Shown here: positions 1 through 64,000 of the stretch, in pieces
How positions within the stretch are numbered: position 1 is the first letter of the stretch
Layout: each line of letters starts with the position of its first letter
From: an uncultured Verrucomicrobiae bacterium
GTDB taxonomy: Bacteria > Verrucomicrobiota > Verrucomicrobiia > Limisphaerales > JAFGQR01
Direction: 5' to 3'
Length of the DNA: 64,000 nucleotides
NCBI GenBank assembly: GCA_963788655.1
Contig: CAWBHS010000087.1
Location: 128,001 to 192,000 of the forward strand
Notes under the pieces: model-generated
The model's input: only the letters and a program-made list of their open reading frames with translations
What the model was told of the DNA's origin: nothing
Database searches by the model: none
Position numbers and translations under genes: made by a program

Positions 1-2
1 AC

Positions 3-1052
3 GACGAAGAAGCCCGCACGGTCATCGAAGAAATTGAATTCGCCCGCGTGACGCGTCGCACTCCTTGGGGCGACCAGGCCATCCTGTTTCGCACCAACCA
101 ACAGTCGCGCGCGCTGGAAATGGCCCTGCGTGCGGCCAACATGCGTTACCATCTGATTGGTGGCCAGAGCTACTTTGACCGTCGCGAAGTGCGCGATTTC
201 CTCGCTTATTTGAAAGTCTTTCTCAATCCCCATGACGATGTGAGCCTGTTGCGCATTGCGAATGTGCCGGCCCGGGGGTTGAGCGAGGCGACCATGGAGC
301 GATTGCTGGCGGCCAGTCAGGAACGCCATTGTTCGGTCTATGCTGCGATGCGGCACACGGACGTTCAGGGCCAGTTCTTGACCCGGTCCCGGGAGGCCAT
401 CCGCGACTTCCTCGAGTTTTTGGAACGGACGCGCGGGCAATTGACCTCCTCGACCGAAATGCAGCTCCCGGTGTGGGCGGAGCGGTTTCTCGCTGAGATC
501 GGTTATTTGGATGACTTGCGTCGTTCCGAAAAGAACGTTGAAACCGCCGAAAACCGGGTGCGCAATCTCAAGGAATTGATTGCCACATTGGAGAAGGCCG
601 CGGCGAATCCCGCGGCTCCGGCCCATGAACGGTTGGAGGCGTTCCTGGAAGACATCACGCTCGATTCCGAACGCGAGGAAGAGAAGGAAACCCAGGGGGA
701 CGCGGTGACGCTGATCACCATGCACAGTTGCAAGGGACTGGAATTTCCCCACGTGTACGTGGTGGGATTGGAGGACGGCTTGTTGCCGCACACCCGCTCC
801 AAAGAAGAAGGCACCATCGACGAAGAACGCCGCTTGTTCTACGTGGCCATCACGCGGGCGATGAAAACGCTGACTTTGAGTTATTGCCTGAGCCGCAAAA
901 AATATGGTCAGTCCATGCCGTGTCATCCGTCGCCGTTCCTGAAAGAACTACCTCCCGAGCTGGTCGAGCAGGCCGACGAGAAAGCCAAACAACCCGTCGC
1001 GGTGAACACCGGCAAAGACCTGTTCGCCGCGATGCGGGAATCCCTGGGTTAA
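3..1052 (+). CDS. ATP-dependent DNA helicase, UvrD/PcrA/Rep family (5'-truncated by window edge)
   Basis: Motifs AILFRTNQQSR, YFDRREVRD, TLITMHSCKGLEFPHVYVVGLEDGLLPH, EERRLFYVAITRA; frame open to the window start. Confidence 0.95.
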   Translation, partial: DEEARTVIEEIEFARVTRRTPWGDQAILFRTNQQSRALEMALRAANMRYHLIGGQSYFDRREVRDFLAYLKVFLNPHDDVSLLRIANVPARGLSEATMERLLAASQERHCSVYAAMRHTDVQGQFLTRSREAIRDFLEFLERTRGQLTSSTEMQLPVWAERFLAEIGYLDDLRRSEKNVETAENRVRNLKELIATLEKAAANPAAPAHERLEAFLEDITLDSEREEEKETQGDAVTLITMHSCKGLEFPHVYVVGLEDGLLPHTRSKEEGTIDEERRLFYVAITRAMKTLTLSYCLSRKKYGQSMPCHPSPFLKELPPELVEQADEKAKQPVAVNTGKDLFAAMRESLG

Positions 1053-1180
1053 GAGCCTGTTTAAAACTCCAGCCGATCCGTAGCAGCCGACGTGAGGCTC
1101 ATTTTTCCTCGGAAAGCCGTGATGCGTCCGACATGAATGAGCCTCCTTACGTCGGCTGCTACCATTTCTCAAACAGGCTC
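1053..1180. mobile_element. MITE-like element, family A (128 bp), with an internal GTAG-type REP palindrome pair
   Basis: Perfect 10-bp terminal inverted repeat GAGCCTGTTT/AAACAGGCTC; internal arms GTAGCAGCCGACGT and ACGTCGGCTGCTAC; flanks TAA/CAA; homologous copy at 31109-31240. Confidence 0.75.
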
Positions 1181-1201
1181 CAAGGTGCGGCTGTACTGAC
1201 T

Positions 1202-1353
1202 GTGGCTGCGTTCGTGCGCACGCGGCTGACTTCAAAAGGAATCACGGCACCAACGGCAGCAGCCCATTGGTCACCGGAAAGGGACCAGCTTGCCTTCACC
1301 TTGAGCAGACGTTCCACCGCGTCAGTCAGCCGCGTTCTCACGAACGCAGCCAC
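1202..1353. repeat. REP doublet (REPIN-like inverted pair)
   Basis: 30-bp arms at 1202-1231 and 1324-1353 are reverse complements with 2 mismatches; each arm is itself an imperfect palindrome. Confidence 0.8.
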
Positions 1354-1474
1354 TCCCACTGAAGCGTTCCGGCCCAGCGCCGCTTTGCGTATCGGTTGTA
1401 GGAGATATTCGTAATACTGCCGCAAGTTTGCTCCCAATACCTTTCCGTCCGCCGATGAGCGAAGCTGTCCAGGA

Positions 1475-2071
1475 ATGACAAATGACCTGCTCCGCAATAA
1501 TTCAACCGACGCCGATGAGCGCGCCACCGCAGATGATGACGGCCAAGAGCTTTTGAATTGCTTTATTCTCAGCGACGATGCCGCCAGCGCCGTGAGTGCC
1601 GAGTCACTGCTGGGTCGGGTTTCGGGAGCTACTCCGTGTCGGCTGCAACACTGCGGCTTCGGTGAACTCAATTCTACGGCGCGCTTGCACGCAACGGCGG
1701 TTGCGGCGGGGCGGGCGGAGATTCTCATCGTGGCGGTGCGGGAAAATGAAAAACTGCCGCTCGCCGTTTGCGAGTGGTTGTATCGCTGGCTGGCCCAGCG
1801 CGACAAGCAACACGACGGCGCCCTGGTGGCGATGGTCACCAGTGAGAGCGCCGGGGCGTACATCGATCCGGAGTTGACCTTCTTCCTCGAGTCCTTGGCG
1901 TCAATCGGCGGCCTGGCGTTTTTTGCCGGTCGCGTCCGAGAGCCGAGCCAGGCTCAAGTTCTCCCGGTGGGCGATGAAGCGGCGACCGGGCCAATCCATT
2001 CCGTGGAGGTGCGTTCGGGCCAGGAATTCAACACTGGGCTGCCGGTTCACGCGCCCTTTTGTCAACCATAA
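1475..2071 (+). CDS. hypothetical protein, paralog of 41305-41931 (possible degenerate receiver-like fold)
   Basis: 198-aa ORF; shares AEILIVA..LP..V..WL..GA(L/M) block with 41305-41931. Confidence 0.7.
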   Translation: MTNDLLRNNSTDADERATADDDGQELLNCFILSDDAASAVSAESLLGRVSGATPCRLQHCGFGELNSTARLHATAVAAGRAEILIVAVRENEKLPLAVCEWLYRWLAQRDKQHDGALVAMVTSESAGAYIDPELTFFLESLASIGGLAFFAGRVREPSQAQVLPVGDEAATGPIHSVEVRSGQEFNTGLPVHAPFCQP

Positions 2072-2103
2072 GCCCTGAATTCTACTGACACCATTCGCGC
2101 CAC

Positions 2104-2286
2104 ATGCTTGATCTGAATCCTTCGAAGAATGACAACTTTCTATGGGCGTTCACCACGATGAACGTTTTTATCGCGGGCTTCGTCCTGGTCGCTATCGGAG
2201 TGGTCGGAAATTCGATTGGACTGACAATCAGCGGATTTGTTACGTTGTTCGCCGGCTTTCTCCTCTATGAGCTGCCCGGGCGTTGA
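2104..2286 (+). CDS. small membrane protein (60 aa, two hydrophobic helices)
   Basis: ATG start, two hydrophobic segments, co-directional between two real genes. Confidence 0.55.
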   Translation: MLDLNPSKNDNFLWAFTTMNVFIAGFVLVAIGVVGNSIGLTISGFVTLFAGFLLYELPGR

Positions 2287-2353
2287 CGTGGAATCACCTT
2301 GATTTCTCGAGGAATACCACGCTCGATGAGGCCCGACAGCAGACGGAAGATTT

Positions 2354-2959
2354 ATGGACCAGCTACCCAGCCCGCGACCGGCGCTGCAATCCGGCGATGC
2401 CTTGATTGTCGTCGATGTGCAAAATGATTTCCTGCCGGGCGGCAGTCTGGCCGCCCCGCACGGTGACGAAATCATCCCGGTGCTCAACCGTTACCTCGCC
2501 GCCTTTGCCGAACGGGGTAATGCAATCTTCGCCACGCGAGATTGGCATCCGCCCAATCATTGCTCGTTCCAAAGCCAGGACGGCCCGTGGCCGGTGCATT
2601 GCGTCAGAGACACTCCAGGAGCTGCATTTGCTCCCGGCCTGAAACTGCCCGAATCGACGGTTGTCATTTCCAAAGCCACCGCGCCGACCCAGGAAGCTTA
2701 CTCCGGTTTTGAAGCCACGGACCTGGAGCAACAATTGTTGAATCGCCAAGTCCGGCGCCTGTTCATCGGCGGTCTGGCCACCGACTATTGCGTGCTCAGC
2801 ACCACCATGGATGCCTTGTACTTGGGGTTTCCAGTATTTCTGTTGCGCGACGCCATCCGCGCCGTCAACGCGCATCCGGACGACGGTCCCAAAGCCGAGG
2901 CCGAAATGCTGGAACTCGGCGCTACGCCGGTTACATGGCAGGCCTTGGAAAAGGCGTGA
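2354..2959 (+). CDS. pncA: nicotinamidase/pyrazinamidase
   Basis: ALIVVDVQNDFLPGGSL, TRDWHPPNH, WPVHCV, ISK..EAYSGF, GLATDYCV. Confidence 0.95.
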   Translation: MDQLPSPRPALQSGDALIVVDVQNDFLPGGSLAAPHGDEIIPVLNRYLAAFAERGNAIFATRDWHPPNHCSFQSQDGPWPVHCVRDTPGAAFAPGLKLPESTVVISKATAPTQEAYSGFEATDLEQQLLNRQVRRLFIGGLATDYCVLSTTMDALYLGFPVFLLRDAIRAVNAHPDDGPKAEAEMLELGATPVTWQALEKA

Positions 2960-2978
2960 CCGGAAGCGGAACTCCCAA

Positions 2979-3095
2979 GTAGGCCAGGCGGCCCGCTGGT
3001 CCCGGGCCTCCAGATGGCGCTCATTCTTCTATCGAGCGTCAAAAAGCCAGTGGACGCCACTTGGATGTTCGGGACAGCCGAGACGGCTGTCCTAC
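2979..3095. repeat. REP doublet, GTAGGACAGGCG family (degenerate)
   Basis: Arms GTAGGCCAGGCGGCCCGCTGGTCCCG (2979-3004) and CGGGACAGCCGAGACGGCTGTCCTAC (3070-3095); same family near 21029-21161 and 34907-35041. Confidence 0.7.
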
Positions 3096-3135
3096 GAGCG
3101 CTCACGCCGAGGTTCCCGATCCATCAGAGTCTCAG

Positions 3136-3165
3136 TTGACATTGGGCTCAGACGACGAATACTTT
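3136..3165 (+). promoter_or_regulatory. candidate sigma70 promoter (Pc-like) for the cassette array
   Basis: TTGACA (3136-3141), 18-bp spacer, TACTTT (3160-3165), about 100 bp upstream of the first crossover site. Confidence 0.45.
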
Positions 3166-3250
3166 CTCTTCCTATGGAAAATGATTTCCAGCTTCACAGA
3201 GGAAAAGCTAACCGCTTTCTGCCTAATTCTGTTATTCCACCCGTTGGTAC

Positions 3251-3268
3251 GCCTAAACAGCGTTGGGG
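3251..3268 (+). other. attI-like integron recombination site (crossover G/TT at 3262/3263)
   Basis: GCCTAAACAGCGTTGGGG resembles the attI1 core; GTTGGGG is the exact complement of CCCCAAC (3859-3865) that opens the next attC; no attC-type palindrome precedes it. Confidence 0.55.
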
Positions 3269-3276
3269 CAAAATAA

Positions 3277-3860
3277 ATGAGCAAACAAAAACTTTTGACT
3301 ATCCCGCCGTGGTGGTCGCATTGCTTCTGATGGCATCGTTCTTGTCGCTTCTCCAGGCACAAAGAATTACAGGAAGCGTCATGAAGATGAAATTTGACCC
3401 GCCGCCCCGTTACAGTACCCGTTTTGTGCTCCACCCTGAACGGCAGATTGATGGCGTCGGCATGGGCTTCAGACTGGATGGGTTGTGACCTATACAGATC
3501 AGATAAAAAGACATGGCACCGCCTTTTTTGTCAGTGTTTTCGGTAAGATACTCGCCAGGGACGCCATCCGTCGTTCAAAGAATCTGAGTGACCTTCAGTC
3601 GAATTCGGACTCCTTTCGTAAATCGTTTCCACAAGCCGAGCAATGGCTAAAGGCAACAACCGTCGCGAAAATCCTTCGATACGGGACGCCGCATCACCGA
3701 AACTAATCCGATGGCTCGATGCATTGGCGATATGTATCAAACGCGTGGTGCCAGCACGAATGGCGATTGGATAACCAATGGATTCTCACTGTACATCTCA
3801 ATGGCATTCTCACCCGTAAGGCACACCCAGAACTGAAGGCTATTAAAATACGCAAATCCC
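3277..3860 (+). pseudogene. cassette 1 gene, predicted secreted protein broken by several frameshifts
   Basis: ATG 15 bp after the crossover G; frames join as MSKQKLLTI/PAVVVALLLMASFLSLLQA (signal-like)...GFRLDG/VTYTDQIKR; AT-richer than the flanks; 3' end approximate. Confidence 0.5.
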
Positions 3861-3970
3861 CCAACCAGGCATCGACCGAACAGCCCATCCGCTTGGCGCG
3901 ATATTACAATGAAACTTGAACATTTTGCGGTCGTGGCTGGCGCGGGCGGTCGGCGGTCTTGGCGTTAGCC
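3859..3970 (+). other. attC site 1
   Basis: R'' CCCCAAC, R' GTTAGCC; bulged inverted repeat CCAGGCATCGACCGAACAGCCC / GGGCGGTCGGCGGTCTTGG. Confidence 0.7.
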
Positions 3971-4270
3971 GACAGCGCGCACACTCACCAAGAAACATCG
4001 TGTTGGATAGCATGATATCTGGTATGGGGCAGCCAAGCCATCGCCTACGCGGTCTGGCGTCAGCCCACCAAGGCGTTCTCAGCAAGAGCACCACCATCTG
4101 GTGAAGAACGATGTGAGCAGCACGCGGACGAGCATCGGAACGCGAGCCGTCAGTGCTCCACACAGACGATGGCGGCATTCACCCGGCAGGCATTTGGTGA
4201 CTTGCGGTGCGTTATCCCCATGGCAGCACTCAAGCTACCTCGTTCGCTTTTGACGGCCCGATTGCACGGA

Positions 4271-4357
4271 ATCCGAACATGCGCTAACGAACCGGCGTGA
4301 GGACGGGATTGTTATCAGTCGCGTCCGACGCCGGTCGCTGAGCTTTGTCGGTTCGAT
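4271..4357 (+). other. attC site 2 (degenerate)
   Basis: ATCCGAAC ... GTTCGAT; inner arms ACCGGCGT/ACGCCGGT and GGACG/CGTCC; GTCGCTGAGCTT right arm. Confidence 0.6.
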
Positions 4358-4571
4358 GAATGCGTAGGGGCGATTTCGCCGATACCCAAAGCGTGCGAGC
4401 GTTCCATGCGCAGAGCACCAGCGAGAGACGCGGCCGACATCCATGACCGAGACCATTCGCGCCGATTACAGCCAGGGCAGCTCATCAATCTCAACAATCC
4501 CGAGACTGTGAGACATGGCTCGGAATCGAGCAGCTCGACAGGCACAATAAGCAGTAGAAAAGTTCACGAAC

Positions 4572-4667
4572 GGCTAACAAGGTCACTGGACCGAACGCGG
4601 GCGGGCCACGTCAGTTTCAAATTCGGACGCCGCTGGCCGCCCGCGTCGGTCAGTTTTAGCGTTGGCC
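4572..4667 (+). other. attC site 3
   Basis: R'' GGCTAAC, R' GTTGGCC; arms ACTGGACCGAACGCGGGCGG / CCGCCCGCGTCGGTCAGT pair perfectly except for two extrahelical bases. Confidence 0.85.
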
Positions 4668-4670
4668 CGC

Positions 4671-5030
4671 ATGGCGCGTATGACCAATCCTCGTCACTCT
4701 GAGAACTGTGCGCGACTTGCCGTTGTGGTTCTGGGCCTGGGATTGTTATTGGTTGGTTGCCGAGCAGACCCCAGAGCACGCGCTGAAGAGTATCGCTCCT
4801 ACGTGAGTCCAGACCGGCGATTCAAAATGGTCATCTACAGGATACCGATGGATACGGCGATGCCGGGCCAGTCCAGCGATGCGCCGGGTTTTGTGTGTTT
4901 GTATGACCAGAGGACTGGACGGATGTTGCAGCAGAAGAACGTTGAGATGGTTCAGATGATTGACCAGTTCGAGTGGTCTTCCACGAACCTTCACATCAAG
5001 TTGTTCGCAGATTGGAGGCTACCCGAATGA
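4671..5030 (+). CDS. cassette-encoded lipoprotein of unknown function
   Basis: Intact ORF filling the space between attC3 and attC4; hydrophobic stretch and lipobox LVGC; start may be 4680. Confidence 0.85.
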   Translation: MARMTNPRHSENCARLAVVVLGLGLLLVGCRADPRARAEEYRSYVSPDRRFKMVIYRIPMDTAMPGQSSDAPGFVCLYDQRTGRMLQQKNVEMVQMIDQFEWSSTNLHIKLFADWRLPE

Positions 5031-5034
5031 CAGG

Positions 5035-5160
5035 GGCCAACAAGTCGGTGGTGACGAAGCGCCGCCCCGCTTCTCCGCTCAACGCTAGGCGGCAATTCGG
5101 AAGTGCCTCGTGCGCTTCACCGTTCCTGTCGGCGGCGGTCGCGCACCTCTGGCGTTCACC
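5035..5160 (+). other. attC site 4
   Basis: R'' GGCCAAC 4 bp after the stop codon, complementary to GTTGGCC at this cassette's start; arms GGTG..GCGCCGCC / GGCGGCGGTCGCGCACC; R' GTTCACC. Confidence 0.8.
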
Positions 5161-5164
5161 AGCA

Positions 5165-5248
5165 ATGAAGACGCTCACCCTCATTGTCGCGGCGGTCACT
5201 CTGGCGGTCGTTTCATCGCCGCGCTTTGCTCCCACACACCGGCATTGA
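5165..5248 (+). pseudogene. truncated last cassette gene (signal-peptide-like stub, 27 aa)
   Basis: ATG 11 bp after the crossover G; MKTLTLIVAAVTLAVVS; no downstream attC. Confidence 0.5.
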
Positions 5249-5272
5249 CGGACTTCGCCAAGATGGTAGGCT
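5245..5272 (+). promoter_or_regulatory. candidate sigma70 promoter of gcvT
   Basis: TTGACG-N16-TAGGCT with extended -10 TG, 18 bp before the gcvT ATG. Confidence 0.5.
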
Positions 5273-5290
5273 CCGGGGCAAGTCCTAAGC

Positions 5291-6436
5291 ATGATACTGA
5301 ATCGCACACCGCTATTTGATGTTCACCGGCGCCTGGGTGCCCGCTTGGTCGAGTTCGGCGGCTGGGAAATGCCGGTGCATTACACCAGCATTGTCGAAGA
5401 ACACCAGGCCGTCCGTCAGGGTGCCGGCCTGTTCGACATTTCCCACATGGGAGAAATCCAAGTGGTGGGCAGTGGGGCGGAGAAATTCCTCAATCACGTC
5501 CTCACCAATAACGTCGCCAAACTGCGCGTGGGCCTGGGCCAATACACGTTGATGTGCAACGAGCAAGGCGGCGTCGTGGACGACCTTTACGTTTTCCGGG
5601 TGGACGACGAGGAGTATTTGCTGATCGTGAACGCCAGCCGCAAGGAAGCCGATTGGGATTGGCTTCAGGGACAATTCGACACGACGACCATCAGCGAAGT
5701 CATCCGGATCAAGGACGTTTCCCCGGCCTTTGGCGCGGTTGCGGTGCAAGGTCCGCGCGTGGCTGAGTTCATTAATCAGGCGATTTCGGACGGTTCCCTG
5801 CGGGGGGCGGTCGCCCATCAAATCAGCGACCTGAGGAAAAATCAGATCGCCATTTTTCTGTTCAGCGGCGTTTCGCTGTTCGTTTCGCGCACCGGCTACA
5901 CCGGCGAGGACGGATTTGAAATTGTCGCCCCGCACGAATGTGTGGAGGCGGTGTGGGACAAATTATTACTGGTCGGCCGCAGCGCCGGTTTGCGTCCGGT
6001 GGGTCTCGGCGCCCGGGATACCTTGCGCACGGAAATGGGCTACCCGTTGTATGGCCAGGATTTGGACGAAAAGACCACTCCGCTTGAAGCCGGGCTGGGC
6101 TATTTCGTCGATCTGAATAAAGCAGAGTTTATCGGTAAATCGGTTCTGGTGTCGCAAAAGACCGGGCCTCTTCCCAAACGCGCGATTGCTTTCAAAATGA
6201 CCTCCAAATCGGCCCCGCCCCGTCCGCACTACCCGATCTGGAGCGCCGGAAATGGCAGCCTCAAAATCGGAGAAGTGACCAGTGGTACCCAGAGTCCTTC
6301 GTTGGGCGCGGGGATCGGAATGGGGTTTGTGCCGCCGCAACACGCCCAACGGGGAACCCTCATCGAAATCGAAATCCGCGGCCAACGGGCACCGGCGGTC
6401 GTGGTGAAGAAGCCGTTTTACGCGAAAACGCCCTGA
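5291..6436 (+). CDS. gcvT: glycine cleavage system aminomethyltransferase T
   Basis: RTPLFDVH..FGGWEMPVHY, GLFDISHMGEI, SRTGYTGEDGFEI, GLGARDTLRTEMGYPLYG. Confidence 0.97.
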   Translation: MILNRTPLFDVHRRLGARLVEFGGWEMPVHYTSIVEEHQAVRQGAGLFDISHMGEIQVVGSGAEKFLNHVLTNNVAKLRVGLGQYTLMCNEQGGVVDDLYVFRVDDEEYLLIVNASRKEADWDWLQGQFDTTTISEVIRIKDVSPAFGAVAVQGPRVAEFINQAISDGSLRGAVAHQISDLRKNQIAIFLFSGVSLFVSRTGYTGEDGFEIVAPHECVEAVWDKLLLVGRSAGLRPVGLGARDTLRTEMGYPLYGQDLDEKTTPLEAGLGYFVDLNKAEFIGKSVLVSQKTGPLPKRAIAFKMTSKSAPPRPHYPIWSAGNGSLKIGEVTSGTQSPSLGAGIGMGFVPPQHAQRGTLIEIEIRGQRAPAVVVKKPFYAKTP

Positions 6437-6548
6437 GTTCTGCGCCGCCAGAACCGTGAAAATGAACCGCACCGCACCCGAAACTCGTCTGCATTTTTGC
6501 TTTCCCCAGGGGGGCGAACCGTGTCAAATCTCCGCAGACATTTGAACT

Positions 6549-6935
6549 ATGAGTTCCATTATTCCCGCCGACCTAAAGTACGCTAAAAGTCACGAATGGA
6601 TGCGTGTCGCCAACGACATTGCCACCATTGGCATTACGGACCACGCCCAACATGAGCTGACCGATATTGTGTTTGTCGAGTTGCCCGCCGTAGGCCGGCA
6701 ATTGAAAGCCGGCGAAGCGTGCGCGGTCGTGGAATCGGTCAAAACAGCCAGCGACATCTATTCGCCGCTGACGGGAGAGGTGGTGGCCGTGAATCCGAAA
6801 CTTGCCGACCAACCGGGGCTGGTGAACGAACAACCGTTTGAAGCCGGCTGGTTATTCCAAATGAAAGTGGCTCAACCCGACGAGTTCTCCGCCCTGCTCT
6901 CACCCGAAGATTACGCCGCCCAAATCGGCGGGTAA
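6549..6935 (+). CDS. gcvH: glycine cleavage system H protein
   Basis: LKYAKSHEW, GITDHAQ, VVESVKTASDIYSP (lipoyl-Lys), GWLF. Confidence 0.97.
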   Translation: MSSIIPADLKYAKSHEWMRVANDIATIGITDHAQHELTDIVFVELPAVGRQLKAGEACAVVESVKTASDIYSPLTGEVVAVNPKLADQPGLVNEQPFEAGWLFQMKVAQPDEFSALLSPEDYAAQIGG

Positions 6936-7034
6936 CGCCCCAATCAATTTCGGCTGACTTCCTCCTGCGGAGATGCGCTGTCGTCTGAGCCGTAGGGGGT
7001 GACTTGGCAGGTCGCCGCGAACTCACTTCCTCAG

Positions 7035-8456
7035 TCATTTGCTTGAGGCTTTGAAGGCTTCCAATATCAGCACCCAATCCCGGTCATCTCCGGCCGGCCC
7101 TGGTGGATTGAATCGGTGTGCCCCCTGAGCCGAGTAGGTTCCCGCTGGCCGGTATTCGCCGGTGCGCGGATCAAACCAACGCGCGCCAATGCGGTCCCCC
7201 TTGAGCTTTCCCAAATCGAGGCTGAACCAAGTCCCGCGCGGCGTATAAATCCAGGCATAGCTTCCCTCCGTCGCCCCCGTGGCCGCGATGCGGGTTCGAA
7301 TGGCCTCCGACTGGTGAGCCGCCCCGGCACTGGCCACGATGATAGGCAAGTCCGGCACCCGGTTCGTGAGGGATTGGGTTTCCAGCAGCGTGCGCACGTG
7401 ACGCATCTGAGTGCGGCCCGGAGCTTCCAGATACACCCGCCATTTCCAGCCCCATTGAGTCTCCGAATCAAGTGCCCAGATGAACGTGTGCCCGTACGTG
7501 AAACCGCAGGCACCCGCGAACAACGATTGATACGCCTGCAACCGCATCTCCCACGCGTTCACCGGCGGCTCCTTCCAGTTCACTTGCTCGTACCACGGTT
7601 CCAGGTTGACCACCGGTTTGGCCGGCTGTTTATGGTAGTCGCCGGCAATGGTTCGATGGAGCGCGGTGACCGGTTTCAAACCAATCTGCACTCCATTGAA
7701 ATCCAGCCACGGCGCCCGTTGGAACCATTTTGATGACGTATTTCCGCCGCGCGGATGATACGTCATCAACGTCGTCGAGTAGTCGGCGGTACCGTCGAAT
7801 TGATTTACGCCATTGACGCCGTCCGCGACACCTTCCGCCAGCGCGTGCCAACCGGCCATGCCCATGTCGCTCACGCGGCGTTCATCGTCGGGATTCACAT
7901 CGATGCCGTTGCTCCAAATCAAATTGGGTTTGTCCCGCAACGCGAAGCCCAGCGCGCGCCCGTAGGTGTACGCTTGCTCCGGGGTTTCCACGAACAGCAT
8001 CTTTTCATCGGTTCGCCCCGGACCGCCGAACACCAGCAGCGCATACATATCCCGTCGGGCAATCTCATCGATCACCCAGGCCAAGTGGTCCAAGTATCGT
8101 GGATTCCAATGGGTCGGATCGTCGCGCAGATAGGGGCGGTCCTCGGCAAAGTTTTTGCCCCATTTCAAAGCCCAGCCGTTGGCCGCCATTAACTGCACCA
8201 CGGTAAAACCTTTGGCCTGTGCGTCGTCCAAGTATTTCAAAACATCGGGCCGACTCAAGTTTTGGTGCAAGGCCCACGCGGTGCAACCCACCCACACGAA
8301 CGCCGTCCCGTCCGCGTACACGAGACAATGCCCGTCGGCCGACACTCGGAGCGGACCGTGCGTCTTCCACGGCGGGTCCGCCGAGGTCCGCAGGCAGGCG
8401 GGACCAAAACCCAGCCCCAGCGCCAACAGGAAACCGATGGATGGCAACACGCGCAT
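7035..8456 (-). CDS. secreted glycoside hydrolase, GH140/DUF4038-like, with C-terminal putative collagen-binding domain
   Basis: Signal peptide; PLRVSADGH..DGT.F.WVGCTAW, LMTYHPRGG, KPVVNLEPWYE, GFTYGH, ARWFDPRTG, DWVLIL. Confidence 0.85.
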   Translation of the reverse strand: MRVLPSIGFLLALGLGFGPACLRTSADPPWKTHGPLRVSADGHCLVYADGTAFVWVGCTAWALHQNLSRPDVLKYLDDAQAKGFTVVQLMAANGWALKWGKNFAEDRPYLRDDPTHWNPRYLDHLAWVIDEIARRDMYALLVFGGPGRTDEKMLFVETPEQAYTYGRALGFALRDKPNLIWSNGIDVNPDDERRVSDMGMAGWHALAEGVADGVNGVNQFDGTADYSTTLMTYHPRGGNTSSKWFQRAPWLDFNGVQIGLKPVTALHRTIAGDYHKQPAKPVVNLEPWYEQVNWKEPPVNAWEMRLQAYQSLFAGACGFTYGHTFIWALDSETQWGWKWRVYLEAPGRTQMRHVRTLLETQSLTNRVPDLPIIVASAGAAHQSEAIRTRIAATGATEGSYAWIYTPRGTWFSLDLGKLKGDRIGARWFDPRTGEYRPAGTYSAQGAHRFNPPGPAGDDRDWVLILEAFKASSK

Positions 8457-8639
8457 GATTGTTTTCACGAAGCAAACCGGAAAGGGAGGCACGATGCAAC
8501 GGATTACCCGCAGATTGGAAGGTTGGAGCGGCTGGACTCAAATGGGTAACCAAGGATTACCGTTTTCAAACTTGGGATTGCCCAGCGAAACATCAAAGGG
8601 TTGTCACGGACTTCAAACCCACTGGTCTGAACGTGAACG

Positions 8640-8760
8640 TTCTTGTCCGCCTGCGCACTCAGGATTTACCGAACGCGGACAAGAAGGCGCGATGCTCCCG
8701 GGCAGTTCGAACGATGGTTGGCGAGGCGCCAACCACGGCGCCCGGGGCGGGCGGGCTCCC
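8640..8760. repeat. cluster of degenerate REP-like palindromes
   Basis: 11-bp inverted repeat TTCTTGTCCGC/GCGGACAAGAA (8640-8685); 8715-8760 closely matches 48393-48438. Confidence 0.65.
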
Positions 8761-8791
8761 CAAGGAGCGTCGGTCGCCTTGAAACCGGCGG

Positions 8792-10798
8792 TTATTTCTC
8801 TTTGAGTTCGATCTCGCCGTTCCAGGAAGCGGGAAGGCTGTTCGGATCCAACTCAGCCAACCGGGCCAAATAGAACGTGGCCGGGCCATCGTTCGCGTGC
8901 AGTTCGAGGGTATGGCGAAACTCGCTCTCGGCGGCCTGCCATGTTCTCGCTCGAAAATGTTGCAACGCCGTGACGAAGGTTTCGCGCCAGGGGCGGGTGG
9001 TTTCTGCGTCGTCTGGCCCGCCGATTAACTCGTGAACCGCCACGGGTTTCTCGAAGCCCTTGAGTCGAAACTGGCCCAGTTCGCGGGTGATCAGTCCATC
9101 GCCGGCGTTCTTTTGGGTGGTGCCGGAGATCAGCGTTTCCGTGCCCAGATACTTGTTCAATCCTTCCAAGCGCGAGGCCAGGTTGACGTTTTCGCCGAGG
9201 GCGGTGTAATCGACGCGGTCAACGCTGCCGAAGTTGCCCACGTTGGCCACGCCGGTGTGCAGGCCAATGCGCGTGCGCAGAATCTGGTTCTTGAGCTGGT
9301 GCTGGCTGTGTTGACGAAAGAGGAGCGCTGCCTGACAGGCGCGCAACGCGTGGTCGGTCTGCGGTTCGGGCGCGTTCCAGAAAGCGAAGATCGCGTCGCC
9401 AATGTATTTCACCACGGTGCCGTCGGTCTTGTGAATGCACTCCGCCACGGCGGTCTGGAAATACTGGTTCATCAGCTTGGCCAGTTCATCCGAGTTCACG
9501 CCTTCGGAGAGCGAGGTGAAATTGGCAATGTCACTGAAGAAGAGCGTGACCAGATGTTTCTCGGCGCCGACCTTCAACAGGTCGGGTTCACCGGAAAAGC
9601 GTTTGACCAGTTTGGGCGACAGGTAGAGTCCGAGGGTGTGTTCAAAGACGCGCTTCTGGACATACAACTGGACCGAGTTGTAGAGCACCGACCAGCAGAG
9701 GGCGAGGAAGATCTGTTCCCACACGATCAGCCAGGGAAACCAGATCCGCGACTTTTGATAGAGCAGAAAGAAGAACACCGTCGTGGCCAGCCAACCGCCC
9801 AGGGCCAGGGCTCCGGCGAGGACAGGCCGGAACCGCACCAAGCCCGCCCCCAGCAACGCCCCGAGCACGATCATCAGCACCCGCTCCGTGGCAAAAGGCA
9901 GACGCGTAAGCCAATCGCCGCGCAACAGATTCAGGAATGCCGTCGCTTGAATTTCCACCCCCGAGATGAACGGCGAACCGCGATTCGCCGCGGTGCTCTG
10001 CAAAATCCAATAGGAAAACGGATTGCGGTATTCGTCTTTGCGGTCCCCCGCGAACTTGGTCATAATCCGGGCGCCCACGAAAACCGTTTTATCCCGGAAA
10101 AATTCATCGCCGACGCGCGCCTTGTCCAGCGCATCGACATAACTGACCCACGGCACGGAATTGGGTGGGCCGTAGTAATTGATCCACCGGTGAACATAGC
10201 GCTGATCGTCATCCTGGGTGACGGCGAGGCCCAGAAATTCCGCGGCGGCCCAGCTCAAGCTGGGTAGTTGGTTTTCGGGCGTGTGTTCCCGGACAATCAG
10301 GTCATTGCTCGGAACGACTTCCACCGACCCGACGCCGGCCGCGCTGTCGAGCAACAGATCGAACGGTGGGATCATTTTCTCTACCGTCGGGCTGACCGGA
10401 TAATTGTCCGCGCCCAGGATCACTCGGTTGCTGGCTTTCATGGCGCGGGCCAGGAGTTGGTCGGTCGCCGGACGGTCGGTCAGCGGATCGCTGAAAACAA
10501 CGTCAAAGACGATGGCCTTGGCGCCTGCGGCGGTAAGGCGGTCAATGAGACGGGCATGCAAGGCACGATCCCAGGCGGCATTAAAGGGTTGGCCCAGTTC
10601 GCGGTGCGATTTCTCGTCCAGGTAAACCAGCACCGCCCCGTGGGTCGCCACGTCGCCGCGGAACACTGGCAGTAGATCGTAGCTCAATTGGGTGAGACCG
10701 CGGCCGAGAGAAAACTCGTGCAAAAAGTAGCCCAACCCGGCGGTGATAACCGCCCCAACCAGCATTGCTGCCCAGCTCTTTTTGAATTGGCTGCTCAA
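8792..10798 (-). CDS. CHASE2-domain class III adenylate/guanylate cyclase
   Basis: CHASE2 (WDRALHARLIDRL..AGAKAIVFDVVF, GVEIQA), 3 TM helices, cyclase motifs FFSDIANFT, KYIGDAIFAFW, RIGLHTG, YTALGENVNLASRLEGLNK; TTG start overlaps the upstream stop. Confidence 0.92.
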   Translation of the reverse strand: MSSQFKKSWAAMLVGAVITAGLGYFLHEFSLGRGLTQLSYDLLPVFRGDVATHGAVLVYLDEKSHRELGQPFNAAWDRALHARLIDRLTAAGAKAIVFDVVFSDPLTDRPATDQLLARAMKASNRVILGADNYPVSPTVEKMIPPFDLLLDSAAGVGSVEVVPSNDLIVREHTPENQLPSLSWAAAEFLGLAVTQDDDQRYVHRWINYYGPPNSVPWVSYVDALDKARVGDEFFRDKTVFVGARIMTKFAGDRKDEYRNPFSYWILQSTAANRGSPFISGVEIQATAFLNLLRGDWLTRLPFATERVLMIVLGALLGAGLVRFRPVLAGALALGGWLATTVFFFLLYQKSRIWFPWLIVWEQIFLALCWSVLYNSVQLYVQKRVFEHTLGLYLSPKLVKRFSGEPDLLKVGAEKHLVTLFFSDIANFTSLSEGVNSDELAKLMNQYFQTAVAECIHKTDGTVVKYIGDAIFAFWNAPEPQTDHALRACQAALLFRQHSQHQLKNQILRTRIGLHTGVANVGNFGSVDRVDYTALGENVNLASRLEGLNKYLGTETLISGTTQKNAGDGLITRELGQFRLKGFEKPVAVHELIGGPDDAETTRPWRETFVTALQHFRARTWQAAESEFRHTLELHANDGPATFYLARLAELDPNSLPASWNGEIELKEK

Positions 10799-13700
10799 AA
10801 GTAGAACTTGAGGCCGGCCACGAACGTGCGTTCGCGCGGCAACTCGTGGTAGAGCGTCAATGGATTCAGGCGATAATCCCGGTCCGTGAGGTTCAGCAGG
10901 CCGACCTGTGCTTCGGCGCGGCGATGGAGAAACCGGTAACCGAGATAGACATTGTATTGCCAGAAGTCGTCGCCGGGTAATGGCTGCACATAACCGTGAT
11001 TGGACTGCTTCGACCAAAGGGCATCAAACTGCGCGAAGAACCCGCAGCGATGATTGTAAATGCCCGCCAGGAGAACTTGGTGCAACGTCGCGTTTACGTC
11101 CTGATTGTAGTTGGCCACGCCGGGGATGCTCGGGGAAAGGTCCTTGAACTGCGTGGTCATGTCGGCGTCCGTCCACCGGTAACGCACGCCCAACGAAAAG
11201 CCCTGACCGAGCAATTGGTTGGCCGCCACCACGAGCGATTTCTCCTGATAATCCAACGACTGCCGAGTGCTCGAAGGCGCGTCGGGAATGCGCGTGTTCA
11301 CGACGCTGTTGGTCACCATGCCCACCGTGCGCGTGGCATCGGAGTTCAGCAATTCGCCTTGCACCAACAAGTAAGTGCCAGTCTTTCGGATGACTTGGTC
11401 GAGTGCGAGTCCCCAGGTTTCGAAACGAGTGCCCGGCACCAATCCGGCAGCGGACTCCGGCGCCAGACTCCGGTAGGCTTGGGTGAAGCCTCCGATTTGG
11501 GTCGGTTCCAGCCGCACACTCGTATCAAAAAATACTCCGCCCAACGAACGCGTGTAGGCGCCCCGCAGATGCGTGCTGGCGAAGGGTGTCCACTCGATGC
11601 CCGCCTTGGGCGAGAACTGGTCCTTGGTGTCTTCCTGATCTGAGATGGGCGCGGTGTCGATATTGCGCGGGTAGTGCAGCCGGTCGTAACTCACACCCGC
11701 AGTCAACCGCAGCGAATCCAGGACCTGGACGTGTTCGTAAGCATAAACACTTACCCGATCCAGGTCCGCATTCACGCTTCTGGGAAATGGTGCGCGGCGG
11801 CACCGGTATGCCGCCGGGAAACGTGTGCGTGAGCCGGCTTTCCGTATCGGCCCAAGCGGTCTGGTAACGACCGCCGGCAATCAGCGTCTGCACCGGCGTC
11901 TGCCAGATGTGCTGCAACTCGGCGGAATACACGGTTAGTTCCCGTTGAAAATAACGGGCGTATCGGTCCTGCGGTCGCACCCCCAATAGATTGGTGGACG
12001 CCGCGCCGCCGAAAAGGGAGACGTAATTTTCCAGGTAATAAATGAATGGATCCGGATCGTTCAAGGTCAGCGTGTCGTCAAAGCGTCCGCCCAGAAACAG
12101 CGTATGACTGCCGGGCGCCCATTCGTGGTGGTAACCGACCAACAAGTTCGGCTCCTGCCGCTCGGTGGCACGCAATGTTTTGCTTCCATTGGTCTGGTAG
12201 TAATGTTGGGCGACATCGCCGGATTCCATGTCGAAATAGGCGACTTGCAAAAACACGCTGTCCTTGACGGTGATTTGCTGTTTCACCTGCGCGGACAGAT
12301 ACAATTGTTCCAAATCATTGTTGGGACGGTAACCGCGCTGCGTTCGGTAGCCAGCGTCGAGCGAATAGCCCGTGTTGCCAATCCGACCGTATTGCGAGCC
12401 GGTCTGGAGCCAATCACCGTGGCTCGAATATTCCGTGTGCGAGAACAGGCCGAGATGGTCCGCGTCGAAGAAGCGCGAGTATTCCTGTTGCGAGATGCTT
12501 GGGGACAAAGCCGCGCCGCCGGCAGGCGCCAGCAGGTTGGCCAGCAGCCATTCACTGTACCAGGGCGTTTCATATCGCAGGTTGATGAGCTTGGGATCGC
12601 GCAACGCGTCGTAACTGTTCGCCAGGAACAAGTGCGCGGAGTAATTGCCGTAATCGTAGTTCACGGCGCGTGACGCTTCCTGGGCGCTGAAATCCATGAG
12701 GCCGGCATCGCGGTAAATCGCGGCCAGGTTGGCACTGCGCACGGCTTGATCCTGATCCAGCAGGAGCCGCGACCGGAACACGCTGCGGTTGTCGTTGAGT
12801 TCCTTCGACCGTTCGAGGTCGCTGACCGCTTCATTGACGCGGTTCCGTTGCTCGTTCAGCAACGCTTCATATAGCCAAGGTGTCGGGTCCGCGGGATCGA
12901 GTTTTCGGGCCAGCGCCAGTTCCTTTCCGGCGCGCGTATTATCGCCGACATGACTGAAGGCCTTACCCAGATAACTGCGCAGCACCGAACGTTGCGGTTC
13001 GAGCGTGGCCGCGACCTGCAAATCCTTCAGGCCCGCCTTCGGTTGGCCTCGGCGGATTTTAATCAGGCCCCGGCCCAGCCAGGCAGTGGAAAGCGCGCCG
13101 TCCGCGGCAATGGCCCGGTGGAAGGCATCCAATGCGGCGGCTGATTGATTGCGAGCGGCCAGCAGGAAACCTTGCAAGGCCAATCCCTGGGCATTGCGTG
13201 GAGCCAGGGCCAGCCCTCGATCCAACGCATCCGTAGCTGATGTGGTCCGGCCGAAACCGAATTCGAGTTCCGCCACTCGCACCCAGGCCGCGCCAAACTC
13301 GGGCGCTTGTTGCGCCGCGGCGCGGGCAGCAGCCAGGGCCTGCGGCAATTGCGCGCGGGACTGGAGGTAGTACCGATCGCGCCAGCCATTCACTGGCGGT
13401 GGCAGGCGCCGACAACGTCACGGCTTGCTGTTTCACGGCGGCGATCAATTCACGCAATGCATTACTCGCTGGCGAAGCCGCGTGCATGGCATCTAAATCC
13501 GCCATCGCTTGATCGACCCGACCGGCCGCCAGTAGCAGCGCCGCGTGCCAGGCATGCCCGGCGTCGGTCGTGGGTGGCTGTGCTTCCGGAAATTGTTCCA
13601 ATGCCAGCAACAGATCGCCGCGTTGGTAGGCGTCGAGCGAATCTCGGTAAGCCTCCTTTTCCGGCGCGCTTAAATGCAGGTCCTGGGGGGCCACGACCGC

Positions 13701-14351
13701 GGGATAATACAGAACCCATTGGATAACATTGATGGCATCAATGAGTGGCGCTTTGGTGGGCGCCTGTCCCGGCGACACGACACTTTGTTCGCCACTGTTG
13801 AGCGTGGCGCCGCCTTGGGCATTCGTAAGGTCCACCGCACCTTCGAGCAAGGACAACACGGTGCGGCCATCGGCGGCCACGGCCAGATTGAATTCGGTTC
13901 CGCGAATGGCCCCCGACGCAACCGGCGTGCGAAACTCAACCTCCGTCGGCTTTTCCCGGCTGAAGAAATACGTGGCCCCGGATTTGAGCTCGAGTTGCGG
14001 TTTGCTGGTGGTTTTCCGCGGCGGCTGAATCTCCATGCTGGTGAGTTCATCCACGCGCACGACACTCAAGTCCGACCAGCGCAACGTGGCCCGGCTGCGT
14101 AAGCCGGTGCGGAGGCGGTCGCCGATTTGCAGCACCTGGTTGGTGTGCGCCCGCGCCCAACGCGGTGAACCTTTGGGGGCCACGTCCACCTTGCCCTCTT
14201 TCGTCAGCAACATGCAAACGGGCGGAGCGGCGTCGGCGTTTGCAGTGATGCACGAGAAGGGAGAGAGCAGAAACAACAACCACAGAACGAGCAATGGTCC
14301 AATTTTGGTTGAATGGCCTTCGGCAGGAAAGGCGTCCCGACACTGTCTCAA
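10795..14351 (-). CDS. FecR-domain + TPR + TonB-receptor-like beta-barrel outer-membrane protein (two +1 frameshifts near 13373 and 11778)
   Basis: FecR (GDRLRTGLRSRATL, TPVASGAIRGTEF), TPR helices, amphipathic strands ending AGLKFYF; three ORF pieces join by removing one base at each junction; start approximate. Confidence 0.85.
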
Positions 14352-14454
14352 AACTCCAAAACTGGCGTAGCAGCCGATGTGAGTCGGCTCACTATTCCTC
14401 GTGTTCCTAAGAAGAGTCAGAGCGGGCTGACGTCCGCGGCTACAGTTTGGAGTT
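14352..14454. repeat. REP doublet related to family A cargo
   Basis: GTAGCAGCCGATGTGAGTCGGCTC / GAGCGGGCTGACGTCCGCGGCTAC nested in AACTCCAAAACTG / CAGTTTGGAGTT. Confidence 0.65.
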
Positions 14455-15215
14455 CGAGCATTGCATTCCCCCTCACCCTGACCCTCTCCCTCGGGGAGAG
14501 GGAACAGCCGCCAAATCCACCGTCTAATCCGAACAGCCCGTGGCCATCCACCGCCAAATCGACCTTCGCCGGGAACCACGTTAAAGATCGTACTGCCATT
14601 CATCTCTCGGCATCGCGGTCGAAGGTGCTCCCTCTCCCCTGGGGAGAGGGCCGGGGTGAGGGGAAAGGAAACGTGCTGTCCCCAGGTCCCGCCCAAAAAC
14701 GCTCTTTCGCTCGGGCCTGCCGTTTTCTGGCAGATGCGCCGTTCGGGCATTGCGTTCCCCCTCACCCTGACCCTCTCCCTCGGGGAGAGGGAACAGCCGC
14801 AGGCTCCAGTCATTAATCCGAACTTTCCCTGGGCATTCACCGCCAACTCGACCTTCGCCCGGAACCGCGCCGCAGCTCGGACTGCCGTCCCTCTCTATGC
14901 TTCGCGGTCGAAGGTGCTCCCTCTCCCCAAGGGAGAGGGCTGGGGTGAGGGGGAAGGAGCCGTGCTGCCGCCAGTACCGCCACAAAACGCTTTTGCGCTG
15001 CCGCCTGGAGTCTTTTGGCAGATGCGCGGTTCGGGCGTTGCGTTCCCCCTCACCCTGACCCTCTCCCTCGGGGAGAGGGAACAGCCGGCGGAACCAGCGA
15101 GTCATCCGAACGTTCCTTGAGCATCCACCACCAAATCGACCTTCGCCCGGAACCGCATCACAGATCGGACGGCCATCCATCTCTGAACCTCGCGGTCTAA
15201 GGGGCTCCCTCTTCC
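14455..15215. repeat. tandem array of ~288-bp units built from CCCCTCACCCTGACCCTCTCCC..GGGAGAGGG palindromic elements (BIME-like)
   Basis: Motif starts at 14466, 14755 and 15043 (periods 289 and 288); inverted copies near 14628 and 14917. Confidence 0.9.
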
Positions 15216-15307
15216 TACGGGAGAACACCAGATTGAAAATCCTCGCTGCGAGATGCTTCGCTTCAGTGGTGGTAAATTGTCTCATCCTGAGCCTGGGTTT
15301 CCGTGTC

Positions 15308-18300
15308 TCATGGCATCATCAACGCCCGGTAGAAACGGGGAGGGCTGCGTTTGGGGACCGGATCGAGGAAGTCAAAATCGCTGAGCGGCGAATTGGTGGT
15401 CAGCAGTGAAAACCACTGCACCAGGTTGGAAGACGCTTGGATCGTAAAACGCATGTCCGGCCGGCCGGTCAAGCGAAGTTGATTGGCTCCCTGGGCATTC
15501 TTCCCCAGCGGTGTCAGGTGCGCCGTGGTGACCAAACTGAAATTCAACTTGAGAATTCCCGTCGCGCCGTTGACCCCGTCCACGACGATGTAATTGGTTT
15601 CGCCCGCACGAACCGGCACCACCAGGGCGCTGTCCTGGCCGTCCAGCCCGCTGTTGTTGTCGCAGCCGAGCACCGTGAGCATATTGGGATGCGCCGGATC
15701 ACGGCCAGCCACCGCGATCACGGTATCGAAGGAACTGCCGTCGGTATTGAGAAACAAGTCGCCGGTTTCCTGCGGCACGAAGGAGAGCCATTGCGAGGCG
15801 CCACCGGCCACGTCGCAAATCGGTTCCTCGTTAAGTTCGGTGGCGCTACCGGCGGTGTTGAACACCTGGGATCCCGAGTAGCCGCTGACCACAGAAAACG
15901 AAGCCACGCCCGAAGCACCCGGAGGCGCACCGAGGATTAGTGGATTAGGCGCCAGGACGGCATCCAGGAACTTATCCGTGGCATGCGCATCTTCGAAGCT
16001 GAATCCGGTCACGTTCAGTTGCAGACTGGCCGGCAGACTGTCCACCGTGCGCGTCTGTTGCGTGACTTGAACGGTGTAGTTGCCGACGACTTCCGGCCGT
16101 GCATCCGGAATGGTCAGCATGGCGTTGGTCGCACCCGGGAGGGGTTGCCCGTTGAGGAACCATTGGTACGTCAACACGTGTCCGTGTTGCTGGCATCGAT
16201 ACGCATACTTGCCGTCCTTGTTGTAGGTGTATTTGCAGACGCCAATGGCATCCACGGCGAAGGTTGCGGTCGCTCCGGGAGGCACGGTCAGGTTAACGGG
16301 GTGGCTGCGAATCACCGGGAGCAACGAGGACGTGGCTTCGAATTCCCAGTTAAACACGAAGCTGCCAACCGCGCCACCAAAGCCATCAATCAGGATGTGA
16401 TAGTCCTTGCCGGCCACGGTATTGAAGCGGATGCGGCTGGTATAAAAACCGCCGCGATCCTCATCGCTATCCACGACCGTCAATTGGTCCACGGAAGTTC
16501 CCGTATAGACGCCCAGTAACGTGTCGAACGTGCTGCCCAGCGTAACAAACGTGGCAATGCCCATGGCCGGCGCCCGCCAGGTGTACCAAACCGATTTGCC
16601 GCCCGTCTTGCCCGCCGGGGTGGGTTCGCCCGGCTCGCGCGTTGCGGTGAAGTTGTTGCCGGATGTCGTCCCGCTATCCTTGGAGAGCGGAACCCGGTCC
16701 ACAAAATTGTCGCCTGCCGACAGCACGGTGAATTGCAGCGCCAAGGTGGTCGCCGAACTGACAACGGCGCCGTAATCATTCAAGACGACCACGGAGTAAC
16801 TGCCGCCATCTGACAAAGCCGCGGAGGGAATGATCAGGCAGACGTCGGTGGCTCCGGGAATATTTACCCCGTTGTGCCGCCATTGGTAGCGCAAGGGCTG
16901 GCCGCCGGTTGCGTCCACGCAGAACATCACCATCCCACCAACCGTGGACTGAGCGCTTTGTGGTGGTTCGATGATGACCGGGGCCCCGCCGGCCAGCACG
17001 GGAACCGAAAACTCCGACGTGTTGCCGTCCGGGTCGGTGGCGGTGGCGGTGATGAACTGCGGCTGGGGCAATACCAACGGAACATTGACCGCAAAATTTC
17101 CGGCGCCGCTGGCGTCCGTGGTCACCGTACCGGTGCCGATCAGCGTTTGGCCTTCACTCGGCCCGGCGGTTCCGGCAGTGTCATTCACAAAGAACTCGAG
17201 CCGGAAGATCGTATGGGCCGCACCGTTCAAGCTGCCCTGAATCGTCGCCAGCCCGCCAACGGTTTGAATCGAATCGAGCACTGGAGCGTTCTGCACGTTG
17301 TTGGGACCCGTATCGGCGTCTCCGGGATCATTGGCAGTCTGGCCATCCGCTCCCAAATCGATGCCCAGTTCGGCATTCGCAAAGATGGCATTGCCGAGAA
17401 TCGCATTGTCGGTACCGGCGGCCGGTTCCAGCGTTACTCCATTGCGGCCATTGAACGCGATTCGGTTTCCGGCACCATTCGTGGAACCGCCAATGGTATT
17501 GCGGGCGGCGCCGTTGTCCAAGGTAACCCCATCCAAGCCGTTACCCAAAGCCGACGTGCCATTGGTGGCCGTGCCGATGAGATTGCCTTGCACGAGGTTG
17601 CTGACGGCATTCACGCCCGCCAACCAGATACCGCTTCCGGCATTTCCTGAGATGACATTCCCCGAACCCGGTGCCGCACCCCCAATAACGTTGCCGGCCG
17701 AACTGACATAGATGCCCGCCTCGGAGTTGCCCCTCGCTGCGGTGCCGGCGGCATCGGGGCCGAGGAAGTTACCCGCGATTACATTGCCTCCCGGCCCGGC
17801 TACGCGAATGCCCGTGGCAAATCCATGCAGCACCAAGCCCCGCACAATATTGCCGCCCGACGTCAACACCAGGCCGTCAACCCCACCGTTGACCGGCGAA
17901 GCCGTGGTGCCGGGAGGCGCAGCGGTGGGAAGCGTAGCCTGACTGCCATCCAATTCGACCACTGGCGCACCGTTGAATTCAAGTTCGGACCAGCCATCAA
18001 TCGTGACGGAATCGGTGATCTCCGGCAACGGCGAGAGCAGGTGAATCGTGTGCGGCGCCGGCCCTGGGAGCGCAAAAACAATCAGGTTAGGTTCCGGCGA
18101 GTCATTCGCATTGATCAAGGCTTGCCGCAGCGAGCCAGGGCCTGAATCCGCGAGGCTGCTGACGGTGATCGTGTATGGGATCACGGTGACCACGAAGGTG
18201 CATGAATTGGAATTCCCGGAAGCGTCCGAAGCGATGCACGTAACCACCGTGTTGCCCACGGCAAAGGCAGTGCCCGCGGCCGGTTGACAGATTACGGTTG

Positions 18301-20713
18301 GGTGCGGATCACAATTGTCGCTGGCTTGCGGCGCCGGATAATTCACAACCGCACTTCCAGAGCCGGTTGGCAGTTCGGAAACAATCTCGTCCGCCGGGCA
18401 CACGATTTGCGGCGGCACATGATCATAGACGGTCACCGTGAAAACGCATTGGCTCTGATTGCCACTGGCGTCCGTGGCAAGGCAGCTAACGGTCGTGGTT
18501 CCCAGCGCAAACACAGAACTGGAAGGCGGCACGCAGAGAACCGTTGGCGCCGGATCACAAACGTCAGTCGCACTGGTTGTGAAATTGACCGGGGCGCCGC
18601 TCGCGTCCACGCAGGGCACGGATATGTTCTCTGGGCATTGGCTGATGGGCGGGGTGGTGTCCAGCACGCGGATGGTCTGATGGCACGTGGCCTCGTTGCC
18701 GCAGGCATCGACCGCAATCCAGGTGCGCGTCGCCATGAAGACGGTTCCCGGTTGCTGATTGGTAATCGTCATCACCACGTGGATCTGCACCGGTTGCGCC
18801 GAACAATTGTCCGTAGCCGACGGCGGATCGAAATCCCAAGTGTCGCCGCATTCGACTTCGCGGTCAGCCGCACATTGGCTCACCGGCGGAACTTGATCGT
18901 CCACTGTGATGGTTTGCGTGCAGGTGGCGGTGTTGCCGCAAATATCAGTCGCCTGATAGCGGCGTGCCACGAGGTATCGGTTGGGACAAGACTCGGCGCT
19001 GATCTCATCGCCGACCCATTCGACCGTCACGTCTCCCTGGCAATTGTCGGTGGCACTGACGAGCCCAGTGTTGGGTGCCGGCACGTCCGCCGCGCAGTCC
19101 ACCGTGACTGAGGCCGGGCAGGTAACCACAGGTGGGACTTGGTCCTCCACCGTGATGGTTTGCGCGCAAACGGCGGTGTTGCCGCAGACGTCAGTGGCCT
19201 GGTAGGTTCGCATCACGGTATAACGATGCGGGCAGGTTTGGCCAGATATTTGGTCTTCGAGCCAAACAACCGTTACATCGCCAGGGCATTGATCGGTGGC
19301 GAGGACGTCAACCACATTGGGCGCCGGGACCATTTCGTCGCAGTCCACGGTGAGCGGAGGCGGACAGACGATCAGGGGCGGTGTCTGGTCATTCACCGTA
19401 ATGATCTGGGTGCAGGTGGCCACGTTTCCGCAAGCATCGGCGGCATCGTACGTGCGCAGAATCGTGTAGCGGTTCGGACAGGTTTCGCCTTGCCGGTCAT
19501 CTCCGGCCCATCGGACCGTTACCCACCCCTGGCAGGCATCCGTGGCGACTATGGTTTGAACATTGGGCTCCGGCACCTCGCCGCAACCGACGGTGAGGTC
19601 GGGCGGGCAGTGCGTCAGAACCGGTGGCGTGGAGTCCGCGACCGTGATGTGCTGGGTGCAACTGCTGGTATTTTGGCAATCGTCCCGAGCCGTCCAGGTG
19701 CGGGAAATCACGCGCTCCGTAGCACAGGCGCCTGGCGTCACGCTATCGGTGTAAATAATGGAAAACAACAAGTCGCAATTGTCGATGGCCGTCACTTGAC
19801 CGGTGGCAGGAGGATCGGTCGGCTGACCGCATTCCACCGTCACATCCGGAGGACAGTTCAGAACCGGCGGGGTGAGGTCCAAGACGGTGATGCGCTGATT
19901 GCAAAAGCCAATGTTGCCGCAGGCGTCAGTTGCAGTCCAACGGCGGATAATAATCAGTGATTCCGGACACGTTGCCGTCTGATACGAGTCACTGAATCCA
20001 ACCATCGGTTGAGGATCACACGCATCGGTCGCAGTCGCCTGGCCCACGGATGCCGGATCGGTTGAAACATCGCACTCGATGCTCACAGCGGGCGGACACG
20101 CCACCAGCGGTGGCTCGCGATCCAGCACCGTAATGTGTTGGATGCAGGAAATTTGATTGCCGCAGTCATCGGTGGCGGTCCAGGTACGGAAGATGACTTT
20201 CTCCTGCGGACAGGAAACGGGGCCTTCTACATCGGCATGGACGAGGGCAACCGTTGGGCCACAATTGTCCGTCGCCGTGGCTTCGCCCGTAGCCGTCGGG
20301 GCGGTGGCGTCACCGCATTCCAACGTGACATCTGCCGGACAGACAAGGACTGGCGGTCTGGAATCCACCAGCGAGATACGCTGCACACAACTGGTAGAGT
20401 TGCCCGAATGATCGGCGGCCAGCCAGGTGCGGGTGACGATCTGTTTTACCGGACAATTTCCCGCGGTCACGGTGTCACTGAAGGTAATCGTCGGTTGGGG
20501 GTCCATCGCGTCGAGGGCCATGGCCCGTCCGGTCGTGGCCGGATCCGGCGCCTGGTCGCACTGGAGGGTGGCATCGGACACACAAAGAATAACCGGGGGT
20601 GATACGTCAGTCGGGGGCGCGGCTTCCGGAGAGGCTGCCCTCAGGGGCAGGGAAACTCCCAGAAAAGCCGCAGTGGCCGCGGCACTCGCGAGGATGTGAA
20701 TGATTGATTTCAT
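15308..20713 (-). CDS. large secreted protein (~1800 aa): ten ~80-aa Cys-rich HYR/HYR-like repeats, parallel beta-helix, Ig and PPC-like domains, C-terminal FYR domain
   Basis: Signal peptide from ATG 20713; repeats DxxPP..CP..(V/L)T(V/L)xC...RTW.A.D.CGN...C.Q.ITV; DSGPGSLRQAL; GN.I.GN repeats. Confidence 0.9.
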   Translation of the reverse strand: MKSIIHILASAAATAAFLGVSLPLRAASPEAAPPTDVSPPVILCVSDATLQCDQAPDPATTGRAMALDAMDPQPTITFSDTVTAGNCPVKQIVTRTWLAADHSGNSTSCVQRISLVDSRPPVLVCPADVTLECGDATAPTATGEATATDNCGPTVALVHADVEGPVSCPQEKVIFRTWTATDDCGNQISCIQHITVLDREPPLVACPPAVSIECDVSTDPASVGQATATDACDPQPMVGFSDSYQTATCPESLIIIRRWTATDACGNIGFCNQRITVLDLTPPVLNCPPDVTVECGQPTDPPATGQVTAIDNCDLLFSIIYTDSVTPGACATERVISRTWTARDDCQNTSSCTQHITVADSTPPVLTHCPPDLTVGCGEVPEPNVQTIVATDACQGWVTVRWAGDDRQGETCPNRYTILRTYDAADACGNVATCTQIITVNDQTPPLIVCPPPLTVDCDEMVPAPNVVDVLATDQCPGDVTVVWLEDQISGQTCPHRYTVMRTYQATDVCGNTAVCAQTITVEDQVPPVVTCPASVTVDCAADVPAPNTGLVSATDNCQGDVTVEWVGDEISAESCPNRYLVARRYQATDICGNTATCTQTITVDDQVPPVSQCAADREVECGDTWDFDPPSATDNCSAQPVQIHVVMTITNQQPGTVFMATRTWIAVDACGNEATCHQTIRVLDTTPPISQCPENISVPCVDASGAPVNFTTSATDVCDPAPTVLCVPPSSSVFALGTTTVSCLATDASGNQSQCVFTVTVYDHVPPQIVCPADEIVSELPTGSGSAVVNYPAPQASDNCDPHPTVICQPAAGTAFAVGNTVVTCIASDASGNSNSCTFVVTVIPYTITVSSLADSGPGSLRQALINANDSPEPNLIVFALPGPAPHTIHLLSPLPEITDSVTIDGWSELEFNGAPVVELDGSQATLPTAAPPGTTASPVNGGVDGLVLTSGGNIVRGLVLHGFATGIRVAGPGGNVIAGNFLGPDAAGTAARGNSEAGIYVSSAGNVIGGAAPGSGNVISGNAGSGIWLAGVNAVSNLVQGNLIGTATNGTSALGNGLDGVTLDNGAARNTIGGSTNGAGNRIAFNGRNGVTLEPAAGTDNAILGNAIFANAELGIDLGADGQTANDPGDADTGPNNVQNAPVLDSIQTVGGLATIQGSLNGAAHTIFRLEFFVNDTAGTAGPSEGQTLIGTGTVTTDASGAGNFAVNVPLVLPQPQFITATATDPDGNTSEFSVPVLAGGAPVIIEPPQSAQSTVGGMVMFCVDATGGQPLRYQWRHNGVNIPGATDVCLIIPSAALSDGGSYSVVVLNDYGAVVSSATTLALQFTVLSAGDNFVDRVPLSKDSGTTSGNNFTATREPGEPTPAGKTGGKSVWYTWRAPAMGIATFVTLGSTFDTLLGVYTGTSVDQLTVVDSDEDRGGFYTSRIRFNTVAGKDYHILIDGFGGAVGSFVFNWEFEATSSLLPVIRSHPVNLTVPPGATATFAVDAIGVCKYTYNKDGKYAYRCQQHGHVLTYQWFLNGQPLPGATNAMLTIPDARPEVVGNYTVQVTQQTRTVDSLPASLQLNVTGFSFEDAHATDKFLDAVLAPNPLILGAPPGASGVASFSVVSGYSGSQVFNTAGSATELNEEPICDVAGGASQWLSFVPQETGDLFLNTDGSSFDTVIAVAGRDPAHPNMLTVLGCDNNSGLDGQDSALVVPVRAGETNYIVVDGVNGATGILKLNFSLVTTAHLTPLGKNAQGANQLRLTGRPDMRFTIQASSNLVQWFSLLTTNSPLSDFDFLDPVPKRSPPRFYRALMMP

Positions 20714-21014
20714 TACGCTCAGGGTTCCTTTGGGGCCGCTCCCCCGGTTCCTTAATTTTTCTGATTTAAGCAGTCTGCTTATGGTAAGCTTGAGCAAAGC
20801 TTTCTATAAGTCGCCTCAAATTGCAATTTAAAACTGCGGGGCGGTTCCGTGCTTGGTCGCGGAGCGGCAAGCGATCCGAACGGACTTTAAGAAGCCAGCC
20901 TCCCTGGGCCAAGGAACATGACCGTTCGTTGTTCCTGGCGAGTTTGGCGCTTACGACCAGGATCCCTTGGAATCGCGCGGGCGCTGCACGGATGCGGTGG
21001 CGCGCACTCGCTAA

Positions 21015-21208
21015 GCCGTGACTATTCAGTAGGACAGGCGTCCCGCCTGTCCCGAACAAGTGGAAACCAACAACTTGTAGCACGGCGCCGCGAGTGTTTC
21101 TATGTCACCAAACGGTGAGGATGCCTTGGGCTATTCGAGACAGGCGAGACGCCTGTCCTACCACGCCGAACTGCCTCATCGCAGCACCAGCTACTGAATT
21201 GATATGGC
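21015..21208. mobile_element. MITE-like element, family B (194 bp), carrying a GTAGGACAGGCG REP doublet
   Basis: Ends GCCGTGACTATTCAG / CTGAATTGATATGGC, flanked by TAA on both sides; same-length inverted homologue at 34862-35055. Confidence 0.75.
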
Positions 21209-21341
21209 TAAGCCTTGGGTTGGGGTTGGGGTTGGGCGTACGGGCACTTCGACAGCGATTTCATTCTTTACGACCTCAAAAAGGATGCCTGGGGGGAGCC
21301 AATTTTGCGGGCGCTGATCCCGGCGGCCAAGCTGTGACCAT

Positions 21342-21665
21342 TTAATTCAACCAAGCGTATGCATCGGTGTGAATTCGTAAACGTGTCGGTTCCCACTTTT
21401 CAAATGTTTCTTCCGCATACCCCAAGTTGGAGACGATCGAGCGGCTGCCCATCGCCAACTGTCGTAGCATCCACGCGTAAGTCACCGTCGTACCGAACGC
21501 CCGGCGGATAAGATTCATGGCGTAATTTGGATGCAGGCCGTTGGTTTCGGCAATGGTCTGGGCTATGAGCGGTTCCTGATAATTGCGTGCAATGTAACCG
21601 GCAAGTTGATCGGCTCGCGACAGCGTAGGATCGGGAGCCCGGCCGGTTGGACGCTTCGATATCAG
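21342..21665 (-). pseudogene. AraC/MelR-like HTH remnant with an unrelated tail
   Basis: Open frame with no start codon ahead of the HTH: ADQLAGYIARNYQEPL..IAETNGLHPNYAMNLIRRAFGTT; second HTH and sensor domain absent. Confidence 0.7.
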
Positions 21666-21679
21666 CTACAGGGTTCTAC

Positions 21680-24600
21680 CTACCGGCTCGTTCGCAACCG
21701 ATAAAACCGCGTCGCCGAGCCGGGGGTATCGGGGTATTGGATCAATCGCTGGAAGGTTGCGAAGGGGATGTTCGTCAACACCTGCCACGGGGCCCCAGCA
21801 GCAAGCCCGTCGCGATACTCGAGAGCGTAGGCTTTGTTGGCTTGCGCAGTGAATTGCAGCGTCACCTCGCCCCCCCCAAAGTTCAGGGTCAACTGATACA
21901 AACTTTGCGGATCCTGCGGATCTGTGCCGGCCCAATATTCTTCGAGGTTGGTCGCCCCGTCCGAGTCCGCATCCAACGCTGCGTCGGCAGGATTATCCTT
22001 GCTCAAGCCATTGGCCATTTCCCATTCATCAGGCATCCCGTCGCCGTCCGTGTCACCTGGGGCAGGCTGCGGGCCAGGCGTCGGCGTGGCGGCTTGCCAA
22101 TTGACGGGGTCATTGCCGAAATCGGATACCGTCAGCCGTTGCAGTGAAAGGCCGAGGCCATCGGCTTCGGCAGGCCATGGCGACACGTCGGTGTAATGCA
22201 CCCGTTCCACCAGGACGTACGGCACCAAACCGACCTCCGGGCTGGTGGCACCTTCGGGGGTATCCGGCTTGTAAAGTTCCACGCGGTCGGTGCGGTTGTC
22301 CAATTTGCCTTCATACGGTCCGATGACGGATACTTCGGCGGACAATCCGTAGGCGGTGCGGAAGGCAGCCAGCGCTGCGGGATCCGCCACTGGATCAAAG
22401 CTGACCACCAACAAGTAATCGCTCGCGGGGATGCTGGTGTTCGTTGGGAAATTGAATTTCACCGCCGCACGCAACCGCCAGGTGTTTGTGGGATAGGCCG
22501 GATCGTAAAGGAGCGCGTCATCGCTGGTGATGTTTTGCAGTTCGATGAATTCATCGCGCACATTGTCATTGGTGCCGCCCACGTCCGGGGGGTGGTACAT
22601 AATTTCGCTGATCACCACCGGACCGACTTGCGGATCGGCATTCGGCAAGCCAGTGCCCGCGCGGAAGTCTGCCAGAGTCTCGGGATCGTCCTGACCGAAC
22701 GTCCTTTGGCTCATGGCGACCATTTGCACGTCGATGCTCGTCTCGTAGCGTCCGAAGGAGACGCCGCGTTCCGCGGGACCGAAATCAACTGCGCTCCGGT
22801 AACCATTGAATTGGCCGTTGCCGTCCACGGCGGACAGATACACCTCGTCGCCATTGGCCGAACTGAAGGCGAAACTGTCCGCGTCGCCCGGGCGCGGATT
22901 GAACTGATACTCGTAGAAGACTTTGAATCCGTGGGCCGGAATGATGGTGTTGTCGGGAATGCGATACTTGTTCAAGTACGTGCGGGCATCGCTCAGATAC
23001 CAGCCGCCGATGTCCACGGAGGAATCCGAAAGGTTGCGCAATTCCACTGCGTCTTCGAAGGGCAGGTCGCTGTGAGTGAGCACTTCGTTGATCACCACGT
23101 TTTCGAGTGGCAAGTAATTGCTCTCGCCCGGAGTAGGGGTGCTGGGGAAGGCCACCATGTTGGCGGCGCCATCGGGCAGGCGTCCCTGAGAAATGCCCTC
23201 GGCCTGCAAGCCAAAGGTGATGGCGTCGATCAAATTTCCCGTGGCACCGGCCAAGCCGATGGACTCGCCGTTCGCCGACAGCTTGAACGTGACGTGGTCC
23301 GCGCCGGCGGCCGGATTGTTGTCGGCGGCGAACTGCTGGAAGCCCAGCAAGCCTGCCGCCATGAAGGACCGCGGCGGGATTTGGTATTTGAGCCGGTTGT
23401 TCAAATCGTCGGTCAAGTGCAAGCCGCTCAGTTCCACCGGCTGGGGATTAGGATTGAACAGTTCAAACCAGTCGTCGCCCGAGATCGGGTCCGCCAGCCA
23501 TTCATTGATCGTAAGCTGGCTCACGTCACCCAGCGTGGCGGCCAGGTTGGTTGCCCCAGGGGTGGGAAGGGTCAACACCCAATTGGAGCTCGCGTTGGGC
23601 ACGCGGCCCAGGGTGAGGTCGGGTGCTTGGAGACCAAAGGTCACTCCATCCAATAGGGAGGCGCCGGCTGAGAGTTTGTCGAGCAGGTAGATCGCGTCAC
23701 CGGAAGCCTTCAGGCCAAACCCTGTATTGTTGGCCGAGGCGGGCAGACTGCTATCGAGCGTCACTTGGTAATAACCGTGCGCCGGGATCACCGAGCCCGC
23801 CGGGAACACCCAACGCTGCGGTTGGGTGAGTTGATCGGTCAAGCTCATGGCAGCGAGATCCACGTCGCTGTTGGAAGGATTGTACAGTTCGATCCAATCG
23901 GTCACGGTTCCGTCGTTGTTGGTCAGGCTGCGGTTGTTGGCCATAACCTCGTTGATGACCACGCCAGCCAGCGCGGGATTGTTGGTCAGGACCACGGCAT
24001 CCAGGCGTATCCCGAACACGACGTCGCTGCTCGTGGGACTGGTCTGATGAACTTCCACGGCCAGCACGTTGTCGCCGGCAACCACATTCGTGATGGCCAG
24101 ATCCAGCGGCCCGCCGTAGGTCGCATTGTTGACACTGGCCGGCGAGAGGGTGTCGTAAGTCACCAATCCTTCCGGCAGGTTCAAGCGGCCCGCCTCGGCG
24201 CCGTTGATGTAAAACACGGCTGAGTCATCGATGACGTGCATTGCTTGCAGACCGGACAGGTTCAAGCCGGCGGGCACATTGAAGTGGGTGCGAAAGTAAA
24301 AAGTGATTTTGCCGTTTTCAACCGTCAGTGGTGTGCGAATTGGTTCGGGCAGGCAGTTGCAACCTTCCTCAGCCAGGAGCGCCGGGCCGGCGTCCCAACT
24401 GGAATCATTGAACGTGGTCTCTTTCCAACTGGTGCCCAGGTCAGTGCCGGATTGGTCGTATTTCCAGAGGAACGTGTCGTCGAGCGGGATCAGATTCACC
24501 AGCGTGGGCGGCACGGTTTCGGGCGCCACCGGATTGCCGGATTCCGGCGTCGGTTGGGACAGGAAGACAATTCGCGCGGCGCCGTTGGGAGAACGGCCTT

Positions 24601-27600
24601 CGGAAATGTCCGGTTGCTGCAAACCATACGTTATATGGTCTATCTCGCTGCCGTCCACCGCCAGCAGCGCAAGCTCCCCACCTTCTTGGGAAAGCTGGAA
24701 ATCGACGTGGTTGGCGCCCGCGCTCGGACTGCCGTCGGCAATGAACGCGCGATAACCATAACCCGCGATGAAACTCAGCGGTGCGATGCGATGTTTGAAC
24801 GGCACGCCGATGGGATTATCCGTCAGATACAAGCCCCCGAGCGCCACGGGCAGCGGATCGGGATTATACAATTCCACGAAGTCGTCCAGGAAGACCGGCC
24901 CGTTGTTCGCCAGCCATTCGTTGATCTTCAGCGTTGCGGACGAACCGAGGGTCAGCGCAATGTTGCCTGCGCCGAAGGTTGGAGTCAAAGGCCCCATTGC
25001 CCATTGCTCAGCCGGCCGATGGACTGGTCGGCCAGTTGCACGCCGAAGGTGACTTGATCCAACACGCGGCTGGCGTTGGCGGACTTGTCCAGCAGGTAAA
25101 GCGTTTCGCCGAGTTGGTTCAACGCAAAGCCCAAATGAATGCCCGCGGTGCCGTCCGGATTGTTCGCAAACAACATCAAATATTGCCCGGCGGCCACACT
25201 GGCCCCCGCGGGGAACACAAACTTGTTCGGATCAGCCAGGTCGTCGGTCAATCGCAGGCCCTCTAAATTCATCGGCGTGCTGCTGGCATTGAACAATTCG
25301 ACAAGGTCGGGGAATGTGCCCTGGTATTCGAAAGCGGTGTCATTGCGAGCCAGGACTTCGTTGATCACCACTCCCTTCAAGTTCGAGAGCACCGCCCACG
25401 TTTGCGAAACGGTGGCGTCCGCTTCTGCCTGCCACGTGCCACTGGAATTTCGGCCAATGACATAGACCGTGTAGGTCCCATCCGCCAATCCCGACAAGGC
25501 GATGGGTGTGCTCACCATGGTCTCCGAACCCCAGGCGCCGTTGTTCAAGCGATACTTGTAATGCGTGATGTCCTGCCCGCCGACGGTCAAAACCGCGCTG
25601 TTTTGGAAGGTCGGGGAAACGGGTTCGCCAACAATCGTAGCCCGGACGGAGTTTGGTTCCGCGGGCAATTGCGAGAGCACGTAAGCATTACGCTGCACCA
25701 CGAAGTTTTTCATGTTCGCGATGTTGTTGGCCGGCACCCAATCTCCGAGCAGTTGATCGAACAAAGGGAGCAGGTTGTTGGTAGAAAATGTGGTCGTCAA
25801 TTGATGTCGCAATTCGGCGTAGTACATCGCCTCGAATTCCGGATTATGCAGGAACCGGTCCACGATGGGGAGCCGGGTCGCCACAAAAATGTCTTCGCTG
25901 GCGTTGCCGCCGGTGTCGCCTTCATCGAAAACCGTGTCAAAGTCATGCGCCACGACCATGAACCGTGGATCAACCAAGCCGCGGTACAGCCCGAAGTCAT
26001 CACCGTAGCCGGAACCCAGCGACGTTTCGGAATAATCCATCAGCGAGAGCACGGCGAAGTAACGCAGCCACAGTTCCACATTCGCGTTATGTTTGACGGC
26101 GGCCACGTATTCGCTGTCGGGCGTCGTGGAGGGATTCAGCGCCAGGATGAGCGCCATAAAGTCCGACCAATCGTTCTCGCTGGCGTTCGCCGTCTTGTAA
26201 TAGCCACGGCTGATGTAACTGGCGGGGTCTGTTCCCTGGTAAGTTAAGTCCGCCTGGTGCGAACCACTGGAGGCGCGATACACATTGCCCGCGCTGTCCT
26301 GCGGGAAATGGTTTTCGGCCCATTCGCCGTTGAGCGGTTCGACATGCACGTACGAGCCGAACGTCGGCGAACCGCTGGGAGCGGGATTGGCGGCATTCAC
26401 ACGCAATTGAATGGGCCGGACGATTTCGGTCGGCAATCCGGCTTGAAGCGCCACCGCGCTGCCGATCATTTGGGCGTGGGTGTACTGCGAGTTCAAGTTC
26501 GCGGACGTGACGCCATTCCACGGACGATCGCTGGGAATGTTCAACCGATACGATGGTTGCGCGCGTCCACGGCTGCCGGCGCCACGGTAACGCAGACCGC
26601 AGTTGTAACGGATCTTTACACTGTCGCCCTGCCGGCTCACCAACGTGGCATTCATTTGCGCATCGCTGTTGCGCGAACCGTCCGCGAGACGCACGCGCTC
26701 TTCCTCGGTCATGATGATGCGGTAAACGGGCTGCGCGCCGGCGTAGTCTTCGTCGTCCACCTGGAATATGGCATTGGCCCGCTGCTCGAAACCACCGCCC
26801 GTCACCTGTGCCGCGGCCGGCCAAGTGCGGCGGTTGCTGTTGGCGTCGGTGGCCTGCACATAGAACTCTTCGACGGTTTCGTTGGCCAGCGGCCCGAGGA
26901 TCGCTCCATAAATCCCGTCGCCGGCGACGCCGTCATTGTGCGCGCCGTCGTCAAACATGGTGGATTCACCAAACGGCGGCGCGGATTCGCTGCTCGCATC
27001 GCGCGACCACAATTTGACGGTGATCCCATTCGTCTGTTCGTCCACCACGCGGGCCGTGATGGTGATGGTGTCCGTCGAACGCGGTATGGCGGGGAAATGC
27101 GCCACGTCGAGAACCAAGGGAGCCACGTTGCTCGCGGCTAAAGAATTCGCCTGGCCGGGACTGCCATTGTTGTCAGCACTGGCGCCCCAGTTCTGCCCGT
27201 GGTTATTGGGCAGGGCCGGATTGCGCAGCTCGAGCGACTTGCCCAGTCCATCGTGTTCGGCATACCATTCCCAGCCGCGCGTGTCCGTTGGCCAGGGCCG
27301 GCGCAGGGCAAAATCCCCTTCATCGGCGTAGGCTACCAAATCCACGCGGTCACCGGAGGCATCTTCCAATTCGATTTCTTCACCGCTATTGCTCAAACGG
27401 CCGTCCCAATTACCCACCACGTTGGCCACGCCTGGATAACGCGCGTTGAAGGCCGTTACATCGGCCGCCACCACCAGGAACCCACCCGCGGCCAAAGACA
27501 CGTTCGGGAAAGTGAAATCCACGCCACGGTTCAATCGCCAGCCGGTTAAATTAACCGCGCTTGAACCGGTGTTCAGCAATTCGACAAATTCCTCGTCCGT

Positions 27601-29199
27601 GCGCTCCGAAGCGGGGTGGTACATGATTTCATTGATGACCACCCGGTCCTCGAACACAGCGGTGTCATTCAGCGTGTAACTCCAGGAACCACCCACGAAC
27701 GCTCGCGGCGTGAGGGCTTGATCGGTGATTCCATGGCCGCCGGCCCAGGTGACGTTGATGGCGGTGGTGTTGGTGGGCTGAACCAGACTGAACTCATACG
27801 GCCCGGCGCCAGTGCCGGACACACTGACGGCCGGTGTGTTGTTAATCAGCAAGTCTGCCGCGTCCACTCCCACTACCGGTTCGCTGAAAGTGATTTTGAT
27901 TTTCAGCAAAGCTCGAAGCGTGGCGTTCGGCATGGGGCTGACTTGGGTGGCCGTCGGGGCAACCGTGTCGGTCAGCGTGTATTGCCAGTTCGCGGCGCTT
28001 CCGTATTGATCGAAGGCGCGAGGTGGATTTTCGTAATCGGTAATACCGTGCGCACCGTTCCAGGCGACCAACACCGTGCCTTCGCGCGGGGACGGAAACG
28101 TAAATGTGTAAATCGCGCCGGACCCACTGACTGCTGGCGCCGGGAGTCCATTGATGAGCAGGTCGGCGGCATCGACGTTTTGCACCGGTTCGCTAAAGGT
28201 CACCGTGAGATTGGTCAGTTCGTGGACCGTGCCGGCGGGCGGATTGACGCTGGCAATAGTGGGCGGCGTTGAAATGTTGACCGTCACATGCACCACCGCG
28301 GAGGTCGCGCGCGCGCCGAGATTATCTGTGGCCACAGCAGTCAGGGCGTAGTTGCCAATCGACACGTTGTTCCAATCGTAGGTAAACGGCGACGAATTGT
28401 CTTCACCCAGCTTGGCGGTACCGGCGTAAAATTCGACGAGATTGATACTGCCATCGGGATCGGAGGCGGCGGCGCTGATTGGAAAACTTGCCGGAGTCGT
28501 GTAAAAGGCATTGTCGGCCGGACTGCCGATGCTGACCGACGGCGGATCGTTGATGACCGGATCGGTGCTGGCGAGCAGTTCCAGGTCGAAGCTGATGTCG
28601 GAGCTGGTGGCATCCGCTTGGTGGATTTCCACCGCAATGACGTTGTCACCGCTGACCAGCAGGTTGGGATTGACGGTGGATTCGAGGATCGCCGATTCAT
28701 CGCTGCCCCCAATGGCGGTCAAGGCATAAGTATCATGCGCGATTGCACCCGAAGGCAGGTTATCGCGGAAGACCTCGGTGCCATTTAAATACACCACGAT
28801 CCCGTCATCGCGAATTACGCTTAGTCGCAAGACAGTGTACGTGGATGGATTGGAAACGTTGAATGTGTGGCGGAAGTATGTGGTGACGTATTTGTCCCGT
28901 CTGTTGGGCCCATAGCTGACTTCGGTGGCTTCATCGCCGTCACCGTAGCCGAGTTGGGCGGGACCGCTGGCCCAGGAATTGTCATTGAAGCTGGAGGCAC
29001 TCCAGCCGGTTTCCTGATCGGAGCCATCGTCCAAGTATTTCCAATCCGAACCCATGCTGATCAGCGTATCGGTCACCGCCTGTGCGGAAGCGGCAGCCAG
29101 GAGCGCGGCGCTTAGAATTAGCCCCATCACCCCCAATTTCGGCACGTTATGGTGCGGTCTAACGGGGCCCGTAGTGCGAGCCTGTTGGACGTTGTTCAC
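21680..29199 (-). CDS. giant secreted protein (~2500 aa) with a CotH-family kinase domain, seven lamin-tail domains, Ig-like domains and a C-terminal FYR domain (one frameshift near 24987)
   Basis: LTD starts (V/L)x(I)(N/S)E(I/V/W) seven times; CotH-like RYRGAGSR, VAHDFDTVF; ORFs 24985-29256 and 21680-24997 join inside an LTD; start approximate. Confidence 0.88.
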
Positions 29200-29569
29200 G
29201 TTTTTGCAAACTTCTTGTAACCGTGTAGTCAACATTTTGTAATATTTTTGAACCAACCGGTGATGGCCTCAATATACACCAATACTGAAGGACAGTAGGT
29301 GAGCTTGACCCAAAATAGCTGCGTAATTCTTGAAGATCAAAGGGAGATTGCCGTTTTTCTCAGTCTGGCTCCGAAAAAGTACGTAGTTTGCTCGCACGCT
29401 GGGGAAGGATTTGAGCCTCGCAGAGGACAGGCGATTCCGGATTTCGGGATGCCCGATACTCAAGAACTGACGCGCGGCCGAACCGTGGAAGCCGGGGTGT
29501 TGTGTCGGTGCGCGCGGATGAAGGTATCCGCGCTCCCATGCGCCACGGCAGGCCAGATGGCTGGTTCGC

Positions 29570-31015
29570 CTACACTTTTTCCAGCGACCAGCCGTTGTGA
29601 TACGGCTGTTGCAACAACCCGTTGGCGTCCGCATCGTTGGTGAACTGCGCCTTGGTGGCGTCCCATTCGAGGCGTTTGCCTCTACGGATGGCAATGTTGC
29701 CAAGCAGGACCGCTTCCGTGAGCAAGGCGGCCCAATCGAAATGACAGCCCGCCTTGGGACCACCACGACAGGCCTCCATCCATTCGGCCCAAGTGCCGCC
29801 GCGGCGCTCCAAAGTGCGCGGCACATCCGCAAACTTTTTCGCCCGGTCCGCGGAAAGGATCTGCGCTCCGAGCATCTTGCCTTCATCGCCGATGTACATC
29901 GTGCCTTCGTCGCCCAACGGTTTGCCTCCCATTTCCTCCGGATACGGCGGCTGCAATCCGCCGTCATACCAGACAATGCGCAGCGGCGGCAGATCGCCAC
30001 GCGCAGGAAAGTCATACGTGACAATGCTGGCCAGCGGCGCGGTTTCGGGAAGGACTTTCGTGGACGTGGCGGAAACGCGAACGGGATGCGCCAGTTTCAA
30101 GGCGCGGTAGGGCGTGTTCAGCCAGTGGCAGCCCATGTCGCCCAACGCGCCGGTGCCGAAATCCCACCAGCCGCGGAAATTCCAGGGATGATACACCGCT
30201 TTGTACGGCGGGGGATTACCGCCGGGCAAATTAGCCTGCAACAGCGCGTAATCGCCATCGGCCCATGTGTTCTTGAAGGGACGCTCTGGAGCGGGGCCCA
30301 GCCAGAGCTTCCAGTCGAGCTGCGACGGGATCGGGTCGGCGCCGGGTGGACGCAACATGCCTTGCGGCCACAGCGGGCGGCTGGACCAAATGTGAACTTC
30401 ACGCACGGGACCGATGGCGCCGGCTTGGATCAATTCGCAGGTGCGGCAGGCGGTTTCGCTGGTATTGGGGGACGCGGTGACTTGCGTGGCCACGCCGGCT
30501 TTGCGGGCTTCCTCGACCACCACGCGAGTTTCATGCATGGTTCGCGTCAAGGGCTTCACGCAACAGACGTGTTTCTTCTTCCGCAGCGCGGCCACGGAGA
30601 TCAAGGCGTGCGTGTGATCGGGCGTGCCGCAATAAACGGCATCGATCTTGTCGCTCTCGCTGGTCAACATTTCGCGAAAGTCACGGTAACGCCGGGCTTG
30701 CGGCCAGCGATCATAGGCCTTCTTGGCGTAAGCATCATCCACGTCGCAAAGCGCGTTGATCTGAAAGCCCACCTTGTCGCACTCTTGCAATTGCCCGAAC
30801 CCTACGCCGCCAATACCCACCCCGCCCAGGCTCAGTTTGTCATTGGGGCCAGGTTGGCCGGGTGCGCCCAAGACGTGCCGCGGGACGATACTCACGGTGG
30901 CACTGACGGCCGCCGCCGTGCGCAAAAACCGGCGGCGCGTCCAAGGATTGCTGGTGGAAGAACCGTTGGCTGAACTGAGTTGGGGTGCCGAGGGGATATT
31001 TAGATGCGTTTTCAT
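29570..31015 (-). CDS. Gfo/Idh/MocA-family oxidoreductase, Tat-exported
   Basis: TRRRFL Tat motif; GVGIGGVG, TPDHTHA, DWKLWLGPAP, WRG-like FRGWWDFGTGALGDMGCH. Confidence 0.93.
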   Translation of the reverse strand: MKTHLNIPSAPQLSSANGSSTSNPWTRRRFLRTAAAVSATVSIVPRHVLGAPGQPGPNDKLSLGGVGIGGVGFGQLQECDKVGFQINALCDVDDAYAKKAYDRWPQARRYRDFREMLTSESDKIDAVYCGTPDHTHALISVAALRKKKHVCCVKPLTRTMHETRVVVEEARKAGVATQVTASPNTSETACRTCELIQAGAIGPVREVHIWSSRPLWPQGMLRPPGADPIPSQLDWKLWLGPAPERPFKNTWADGDYALLQANLPGGNPPPYKAVYHPWNFRGWWDFGTGALGDMGCHWLNTPYRALKLAHPVRVSATSTKVLPETAPLASIVTYDFPARGDLPPLRIVWYDGGLQPPYPEEMGGKPLGDEGTMYIGDEGKMLGAQILSADRAKKFADVPRTLERRGGTWAEWMEACRGGPKAGCHFDWAALLTEAVLLGNIAIRRGKRLEWDATKAQFTNDADANGLLQQPYHNGWSLEKV

Positions 31016-31108
31016 GGTTCAAAGAATTTTCTTAGATCAAAATGCATTAGGATAGGAGCGCCGACACGAATATCAGCACTCCCCCGAATCGGTACTCGAT
31101 GGTTCTCA

Positions 31109-31240
31109 AAGCCTGTTTTAAAGCTCCAGCCAGCCCGTAGCAGCCGACGTGTAGAGGCTCAGCTTTTCTCGAAAAATCTGGCCGCGCGCGACATGAATTA
31201 GCCTCCTTACGGCGGCTGCTACCATTGTGCAAACAGGTTC
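31109..31240. mobile_element. MITE-like element, family A (132 bp)
   Basis: Ends AAGCCTGTTT / AAACAGGTTC, flanked by TCA on both sides; colinear with 1053-1180. Confidence 0.78.
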
Positions 31241-32590
31241 TCAGAGCGCCACGGTTTGCCCCGGCATGGCGATGGGATAATTCCCCTGGGCATCCGGCAT
31301 CACCGGGGCGTCATCGCTCCATTTCATGTCTTCCAGATTGGGAGCCAATTTCAGATCTGACGCCAGGGCTTCCTCCCAGGTAATGCGTCGGCCCGATTCG
31401 CAGGCCATGCGGCCCATGATCGCGGTGAGACACGATTTGGCGCAGCGTTCCGTCTCGTTGTAAGGCTTGTCGTTGCGGATCGCGTCAAAGAACAAGTCGT
31501 GTTCGTTTTGGTACGCGTCGCACGGCGGTCCCTGGTGTCTCCAAATAATGGCATCCGACGTCTGATTGTGGCCCTTGAAGATGCGAGGATTGGACTGGCC
31601 TTCGCCGAGCACCGCCGAGCCGGTGGCGCCCTGGATGACATCGCCAAAGAAATCCCAACACCGGCTGATGTGCCGGCCCTGGGCCATCATGCGCGTGCCG
31701 TCGGGGAAGGTGTATTCAGCGCCGTAGTGGTCAAAGAGTTGGTCCTTGTCCCGGCGCACTTGGCGGCCGCCCATGCCCTGGACGGAAACCGGGTAGGCAT
31801 CCTTGACCCAGCAACAGACGTCGATGTTGTGAATCAGCCAATCGACGATGAAGCTGCCGTTGAGCCAGGTGTAATTACTGTAATTGTGAATTTGATGGGC
31901 GAGTTCGCTTTCTCCCGGTTGCCGCGCGCTGAAGCCGACCGGCCCGTGCATGCGGTAGGCCCATTCGGTGATCACTTCGCCAATGAGCCCGTTGTGAATT
32001 TGTTCGACGGCTTCCTCGAGCGGCTTGTAATGGCGGCTCATCAGACCGCCGGCGATCTTGAGATTCTTCTTCTTCGCTTCTTCGCCAAGGGCCAGCACGT
32101 GCCGGATGCCGGGGCCATCGACGGCAAACGATTTTTCCATGAACACGTTGATCCCTTTCTTCACGGCGTAATCGAGGTGAATGTGGCGGAACGCGGGCGG
32201 GGTGGTGAGCAGCACCACGTCACCCTTGTCGAGCGTATCAATGGCCTTCTTAAACGCGTCCAGACCGATAAATTCGCGGTCGCGCGCCACGTCCACCTTT
32301 TGGTCCAATCGCTGCTTGAGCTGGCTGAGACAGCCGGAAAGCCGATTGTCGAATACGTCGGCCGCGGCCCACAACTTGGTGGGGCCGGTGGTCGAAAGGG
32401 CCTGCGCCGCGGCGCCGGTGCCGCGCCCGCCGCAACCGACGATGGCGATCTTGATGGTGTTGTTCTCGGCCGCGTAACCCGGACGGGCGATCGCGCCGGC
32501 CAACGCGGCGCCCGCCACCGCTTTACTGGAGGTCTTCAGAAATTCCCGACGGGTGGTGGGTGAGGATGAGGTGCTATGGGTGGAGTTCAT
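31241..32590 (-). CDS. Gfo/Idh/MocA-family oxidoreductase, Tat-exported
   Basis: TRREFLK Tat motif; IVGCGGRGTGAA, LTTPPAFR, FMEKSFAVD, IHNIDV. Confidence 0.93.
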   Translation of the reverse strand: MNSTHSTSSSPTTRREFLKTSSKAVAGAALAGAIARPGYAAENNTIKIAIVGCGGRGTGAAAQALSTTGPTKLWAAADVFDNRLSGCLSQLKQRLDQKVDVARDREFIGLDAFKKAIDTLDKGDVVLLTTPPAFRHIHLDYAVKKGINVFMEKSFAVDGPGIRHVLALGEEAKKKNLKIAGGLMSRHYKPLEEAVEQIHNGLIGEVITEWAYRMHGPVGFSARQPGESELAHQIHNYSNYTWLNGSFIVDWLIHNIDVCCWVKDAYPVSVQGMGGRQVRRDKDQLFDHYGAEYTFPDGTRMMAQGRHISRCWDFFGDVIQGATGSAVLGEGQSNPRIFKGHNQTSDAIIWRHQGPPCDAYQNEHDLFFDAIRNDKPYNETERCAKSCLTAIMGRMACESGRRITWEEALASDLKLAPNLEDMKWSDDAPVMPDAQGNYPIAMPGQTVAL

Positions 32591-32829
32591 GTCAAAATAC
32601 TTTCCGGTTAAGGACGCACTACACATTGTTTATTAAGATTCGACCGATCATTTCGCAGTTGGGCCACGCTGGCAAGCGCGTTTCGTGGTCGTGGGTGATC
32701 GTCGTTTGGTTTCCGACGAACCAACGCGGCGGTTTATTCGGCGGACCATTCGATACGGTGCCGCCAGTTGCTCCGTCATTCGCGTCGTTCGCCACTCGGT
32801 ATTTCGGTCTGTCATGGCGCCGCGGAGCC

Positions 32830-34719
32830 TCACCATTCTTCCAACGGTTTGAGTTGCGGCGGCGGGATGGAATTGGCTTCGCCTTCTTTCAAGGGAGTCA
32901 GCAGCACTGCCAGGCGGAGCGATTTCGCGTCTTCGATATGAATCGCCAGTTTGCGGTAGCGGCTATTGCTCGCTTGTCGCGGCGGATTGGGCGAACTCGG
33001 TAGTGGTTCCGCCGGCATGACCTTGAATGTTGCGTTGGCCGGCGACACCAAGCGGGCCTCCAACCGCGCCGTTCCCTGGCGCAACATCGCCACCGTTCCC
33101 GCGTCATTGATTTCCACCGTTGCGGGCGTACAGAAGAACCACCAAAGCTCCGCCGGTTGGTCGGCTTGCACTTCATCCTGCACCAGCACTTGGCGGCGGT
33201 CGAGCAGCGCGAGGCCACGTTCCACCCGATTGGCTTGTCCGGAGTAGGCGCGGGTGAGATCGGCCACAGCCACTGCGCGCTCTGGGGTGGTCACAAACTT
33301 CACAATTGGCGCCACCGCCCGGGGATTCTGGTCGGGAGCTTTCCCCGGATTAATGAGCAGCGTATTGTGGCTCTCGGCGCGCAGACGGTAGTAGTTCCAA
33401 CGCTGGTTGCCGAAGTAGGCGGGCAGGTTGTAATTGTCTGAACCCAAGTCCACGGCCCAGCGCGTGCCGAGCGCCTCCAGGATGAACGAGCCCAGATCCA
33501 GATGACTGTGATTGGCCTTGTTGTCCCCCGCTTTCAGCCCAACAAACAGCGCGTTCGGATCATCCCAGGCACTGCGCAAGGTCACGACTTCCGCGTGGCG
33601 ATAGTATTTATCGAGCGGCGGCGAAGTGGCCGGCGGACGAGCGAGCGCAGCATCGTACCAAAGCAAATCAAGCGGATGCGCCCGAGCCACCTGGCGTTGG
33701 TACCAGGCGTACTCGGGATGGTTGAACTTCCGCGCCAGCCAAAACAATACCGGATCGCGGATGACGCCTTCGTGGGAATCGGCATAGTTGAATGAACGCC
33801 CGCTGGGGCCTGAGGCATAGATGGGGAATGAGCCCGCTTCGGAAAAACCCTGAATGCCCGTCAAGCCGAAGTCGGTGCCGAGTGCGGTTTGCAGGGCGGC
33901 GAGCAAGGTCACATTGTAAGTGGTCGCGTAGCTCCAATATCCCGGGCCTTCGGCCCAAGCGCCATCCGGCCCGTATTCGACCATGGCGAGCTGGATGGAT
34001 TTCAGGGCGGCCGACAGGAATTGCCCGGCCAATTTCGGTTCTACGTCCGCCAAGGCGAGCGCGCCCATGCCGATGCCGCCGTTGCAAACCTGATTCCAAT
34101 TGTGGTGCGCCTTGGCCCACCACCGGCCTTCAACGTGAACCTGCAATCCCAGCTTGATACCCTTCTCGACCATCGCGGTGCGCAAGGTGGTGCGTTGGGC
34201 TTCGGTCCAAGCGTCGTAGAGCCAGTCGTAAGCGATGGCAAAGGCATGGGTCATTTCGGCGGTATCGAGGAAATGGCGCGGGTTCCAGTCGGGGAAGTTC
34301 GCGGCGGCGTTTAGTTCCTGCCACAGACGTTCCTGGTAGCGCCGGTCGCCGTCGAGCCGATAAAGCAGGCCCAGCGTGTAGGTGCGTTGCAACACGCGGC
34401 GGCTGGTGGCGAGCAAGCGGAGGCCATCGGGAATTTCGTATTTGGACGGCGATTGCGTGATGATCCGGTCACCGTTGGCGCGCAACTCCGCGTGCCATTT
34501 CTTCAAGAGTTCGTCCGACTGAATCCGTTGCTTGAGGGCTGCGAAGTCTGCCGTGGAAGCCAGCAGCCGCGGGTGTTCGGGTTTGAGCGTTTTGAGAATC
34601 TGCTCCGCGGACGGAATCGGGACGGGCGTCGAAGGTTTGACACTACCGGGTGCCGCCCGCACAGAGAAGGTACAGGACAACACCAGCAAAAGAGTGGGCA
34701 ATACGGGGCGTATGTTCAT
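32830..34719 (-). CDS. heparinase II/III-family protein (putative oligosaccharide lyase)
   Basis: Signal peptide; HPRLL, WNPRHFLDTAEM, HNWNQVCNGG, EGPGYWSY, NHSHLDLGSF, SHNTLLIN. Confidence 0.9.
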   Translation of the reverse strand: MNIRPVLPTLLLVLSCTFSVRAAPGSVKPSTPVPIPSAEQILKTLKPEHPRLLASTADFAALKQRIQSDELLKKWHAELRANGDRIITQSPSKYEIPDGLRLLATSRRVLQRTYTLGLLYRLDGDRRYQERLWQELNAAANFPDWNPRHFLDTAEMTHAFAIAYDWLYDAWTEAQRTTLRTAMVEKGIKLGLQVHVEGRWWAKAHHNWNQVCNGGIGMGALALADVEPKLAGQFLSAALKSIQLAMVEYGPDGAWAEGPGYWSYATTYNVTLLAALQTALGTDFGLTGIQGFSEAGSFPIYASGPSGRSFNYADSHEGVIRDPVLFWLARKFNHPEYAWYQRQVARAHPLDLLWYDAALARPPATSPPLDKYYRHAEVVTLRSAWDDPNALFVGLKAGDNKANHSHLDLGSFILEALGTRWAVDLGSDNYNLPAYFGNQRWNYYRLRAESHNTLLINPGKAPDQNPRAVAPIVKFVTTPERAVAVADLTRAYSGQANRVERGLALLDRRQVLVQDEVQADQPAELWWFFCTPATVEINDAGTVAMLRQGTARLEARLVSPANATFKVMPAEPLPSSPNPPRQASNSRYRKLAIHIEDAKSLRLAVLLTPLKEGEANSIPPPQLKPLEEW

Positions 34720-34861
34720 GTTGAGTTAGATGGAAACAGGCGGCGGAAATTCAATGGAAGGGGATGAAAGGGACTGATCGCACCAATTGGATTGCAGGAC
34801 CAACGAACCCGGCACGGGCCGAAGAACGGGCGCGCATTTGGGTGGTGGCTATCGCGCCTAA

Positions 34862-35055
34862 ACCGTATTCATTCAGGCTGGAGCAGCGATGACGCGCTTC
34901 GGCGCGGCAGGACAGGCGTCTCGTCGGTCTTGAAATAGACGAGCGCTTTCCTCACTATTTGGTAACGTATAGAAAGTTTGGACGCTGTAACCCAAATCCC
35001 TGGCTTGCGGCCGTTCGAGACCGGCGGGACGCCTGTCCTGCTGAACGGTTACGGT
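34862..35055. mobile_element. MITE-like element, family B (194 bp, inverted relative to 21015-21208)
   Basis: Ends ACCGTATTCATTCAG / CTGAACGGTTACGGT; flanks TAA/TAG; internal GCAGGACAGGCGTC..GACGCCTGTCCTGC doublet. Confidence 0.72.
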
Positions 35056-35112
35056 TAGGCCGCACCCTAAGTGCGCTTGTTTGCTGACTCAATTCGACTG
35101 TTATTTGGTAAA

Positions 35113-36618
35113 ATGAAATCAATGAACCGATTCTCTCAATTGTCCTCGAAGAAAACCGCCGGTTTGCTGACGCTCTTGCTTTTGCTTGGGCTGGTACTTC
35201 CGGTGCGGGCCGAAGATTACGTTGCCCACACCTTCACGAACGCCACCGGGCAGACGCTGCCGTACCGTTTGTTGGAGCCGAAAGCGGAGTTCAAAAATCA
35301 ACCGGTCCCGCTGGTGCTCTTCTTCCATGGCGCCGGCGAACGCGGCACCGACAACGCAGCGCAACTCAGGCATGGCACCGGCCTTTTTGCCCGGCCGGCA
35401 AACCGTGAACAATATCCGTGCTACGTATTGGCGCCGCAATGCCCGCCGAACCAACAATGGGTGGATATGCCCTGGGGAACCGAATCGGGCGCGCGTCCCG
35501 CGCAACCCAGCGCCGCCATGTCGCTCGCGCTCGAAATTCTCGACCAGGTCATCCGGGACCATTCTGTTGATACCAACCGGCTGTACGTCACCGGCCTGTC
35601 GATGGGCGGCTATGCCACGTGGGATTGTCTGACGCGCTTTCCCGGGCGGTTCGCCGCGGCGGTGCCGATTTGTGGGGGCGGCGCTGAAAAGACCGTCACG
35701 GCAGCCGTCGCCAAGGTGCCGGTTTGGGCGTTTCATTCCGACGATGATCCCGTGGTGAAGGTCGCTCGCACGCGCCACATGATTCAGGCCCTGCGTGATG
35801 CGGGCGGCCACCCGAAGTATTTCGAGTATTGGGGGCTCGGCCATGGCTCATGGGGGCGCGCCTACGACGAGCCCGAGTTGTTGGCCTGGATGTTCGCCCA
35901 ACGCCTCAGCCAACCGGACACCTACACCCTCAAGACCCCCGCGCCTGAAAAGCCGGAGGTGGCTCGCTTCCCAAATGATTCCGAGTTTCCGGGCCAAGGC
36001 CCGATCCGCAAATGGGACTGGTTCCGCAAGCTGTGGAGCGAGCGGCGCCTGAAATGGTGGCAGAACCGTGAGAAAGACCACGGGGCGGTTGTGTTTCTGG
36101 GCGATTCCATCATGCAAGGCTGGGGCAGCCTGGCCAAGGATTTCCCGAACTTCAAAGTGGCCAATCGCGGTATCAGCGGCGACGTGACGCGCGGAGTCCT
36201 GTACCGTTTGAAAGAAGACGTGCTTGATCTCGATCCGGCTGCCGTCGTGTTATTGATCGGGACGAATGACCTGGAAGACAATGGTGATCCGGCCGTGATC
36301 GTCGAGAACATCCGCACCATTCTCGCTCGGCTGACGGAGCACAATCCCAAGCTGCCGGTCATTGTGTGTAACGTGATGCCCAGCGACGCCAGCAAGCACC
36401 GTCCGGCCGACAAGATTCAACAGATTAACGCGCGTTTGGACAAAATCGTGGCTACCGATCCACAACTCATCGAATGTGACACCTACGCACTCTTTGCCAA
36501 CGACCAAGGTAACGCCACGAAAGCCGAATTCCCGGATCTGCTGCACCCGAACGCTGCCGGTTATGCCAAATGGGCGCAAGCACTGCGGCCCCTGCTGGCG
36601 AAACTGAATCTGAAGTAG
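35113..36618 (+). CDS. secreted two-domain esterase: alpha/beta hydrolase + SGNH/GDSL hydrolase
   Basis: PLVLFFHGAGERG, TGLSMGGY, then FLGDSI, NRGISGD, IGTND, DLLHPN. Confidence 0.9.
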   Translation: MKSMNRFSQLSSKKTAGLLTLLLLLGLVLPVRAEDYVAHTFTNATGQTLPYRLLEPKAEFKNQPVPLVLFFHGAGERGTDNAAQLRHGTGLFARPANREQYPCYVLAPQCPPNQQWVDMPWGTESGARPAQPSAAMSLALEILDQVIRDHSVDTNRLYVTGLSMGGYATWDCLTRFPGRFAAAVPICGGGAEKTVTAAVAKVPVWAFHSDDDPVVKVARTRHMIQALRDAGGHPKYFEYWGLGHGSWGRAYDEPELLAWMFAQRLSQPDTYTLKTPAPEKPEVARFPNDSEFPGQGPIRKWDWFRKLWSERRLKWWQNREKDHGAVVFLGDSIMQGWGSLAKDFPNFKVANRGISGDVTRGVLYRLKEDVLDLDPAAVVLLIGTNDLEDNGDPAVIVENIRTILARLTEHNPKLPVIVCNVMPSDASKHRPADKIQQINARLDKIVATDPQLIECDTYALFANDQGNATKAEFPDLLHPNAAGYAKWAQALRPLLAKLNLK

Positions 36619-36846
36619 CGGTTTTAGGTTCGGCAACAATCGAATGGGTTCGAGAGAAACCTCATGACCTTTCGCGATTCGAGACAGACGTTCTCGGTTG
36701 TCTTGAAGATCCCGAAACCGTCATCGGCATTGGCGAGTAATGTCGAAACGGGTTTCCCTGGACCGTCGGAACTCCTGTTATCCTTTATGGAACTGGGCGC
36801 CAAAAGTAATCTATTCACCAAAGAGGACGCCGCGCAAAGGCATGGT

Positions 36847-38778
36847 TCATTCACCCAACAGCTTGACCAACATCGGCTCAATCGCTTTGGCCAGCACGGC
36901 ATATCCCCGGGCGGTAGGGTGCAGGTAGTCAGCCATCAGTTCGGCTGGAATGCTGCCGTCGGGATTAACGAACTGTTGGCCAATGTCTAGGTAAGTCACG
37001 TTGGCATGCCCTTCCAGTTTGGCAATTCCTGTATTGACGTCCGCCAGCTTTGCCCGGTGGGCGTCCGGGTGCGGCGAACGCGGCAAAATGCCGAGCAGCA
37101 GTATCTTTGTTTGCGGGAGGCAGCGGTGTAATTCGTTACAAAGCGCGCGGATACCCTCGACGATTTCCTCGGGAGTGTTCACGTCGAGATTGTTGGTGCC
37201 GATCAGGACCACGGCCACCTTCGGGGTGGCGTGGTCGAGTTCGCCGTGCCGCAGTCGCCAGAGCACGTTCTCGGTGCGATCCCAACCAAAACCCAGGTTG
37301 ACCGTATTGCGGGGGGCATAGAACTTCTGCCAGACCTCACCGCCATTCACGATCCGGGCGCGAGGTTCGCCGCCGAAAAAATGGGTAATGGAATCGCCAA
37401 TGAACACCAGAGCCGGTTGGCGCTCACGAACAAGCGCGCAGACGGCGGCATGGCGCGCCGGCCAGTCGTAGTTGCGCCAGTCGCGGTTCTGCGTCATGGG
37501 CAGCATGACCGAAGGCGGTCGAACCGGCGCGACTCCCCGCGTAGTGATAGACGAGAAATCAACGCTGGCCACCGGACCGTTGGCTTTATCGTCCGGGGTA
37601 AAGGCCCGCGCCTTGACGGTGCCTTGGTAAGGAAACGGGATCGGCGCGAGATACGCTCCCGCGTCCCGTTGCGGTTCGGAACCATCCAAGGTGTAGCGCA
37701 CGGTAAGATGGGCGGCGATGCACGTGAGGGTTACGTTCCCCTGTTCGTCGCGTTGAATCTCCGGCGCCGGCAACGCGCTGGTCAGGTCGTGGATCCTGGC
37801 TTCCAGATCGTCCGCCCGTTCTTGGGCTTCGGGCAGTGGCAGGCCCCGGTTCATGCCGGGACGCCGGTGGCCGACGGCGGTCAGCCAGGCATCTTTCAGA
37901 AGGCGCTGGCGTTGTTGGACCAGCTTGAACACCGCCGCACCATTCGGCGAGCCGGCGAGCATCTCCTGGGGATTTTCCATGGCGGCGAACTTCCGCGTGG
38001 CCTCGAAATGTCCCAGTAATTGCCGGGCCATCAGCCAATGGCCGGCATCATTGGGGTGGACACCGTCGCCGGCGAAACGAAAACCGGGATCGTGCTGGCG
38101 CTGTTTCGTGAGGAATCGGTTCATGGGGCCGTGCAAATCGATCACCTCCCAGCCGTTGGTGCGTTGGGTTAGCAGCCAAGCGGAGTAGCGATCCAACACT
38201 TGATTGTAGCCTTCGTATGGACGGCGATATTCGGTCAGGCCGGCTGGCAGGGTTTTGCCTTGGAGCGGCAGCGGATCGAAGGTGGGCGGCGTCAGCCAAA
38301 TCAGGCGGGCTCCGGTTCGAGTGACTTGCTCGTGCAACCAGCGAACGCCGGACTGAAACTTATCAAATCGTTCTTCGCTAAACGGGTAGTAGATGCCGTC
38401 GTTCATTCCGTAGCAGGCGAAGACCACGTCCGGCTTGATTTGATGCAGCGCCCGGCTGAGTCGCTCGTGCAAATCCGGCCGTGGGAAGGCGCCCCCAGCA
38501 TGGCCCGGCTCCGTCAGGCCGGACACCGTTTCGCTGGGCAATCCGAGGTTGATGAGCTCGAACGGACGATGATCCGGCAGCAACCGCAGGGCGGTTTCGA
38601 AATACTCCACGTATTGGCCGCTGTAAGTGATGCTGTCGCCGAGGAAGAGGATGCGGCCATTCGGCGCCGCTGGTTCCGCGGCAGCCAGGGGTACCGACAC
38701 CGTGAACAGCAGCAGAGCCAATTGAAATGGCGCAAGCTTCGTCGCTTGCCTTGGGCTTCCACGCAGAATGGATTTCAT
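36847..38778 (-). CDS. secreted double SGNH/GDSL hydrolase with a central chitobiase-C/Fn3-associated domain
   Basis: Two GDSIT..GxN(D/N)..DxxHP sets; linker RYTLDGSEP..Y..PI..VKARAF. Confidence 0.9.
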   Translation of the reverse strand: MKSILRGSPRQATKLAPFQLALLLFTVSVPLAAAEPAAPNGRILFLGDSITYSGQYVEYFETALRLLPDHRPFELINLGLPSETVSGLTEPGHAGGAFPRPDLHERLSRALHQIKPDVVFACYGMNDGIYYPFSEERFDKFQSGVRWLHEQVTRTGARLIWLTPPTFDPLPLQGKTLPAGLTEYRRPYEGYNQVLDRYSAWLLTQRTNGWEVIDLHGPMNRFLTKQRQHDPGFRFAGDGVHPNDAGHWLMARQLLGHFEATRKFAAMENPQEMLAGSPNGAAVFKLVQQRQRLLKDAWLTAVGHRRPGMNRGLPLPEAQERADDLEARIHDLTSALPAPEIQRDEQGNVTLTCIAAHLTVRYTLDGSEPQRDAGAYLAPIPFPYQGTVKARAFTPDDKANGPVASVDFSSITTRGVAPVRPPSVMLPMTQNRDWRNYDWPARHAAVCALVRERQPALVFIGDSITHFFGGEPRARIVNGGEVWQKFYAPRNTVNLGFGWDRTENVLWRLRHGELDHATPKVAVVLIGTNNLDVNTPEEIVEGIRALCNELHRCLPQTKILLLGILPRSPHPDAHRAKLADVNTGIAKLEGHANVTYLDIGQQFVNPDGSIPAELMADYLHPTARGYAVLAKAIEPMLVKLLGE

Positions 38779-38841
38779 GATTCGCAGCAAAATAGGCGGA
38801 TTGGGAAAGCTCAAGCTAAAACTAAGACTTGGATGGCTCAA

Positions 38842-38955
38842 TTCACCGCCAAGACACGTAGAGCGCAAAGGTATTAAATGGAATCCTTTGCGCTCTACGT
38901 GTCTTTGTGGTGAACCAAGCTGTGCTCTACGTGTCTTGGCGGTGAACCAAGCTGT
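38842..38955. repeat. 30-bp inverted repeat plus 32-bp tandem duplication
   Basis: Arms at 38842-38871 and 38885-38914; direct repeat at 38892-38923 and 38924-38955. Confidence 0.85.
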
Positions 38956-39105
38956 TCGCACGAGAGCGGGCATGCGGATTCGAATTAAACGTTCCCTCGA
39001 ACTGTCCAGCAGCTTCGAAACATCACATTCGACATTGTGCCCTAATGGCAACTAAACCGAATAACCCTTCACCCCTTACCCCTTCACCCGTTTGCGCCCG
39101 CCAGA

Positions 39106-40032
39106 TTACGTCAATCCCCTCCAGGGTTCAGTGGACTGAGCAGCAGCAGTCTGGAAGGCTTCTCGAAGTTTCTTCACGGCCGCCTCGGGCAGGGGCCCTT
39201 TGGCGGCGGCGCGCAGATTGGCTTCGGCGTTCTTCGGATTGGTAGTGCCGACGATGGCGGTGTGGACCCCGGGTTGGGCCAGAGTGAAGCGCAAGGCGAT
39301 CTCGGGCCAGACTTCCGCTGGTGGACCGTCGAATCCCAAATCCGCTGGGCTGAGTTTCATCTGCTGCAACCGCTCTTCGTAGGACTTCCCGTAGCCGTCA
39401 TAAATGCCGGGCCGGTTGGTATTCCAGGCAGCATTGGCGATGGGCCGTTTGGCGATGACCCCAATCTCCCGCTCGCGCGCGGGTGGCAACACGGCGTCAA
39501 GGTTGGCCTGGTCGCATACATTGATCGAGGTTTCGATGACCGCGATTTCCGCCAGATGGGCGCTGTAGGCGGCTTCCTCGTTGTCGCCCGAGTACCCGAT
39601 GCAGCGTACCTTGCCCGCGTCGCGAGCTTTGACCAGGGCGGCGAGGGCATCGACCTGCTTCAACACCGGCAGATCGCACGAGTGCAACAGCATCACATCC
39701 AGATGGTCGGTCCGCAGCCGGCGCAACGCGCGCTCCACGGTTTGGGTGATGAGTTCGGGCGACCATTCCGCGCCCGTCACGCCTTCCACCTGATGACCGC
39801 ACTTGCTGACCAGCACAAACTCGTCGCGCCGATGACCAACCGCCTTGCCGATAAGTTCCTCGGAGGCCTGGTAACACGCCGCGGTGTCGATCAGGTTCAC
39901 GCCGCGGTCCAGCAGCAGATTGAGAATCCGCTCCACCTGGCGTTGTTCGGCGTCCAAATACCCAATGGGTCCGGCGCCAAACCCGATGGGCGCCACCTCG
40001 AATCCTGTTTTTCCAAATGCTCTACGGTCCAT
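39106..40032 (-). CDS. aldo/keto reductase
   Basis: FGKTGFEV..IGFG, IDTAACY..SEELIG, SKCG, RLRTDHLDVMLLH. Confidence 0.93.
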   Translation of the reverse strand: MDRRAFGKTGFEVAPIGFGAGPIGYLDAEQRQVERILNLLLDRGVNLIDTAACYQASEELIGKAVGHRRDEFVLVSKCGHQVEGVTGAEWSPELITQTVERALRRLRTDHLDVMLLHSCDLPVLKQVDALAALVKARDAGKVRCIGYSGDNEEAAYSAHLAEIAVIETSINVCDQANLDAVLPPAREREIGVIAKRPIANAAWNTNRPGIYDGYGKSYEERLQQMKLSPADLGFDGPPAEVWPEIALRFTLAQPGVHTAIVGTTNPKNAEANLRAAAKGPLPEAAVKKLREAFQTAAAQSTEPWRGLT

Positions 40033-40466
40033 AACCTTTTTATTATGGATGGATTAGCTGAGTTGGCAAGACCCAGTTGCGGGGGCGGGGGCAGATGGCC
40101 TCCTGGGCTGATGGCTGGCATGGAAGCGATCAGCGGTTTGGCCCCGAATCCGGATGCGGATTGGGTGGCGGATTACTGGATTGAAAAGACCGGGTTTTTG
40201 GACGAACGTAGTCCGGCGATGCCTCGCGCCGTGACTCAACGCCGCAGAGGTGTCACCGGAAAATGACAGAGGAAGCGTTCCTGGCGAGGCGGGAAAGGAC
40301 CATCGGTTTCTCACCCGCGCCTGCAGGGAATGGCGATCCGATTGGACACGATGAAGCAGCGCTCACAACTGGGGAACGTTCCGGGGCGTTCCGAGCGTGG
40401 CGGCCAGGATGGCTCAACCCTCCGCTGCCCGCGGCGCCCCGTAGCGCGATCAACCGCCTTCCGGCC

Positions 40467-41150
40467 ATGACCACAGCGGCCGTTACCAAACCCCATCGCG
40501 GCAAGGCTCGCCTCCTGTTGGTGGAGGATCATCCGGTGACGCGCGAGGGATTCGCCCAATTGATCAATTACCAGTCGGACCTCCGCGTTTGCGGCCAGGC
40601 CGGCCGTCCGGGCGAGGCCCTGGAGCAAATCGCCGCCACCCGACTGGATTTGGTGGTGGTGGATATCACCCTCGCGGGCGCTTGCGGGATCGATTTGACG
40701 AAGCAGATTCACAAGCGCTTTCCCGCGTTGCCGGTTCTGATTTTGTCGGCGCACGACGAGGAGTTTTACGCGGTGCGCGCTTTGCGCGCCGGGGCGCGCG
40801 GTTACGTCATGAAGTTGACGCCCACTGCCGAGATCCTGTCGGCCATCCGGCAGGTGCTGCGGGGGGAAGTGTATCTGAGCGATTTCATGAGTTCGCGCGT
40901 GTTGCGTCAATTGGTCAAAGACGGAACGCCGGTCCGCGTTTCGGAGATGGAAGCGCTGAGCGACCGGGAACTGGAAGTCTTCCGCCTGGTGGGCCAGGGC
41001 TGGGGCACCCGCCGCATTGCGCAAACGTTGCATGTCAGCGTCAGCACCATTGAGACCCATCGGGCGCACATCAAGGAGAAGCTCAACCTGCCCAGCGGCG
41101 CCGATTTGGTGCGGCGCGCCATCGAGTGGACCACCACGACGTCGCGCTGA
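40467..41150 (+). CDS. NarL/LuxR-family DNA-binding response regulator
   Basis: LLVEDHP, VVVDI, GYVMK; LSDRELEVFRLVGQG..IA..L.VS.STIETHR. Confidence 0.95.
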   Translation: MTTAAVTKPHRGKARLLLVEDHPVTREGFAQLINYQSDLRVCGQAGRPGEALEQIAATRLDLVVVDITLAGACGIDLTKQIHKRFPALPVLILSAHDEEFYAVRALRAGARGYVMKLTPTAEILSAIRQVLRGEVYLSDFMSSRVLRQLVKDGTPVRVSEMEALSDRELEVFRLVGQGWGTRRIAQTLHVSVSTIETHRAHIKEKLNLPSGADLVRRAIEWTTTTSR

Positions 41151-41304
41151 TCGGGGTTCGCTTTGGTACGGAAGCTGGTTCCCGGTCCGCCGATTGCGTA
41201 AGCCCGCTAAGCCTGAGCGATGGCGGCCATCGCGGATTCCACGACCATCAAAATCAGGGGCCGCACGATTGTTGCCCCCACCGGACGAGTTAGAATACGA
41301 GCCG

Positions 41305-41931
41305 ATGGAAACAATGTTATCAGGAAGGAATGGGTATGGATTGGATCGGGGGGAAGCGCCGAGGAGTCTGCGCGTGGCGGTCGTGTATGAAAACTTGGCG
41401 GCGGGCCAGGAGGCGCGGGCGTTGGTGGACTACCTCATGACTGAATTGGCCAACGACTGTCGCTGGGTTCAGGGCGCCTGGCGCTTCGACCTCCTGGGGC
41501 TGGGGCCATTCGCGGCGGCCGCGGCGCGGGAAGTCAGCCAGGCGGAGATCCTCATTGTTGCCGCCCAGCAAGCCACGCTGCCCGAACCGGTCCTGCAATG
41601 GTTGGCGCAAGTGCTGCCGCGCTGCAAACCGGGGGCAATGTTGATCGGATTATTTGATCACCACGCCACCGCCACCAGCGCGGAGCTGCCAATCCAGTTC
41701 CAGCTCCAACAACTCGCCAGATCGCGCGGACTCGCCTACATTTCGCGAGCCCTCGAGATGAGTTCGACGGCGCCGCCACCGCCGCCGAAGGTCGAACTGG
41801 CGCCAACCGCCACCGCCGGAGCATCCCCAGCCTTGCCGACCTTGCCCTTGACCGGGCCCAGGGGGGAAGGGGTGGGCGGCTCCCATGAGGCCGACCGCCG
41901 GCTGCAGCGGTGGTGGAGCATCAACGAATAG
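41305..41931 (+). CDS. hypothetical protein, paralog of 1475-2071
   Basis: 208-aa ORF between two response regulators; VAVVYE, WRFDLL, AEILIVA; ends WWSINE. Confidence 0.8.
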   Translation: METMLSGRNGYGLDRGEAPRSLRVAVVYENLAAGQEARALVDYLMTELANDCRWVQGAWRFDLLGLGPFAAAAAREVSQAEILIVAAQQATLPEPVLQWLAQVLPRCKPGAMLIGLFDHHATATSAELPIQFQLQQLARSRGLAYISRALEMSSTAPPPPPKVELAPTATAGASPALPTLPLTGPRGEGVGGSHEADRRLQRWWSINE

Positions 41932-42084
41932 GCGCTGGCGTTCGCCACTCGACGTTCGTCTAATGCAAGGAAACTGCCGTTTTCCACCTGTCCTCGCCAG
42001 CGGGCCGGCGTCGCGGTTCGGATCGTGTCCGGCCTCCGGCACGCTTTCACCATGAAGTGCCACATGTTTTAACGCCCACATCTT

Positions 42085-42492
42085 ATGAATGAAGCTGCTG
42101 TTTCGACTGTCGCCGCCAATCCTTCCCCTTCGTTGCGTCTCGCGCTGGTGGTGGATGACGACGTGATGGTCCGCCATTTTGTGGCCTTGTGTCTGCGGCA
42201 CGCACAGTATCAAGTGCTCGAGGCCGCTGACCCTTTGGAAGCCCAGCGACTGGTCTGCCAGAATCCGACAATTCACCTGGTCGTTACCGATTGCCAGATG
42301 CCCGAGATGAACGGGGCCGCGCTGGCTGAATGGTTTCAGACGACGTGGCCGCAAATCAAAGTCCTGCTCATGTCCGGCTCGCCAGGAATGGAGGCGTTGA
42401 TCCAGGAGGCCTTGTCCCCCGCCGCTTTCCTGGCCAAACCCTTTAACCGCGATCAATTGCTTCAGCAGGTGCGCACGCTTGAATTTGCTTAG
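42085..42492 (+). CDS. single-domain response regulator (CheY-like)
   Basis: LVVDDD, VVTDCQMPEMNG, LMSG, FLAKPF. Confidence 0.92.
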   Translation: MNEAAVSTVAANPSPSLRLALVVDDDVMVRHFVALCLRHAQYQVLEAADPLEAQRLVCQNPTIHLVVTDCQMPEMNGAALAEWFQTTWPQIKVLLMSGSPGMEALIQEALSPAAFLAKPFNRDQLLQQVRTLEFA

Positions 42493-42768
42493 CCGTATCA
42501 ATTCGGCTGGTGGTGGGGCGGGCTGCTGCGTCGCCCTGATTTTTTACCGACGTTTGGACCACGAACCTTCGGCAACCCGGCACGGTTTGGTGAGTGAGCC
42601 ATGGTCGATCCCTGACGCCAAAGTGCCTCAGTTGCCGGCGGAACGCGCAGTTCCGCCCGACCGCAATTGGGGCCAAAAGTCCAGCAATTCTCAATTTGGA
42701 GGCGAAGCGCCGGCTTGCAGCCGGCTTTGCCCTAAGAAACGGCGAGCATTGACCAATCTTCGGACGGC
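42492..42768. mobile_element. possible degenerate family B MITE
   Basis: Left end GCCGTATCAATTCGG matches family B ends; right end only ACGGC; TTA on both sides. Confidence 0.35.
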
Positions 42769-42868
42769 TTAAGCTGATTACAAATCGGCGCTCCGCCAAA
42801 ATGCGAATTGCCACGAAAGGTCGGGTTCCCTGGACAAAACCGGACCCGGCCTGTAAGGAGAGGGCCTG

Positions 42869-43387
42869 ATGATGAGATTGGGACAAGCTTTTAGTGTGTT
42901 CTTCCGCCTTCTGCGGGACGCGGCCTTTGCCGAACGGGTGGCGCAGGCCGAGCAATTGCCGGCGTCCGAGCCCGGCGCCAGCGCGGCTACACCACCGGCG
43001 CCTCCACGAAGCGACGCGCTGACCTTGCTGGGCGTGTTGCAGCGGGAGGGGCGGCTGGTGGATTTCTTGCAGGAACCTATCGCCACGTATTCCGACGCCC
43101 AAATCGGCGCCGCCGTGCGCGACGTCCACCGCGGTTGTCGGACGGCACTGGAGCGCCTGTTCGGGTTGGTCCCGGTGCTCGACCAGGCTGAAGGCGCGGA
43201 GGTGCGGGTGGAAAAGGGTTACGATCCGGGCCGCCTGCGCCTTACCGGACAGGTAACTGGCAGCCCACCGTACCAAGGCACATTGTTTCATCCGGGTTGG
43301 GCCGCGACCCGCTGTGAATTGCCGGAATGGACGGGCAGCGCCGCGACGGCGCTGGTGGTGGCACCTGCCGAAGTGGAAATCAAATGA
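42869..43387 (+). CDS. DUF2760-like protein (putative divergent GrpE-like factor)
   Basis: ALTLLGVLQREGRLVDFLQE..YSDAQIGAAVR.VH.GC, GYDP, HPGW, VAPAEVE; first gene of the Hsp70 operon. Confidence 0.85.
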   Translation: MMRLGQAFSVFFRLLRDAAFAERVAQAEQLPASEPGASAATPPAPPRSDALTLLGVLQREGRLVDFLQEPIATYSDAQIGAAVRDVHRGCRTALERLFGLVPVLDQAEGAEVRVEKGYDPGRLRLTGQVTGSPPYQGTLFHPGWAATRCELPEWTGSAATALVVAPAEVEIK

Positions 43388-43475
43388 TGCCCGGTCGGTC
43401 TTCGTTGCCAACACCATTTCGAGCTTGTTTGCGGGACAGTTTGGATTATCACCCCAATGAGGACGCACAAGGTTC

Positions 43476-43528
43476 GGAGTTCCGCCTTCAGGCGGTCGGA
43501 CCGTCCTGCCGCCTAAAGGCGGAACTCC
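43476..43528. repeat. REP doublet hairpin
   Basis: GGAGTTCCGCCTTCAGGCGG / CCGCCTAAAGGCGGAACTCC. Confidence 0.8.
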
Positions 43529-43601
43529 CAACAGGAATTTTTAAACTATACCCTCCGCCGTTCGGTGTTTTACTGGCGAATAGGGAACCAAAGGATTTTT
43601 G

Positions 43602-45374
43602 ATGCCAGCCAAATTTTCAGTCGGTATTGATTTGGGAACCACGAACAACACCATCGCGTGCGTAGAACTCGGACGCGAGGACGCGCCGTTGCAAGTTCTC
43701 AACGTCCCACAACTCACCGCGGCGGCAACCGTCGAAGATCGGCCGTTGCTACCTTCGTTTATGTATCTGGGCACGCCGGAGGAAGTGGAGAAGAATGTTT
43801 TCAATTTGCCCTGGGGCAGTCCTCCGTACGCCATCGGCGAATGGGCCCGCCGGCAAGCCGCCGAGGTGCCGGCGCGCACCGTCTCCGGTGCCAAATCCTG
43901 GCTGGCCCACAGCCGGGTGGACCGACGCCAGCCCATCCTGCCTTGGAACGCGCCTGACGAGGTGCCGAAGATTTCTCCGGTCGAGGCCTCGCGTCGTTAC
44001 CTGGAACATTTGATGGCAGCTTGGGCAAAGCATTATCCCGACACGCCGATCCAGGAGCAACAGGTGGTGCTCACGGTGCCGGCATCCTTCGATGCCGCCG
44101 CTCGCGAACTGACCCGGGAAGCTGCTTTGCAAGCCGGCTTGCCGGAAGACTTGGTTCTACTCGAAGAACCGCAAGCCGCGTTCTATGCCTGGCTGGCCGA
44201 TCACGAGCAATCCTGGCGCAAGCTCGCTCAAGAAGGCGACGTGGTGCTGGTCTGCGACGTCGGCGGCGGCACGACCGATCTGACGTTGATTTCGGTGACG
44301 CAGGAGAACGGTGAGTTGTCGCTCAAGCGCCTGGCGGTGGGCGATCACATTCTCGTGGGTGGCGACAACATGGACCTCACGTTGGCCCATTTGGCGCAGG
44401 GTGTGTTTGCCGAAAAAGGGGTCAATCTGGATGCCTGGCAATCGGTCGCGCTTTGGCACGCGTGCCGGACGGCCAAGGAAGCGTTGCTGGCGTCCGACGG
44501 CCCGCAAAACCATCCGGTCACCGTTCTGGGCCGCGGCCGCAAGGTCATTGGCGGCAGCATCTCGGCGGACCTGACGCAGGACCAGGTGATGCAGACGTTG
44601 ACCGAAGGCTTCTTCCCGTTGGTTCCGTTCGAGGCGCGGCCGGCGCGACGGGCGGCTTCCGGCTTTCGCGAACTGGGCTTGCCCTTCGAATCGGACCCAG
44701 CCATCACGCGGCATCTGGCCAGTTTCCTCAATCGACAGGGCCGCACCCGCCCCACGCACCTGTTGTTCAACGGCGGCGTGTTCCGCGCGGACTTCTTTCG
44801 CCGACGACTGTTGGAGACGCTGGCGGGTTGGTTCGGCACCGGCGCGGCGCCGCAAATCCTCGCGGGCAACACCGATTTCGATTTGGCCGTGGCGCGCGGC
44901 GCGGCGTATTACGGACGCACCAAGCAAGTCGGCGGCATTCGCATCCGTGGCGGCGCACCGCGTTCGTATTACGTCGGCATCGAAACGGCCGGTCCCGCAG
45001 TTCCCGGTGCGGTCCGTCCCCTCCAGCAATTATGCGTGGTGCCCATGGGCATGGAAGAAGGCTCGTCGCTCGACATTCCCAGCGGCGAGATTGGACTCAT
45101 CACCGGGGAGCAATCGCAATTCCGGTTCTTCAATTCTTCCATGCGCAAAGATGCGCCGGGCACGTTGTTGAAAAGCTGGTCGCCGGAGGAGTTGGTGGAA
45201 ACCGATTCGCTGGTGGCCACGTTGCCGGCGGCGGGGGGTGCGGCCGGTGATTACGTGCCGGTGCGGTTCCAGGCCAAATTAACCGAACTGGGGGTGCTGG
45301 AGTTGTGGTGCGCGAGCACCGTTTCCGATGACCGCTGGAAACTGGAATTCAGTGTGCGTGAACCAGGGCAGTAA
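43602..45374 (+). CDS. atypical Hsp70-family ATPase
   Basis: VGIDLGTTN, AKSWL, TVPASFD, LEEPQAA, DVGGGTTD, GGDNMD, LAVARGAA; non-canonical C-terminal domain. Confidence 0.92.
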   Translation: MPAKFSVGIDLGTTNNTIACVELGREDAPLQVLNVPQLTAAATVEDRPLLPSFMYLGTPEEVEKNVFNLPWGSPPYAIGEWARRQAAEVPARTVSGAKSWLAHSRVDRRQPILPWNAPDEVPKISPVEASRRYLEHLMAAWAKHYPDTPIQEQQVVLTVPASFDAAARELTREAALQAGLPEDLVLLEEPQAAFYAWLADHEQSWRKLAQEGDVVLVCDVGGGTTDLTLISVTQENGELSLKRLAVGDHILVGGDNMDLTLAHLAQGVFAEKGVNLDAWQSVALWHACRTAKEALLASDGPQNHPVTVLGRGRKVIGGSISADLTQDQVMQTLTEGFFPLVPFEARPARRAASGFRELGLPFESDPAITRHLASFLNRQGRTRPTHLLFNGGVFRADFFRRRLLETLAGWFGTGAAPQILAGNTDFDLAVARGAAYYGRTKQVGGIRIRGGAPRSYYVGIETAGPAVPGAVRPLQQLCVVPMGMEEGSSLDIPSGEIGLITGEQSQFRFFNSSMRKDAPGTLLKSWSPEELVETDSLVATLPAAGGAAGDYVPVRFQAKLTELGVLELWCASTVSDDRWKLEFSVREPGQ

Positions 45375-45392
45375 CGTGTTTTTTGGCAGACG

Positions 45393-48206
45393 ATGAAAGC
45401 CGTGAAACTTGAGCCTTCGGTCGAAGATCGTCCGGCCCGCTTCCTGGTCGGCATCGACTTGGGCACCACCAATTGTGCCGTGGCCTACGTGGACACCGCG
45501 CAGGCCGAACCGCACGTGCGCGACTTTCCGATCTCGCAAGTCGTGGCGCCCGATGAGGTCGAGGTGCGCGATGTGTTGCCGTCATTCAGCTACGCGCCGG
45601 CCTCGGAGGAATTTACCGTCAGCGCTTTGCCGAAGGCTAACGACCATGATGGCAAGTTTGTGGTCGGCTTCTTTGCGCGCGAACATGGGGCGCAAGTTCC
45701 GGGACGTTTGATTGCGTCCGCCAAATCCTGGTTGAGTCATCCGGGCGTGGACCGCACCGCCGCGTTGCTGCCGTGGCACGGGGCGCCGGATGTCGTCCGC
45801 GTTTCGCCAGTCGAAGCGAGCGCGCGCTACCTCGAGCACATTCGGCGGGCGTGGGAAAACGCTTTCCCCGGGCAACCGTTGGCGGAACAGGAGGTCACCG
45901 TCACCGTGCCGGCTTCCTTTGACGAAGTGGCGCGGACGCTGACTGTGCAAGCCGCCGAGCGGGCGGGACTGCCACACATTACGTTGCTGGAGGAACCCCA
46001 GGCGGCCTTTTACGCGTGGATGGCCGGTTGCGGAGCAGTGGCCGAGCAGGCGGTCCGACCGGGGCAACTCACTTTGATTTGCGACGTGGGCGGCGGGACC
46101 AGTGATTTCACGCTGATCGAAGCGCGGGCGGCAGAACAGGGCGGCGTCCGTTTTCATCGCGTGGCGGTGGGCGAACATCTCATCCTGGGCGGCGACAACA
46201 TGGACCTGGCCCTGGCGCACCACGTGGAATCGCGTTTGCCGGGCGGCGGACGATTGGATCCGCGGCGCTGGGGGTTGCTGGTGCAATCGTGCCGAACGGT
46301 CAAAGAGACGTTGTTGGCTCCCCAACCGCCGGATCGCTTGAGCGTTCATGTCGCCGGCGGCGCGCGATTGATTGGCGGCGCCCTTCAGGTGGAAGTCACG
46401 CGCGAGGAAGTTCAATCGGTGTTGCTGGATGGCTTCTTTCCGCGTGTGCCCCTGGAGGCCAAACCGGCGGTGCGATCCGGCTTCCAGGAATTCGGTTTGC
46501 CGTACGCCGCGGACGCCGCCATCACCCGGCACCTCGCGGCGTTTCTTACCCGGCACGCGACCAATCGGCGTCCCGACGAACCCGGCGCTCCGTTTCCAGA
46601 CCGGCTGCTGTTCAATGGCGGCGTCTTTGAATCGCCCCTCATCCGCGAACGTTTGCTGGCCGTGCTGGAAGACTGGCGGCAGACAGCCCAAGCCCCGGAC
46701 GGTCCGGCCCTTGAGGTATTGCCGAATGACCGTTTGGATTTAGCGGTGGCGCGAGGCTCCGCTTATGCCGCCCTGTTGCGGCGCCAGCACGGACGGCGCA
46801 TCGCGGCAGGATTGGCCCGGGCGTATTACGTCCAGGTCGGGCGCGAGGCGGCGAAGGAACCCGCGACGGTTTGCCTGGCGCCCGCGGGGTTGGAGGAAGG
46901 ACATCCGATTGTGCTGCCGCAGCGGTTTGCGTTGCGCATCCGACAGCCGGTCGAGTTTGCGCTCTTCAGTTCGAGCACCCGGTTGCAGGATCGCGCCGGC
47001 GACCTGGTGGCCGCGGACCCCGCCCAACTGACGCCGTTGCCGCCGGTCCGCACCGTGGTCAAGTCCGGACGTTCGAGCAAAGCCAGCACCGCCGAGGTGC
47101 AATTGCACGCGCGTCTCAGCGAGATTGGCACCCTCGACGTGCGGTGTGTGGAACCCGAAGGCCAGCGTTCGTGGAAACTGGAATTTGACGTGCGCGGTTC
47201 CAAGCGCGGCGTTCGGCGCGTGGCTGCGATTGGCGCGCCGATGGCAGACGGTGCCATCGAAGAAGCCACCGTCGAGGCGGCGCGGGATTTGGTCCTCCAG
47301 ACTTATCAAGCGGGCGACCGGGGAATAACGGCCGATCCCGCAAGACTGGTGAAGCAATTGGAAGAAGCGACCGCGTTGCCCCGCGACCAATGGCCGTTGC
47401 CTCTGTTGCGCGCTTTATGGGAAACGCTCCTCGAGGTTGAGCCCGGACGCCGTCTCAGCTTGCTGCACGAAACGCGCTGGCTGAACCTGCTGGGATTTAG
47501 CTTGCGGCCGGGCTATGGATTCACCGTCGATGACTGGCGCGTGCAGCAGACTTGGAAGTTGTTTTTTGTCGGCACCGTGTTTCCAAAAAATGAGCTTTGT
47601 CGCGCCGAATGGTTGATCCTCTGGCGGCGAATTGCGGGCGGACTCAGTGCCGGCCAACAGCGGGCGCTGGCCGAACCTTGCGCCAGCCTGTATCGGCCCA
47701 AAGGTGGTCGCAAGCTTCATCGTGGTCTGCATGAAACCGCAGAAACGTGGCGGCTGCTGGGCGCTCTGGAATTGCTGGGCGTCGAACTCAAGCTGGAGAT
47801 CGCCGAGCACCTCGCTCACCGGTTGGAACGTAAGCTCGAACCGCCCGTCCTCCAGGCTGCGTGGTGGGCCTTTGGACGGCTGGGCGCGCGGGTGTCCGCG
47901 TATGGCCCGCTAAACGCCCTGGTGCCGACGGAGACGGTTGAAGACTGGCTATCCCGCATTATTGCCCGTCCGCCAGCCCATGCGGAAGCCCTGTTCACTG
48001 CGGTGCAAATGGCCCGCGCGACCGGCGACCGCTATCGCGACATCGCGGAGGAAACGCGCGCCGCCGTGCTGGCGTGGTTACGACAACACGATGCGCCTGA
48101 GCATTATTTGCAGCTTGTCCGCGAGGGCGGGCAACTGGACCAGACAGAAGAGCAGCAAGCGTTCGGCGAAACCCTGCCGCCCGGATTGCATCTGGAGAAC
48201 GAGTGA
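45393..48206 (+). CDS. atypical Hsp70-family ATPase with long helical C-terminal extension (DUF3731-like)
   Basis: Same motifs as the upstream paralog, plus WLNLLGFSLRPGYG..DDWR, WRRIAGGL, ARATGDRYRD, FGETLPPGL. Confidence 0.92.
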   Translation: MKAVKLEPSVEDRPARFLVGIDLGTTNCAVAYVDTAQAEPHVRDFPISQVVAPDEVEVRDVLPSFSYAPASEEFTVSALPKANDHDGKFVVGFFAREHGAQVPGRLIASAKSWLSHPGVDRTAALLPWHGAPDVVRVSPVEASARYLEHIRRAWENAFPGQPLAEQEVTVTVPASFDEVARTLTVQAAERAGLPHITLLEEPQAAFYAWMAGCGAVAEQAVRPGQLTLICDVGGGTSDFTLIEARAAEQGGVRFHRVAVGEHLILGGDNMDLALAHHVESRLPGGGRLDPRRWGLLVQSCRTVKETLLAPQPPDRLSVHVAGGARLIGGALQVEVTREEVQSVLLDGFFPRVPLEAKPAVRSGFQEFGLPYAADAAITRHLAAFLTRHATNRRPDEPGAPFPDRLLFNGGVFESPLIRERLLAVLEDWRQTAQAPDGPALEVLPNDRLDLAVARGSAYAALLRRQHGRRIAAGLARAYYVQVGREAAKEPATVCLAPAGLEEGHPIVLPQRFALRIRQPVEFALFSSSTRLQDRAGDLVAADPAQLTPLPPVRTVVKSGRSSKASTAEVQLHARLSEIGTLDVRCVEPEGQRSWKLEFDVRGSKRGVRRVAAIGAPMADGAIEEATVEAARDLVLQTYQAGDRGITADPARLVKQLEEATALPRDQWPLPLLRALWETLLEVEPGRRLSLLHETRWLNLLGFSLRPGYGFTVDDWRVQQTWKLFFVGTVFPKNELCRAEWLILWRRIAGGLSAGQQRALAEPCASLYRPKGGRKLHRGLHETAETWRLLGALELLGVELKLEIAEHLAHRLERKLEPPVLQAAWWAFGRLGARVSAYGPLNALVPTETVEDWLSRIIARPPAHAEALFTAVQMARATGDRYRDIAEETRAAVLAWLRQHDAPEHYLQLVREGGQLDQTEEQQAFGETLPPGLHLENE

Positions 48207-48268
48207 GCAGGGATCGCGGACGAATCATACTTGCCACGGCTGGACGAAAAACTTTCGCTCTCGCCTGA

Positions 48269-48460
48269 GCCATATCTATGAAATGGTGGCTGGGGAGCGC
48301 GCCCGCCTCGGGCGCTGCCAATCGGCGCCCTCGCCAGTTGGCCCAGCGATTGAGCAATCACTGAAAAGTGAGCCAATCGGGGTGCTCGAAACTGGTTGGC
48401 GAGGCGCCAACCACAGCGCCCGAGGCGGGCGTGCTCCCCTGGTGATTGAATTGTTACGGT
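48269..48460. mobile_element. MITE-like element with family B ends (192 bp) carrying a different REP doublet
   Basis: Ends GCCATATCTATGAAA / TTGAATTGTTACGGT, flanked by TGA on both sides; internal arms at 48292-48317 and 48414-48439. Confidence 0.65.
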
Positions 48461-48613
48461 TGAGGAGGATTCTTCCTATATCGGCATTCGGCGCGCCAAG
48501 TTGGAGTTGAGGAATTAGGTTCCATAAGTTTTTTCAGGAGAGAGGGTTTTGGCTCGGTGGGTGCTATCCAACGGCCCGGGATTGAATCATCTGGTGCATC
48601 CCATGGAATACTT

Positions 48614-51600
48614 ATGAAAGGTAGCCTGATCTTCGTGCTGACCCTGGCATTGTTTGCCGATACGTACCTTGCTCCTGCACAGGTAACGAACCTTCTGGTG
48701 GAAGATAGTTTTGACGGTTTAGCGGGAACCCTTCCCGAAGCCGACAAGTTTGAATGGGGCGGCCAAATCGGCGCTGAACGGTTCCAGTCAACTCGCACTT
48801 TCCACCGATACGGCCAACCGATCCTGGGTGCTTTCCAAAGCCGGGGCGGCACACCGGGCGAGGGCCAAACGCTGGTTCTGCATATACGGGCTTACGCCTA
48901 CGCGGAGAATTGGAATCCAGGCGTGTATGGCGACAAACAACCGCGCGGCTTGCGGGTGGGAAGCGATGCGAACAACGCCATTGAATTCTACTCACTCTCC
49001 CGCACCAGCCTTGGCTTGCGCACGAGCAAAGACGGAATTGAATCCCTGGCGTCCTTCGCCCTGCCATCCGGGGTGGATTCGATGCATGATTACGAAATTT
49101 CCGTGACCACCACGTCGGTAAATTTTCGGGTGGATGGCGTGTTGGCGGGGACGTTAACTGATAACATCCCGACGGGGGTGCTGAACGCGCATGTTGCCAC
49201 CTATGACGGCGGCGCGGGGAACGTGCCCGTTACCCTGGACCGCCTCTCGCTGTTTCTCGCTGGCAGTCCGGTGGCAAAACCTCCGGCGATCAAAGGCTTT
49301 GCGCCAACGCACGGTGCGGTCGGGGCGAGCATCGCCATTACCGGCACAAATTTCAATGGCATCACCGCAGTTCGTGTTGGTGACGTGGAGGCCGCATTTG
49401 CCCACGACTCGGCGTCGCTGATCACTGCGGTGGTGCCGGCCACGGCGACCACGGGTTTGATCACCGTCGTTTCAACGAATGGCACCGCTGTCAGTTCAAG
49501 TAACTTCGTGGTGGACGTCCTGGATTTTACATACACGACCGACAACGATACTGTTACCATCACCGGCTACACTGGTTCCGGCGGGGCTGTGACCATCCCG
49601 AGGGCGATCAATGATTTGCCAGTCACTAGCATCGTGGGGTATTTCGGTCCGCAATGGCAAAACGTGACCGGCATCACGATTCCCGACACGGTCACCAACA
49701 TTGGAGATTATGCTTTTTATGGATGCACGACCCTGACCAACGTCGTCATCCCCGAGAGCGTGATCAGCCTGCGAGAGGCGGCGTTTGCCAACTGCAGCCG
49801 TCTGCCGGGCGTCACCATTCCCAACCATGTCACCAGTATCGGCGATAGTGCATTCCTTCGCTGTGTGAGCCTGACCAACGTCACGATCCCCGACAGTGTC
49901 GTGAGCCTTGGCTTCCAATCGTTCCAGGAATGCAGTGGCCTGGCTCAAATCACGTTCGGAACCAACCTGGCCAGTATCGGAAATGTGGCGTTCAATCAAT
50001 GCCCCCGTCTAACCACCGTGCTGATCCCTGCCAGCGTCACCAACCTCGGGAATTATGCGTTCATGTCGTGCTATAATCTGCGCGGATCCTTTTTCGAAGG
50101 CGACGCCCCCGCAGGGGCAGGGATGGCGTTCCTCAATGATAACCAGGCCACGGTTTACTACCTGCCAACGACGACGGGATGGAGCGCGAACTATGGCAGT
50201 CGCCCGACCACATTATGGCCGGCCCCGGTGATCACGAGTTTCTTGCCAACTATCGGAGCGGTCGGCACGAGCATCACCATCAACGGTACATACTTTACCA
50301 CCGTCACGGCCGTTCAGTTCAGCGGCGTGGTCGCAGCGTTTGCGGTTGTCTCGGACACACAGATTGTCGCCACGGTCCCGGGTAACGGGGTTTCCGGTTC
50401 GATCACCATTTCCAATCCCGGCGGGGCGGCTGTCGGTGCCACTCCGTTTATTGTTCCTACGCTCATCGCCACAAGCGATGAAGCGAGTCTGGATGCCGCC
50501 GTGTCGAACCATATCGGGGTCGGGCTTTTTACCTGCGATGGGACGATTGAAGTTTCGACGACCAAGGTGATTTCGTCGGACCTCACGCTGGATGCGGCCG
50601 GCCACCGCATCACGATCAGCGGCGGCAACGCCATGCGGGTGTTCAGTGTCGATCCTGGGGTTCATTTAAACTTACAAAACTTGACCATTGCCAACGGCCA
50701 GGGCACCTCGCTGGGCGGCGGAATTTACAATAACGGCGGCATCGTGACGCTCGTGGACTGCACCCTCACCAACAACACCGTCGTCGGCACGGCTGATGGA
50801 GGTCACAGTCTGGGCGGAGCTATCGGTAACACCAACGGATGGTTGGTCCTGAGCAATTGCACCTTCGCCTACAACCGCGCGGTCGGTGGCATCGGCTCTC
50901 CCGGGCCGACTGGCGGCGGGACCGGACGCAGTGGTGGCTACGGCCAGGGTGGGGCGATTGGTAATGCCGATGGCACGGTCGAGATGGTCAACTGCACCTT
51001 CGCTGGTAACCAGGCGATTGGAGGAGCCGGTGGGACTGGCGGACGCGGGGCCAATGGTTATCAATACTGGGTGTCAGTCCCGTGGCCGGGCACCGGATAT
51101 TACGCCACGGTCCCCGGCGGTCCGGGCGGGCACGGTGGCAACGGTGGCAACGGGGTTGGCGGCTCGTTGCGAAACAATGGCGGTACAATGACGATGGTCA
51201 ACGTGACTCTGGCCCGCGGTTCAGTGGTTGGGGGCACCGGCGGTTCACCGGGTGCTCCCGGCGATTTTGGCACTGGCAACTATGGGCCAGGAACTTCCGG
51301 CTACAACAGTTCGGGCGGCAACCTTAGTGTTGGTTCGGGAAGCGTAATATCGAAGAACACGATTATTGCTTATGGCAGCGGCAACTCCGGATACAATTGC
51401 TCGGGAACCATGGTTGATGACGGGAACAACCTCTGTTCGGATGCGACCGCCAATTTTTCCAAAGCCAGCAGCTTGAACAATGTGGACCCCCTCCTGGCGG
51501 CTGAGTTGGCGGCCAACGGCGGTTCGACCCTGACTCTCGCCCTTTTGAGTGCTAGCCCGGCCATCAATGCCGCTGACGATGCGGTGGCCCCAACTGCCGA

Positions 51601-52031
51601 CCAGTGCCACCTGCCACGCGCCGGTCTGAGTGATATTGGCGCTTTCGAATTTCAAAGCCCGGCGTCGGCTATCTCGTATGCCTGGCTGCAATACTACGAC
51701 CTCGCCACGGACGGGTCGGCAGACCAGAACGATTCTGATTTGGACGGCATGAACAATCTGAGGGAATGGCTGGCCGGCACCTGTCCGACCAACGCGATGT
51801 CGTGTCTCATGATGTTATCTCCGACCGCGACCGAGTCGGGAGTCGTAGTGCGCTGGGCCAGTGAAACCGGCAAGCGGTACTGCAGTCCAACGCAGCACCA
51901 CCCTCGGTGCCACAGCGTCGTTCTCTACGTTGACGAGCAACATCGTTGGACAACCCGGCACCACAACTTACCTCGACACCAACGCCGTTGGTTCCGGGCC
52001 TTGCTTCTATCGCATAACCATCCAGCCATAA
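48614..52031 (+). CDS. secreted surface protein: IPT/TIG domains, BspA-type leucine-rich repeats, Gly-rich beta-helix, C-terminal FYR domain (frameshifts near 48768/48850 and 51884)
   Basis: Signal peptide; IPxSVTxIGxxAFxxC repeats; DPLL..LA.NGG.T.T.ALL..SPAI.A..DIGAFE; corrected frame ends GPCFYRITIQP at TAA 52029-52031. Confidence 0.88.
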
Positions 52032-52110
52032 CCTTGGTTCAGCGGCATCAATGATGCCGTCGTCCGTTACCCGCGGACGCTCCGCGAAACAATGTCGAAC
52101 AGTGAACCTG

Positions 52111-52284
52111 TCATTTTAATAGCTCGGCATCTTCCAGAAAGGTTTTGAACTTGAGCGCATCCAACCGACGCTTTTCGGTGTCGTCCAGGACGGAGAGTTC
52201 CGGGAAGCCCAAGGCCTCGGACACGGCGGCGCCCCCCGTCAGAGATCGGGTCACCGAGGTGATTCTGAATATCTGGTTCGGCAT
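52111..52284 (-). CDS. small hypothetical protein or gene remnant (57 aa)
   Basis: ATG..TGA ORF MPNQIFRITS...KRRLDALKFKTFLEDAELLK with protein-like composition; below the ORF-track cutoff. Confidence 0.35.
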   Translation of the reverse strand: MPNQIFRITSVTRSLTGGAAVSEALGFPELSVLDDTEKRRLDALKFKTFLEDAELLK

Positions 52285-52376
52285 GGCGTCGTTGTAACGC
52301 TGCGGAAATTAGCAGCGTCGAGGGGTGGTGAGAATTGGGGCAAGAAGCGTTTCCGAAACGACGGGATGATTCGACG

Positions 52377-52413
52377 AAAGCAAAAGGAAACCGGACTTGC
52401 GTCCGGTTTCCTT
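52377..52413 (-). terminator. rho-independent terminator
   Basis: Minus strand: GGAAACCGGAC-GCAA-GTCCGGTTTCC followed by TTTTGCTTT, 40 bp after the stop at 52454. Confidence 0.85.
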
Positions 52414-52453
52414 GCCCTATCCGTTAAACCGCTGGGTGGTGGCCCAGATTCGA

Positions 52454-55400
52454 TTACGGGTTCTGCACCCGATAGAATTTCTTGGTGGCCAGCGGCCCGG
52501 GCACCGTGTAGGGCGTTCCGGGATCACCGAGCACCGGCGTGTAGGGGCCTTCCAAGTTGTCGGCTTCGTAGAGCCGGAAGCCCGTCGCGGGCGGCCACGC
52601 GAGGGAGACGTTACTGCCGTCCACGCGCGCGTCCACGCGCATTTCGAGCGCGGGCACGTGAATCCGAATCTTCGCCGCAAAGGCCAGATCGCTGCTGGTG
52701 AGGTTGACTTGGTGGACTTCGGCGGCCAAAACGTTGTCACCGCCATTCACCACGTTGGTGAGCGGCAACTCGTAGGGGCCTTCCCACCGATACTCACTGC
52801 CTTGCGACCGGTTGGCGAAGGTTTCCCAAGTGAGAGCGCCTTCCGCCATGCCCACGCGCCGGGCTTCCTCCCCGTTGAGGTAGAACACCGCCCCGTCGTC
52901 AAGAACCGGCACAATCTCCAATTGATAAGATTGCAGTTCCGCCAGTTCCGCCAAAGAGGGCGCGGTGAAGTGGGTGCGCACGTAATAAGTGATGTTGGTT
53001 GTCCACGTGAGTTCGTCCACGGTATTGGTCCACGCCATCATCGTGGCCGGCGGAACGTCGCACGCATCCGGATTGATGGGGTTATTGAAGCGCGCGGCCC
53101 ATAACAGCGCCGGACCTTCGGTCCAAATGGCGTCGTCATATCCCGCGCCGGTCCACGCCGTCCCCAGGTCCCGGCCGGTGTCCTCATACCTCCAACTGGC
53201 GTCCGCGGCCAGCAACGTGACTTCGAACGGCAGGAACAGCGTGGTGGGATTAGGATCCAGCACGTTGCGCCGGTAGGCGGCGTCCGTCAGGCCTCGAACG
53301 GTCAGCGTGAAATATTGCCACGCCGCCCGCGGGCTGGTGGTTAACCGGACGGTGTCGCCATTGTCGGCCAGGTCCGCGCCCACGATCTGAACGCTGTCGC
53401 CGCCAAACGAAGGAGTCACTTCATAGTTGGACAATTCAGCCACCGACAACGGATCAAGCGGTTTGGAGAAGTTCATCACGATAGTGGTGTCCGAAACACT
53501 TAGCGCGTCAAGCAACACCGGCGCGGTCGTGTCCGGGGTCACGGTCAACCCGGCGTTATCGGATTGCGCCTCGCTGGGCAGGTCGTTGCCAACCACGCAA
53601 TAGTAGGTGCCGTCATCCGTCTCGACTGCGCCCGTGATCGTGTAGCTGGGACCGGTTGCACCGGAAATCGCCTCGCCATCTTTATACCATTGGAAGGCGG
53701 GCTGGGTGCCGCTGACCGTTATGCTGAAGGTGACTTCTTCTCCTTCATTGATGGTGGTGCTGGCCGCGGGCTGGGTGATGATTTGCACCGGGTTGGTGGC
53801 GCCCGAGGGCGTGTAAGTGACCGTCAAAAGCGGACGGTTGGCAGCGGTCGCCGCTTCGGAGGAGGCAAAGCGCCAGCCGTCCGAAATCGTGTTGGTGAGG
53901 AACCAGCCATAATTGGCCTGCCCGCTGATCCAGGCCTGCACCGAGTCGGTCACATCAATGGTGATCGGCGTGTCAATGGTCGTGTCGAGCGTGGACGGCA
54001 CATTGGCAATGACGGCGGAAGCGGCCATCACGTCGTTGGCCACAATGCCGCCAGCCCACGGAGTGTTCCACGTGTCGGTGTCGTTCCACGGCTGGAGCAT
54101 GAGGTGCAGATCAATCGGCTCGCCCAAGTTCACCGTGAAGAACGTCAGGCGGGCGGATTGGATGGTCGCATCCAGCGGCACCTGGCCCAGCGCCCCGCCA
54201 AGGAGGTTGTCGAACCGCAGCAATCCGCTGGTCAGCGGACTGTCGCTGTCCACCAACACTTCTGCCAGTGTGGCGTAGGAAGTATCAGGCGTCGCTTGGT
54301 CCAAGTAAGTGTCCACCGTCCCCGCATAGTCGCCGACGCCTTGCTGGAAGGTGGCCACGCCGCCGACGATGACGGTATTCGGGGACAAGGGATTGTCAAA
54401 CAGGTCGGTCACGTTGGCAACCGTCAGCCGATAAACCTCTCCGGTCAGCGGCGTGTCCGTTTCCACGATGGCCTGCGTGTTGTCGGCCGCCAACTCCACG
54501 CTGGCGATGGCCACGCAGTTGGCTGCGTTGTAAGCATCGCAGATCTGGTAGTTGAGCGGATTCCCGGCTTCGGTCGCGTCCACAGCTTCCGAAAAGGTCA
54601 CCGTGATGGTGGTCAAATTTTCCGCCGGCACCGCCGACACCAACTGCGGATCGGTCGCGTCCGGCGTGACCGTCAGGGTAGCAGCGTCACTCTCGATCCG
54701 GACGTCCGCCGCGGCGACAACGCACCGGAACTGGAGACCGTTGTCCGCGGGATAGGCGGTCTGCGCCACCTGGTAGTTCTTGAAGACCGCGCCGGGAATG
54801 TTGGTGAAGTTAGCCCCGTCGTCGCTGCGCTGCCATTGATAGGCAATCGGCGCGCCGGTGCTGCTGGTGGCGTCCGCGCTGAAGCTGGCGCCATTGGGGT
54901 GTTCCGCCGTAGCCGAAACCGGGGACGTGACAATGTTCACGTCGCCCGCCAATCCGGGCGGGAGGCCGGGATAGCCAATGCTGTTGGCGTCCAACCATTG
55001 AAGATTGGCGGCGGGCACCGTCTGGCCTTCCAAGCGCGCGGCCACGACGAGGTAATCGCCCCCATTGCCTTCTTTATACAGGGCTTCCACCGCGTAGCCC
55101 TGACCCGCGATCAGGTCGAAGGGTGCGGAGGTCTTGTCCGACGGCGGCTCCAGGAAGGCCTCGCAACAGTTGGTGGCGAACGCCACCAACGTCAGACCCG
55201 CGGCGTCGGGACCGGCTGGATTGAACCACACTTCGGCGTCGTCATCACTGCTGAGAAACAGCCGCCATTTTCCGGTGAAGGGCGGAATGAACCAGCCGCG
55301 GACCCGGCCGCCGTAGTTGTTGCGGGCGGCATCGTCCGGCCCCACGGTGAAGACATTGGTGGGATTGAATTCGGTCAGGCCATAGATGGCATCCGGTTGG

Positions 55401-58339
55401 TCGGGGAAGGTGGGTTGGTCCGTGAGGTTGGTGATCGCATTGCCACCGCCCACGTCATATTTCTCGAACAACATGCCGCCGGCCTGGTTGAGCACCCAGG
55501 AACGGACGGGAAGGTCCACCGGGACCAGGCCGTTGCCCGCCAAATCGGCCGGGCCTGCCAAAAAGCTCACCGTATAGAGGGTGTCGGGCGTCAGCGGACC
55601 GCTGGTTTCCACGATGAGTGCCCAGCCGTCGTTGGTGGCGACGGCGGCGACGGCATGCAGGCCTCCACTGATTTCGTAGCTAAACTCATCGATGACCGTA
55701 CTCGCGTCCATCTGCTCGTCAAACTCCACAATGAAGCGGTCGAAGTTGGCGCCGGGAATGATCCGCGCCACCGTCGGCGGCACCACGTCGGCGTTCACCA
55801 CGACTTGCGCGACGCTGCTGGTTTCCTCGTGCAAGGTATTGCTCACCTCGACCACATAATCGCCCGCGTCGGCCATACTGGCACTGGCCACGGTGTAGGT
55901 GGCCGAAGTGGCGCCGTCGATGGGCGTCAACGTCTCGCCGGCCTTTCGATACCATTGATACAACGGGACGGTGCCGGTGGCCTGCACGCTCAGGCTGAAC
56001 GGACGGAATTCAGTCACTTCCGTCACGGCGGCCGGCGGTTGAGTGATGACGATGGGATTCACAAACACCGAAACCTCGGTGGCGGAACTGGTGAACGCAC
56101 TGATCTCGTTTTGAACTTGAACATAGTAACTGCCCGCGTCACTCAAGCTGGCGCTGGGCACCGAGTAGGTGGCCGCGGTGGCACCGTCGATGGGCGTGCC
56201 CGATCCCGGGGTGCCCTTGAACCATTGGAACTGCGGATCGGAACCCGTGACGGCAATGCTGAGGCTGAAGAGACTTTGTTCCTCCACGTCCAGCAGCGCC
56301 GGCGGTTGCTCGACGATGACCAACGGAACTGCCGGCCCGAGTTCCGCCAGCATGAAGACACTGAAGCCGTAAGCATACGTGTCCTGAATTGTGGTGGAAC
56401 CGCCGCCGGTCGTGGGCACCGGTGCGCCGACGCCCACCGCCGCGAGATAGTTGGAGCAAACAATGGAAAAGGACGTTCCATTCGGCACGATTTCATCCCA
56501 GCCGATCAGGTCGCCCGTGCGATTCTCGCCCGCGTTCCAGGCCGCCTGGGTGACCGGCGCCAGGTTATTCCCGTACGGCGCCCAGCCATTCGTGATGATG
56601 CCTGGCGAGGTGGGTCCGGTAACGTGCGCCGGCGTGGCCGCCAGAACTCCCGTCAAGGTGGCCAGCCCCCACCGGCCCGCGTAACCATTGCCGCGGATGG
56701 CGGTGCCCCGGAACGCATAGCGTCGGCCGGGAACAAGGTTGGTAAAGGTAAAGGTCACGTTGGCCGTGTATGGCGTCGAGCCAAAGTAGAGCGCACTGGC
56801 GTTCCAGTCGGTCTTGTCGCTGAAGAGCAAAGCGGCCGGCGAGCCGGCATCGGGAGCACCGGAATCGCCCGTGGTCCCATTGATTGAACCGCTGGGCACA
56901 ATCTCCACGCCCGAACTGGTCGGAGTCCCGTCCACAAAACTGACCAATGGCCCGCCGGCCCCTTCGGTGGTGGTGATGGAATAGGTGGTCACGGTGGCAG
57001 CGGTGCCGTCTCCGGCGTCATGGTCGTTAAACGCCCGCCACATCGTGCTGAGAATCTCGACCTCCGCCGTGTAGGCGTTCAATGGCGGGGTGCCCCATTG
57101 GTCGGTGACATTCTCCGTGATGGTCAGGATCCATTGTTGGCCGAGATCTTCGGGCATGGCGGTGGCGATCAAGACCCGGGTGTGTTCCGTTCCCGGAACA
57201 AACACAAAACGATCCGGATTGGCCGGGTCGGTACCCGAGAGCGCGAGTTGATCATCGGACGACTCATCGGTCACCAAATAGTCAGCAACCTCGAGGGCAG
57301 TATCGCCCATCGGCTTGCTGAAGGTCACCACAATGTTGGTATAGTTGGCCTGCCGTACGGCGGAAAGCACCGTCGGCGGCACCACGTCCACGGTCAGGGT
57401 AGCGTTGCTGCTGGTGATGGTATTGATGGGGTTGCTAAGCTCGACTTGATATTGGCCATTATCGGCCGTCGTGGCTCGGGCAATTGTGTAATTCTCCAAG
57501 GTCGCTCCCGAAATCGGCGCTCCATCCTTGAACCATTGATAAGCAAACGGCGGCGATCCCGCAGGCTCCGATGTGAGCGTCACCGAATGGAACTCGGCAA
57601 CGGTGGTGCTGGCCGGCTCGACGACGAAACTGGCCGGTTCACTGGTGATATCCACTGCAAAATTATCGATCGAGTAGGCGCCTTCAGTGGTGGCGTCACC
57701 GGTGGAGGTACCGCCGGGGCCGTTATCATCCGCCCAGAGGAGGTACAGCGTGGCGCCGTCAGCCCACGAACCCAGCGACAATCCCGCGGTCAACCGCTGG
57801 GCCCCGCTCTCAATGGTGAACGTGGAGAACTCCGGGATCAATTGCCAGCTTCCGGGCTCTCCCGTCAGGCTGAAGAAAGCCCGTTGGCCAAAAATGTGTT
57901 CACCAATCGGCTGCGCGGTGCCCTGGTCCAATTGGTTCCAATCATAGGACACCGTGAGCCAGGCCAAGCTGCCCCCGGTGTTGTTCACCAAGGTCGCCAT
58001 CAGGAGCGCGTAGGCATTGCCGGTCGAGCGGGTTTGGAGAAACAAACCGGACGTGTTCCAGCGTCCCAGAGCATTCGCCGACGGCGGCATCGTGCTGCTC
58101 GAGGGGAGGGTCGTTGTGATGGCGCTGGCGGAGGCGTTGGCAACCACCGCCGCATCCAACGCGGCCGCCGTAGTAAAATCGCCGCCGCCCCCCGCGACTG
58201 ACAAGGTGGACCAATCGGCCACGGCGGGTTGAGTGTCAAAGGTCAAGGGGATGCTGCCTGATTCCACTGAGACGGCTCCCGAGGCGTTCGCGGCCCACAG
58301 GGTTCCGATTGCCAACCAGGCAAAGAATTGCGTTTTCAT
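52454..58339 (-). CDS. large secreted multidomain protein (1961 aa): Ig, SbsA-Ig-like, PA14-like, DNRLRE-like and carbohydrate-binding-like domains, C-terminal FYR domain
   Basis: Signal peptide; repeated YQW(F/Y)K..I.GAT..Y..D.G.Y; NYGGRVRGWFIPP.TG..LSSDD; ends KKFYRVQNP. Confidence 0.92.
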   Translation of the reverse strand: MKTQFFAWLAIGTLWAANASGAVSVESGSIPLTFDTQPAVADWSTLSVAGGGGDFTTAAALDAAVVANASASAITTTLPSSSTMPPSANALGRWNTSGLFLQTRSTGNAYALLMATLVNNTGGSLAWLTVSYDWNQLDQGTAQPIGEHIFGQRAFFSLTGEPGSWQLIPEFSTFTIESGAQRLTAGLSLGSWADGATLYLLWADDNGPGGTSTGDATTEGAYSIDNFAVDITSEPASFVVEPASTTVAEFHSVTLTSEPAGSPPFAYQWFKDGAPISGATLENYTIARATTADNGQYQVELSNPINTITSSNATLTVDVVPPTVLSAVRQANYTNIVVTFSKPMGDTALEVADYLVTDESSDDQLALSGTDPANPDRFVFVPGTEHTRVLIATAMPEDLGQQWILTITENVTDQWGTPPLNAYTAEVEILSTMWRAFNDHDAGDGTAATVTTYSITTTEGAGGPLVSFVDGTPTSSGVEIVPSGSINGTTGDSGAPDAGSPAALLFSDKTDWNASALYFGSTPYTANVTFTFTNLVPGRRYAFRGTAIRGNGYAGRWGLATLTGVLAATPAHVTGPTSPGIITNGWAPYGNNLAPVTQAAWNAGENRTGDLIGWDEIVPNGTSFSIVCSNYLAAVGVGAPVPTTGGGSTTIQDTYAYGFSVFMLAELGPAVPLVIVEQPPALLDVEEQSLFSLSIAVTGSDPQFQWFKGTPGSGTPIDGATAATYSVPSASLSDAGSYYVQVQNEISAFTSSATEVSVFVNPIVITQPPAAVTEVTEFRPFSLSVQATGTVPLYQWYRKAGETLTPIDGATSATYTVASASMADAGDYVVEVSNTLHEETSSVAQVVVNADVVPPTVARIIPGANFDRFIVEFDEQMDASTVIDEFSYEISGGLHAVAAVATNDGWALIVETSGPLTPDTLYTVSFLAGPADLAGNGLVPVDLPVRSWVLNQAGGMLFEKYDVGGGNAITNLTDQPTFPDQPDAIYGLTEFNPTNVFTVGPDDAARNNYGGRVRGWFIPPFTGKWRLFLSSDDDAEVWFNPAGPDAAGLTLVAFATNCCEAFLEPPSDKTSAPFDLIAGQGYAVEALYKEGNGGDYLVVAARLEGQTVPAANLQWLDANSIGYPGLPPGLAGDVNIVTSPVSATAEHPNGASFSADATSSTGAPIAYQWQRSDDGANFTNIPGAVFKNYQVAQTAYPADNGLQFRCVVAAADVRIESDAATLTVTPDATDPQLVSAVPAENLTTITVTFSEAVDATEAGNPLNYQICDAYNAANCVAIASVELAADNTQAIVETDTPLTGEVYRLTVANVTDLFDNPLSPNTVIVGGVATFQQGVGDYAGTVDTYLDQATPDTSYATLAEVLVDSDSPLTSGLLRFDNLLGGALGQVPLDATIQSARLTFFTVNLGEPIDLHLMLQPWNDTDTWNTPWAGGIVANDVMAASAVIANVPSTLDTTIDTPITIDVTDSVQAWISGQANYGWFLTNTISDGWRFASSEAATAANRPLLTVTYTPSGATNPVQIITQPAASTTINEGEEVTFSITVSGTQPAFQWYKDGEAISGATGPSYTITGAVETDDGTYYCVVGNDLPSEAQSDNAGLTVTPDTTAPVLLDALSVSDTTIVMNFSKPLDPLSVAELSNYEVTPSFGGDSVQIVGADLADNGDTVRLTTSPRAAWQYFTLTVRGLTDAAYRRNVLDPNPTTLFLPFEVTLLAADASWRYEDTGRDLGTAWTGAGYDDAIWTEGPALLWAARFNNPINPDACDVPPATMMAWTNTVDELTWTTNITYYVRTHFTAPSLAELAELQSYQLEIVPVLDDGAVFYLNGEEARRVGMAEGALTWETFANRSQGSEYRWEGPYELPLTNVVNGGDNVLAAEVHQVNLTSSDLAFAAKIRIHVPALEMRVDARVDGSNVSLAWPPATGFRLYEADNLEGPYTPVLGDPGTPYTVPGPLATKKFYRVQNP

Positions 58340-58820
58340 AGGGTAAACTGGATTCGAATTGCAGATGGATCGCTCGGCTTCGCGAACAGAAATGCCGTTA
58401 TCCGTTAGACCCGAGCGGCGGCATTGGTCCTCGGCTGAGGATCGCCGGCGCAGAATAGGGTGCAGGGGAACTGACGGGGTTCGCCGATGCTGACGACGCG
58501 TTATATGGTGCTACTTGGTTGACTACCCCCTGGGCAGCGTGGGTGGTAATGACCACTTCGGGCATACCAATACGCAGTGACAACAGCGCCCCACAACGAC
58601 AGATTGATAGTCAGGTTTGACTTTGAGTGCGAGGCAGTGAACCACGTCACCTTGTCGAAAGCAATAGCTAATTGCAATAAACTTTAACCAGTATTGATGC
58701 TTCTTAACGGAATAACTCCCTTGGCGATGAAATCCTGGTTTCCGGCCGCCTGGAATTCAACAAACCGGTCAGGGATGGGCCTGCTAATACGCCACTGTGA
58801 TCAGGGATTTGACGGGGAAT

Positions 58821-61800
58821 CTACCGCCGGAGACGATAGAATCTTTGAGTGCCGGTCGGATTCAAGGGCAGACCATTGAATCCGCCCAGGCACTTCGATG
58901 TAGGGGCCGGCGGGATCGGTGGCTTCTTCGGGCACGCCGGTGCCGGTCCACATCAGGCACAGTCCGGCGGCCGGGTTCGCGGGATTGAGTCGTAGAGAAA
59001 AGATACGGACGGGTGCCGCGGGCGGGATCGTACTCGGCGAGGAGTTGCAGGCCGAACAGACAGTCCGCGCTGGCCGTGCCGTAAGGGTGCAGCTCGCTGG
59101 CAATTACATTGGCGCCGGCTTGGATCATGGAGGGCGGCACGTTGGTGGACGCCAGCACCGCGTCACCGTCAGAACCCGCATTGGTCGCAAAAGAAACGCA
59201 GACCGTCGGCCATCTTGAAGCGGAACGCCTCGGTGCCATTGAAGTAGCACACCAAACCGTCGTCGATTACGTGATTGACCACCAACTCCGCGCCGGGCGG
59301 CAAACTGCCTCGGGTCCAATCAAAGCGGCTGCGCAAATAGACTGTGTTTTGCGGTCGCAGAGTGGTTTGAATCGGCGAGGGAAGGGCGTTCAAAATCAAA
59401 GGATTATCTTCAAAGCCCAAAAGCCCCGGGCCGGTTGGCCAAGTCGTGTCGTCAAAAGCGGCGTTGAACCAAGCGAGGCCATCGTAGTTGTCCGCGGTCG
59501 TGCGGGCATCGTCGTAACGCCACGGGGAATCCCAATCGAGCAAGACCAGTTGCTCGACGATGGGCAAGCCCTCCGGCATCAGGACCGGGTGGGGAGAGGC
59601 TGCGGTGTCGGTGACGCCGGTAGTGACATACACGAAGTAAGGAGTTCCGAACGTCAGGGAAGTAGCCAGAGTCAGCTTCACGGTAGCTGGCGCCACCAAT
59701 ACGGCGGCCTCGATGGCGACCAACTGAAACTCCGGCGTCAACGTGTAAAGGACGTAGTTTTTGGCAGGTTCGGCACCGGCGGCCGCCAGGGGGTGGTCGA
59801 ATTCCAACTCGAGGGAGTTGAGGCTGCCGGTCGAGCGCGACACCGCCGACAGCAGGTGAGTCGGCTTGCCTCCGCTGATGACCCGCAACACTGAATCTGA
59901 ACTGGTGATGGTGCTGGGCACGTCATTGCTGACGACGCACCGATAAACGCCGGCATCCGCAGGCCGGGCGGTTGTGATCGTGTAGGCGCTTTGGTTGGCT
60001 CCTGGAATATCCTCACCGTCCTTCTGCCATCGGTACTGGGGATCGGTGCCCGACACCGCGACCGAAATCGAAACCGGGTCGCCTTCAGCCACGATTTGCG
60101 ATGGCACCGGCTGTTGCTGCATGGATAATGGGACCGGCGTTAGGGTGCCCAACCAATCAACCGCCAACCGTGGACGAGTGTCGATGAGCGCTCCTTCGGA
60201 GGAACCAAACATATACCCATCCGTGCGGTGATTGATCAGGCCCCAGCCGTAGTTGGGTGCCCCATTGGCCCAGGCTTGGACAGAGGCGGTCACGTCGATA
60301 TCGATGAATTCACCGACAGTAAACGGACTGATCGTGGCAACGGCCGGTTCGACGATATCGTTGGTGATACCGTCACCGCCAAGGGTATTCCAAGTGTCGT
60401 CCAGGGTCCAAGCAGTCGCCATCTGATACAAGGAAACGTCATCGCCGTTGTTCGTGGTGTACAGGCGCAAGGTGGCCGAGTAAATGGTGGCTCCCGCCTC
60501 GACCTGGCCAGGGTTGCTGCCAAAGAGGCCGTCAAAGCGCAGCAACCCATGGCTGACCGGAGACTCGCCATCGGTCAAGACCACAGGACGGTCACCAAAG
60601 GTGGCATCTGGTTCTGCGGCACTAACGTACGTATCTTCCGTTCCCGTATATCCATTGACTCCCTGCTGAAAGCCCGTTGCTGTTGCTATAGAAATATGGT
60701 TCGGATACAGCGCATTGCCGGCTGGATCCGTTACGTTGTTGATCGTAAGGGTGGACCCACTGGGCAAAGGATCGGCCGTCTTGATGGTGGCCACCGTGTT
60801 ACTAACCGAGAGGGTCACCGCCACAACGCCATTGACGGGCGCAATAACATAATTTGTAGGGTTGGCAGCTTCCTGAGCGTCCACGCCTTCCGAGAAGATG
60901 ACGTCGACGGTGGTTTCGTCGAATTGACGTACGGCGGAAATGATCATGGGCGCGGTGGTATCTGCGATTACTTCCACAGTGATGACCGGGCTGTTGGTCG
61001 AATTGCCGATGGCATCCGTAGCTCGCAGATAATAGTCTCCCGCGTTCGCCAGTGTCGCCCTGGTCACCTGGTACGAACTGGTGGTGGCCTCCGGGTCAGC
61101 CACGCCGTCATGGAACCACTGAAACTGTGGATCAAGCCCAATGACCCCAAATGTTAGATTGAAGGCATCTCCCTGCGCGACCACTAGATGATTCGTTGCC
61201 GGAACGGATACAATGGCGACCGTCGCCACGGGCGGCAGGATCGCTAGAATTTGCGCGCCAAACACATTGTCCGAACTGGTCGTGGCGACGGCATGGAGGT
61301 CTGCGGCGACGATGTTATTGCCCTGGTGAAGCAGGCTGAGCGGTAATAGATTCGTTGCCACCACGGTCTCATCGCTGAAACCAAAATCATCCGCCAGAGT
61401 CGTGTGAGTCATTGTGACCGGCGCCGGCGGCATCTTGTAACGGAAGGCCTCGGTGCCATTGACATGGAACACTACGCCGTCATCAACCGTATGGCGAAAC
61501 TCAAGCTGCACCGCGGGATCCACGGCGCCGGGCGCGAACGGCCAGTGCACGTCGGTTTTGCGGTAATAGGACGTGAATTGATTCGCGATGACCTCGGTGT
61601 TGATGGCGCCGGCATTGGTCGTCAGATAGGTGATGGTATCGGTTGTGGTTTCCAAGCCCAGGAGGCCCGGGCCTGAAGCCCAAAGAGAATCGTCATAAGC
61701 CGGATCATAAAAGGGCGGAACCACGGTCAGCAGGTCGGTGTCCGAGGCTTCGTATTTCCATGCGGCGTCCCAATCGGCAATTATGAGGACACTGGTCACC

Positions 61801-64000
61801 TCCAAAGTGATCGGTTGGGGAATGAAATTACCGAAGACATCGGCGACTCCCGTCACGGTCACGCCGTACCGTTGGCCAAATGGAGCGTTGACGGTGAACT
61901 GCACGGTGCTGGCATTGACCATCGTCGGGTTCGACAACGAAACTGCTGGTGACAGCATGTAATTGGCCGGGTTCAGTGAGGTAGGAGGATCCATCGGTTT
62001 ACTGAACTGTGCCGTCAGCGTGGTCAGCGCAGTGCCGCCTGCCCCGGAAGCCGAGGCCGAGATCACTGCCGGAGGTTCGCCTGGTAAGACGGTCACGGCA
62101 ATTACCGGGCTGTTGGTCGAGCTGGGAAAGTCATTCGTGACCTGAAGAAAGTAATCCCCGGAATCGCTTACTCTGGCCATCGTGCGGGCGAGGGTTGCCG
62201 AAGTTTCTTCCGGCAGTGCCACGTCGTCCTTGAACCACAACAAGTGCGGGTTCGAACCATACACTTGAAACGTGATCGCGAACGAATTGCCCTCGTTCAC
62301 AACAATGTGGTTGGTGGACGGGACCGCCGTGATTTCCACTGGCAGGTTCGTGACGGCGGAATCCCAATCGATGATCAACGCCGGACGCCACTCACGGGTG
62401 GCATTTTCTGAAGTTGGCCAATCGAACCCTCCGTCGGAGCCCGTGCCGGAATTGATCAGGACCCAGCCGTAGTTGGGTTGACCGTCAGCCCAGTTCCGGA
62501 CCGAACTGGAAACGTCCACATCGACGTAACTGTACGGCGGGTGCGGATCGAAGGCGACCACGCTGGCGGCCTCGGCTTCGATGTCGTTGGTGGCCACGCC
62601 GCCATCCAGCGAATTCCAGGTGGAGGAGCTGTCCCAGGACACCCGCATGTTGTGCAGCGCGATGTCGAACCCTGGGTCCTCAACGTAAAACCGCAAGATC
62701 GCTACGTTGATGCGGGCGCCAAAGGGGACTTGGTTGGCAGCTTTGCCAAAGAGGTTGTCAAACCGGATCAGACCCTGGGAATAGGGCATGCTATTGTCGG
62801 TCGTCAGGATGTCATCCGTACCGTGGCTGATGTCAGGATAATCGGCTTCGATCTCGGTATCCACCGTCCCGGCGTAGCCGTCCAGGCCCTGCTGAAATAA
62901 GTAAATCGTGGGAATTTGGACCGGCACCACCGCCAGGCCCGCCAGCGGATTGCCGGCCAGATCTTGCACGTCAATGACGCCCAGCACATAAGGCTGGTCC
63001 ACGTCCGGAGGCATGGTGGTGGTCAGCACCACCTGGCTAAATCCGCCGTTGGTAAACACCAGCGGTTCGGTTGGCAGCACCGTCAGACAATCCGTCCAAC
63101 CGCTATCCGTGCAGACAGCATACTTCATCCGGTCCAGGGCGTTGGTATCCATCTCTTCGGAAAACGTCACGATGATGTTGGTGCGATTCACCTGGCGCAC
63201 CGCGGACAACACGGTAGGAGCATTGGTATCCGGCAAAACACTCACCGTGACCGGAATACTGGTGATGCTATTCGTGGGATTGGACACCACCACGTAATAA
63301 GGCCCCGCATCCAAAAACAGAGCGCGCTCGACAAAATAGGTCGAAGTAATGGCTCCAGAAATGGGGCTGCCCGAATCCGGAGTGCCACGGTACCATTGGA
63401 ACTGCGGGGCGGTGCCGGCCACCGCAACGCTCAAGCTAAACGGATGATTCTCGCACGACGTTCGTGGACATCGGTGGCTGCGTCATCACAATCTCCTCGG
63501 TCGGGCTGTACCTCACTTCGGACAGTTCGATGGCTTCCAGGGCATAGCAATACGTGTTTTCAACTGTGGCCGTCCCACCACCCGCCTTCGGCACGGGCGC
63601 GCCGCTGGCGACCAGCGTGTGGTAGTTCGAACAAATCACCGAAAACGACGTGCCCTCCGGTATGATGCGATCCCAACCGATTACGTCACCCATCCGGTTT
63701 TCGCCGGCGTTAAACGCCGCCTGCAAGTCGGGGATCATCGCGTCGCCGTAAGGGGCCCAGCCGTTGGTGATAATCCCGGGAGATCCCGTGCCCGTCAAAT
63801 GGACCGGTACGGCGCTGCTGGCGCCTTGCAAGGTGACCAGCGTCCAACGGCCCGCATACTGATTTCCCCGCACCATGGTGCCCCGGAACGAATACGTAGC
63901 TCCCGGTGTAAGATTGGTAAACATGAACGTGACCGCCGCATCGTAAGGATTGGCGGCAAAATAGAACGCGCTGGTGTCCCAGTCGATCTTCCCCCCAAAG
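58821..64000 (-). CDS. paralog of 52454-58339 (5' end beyond the window; frameshifts near 63445 and several in 58885-59200)
   Basis: Shares the FTNL.PG..Y.FRGT..RGN.YAGRW..SPGIITNGWAPYG..NAGENR.GD.IGWD domain, Ig and DNRLRE-like modules; corrected frame ends TQRFYRLRR at TAG 58821-58823. Confidence 0.85.

Follow-up and report, generated by a model that had tools for sequence, protein, structure and literature searches.

A conserved DUF2760-Hsp70-Hsp70 gene trio suggests a non-canonical Hsp70 machine whose small partner may be a membrane tether

What is known of bacterial Hsp70s rests on DnaK, HscA and HscC, each of which has J-protein partners. The locus described here, in which a small DUF2760 protein (D) is followed by two paralogous Hsp70s (H1 and H2), is a fourth, widespread bacterial Hsp70 arrangement and is almost unstudied; literature searches with DUF2760, DUF3731, PF10816 and PF12531 returned no work. 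We propose, tentatively, that the three conserved genes encode a non-canonical Hsp70 machine in which D most likely serves as a membrane-tethering adaptor or co-factor and not as a GrpE. The arrangement combines two paralogous ATPases, one lidless and one predicted to bear a peptide-binding-type solenoid, with a partner whose predicted fold is unmatched among solved structures. Working out the trio would show an Hsp70 cycle running on a different set of co-factors.

The locus and its distribution

The window, by which we mean the whole stretch of 64,000 nucleotides that was analysed, contains at 42869-48206 on the plus strand three adjacent open reading frames, D, H1 and H2, whose stop-free translations are 172, 591 and 937 aa long, as the original prediction had placed them. 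That prediction had further described a possible self-contained module without a J-domain gene, and this was borne out. No DnaJ or GrpE domain was found by 42 Pfam queries representing 41 distinct ORFs of the window, a scan that took in ORFs of at least 90 aa, except one of 92 aa (36627-36902), and none that were shorter. The HPD tripeptide was absent from D, H1 and H2, and a GrpE gene was found neither in the window nor in 80 related loci.

The same 80 loci show that the module is conserved. D lies directly upstream of H1 in 57 of them: the full trio is present in 28, D and H1 only in 19 (each with 3.5 kb or more of sequence visible downstream), and D and H1 are cut by the contig end in 10. 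D stands alone, with no Hsp70 within the sequence seen, in 17 loci, and the flanks are too short in the remaining 6. The 17 loci without an Hsp70 and the 19 in which H2 is absent within 3.5 kb suggest that the parts do not always stay linked. At two plasmid loci with annotation, the stop of D overlaps the start of H1. We found no genuine D-Hsp70 fusion, and two candidates look like frameshift read-throughs. A separate HEAT-repeat protein of about 290 aa occurs in six Desulfobacterota-type loci, in five of them downstream of D and a single Hsp70 and in the sixth (L050) directly after D, with no Hsp70 found; thus, a solenoid recurs as the third part of the module.

A DUF2760 profile search gave 2129 clusters at 50% identity, and a search with the single D protein gave 6025 clusters at 90% identity. 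The arrangement was seen in Planctomycetota, Verrucomicrobiota, Fibrobacterota, Myxococcota, Desulfobacterota-type MAGs, and Alpha-, Beta- and Gammaproteobacteria, and the trio order is also annotated in Bradyrhizobium and Comamonadaceae plasmids and in Myxococcus xanthus. One Bradyrhizobium plasmid carries groES-groEL roughly 1 kb downstream of the trio.

Two paralogous Hsp70s that lack the DnaK lid

H1 and H2 had been called paralogous ATPases with intact nucleotide-binding motifs, and both points held. Their alignment (604 columns, E 7e-138) shows 42% identity and spans the motifs YYV, PxGxEEG, ELGxL..C and WKLEFxVR, and the nucleotide-binding motifs were confirmed by profile alignment to DnaK and by comparison among relatives of H1 and H2. 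H1 (43599..45374, plus strand; PF00012 at 2.9e-16, residues 79-298), whose true start is likely the ATG at 43602, consists of a nucleotide-binding domain (NBD) to about residue 443, a GGIRIRGG linker and, from about residue 453 to its end at residue 591, an SBD-beta-like domain. The H1 profile aligned by hhalign with residues 3-405 of E. coli DnaK (probability 99.4, E 3.4e-21), taking in the NBD, the linker and the first SBD-beta strand. In this alignment K99, E190, D220, T225 and D227 of H1 match K70, E171, D194, T199 and D201 of DnaK, and the phosphate-1 motif is conserved. Among 38 relatives of H1 the catalytic residues show little or no variation. The protein stops with the last strand of the beta-sandwich, so that it has no helical lid (SBD-alpha).

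H2 is an Hsp70 of 937 aa (PF00012 at 1.6e-13, residues 137-309) that ends in DUF3731. Its NBD (residues 1-465; 45393..46787, plus strand) has ATPase motifs that are nearly invariant in 59 relatives. An AF2 model of residues 466-937 (pLDDT 88.8, pTM 0.83) places strands at model positions 12-134, forming an SBD-beta-like eight-strand sandwich at residues 477-599 (46821..47189, plus strand), for which Foldseek returned the DnaK SBDs 3dpp_B (E 2.1e-3, probability 1.00), 1dkx_A, 7krw_A and 9dvi_B. The C-terminal domain of H1 is homologous to that of H2 by their alignment, and on this basis H1 carries a divergent DnaK-type SBD-beta sandwich. The original prediction had taken the domain to be shared by the two proteins and to be non-DnaK; it is shared, but model, Foldseek and hhalign all make it a divergent DnaK-type sandwich. 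An acidic P-x-G-x-E-E-G loop is invariant in the sandwich of both Hsp70s.

C-terminal to the Hsp70 part of H2 is DUF3731 (PF12531 at 1.2e-79, residues 691-934; 268.1 bits against a gathering cut-off of 25), which is modelled as an armadillo/HEAT-like alpha-solenoid of sixteen helices at residues 624-923 (47262..48161, plus strand). The Trp-rich helical extension of about 330 aa that had been noticed earlier takes in this region: it is 336 aa long, contains 12 Trp, is predicted to be all-helical, and occupies the place of the DnaK lid. The best Foldseek matches for the solenoid were designed armadillo-repeat proteins (6s9n_A, E 4.5e-4, probability 1.00), importin-beta 1qgr_A and importin-4 5xah_D. 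With two domains in the query, the matches for the C-terminal model reached only modest E-values, from 4.5e-4 to 7e-3, and their TM-scores were low. Taken together, H1 and H2 have the NBD of the Hsp70 superfamily (PF00012), with its phosphate-1 and phosphate-2 motifs and catalytic Lys, Glu and Asp, and the SBD-beta, but not the alpha-helical lid, and their best NCBIfam equivalog scores, 84.5-84.8 bits, lie far under the cut-offs of 620 for the HscA subfamily and 648-822 for DnaK.

The trio has in common with DnaK-DnaJ-GrpE the actin fold of the NBD, the catalytic residues, the interdomain linker, the SBD-beta sandwich and a small partner gene upstream. It differs in that its locus has no J-domain or GrpE gene, its partner is unrelated to GrpE, H1 is lidless, and H2 has a predicted solenoid in place of the lid.

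D is a DUF2760 protein without profile or fold similarity to GrpE

D (172 aa; 42869..43387, plus strand) is a member of the DUF2760 family (PF10816 at 5.7e-48, residues 48-170; 162.3 bits against a gathering cut-off of 25). The protein begins with a pair of helices, hydrophobic and basic (residues 1-29); a Pro/Ala-rich linker (residues 30-48) joins them to the conserved core (residues 49-172), in which three helices are followed by five short strands. The AF2 model (pLDDT 89.0) has helices at 2-16, 18-29, 49-61, 63-68 and 76-98 and the five strands within 100-146. Q58, R59, E60, R62, D65, F66, E69, H141, G143 and W144 are invariant in 56 D sequences.

The original prediction had read D as a GrpE-like protein. 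GrpE is dimeric, with a long helix that dimerises, a four-helix bundle and a C-terminal beta domain, and the DUF2760 family differs from it in having an N-terminal hydrophobic helix or TM segments, the Pro/Ala-rich linker and a globular core. When a 56-sequence DUF2760 profile was compared by hhalign with E. coli GrpE, the probability was 0.1, and with an 8-sequence GrpE alignment it was 0.06 (E 0.73). GrpE (PF01025) was not listed among Pfam matches of D at E<=10, and a PDB-sequence profile search with D gave 0 matches at E<=10. Foldseek of the D model against the PDB gave 0 matches at E<=0.001, the best having E 1.1 and probability 0.12, and there was no GrpE among the matches listed (about 45 of 270 weak ones). 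The profile comparison, the PDB profile search and Foldseek give no support to D as a GrpE relative. An unrelated predicted fold had been named beforehand as the first part of the outcome that would overturn the prediction, and by these results the predicted fold of D is unrelated to that of GrpE; as modelled, its core has no match among solved structures.

D might still serve one or both Hsp70s as a dedicated nucleotide-exchange factor, with a new fold, possibly membrane-bound and without GrpE ancestry. D and H1 are near-constant neighbours in the related loci, neither those loci nor the window contain a GrpE gene, and the helical half of D leads into a small beta half. The parallel that had been drawn between a motif of D and GrpE recurs in the best hhalign segment, where LERLFGLVPV of D is paired with K-FGV..I of GrpE, but this segment is insignificant and the parallel is without statistical support; BLASTP matched 22 residues of D to residues 79-100 of E. 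coli GrpE (E 0.009 in a single comparison). HscA and other specialised Hsp70s of bacteria are not known to require an exchange factor, and Hsp110, a paralogous Hsp70 partner, supplies nucleotide exchange, so that H2 could do the same here. Given this, the absence of profile or fold similarity to GrpE, and a tether-like build that does not by itself imply exchange activity, we consider an exchange-factor role for D unlikely.

The N-terminus of D may be a membrane tether

We compared the N-termini of the best 150 of the 2129 representative DUF2760 clusters. The helix is kept in 117, is replaced by two or more TM-like segments in 18 and by one in 6; 4 of the others are truncated and 5 are built otherwise. 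The long DUF2760 forms P0242 and P0244 likewise have hydrophobic TM-like stretches upstream of the core. Where present, the helix has a median net charge of +2 and the consensus LAFRxFFRxL, a hydrophobic core with basic flanks. Its hydrophobic moment exceeded that of 95% of shuffles in only 13 of the 117 helix-bearing representatives (median z 0.8). The helix is hydrophobic and basic, and its amphipathicity is weak; for this reason the case for a membrane location rests mainly on the TM-bearing variants. The TM-like segments that stand in place of the helix in 24 of the 150 clusters suggest, from sequence, that the N-terminus of D acts as a membrane tether.

The same helix could instead be a tethered pseudo-substrate or regulatory peptide that sits in the SBD-beta of either Hsp70 and thereby controls the machine, with the TM variants as a derived special case. 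A hydrophobic core flanked by basic residues is the classical pattern of a DnaK-binding peptide, both Hsp70 sandwiches keep the invariant acidic loop, and the helix is weakly amphipathic. However, replacement by TM-like segments is easier to explain by membrane attachment, and we regard the pseudo-substrate role, like that of exchange factor, as improbable.

A proposed mechanism

If D is a tether, its N-terminus would anchor it at the cytoplasmic face of the inner membrane, and its core, through the invariant charged helix (Q-R-E-x-R-x-x-D-F), could dock onto the near-constant neighbour H1, which would concentrate the H1 ATPase at the membrane. H2 might pair with H1 as Hsp110 does with Hsp70 and might also act as the exchange factor; its solenoid would hold a peptide in extended form from one specific client or partner. 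ATP cycling would then drive the binding and release of a narrow range of clients near the membrane, in stress or during differentiation, in a machine that would run without J-protein or GrpE genes in its locus. The complete version of this scheme, a J-protein- and GrpE-independent heterodimer of a lidless Hsp70 and an Hsp110-like solenoid paralogue, with a new-fold DUF2760 adaptor at the inner membrane, acting in stress or differentiation to remodel or extract one particular class of clients close to the membrane, is doubtful.

Parts of the scheme have counterparts in known systems. In mtHsp70-Tim44 and E. coli DjlA, a small membrane-associated protein holds Hsp70 at the membrane; D, if it is located there, would resemble them in function. 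Hsp70-Hsp110 (Ssa-Sse1) is also a pair of Hsp70-fold paralogues, the longer of which has an extended C-terminal helical region, a three-helix bundle, and by analogy it offers a model for H2 as exchange factor of H1. Unlike that pair, H2 has an extension predicted to be an ARM-like solenoid, and both paralogues of the window keep their ATPase motifs.

A probable counterpart in Myxococcus xanthus

MXAN_5321-5322-5323 encode a DUF2760 protein, a 620-aa Hsp70 and a 925-aa hsp70, with gaps of 61 and 25 nt, and the three genes are similarly expressed, at FPKM of about 60-74 each (PMC8265645). The annotation, the order of the genes and their lengths make it probable that this system and the trio of the window are the same, and it is carried by a harmless, genetically tractable organism. 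Deletion of MXAN_5323 left cells viable and growing normally, with less sporulation and lower H2O2 survival, and MXAN_5323 did not rescue an E. coli dnaK mutant (PMC8265645). Because three unrelated Hsp70 deletions in the same study show similar phenotypes, these are not specific. In the available text of PMC8265645, MXAN_5323 is treated as a lone Hsp70, with no discussion of either the operon or the DUF2760 gene; a literature search with the locus tags of the trio found work on only this one of the three genes.

Defence and general stress as alternatives

The module might be an anti-phage or conflict system with the Hsp70 and solenoid as sensor, as proposed for CnuD in CoCoNuT. CnuD has the same order of Hsp70 NBD/SBD and alpha-solenoid, the solenoid sometimes being separately encoded as in our Desulfobacterota-type loci, so that the architectures are parallel (PMC11090510). 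In addition, D and an Hsp70 of Thiodictyon plasmid pTs485 lie, by annotation, among anti-phage DUF1156, anti-phage PLD, VapC, Uma2 and TIR genes, and the trio is present on two conjugative Bradyrhizobium plasmids. CnuD, however, is associated with genes for a McrB-like GTPase, McrC and HEPN, and its Walker-A-like motifs are degenerate (PMC11090510), whereas the ATPase motifs of the trio are intact and the 42 Pfam queries of the window found no McrB-like GTPase, McrC/DUF2357, HEPN or other effector gene. A defence-like island surrounded only one (pTs485) of four plasmid loci inspected. PADLOC-DB 2.0.0 gave 0 families for D, H1 and H2, and among 126 of the 139 selected nearest-neighbour proteins 18 had matches at E<=1e-5; these were mostly generic (ABC/AAA ATPases, SNF2 helicase, cysteine-desulfurase-like, protease-domain) or weak single-domain matches, and four were the HEAT partners themselves. 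Moreover, 0 of 50,697 phage records and 11 of 72,556 plasmid records matched, the latter mostly megaplasmids or chromids, and the M. xanthus deletion phenotypes arise without phage (PMC8265645). A defence role is therefore very unlikely.

Just as poor is the chance that H1 and H2 are general stress chaperones, redundant and without a client or location of their own, and D a minor accessory, since the similar mild phenotypes of four non-canonical M. xanthus Hsp70 deletions and the groES-groEL neighbours on one Bradyrhizobium plasmid are set against the failure of MXAN_5323 to rescue the dnaK mutant (PMC8265645), equivalog scores of about 84 bits, and the strict conservation of D, lidless H1 and solenoid across several phyla, which argues for a specialised assembly.

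A hairpin between D and H1

The 211-nt spacer between D and H1, which has a median length of 64 nt in the 57 related loci, contains a strong predicted RNA hairpin (43472..43532, plus strand). It matched no Rfam family and is specific to the window. The fold of 43465-43540 has an energy of -45.7 kcal/mol (z -7.19), with none of 200 shuffles equally stable, and the stem carries a perfect 12-nt inverted repeat with arms at 43476-43487 and 43517-43528.

Gene layout and family assignment

Three consecutive genes on the + strand of the window encode a DUF2760 protein and two Hsp70s. The first, D (42869-43387, +), is a 172-aa ORF assigned to DUF2760 (Pfam PF10816, 5.7e-48). H1 (43599-45374, +) is a 591-aa ORF with a Pfam Hsp70 match of 2.9e-16, and H2 (45393-48206, +) is a 937-aa ORF in which an Hsp70 match (1.6e-13) is combined with DUF3731 (PF12531, 1.2e-79), which covers the last 250 residues. 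The Pfam Hsp70 match in both proteins is confined to the middle of the nucleotide-binding domain (NBD). D is separated from H1 by 211 nt, and the H1 stop from the H2 start by 18 nt. In NCBIfam, H1 and H2 scored about 84 bits against at least 620 for every DnaK/HscA cut-off and D had no model; none of the three proteins has a PADLOC model. The component families are already catalogued, as domains of unknown function. Our literature search, with most subscription journals outside it, found nothing on DUF2760, DUF3731, PF10816 or PF12531, and nothing relevant on atypical or lidless bacterial Hsp70s among the matches listed. An antisense 362-aa ORF (42443-43531, -) spans the DUF2760 gene from end to end; Pfam matched nothing in it, and it probably arises from the high G+C content.

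D does not resemble GrpE

The original prediction held that D is a GrpE-like exchange factor and proposed a direct profile comparison. We aligned E. coli grpE with seven diverse plasmid-borne grpE genes and compared DUF2760 with them using hhalign. No significant similarity was found, either to E. coli GrpE (probability 0.1) or to the eight-sequence GrpE profile (probability 0.06, E 0.73). The best, insignificant, segment pairs the very motifs that had suggested the likeness, and BLASTP gave a 22-residue match of D to GrpE with E 0.009 for one comparison; both are at chance level. An AlphaFold model of D from 56 relatives (pLDDT 89.0) begins with two helices (residues 2-29), which lead through a linker of low complexity to three further helices (49-98) and then five short strands (100-146). 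Searched with Foldseek, this model had 0 PDB matches at E≤0.001 (best E 1.1, probability 0.12), with no GrpE chain among the matches listed, and no grpE gene was found in the window or in 80 related loci. Taken together, the profile and model comparisons indicate that D is not GrpE-like.

Other identities for D were also sought. The family profile matched nothing among PDB sequences at E≤10, Pfam at E≤10 gave DUF2760 alone plus one noise match (0.11), and the ESM Atlas matched D to DUF2760 clusters alone and gave no usable result for the DUF3731 region. Single-sequence PDB matches to TAL effectors (E 2.5e-4 to 1e-2) rest on one 25-residue stretch of D (86-110) repeated in the target, and 0 stretches pass singly. 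Because these matches vanished with the family profile, the resemblance is one of chance, amplified by the target's repeats.

H1 and H2 are paralogous Hsp70s with different C-terminal ends

Over 604 alignment columns, as far as a last motif WKLEF.VR, H1 shares 42% identity with H2. A profile built from 38 relatives of H1 aligned with residues 3-405 of E. coli DnaK (probability 99.4, E 3.4e-21), that is, with all of the NBD, the linker between the domains and strand one of the substrate-binding domain (SBD). The H1 linker GvRIRGG falls opposite the hydrophobic linker of DnaK, and YYVGIET opposite LSLGIET in the first SBD strand. Both families keep the phosphate-1 motif and the residues corresponding to DnaK K70, E171, D194, T199 and D201 with little or no variation, and H1 and H2 therefore look like working ATPases. 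These results bear out the prediction of two paralogous Hsp70s with intact nucleotide-binding motifs.

The C-terminal domain common to both proteins had been described as unlike that of DnaK, and here the model of H2 points the other way. Residues 466-937, modelled from a 60-row alignment (pLDDT 88.8, pTM 0.83), form an eight-strand beta-sandwich, then a disordered linker and then sixteen helices. Foldseek matched the sandwich to the DnaK SBDs 3dpp_B (E 2.1e-3), 1dkx_A, 7krw_A and 9dvi_B with probabilities of 0.96-1.00, and the helical part to designed armadillo-repeat proteins, importin-beta and importin-4 (best E 4.5e-4, probability 1.00). E-values were modest and TM-scores low, the latter because the query holds two domains. 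We read the shared domain as a probable divergent SBD-beta, and the DUF3731 region of H2 as a predicted ARM/HEAT-like solenoid in the position of the lid. H1, whose domains were assigned by homology to H2 and by the profile alignment to DnaK, would end where SBD-beta ends, without a lid.

Gene order is conserved and an alpha-solenoid recurs

A scan with one genome per species confirmed DUF2760 at 584 loci, of which we retained the 80 best. Judged by record title, about 60 of these are from Planctomycetota; the rest are from Verrucomicrobiota/Kiritimatiellia (7), Fibrobacterota (4), Desulfobacterota-type (6), Myxococcota (2) and Rokubacteria (1) genomes. D, H1 and H2-DUF3731 occur in this order in 28 of the 80. 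D and H1 alone were found in 19 loci with 3.5 kb or more visible downstream and in another 10 cut off by the contig end, D without an Hsp70 in 17 with at least 2.5 kb on either side, and flanks were too short to judge in 6. Median spacers are 64 nt between D and H1 (n=57) and 61 nt between H1 and H2 (n=27). No further neighbour recurred in these 80 loci, the next commonest cluster being a generic ABC ATPase (9/80).

Six Desulfobacterota-type loci (L050, L052, L060, L061, L068 and L077) carry a separate HEAT-repeat protein of ~290 aa (for example, L061:11233-12108). In five of them its gene comes after D and one Hsp70, and in L050 it lies directly after D, with no Hsp70 found. The single Hsp70 of this variant is ~45% identical to H1 and to H2 alike. 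Comparison of DUF3731 with the stand-alone HEAT proteins by hhalign gave a probability of 0.27, so that no homology is detectable between them, although both are solenoids. Given the DUF3731 solenoid in H2 and the separate HEAT protein in six loci, an alpha-solenoid is a recurring third component, fused or free.

Of 72,556 plasmid records, 11 contained DUF2760; none of the 50,697 phage records did. The full trio, annotated as "DUF2760 domain-containing protein", "Hsp70 family protein" and "hsp70 family protein", is found on two Bradyrhizobium conjugative plasmids (L094, L096) and one Comamonadaceae plasmid. One Bradyrhizobium trio is preceded by a MarR regulator and lies beside trb transfer genes, and groES-groEL is found ~1 kb downstream of the other. 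Thiodictyon plasmid pTs485 (L093, locus 1-14360) carries a D+Hsp70 pair in which stop and start overlap.

A presumed counterpart in Myxococcus xanthus

The Stk locus of M. xanthus, which we took to be a possible match, is a different operon, since StkB is SCP2-like and StkC is a small PhaE-like protein. Adjacent genes of M. xanthus DK1622 are listed in a published data set as MXAN_5321 (DUF2760, 6624209-6624835, +), MXAN_5322 (Hsp70 family, 6624897-6626759, +) and MXAN_5323 (hsp70 family, 925 aa, 6626785-6629562, +), each with an FPKM of about 60-74 in normal growth (PMC8265645). From annotation, order and length, rather than sequence comparison, we infer that they are orthologous to the trio. 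The accessible text of that study, the only one that our search (most subscription journals outside it) returned for these locus tags, describes deletion of MXAN_5323 and makes no mention of an operon. Growth, motility, predation and fruiting bodies were normal in the mutant, sporulation was reduced, the lag was longer and survival lower after 1.5 mM H2O2, and MXAN_5323 did not rescue an E. coli dnaK mutant (PMC8265645). Deletions of three other non-canonical Hsp70s gave the same mild phenotypes (PMC8265645), which are therefore not specific to MXAN_5323.

A possible mechanism

The DUF2760 profile collected 2129 representative clusters at E≤0.001. The N-terminal helix of D is kept in 117 of the best 150, with a consensus of roughly M-R-L-x-L-A-F-R-x-F-F-R-x-L and a median net charge of +2. 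It is replaced by at least two hydrophobic TM-like segments in 18 clusters and by one such segment in 6; the N-terminus is truncated in 4 and otherwise different in 5. The exchange of the helix for predicted TM segments suggests membrane attachment. The hydrophobic moment of the helix exceeded 95% of shuffles in just 13 of the 117 clusters. Given such weak amphipathicity, we term the helix hydrophobic and basic, and we retain a rival reading, in which it would serve as a tethered pseudo-substrate for an SBD; the TM-like replacements argue for the membrane. Behind the helix come a Pro/Ala-rich linker, variable in length among clusters, and a core in which one helix bears invariant charged residues (Q58, R59, E60, R62, D65, F66 and E69). 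We sought D-Hsp70 fusions so as to read the interface off one chain. Among 21 proteins in a search for longer D proteins, both domains occurred only in P0262. The garbled Arg/Pro-rich stretches of P0262 and P0258 are typical of frameshift read-through, and these database proteins thus look like frameshifted gene calls rather than genuine fusions.

As a membrane-tethered adaptor, D would dock on H1 through its core. H1 and H2 would act jointly, with H2 perhaps providing exchange in the style of Hsp110, and the H2 solenoid would bind a client or partner through an extended peptide segment. The machine would then work on specific membrane-proximal clients during stress or differentiation. The anatomy of the domains, their conservation, the synteny and the lack of likeness between D and GrpE are results; every contact, the membrane site and the client belong to the model. 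We regard this mechanism as a whole as tentative, plausible yet somewhat short of probable.

A defence role for the trio is a minor alternative. The combination of Hsp70 NBD/SBD with a HEAT-like part recalls CnuD, the Hsp70-like protein of CoCoNuT systems, but CnuD is accompanied by McrBC-type genes and HEPN and bears degenerate ATPase motifs (PMC11090510), neither of which is true of the trio. The Thiodictyon pair, one of four plasmid contexts inspected, sits in a neighbourhood whose annotations include an anti-phage DUF1156 protein, a PLD-like anti-phage protein, the toxin VapC, the endonuclease Uma2 and a protein with a TIR domain. Of the wider set of loci, 18 of the 126 nearest-neighbour proteins scanned (of 139) matched PADLOC at E≤1e-5. 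These matches were mostly generic (ABC and AAA ATPases, SNF2 helicase, cysteine-desulfurase-like and protease-domain proteins) or weak single-domain ones, and four were the HEAT partners themselves.

Possible regulatory elements and other genes in the window

The D-H1 spacer, 211 nt in the window versus a median of 64 nt in related loci, contains a very stable hairpin (43472-43532; -45.7 kcal/mol, z -7.19) with a perfect 12-nt inverted repeat, and a copy of one arm with one mismatch lies at 2964-2975. It may have arrived as a REP-like insertion; alternatively, this hairpin may act within the operon as an attenuator or stabiliser and so set the ratio of D to Hsp70. Rfam gave no family within 40000-50000, and promoter and terminator scans did no better than shuffles. 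Upstream of the trio, the same strand encodes two response regulators, one of NarL/LuxR type with an ~80-aa N-terminal extension (40263-41150) and one single-domain receiver (42085-42492). Since other loci do not keep this pair beside the trio, a regulatory connection is unproven.

At 8795-14846 (-), a CHASE2 sensor fused to an adenylate/guanylate cyclase domain adjoins TPR and FecR-domain proteins, and these genes may form a signalling cluster. Giant predicted surface proteins are encoded at 15311-29256 and 48557-63434: an HYR/Ig protein of 1829 aa, an LRR_5/TIG protein of 1165 aa, Ig/CBM96 proteins of 1961 and 1421 aa, and lamin-tail-domain proteins of 1105 and 1423 aa, the last with a CotH kinase domain. 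Such proteins are typical of Verrucomicrobiota or Planctomycetota genomes.
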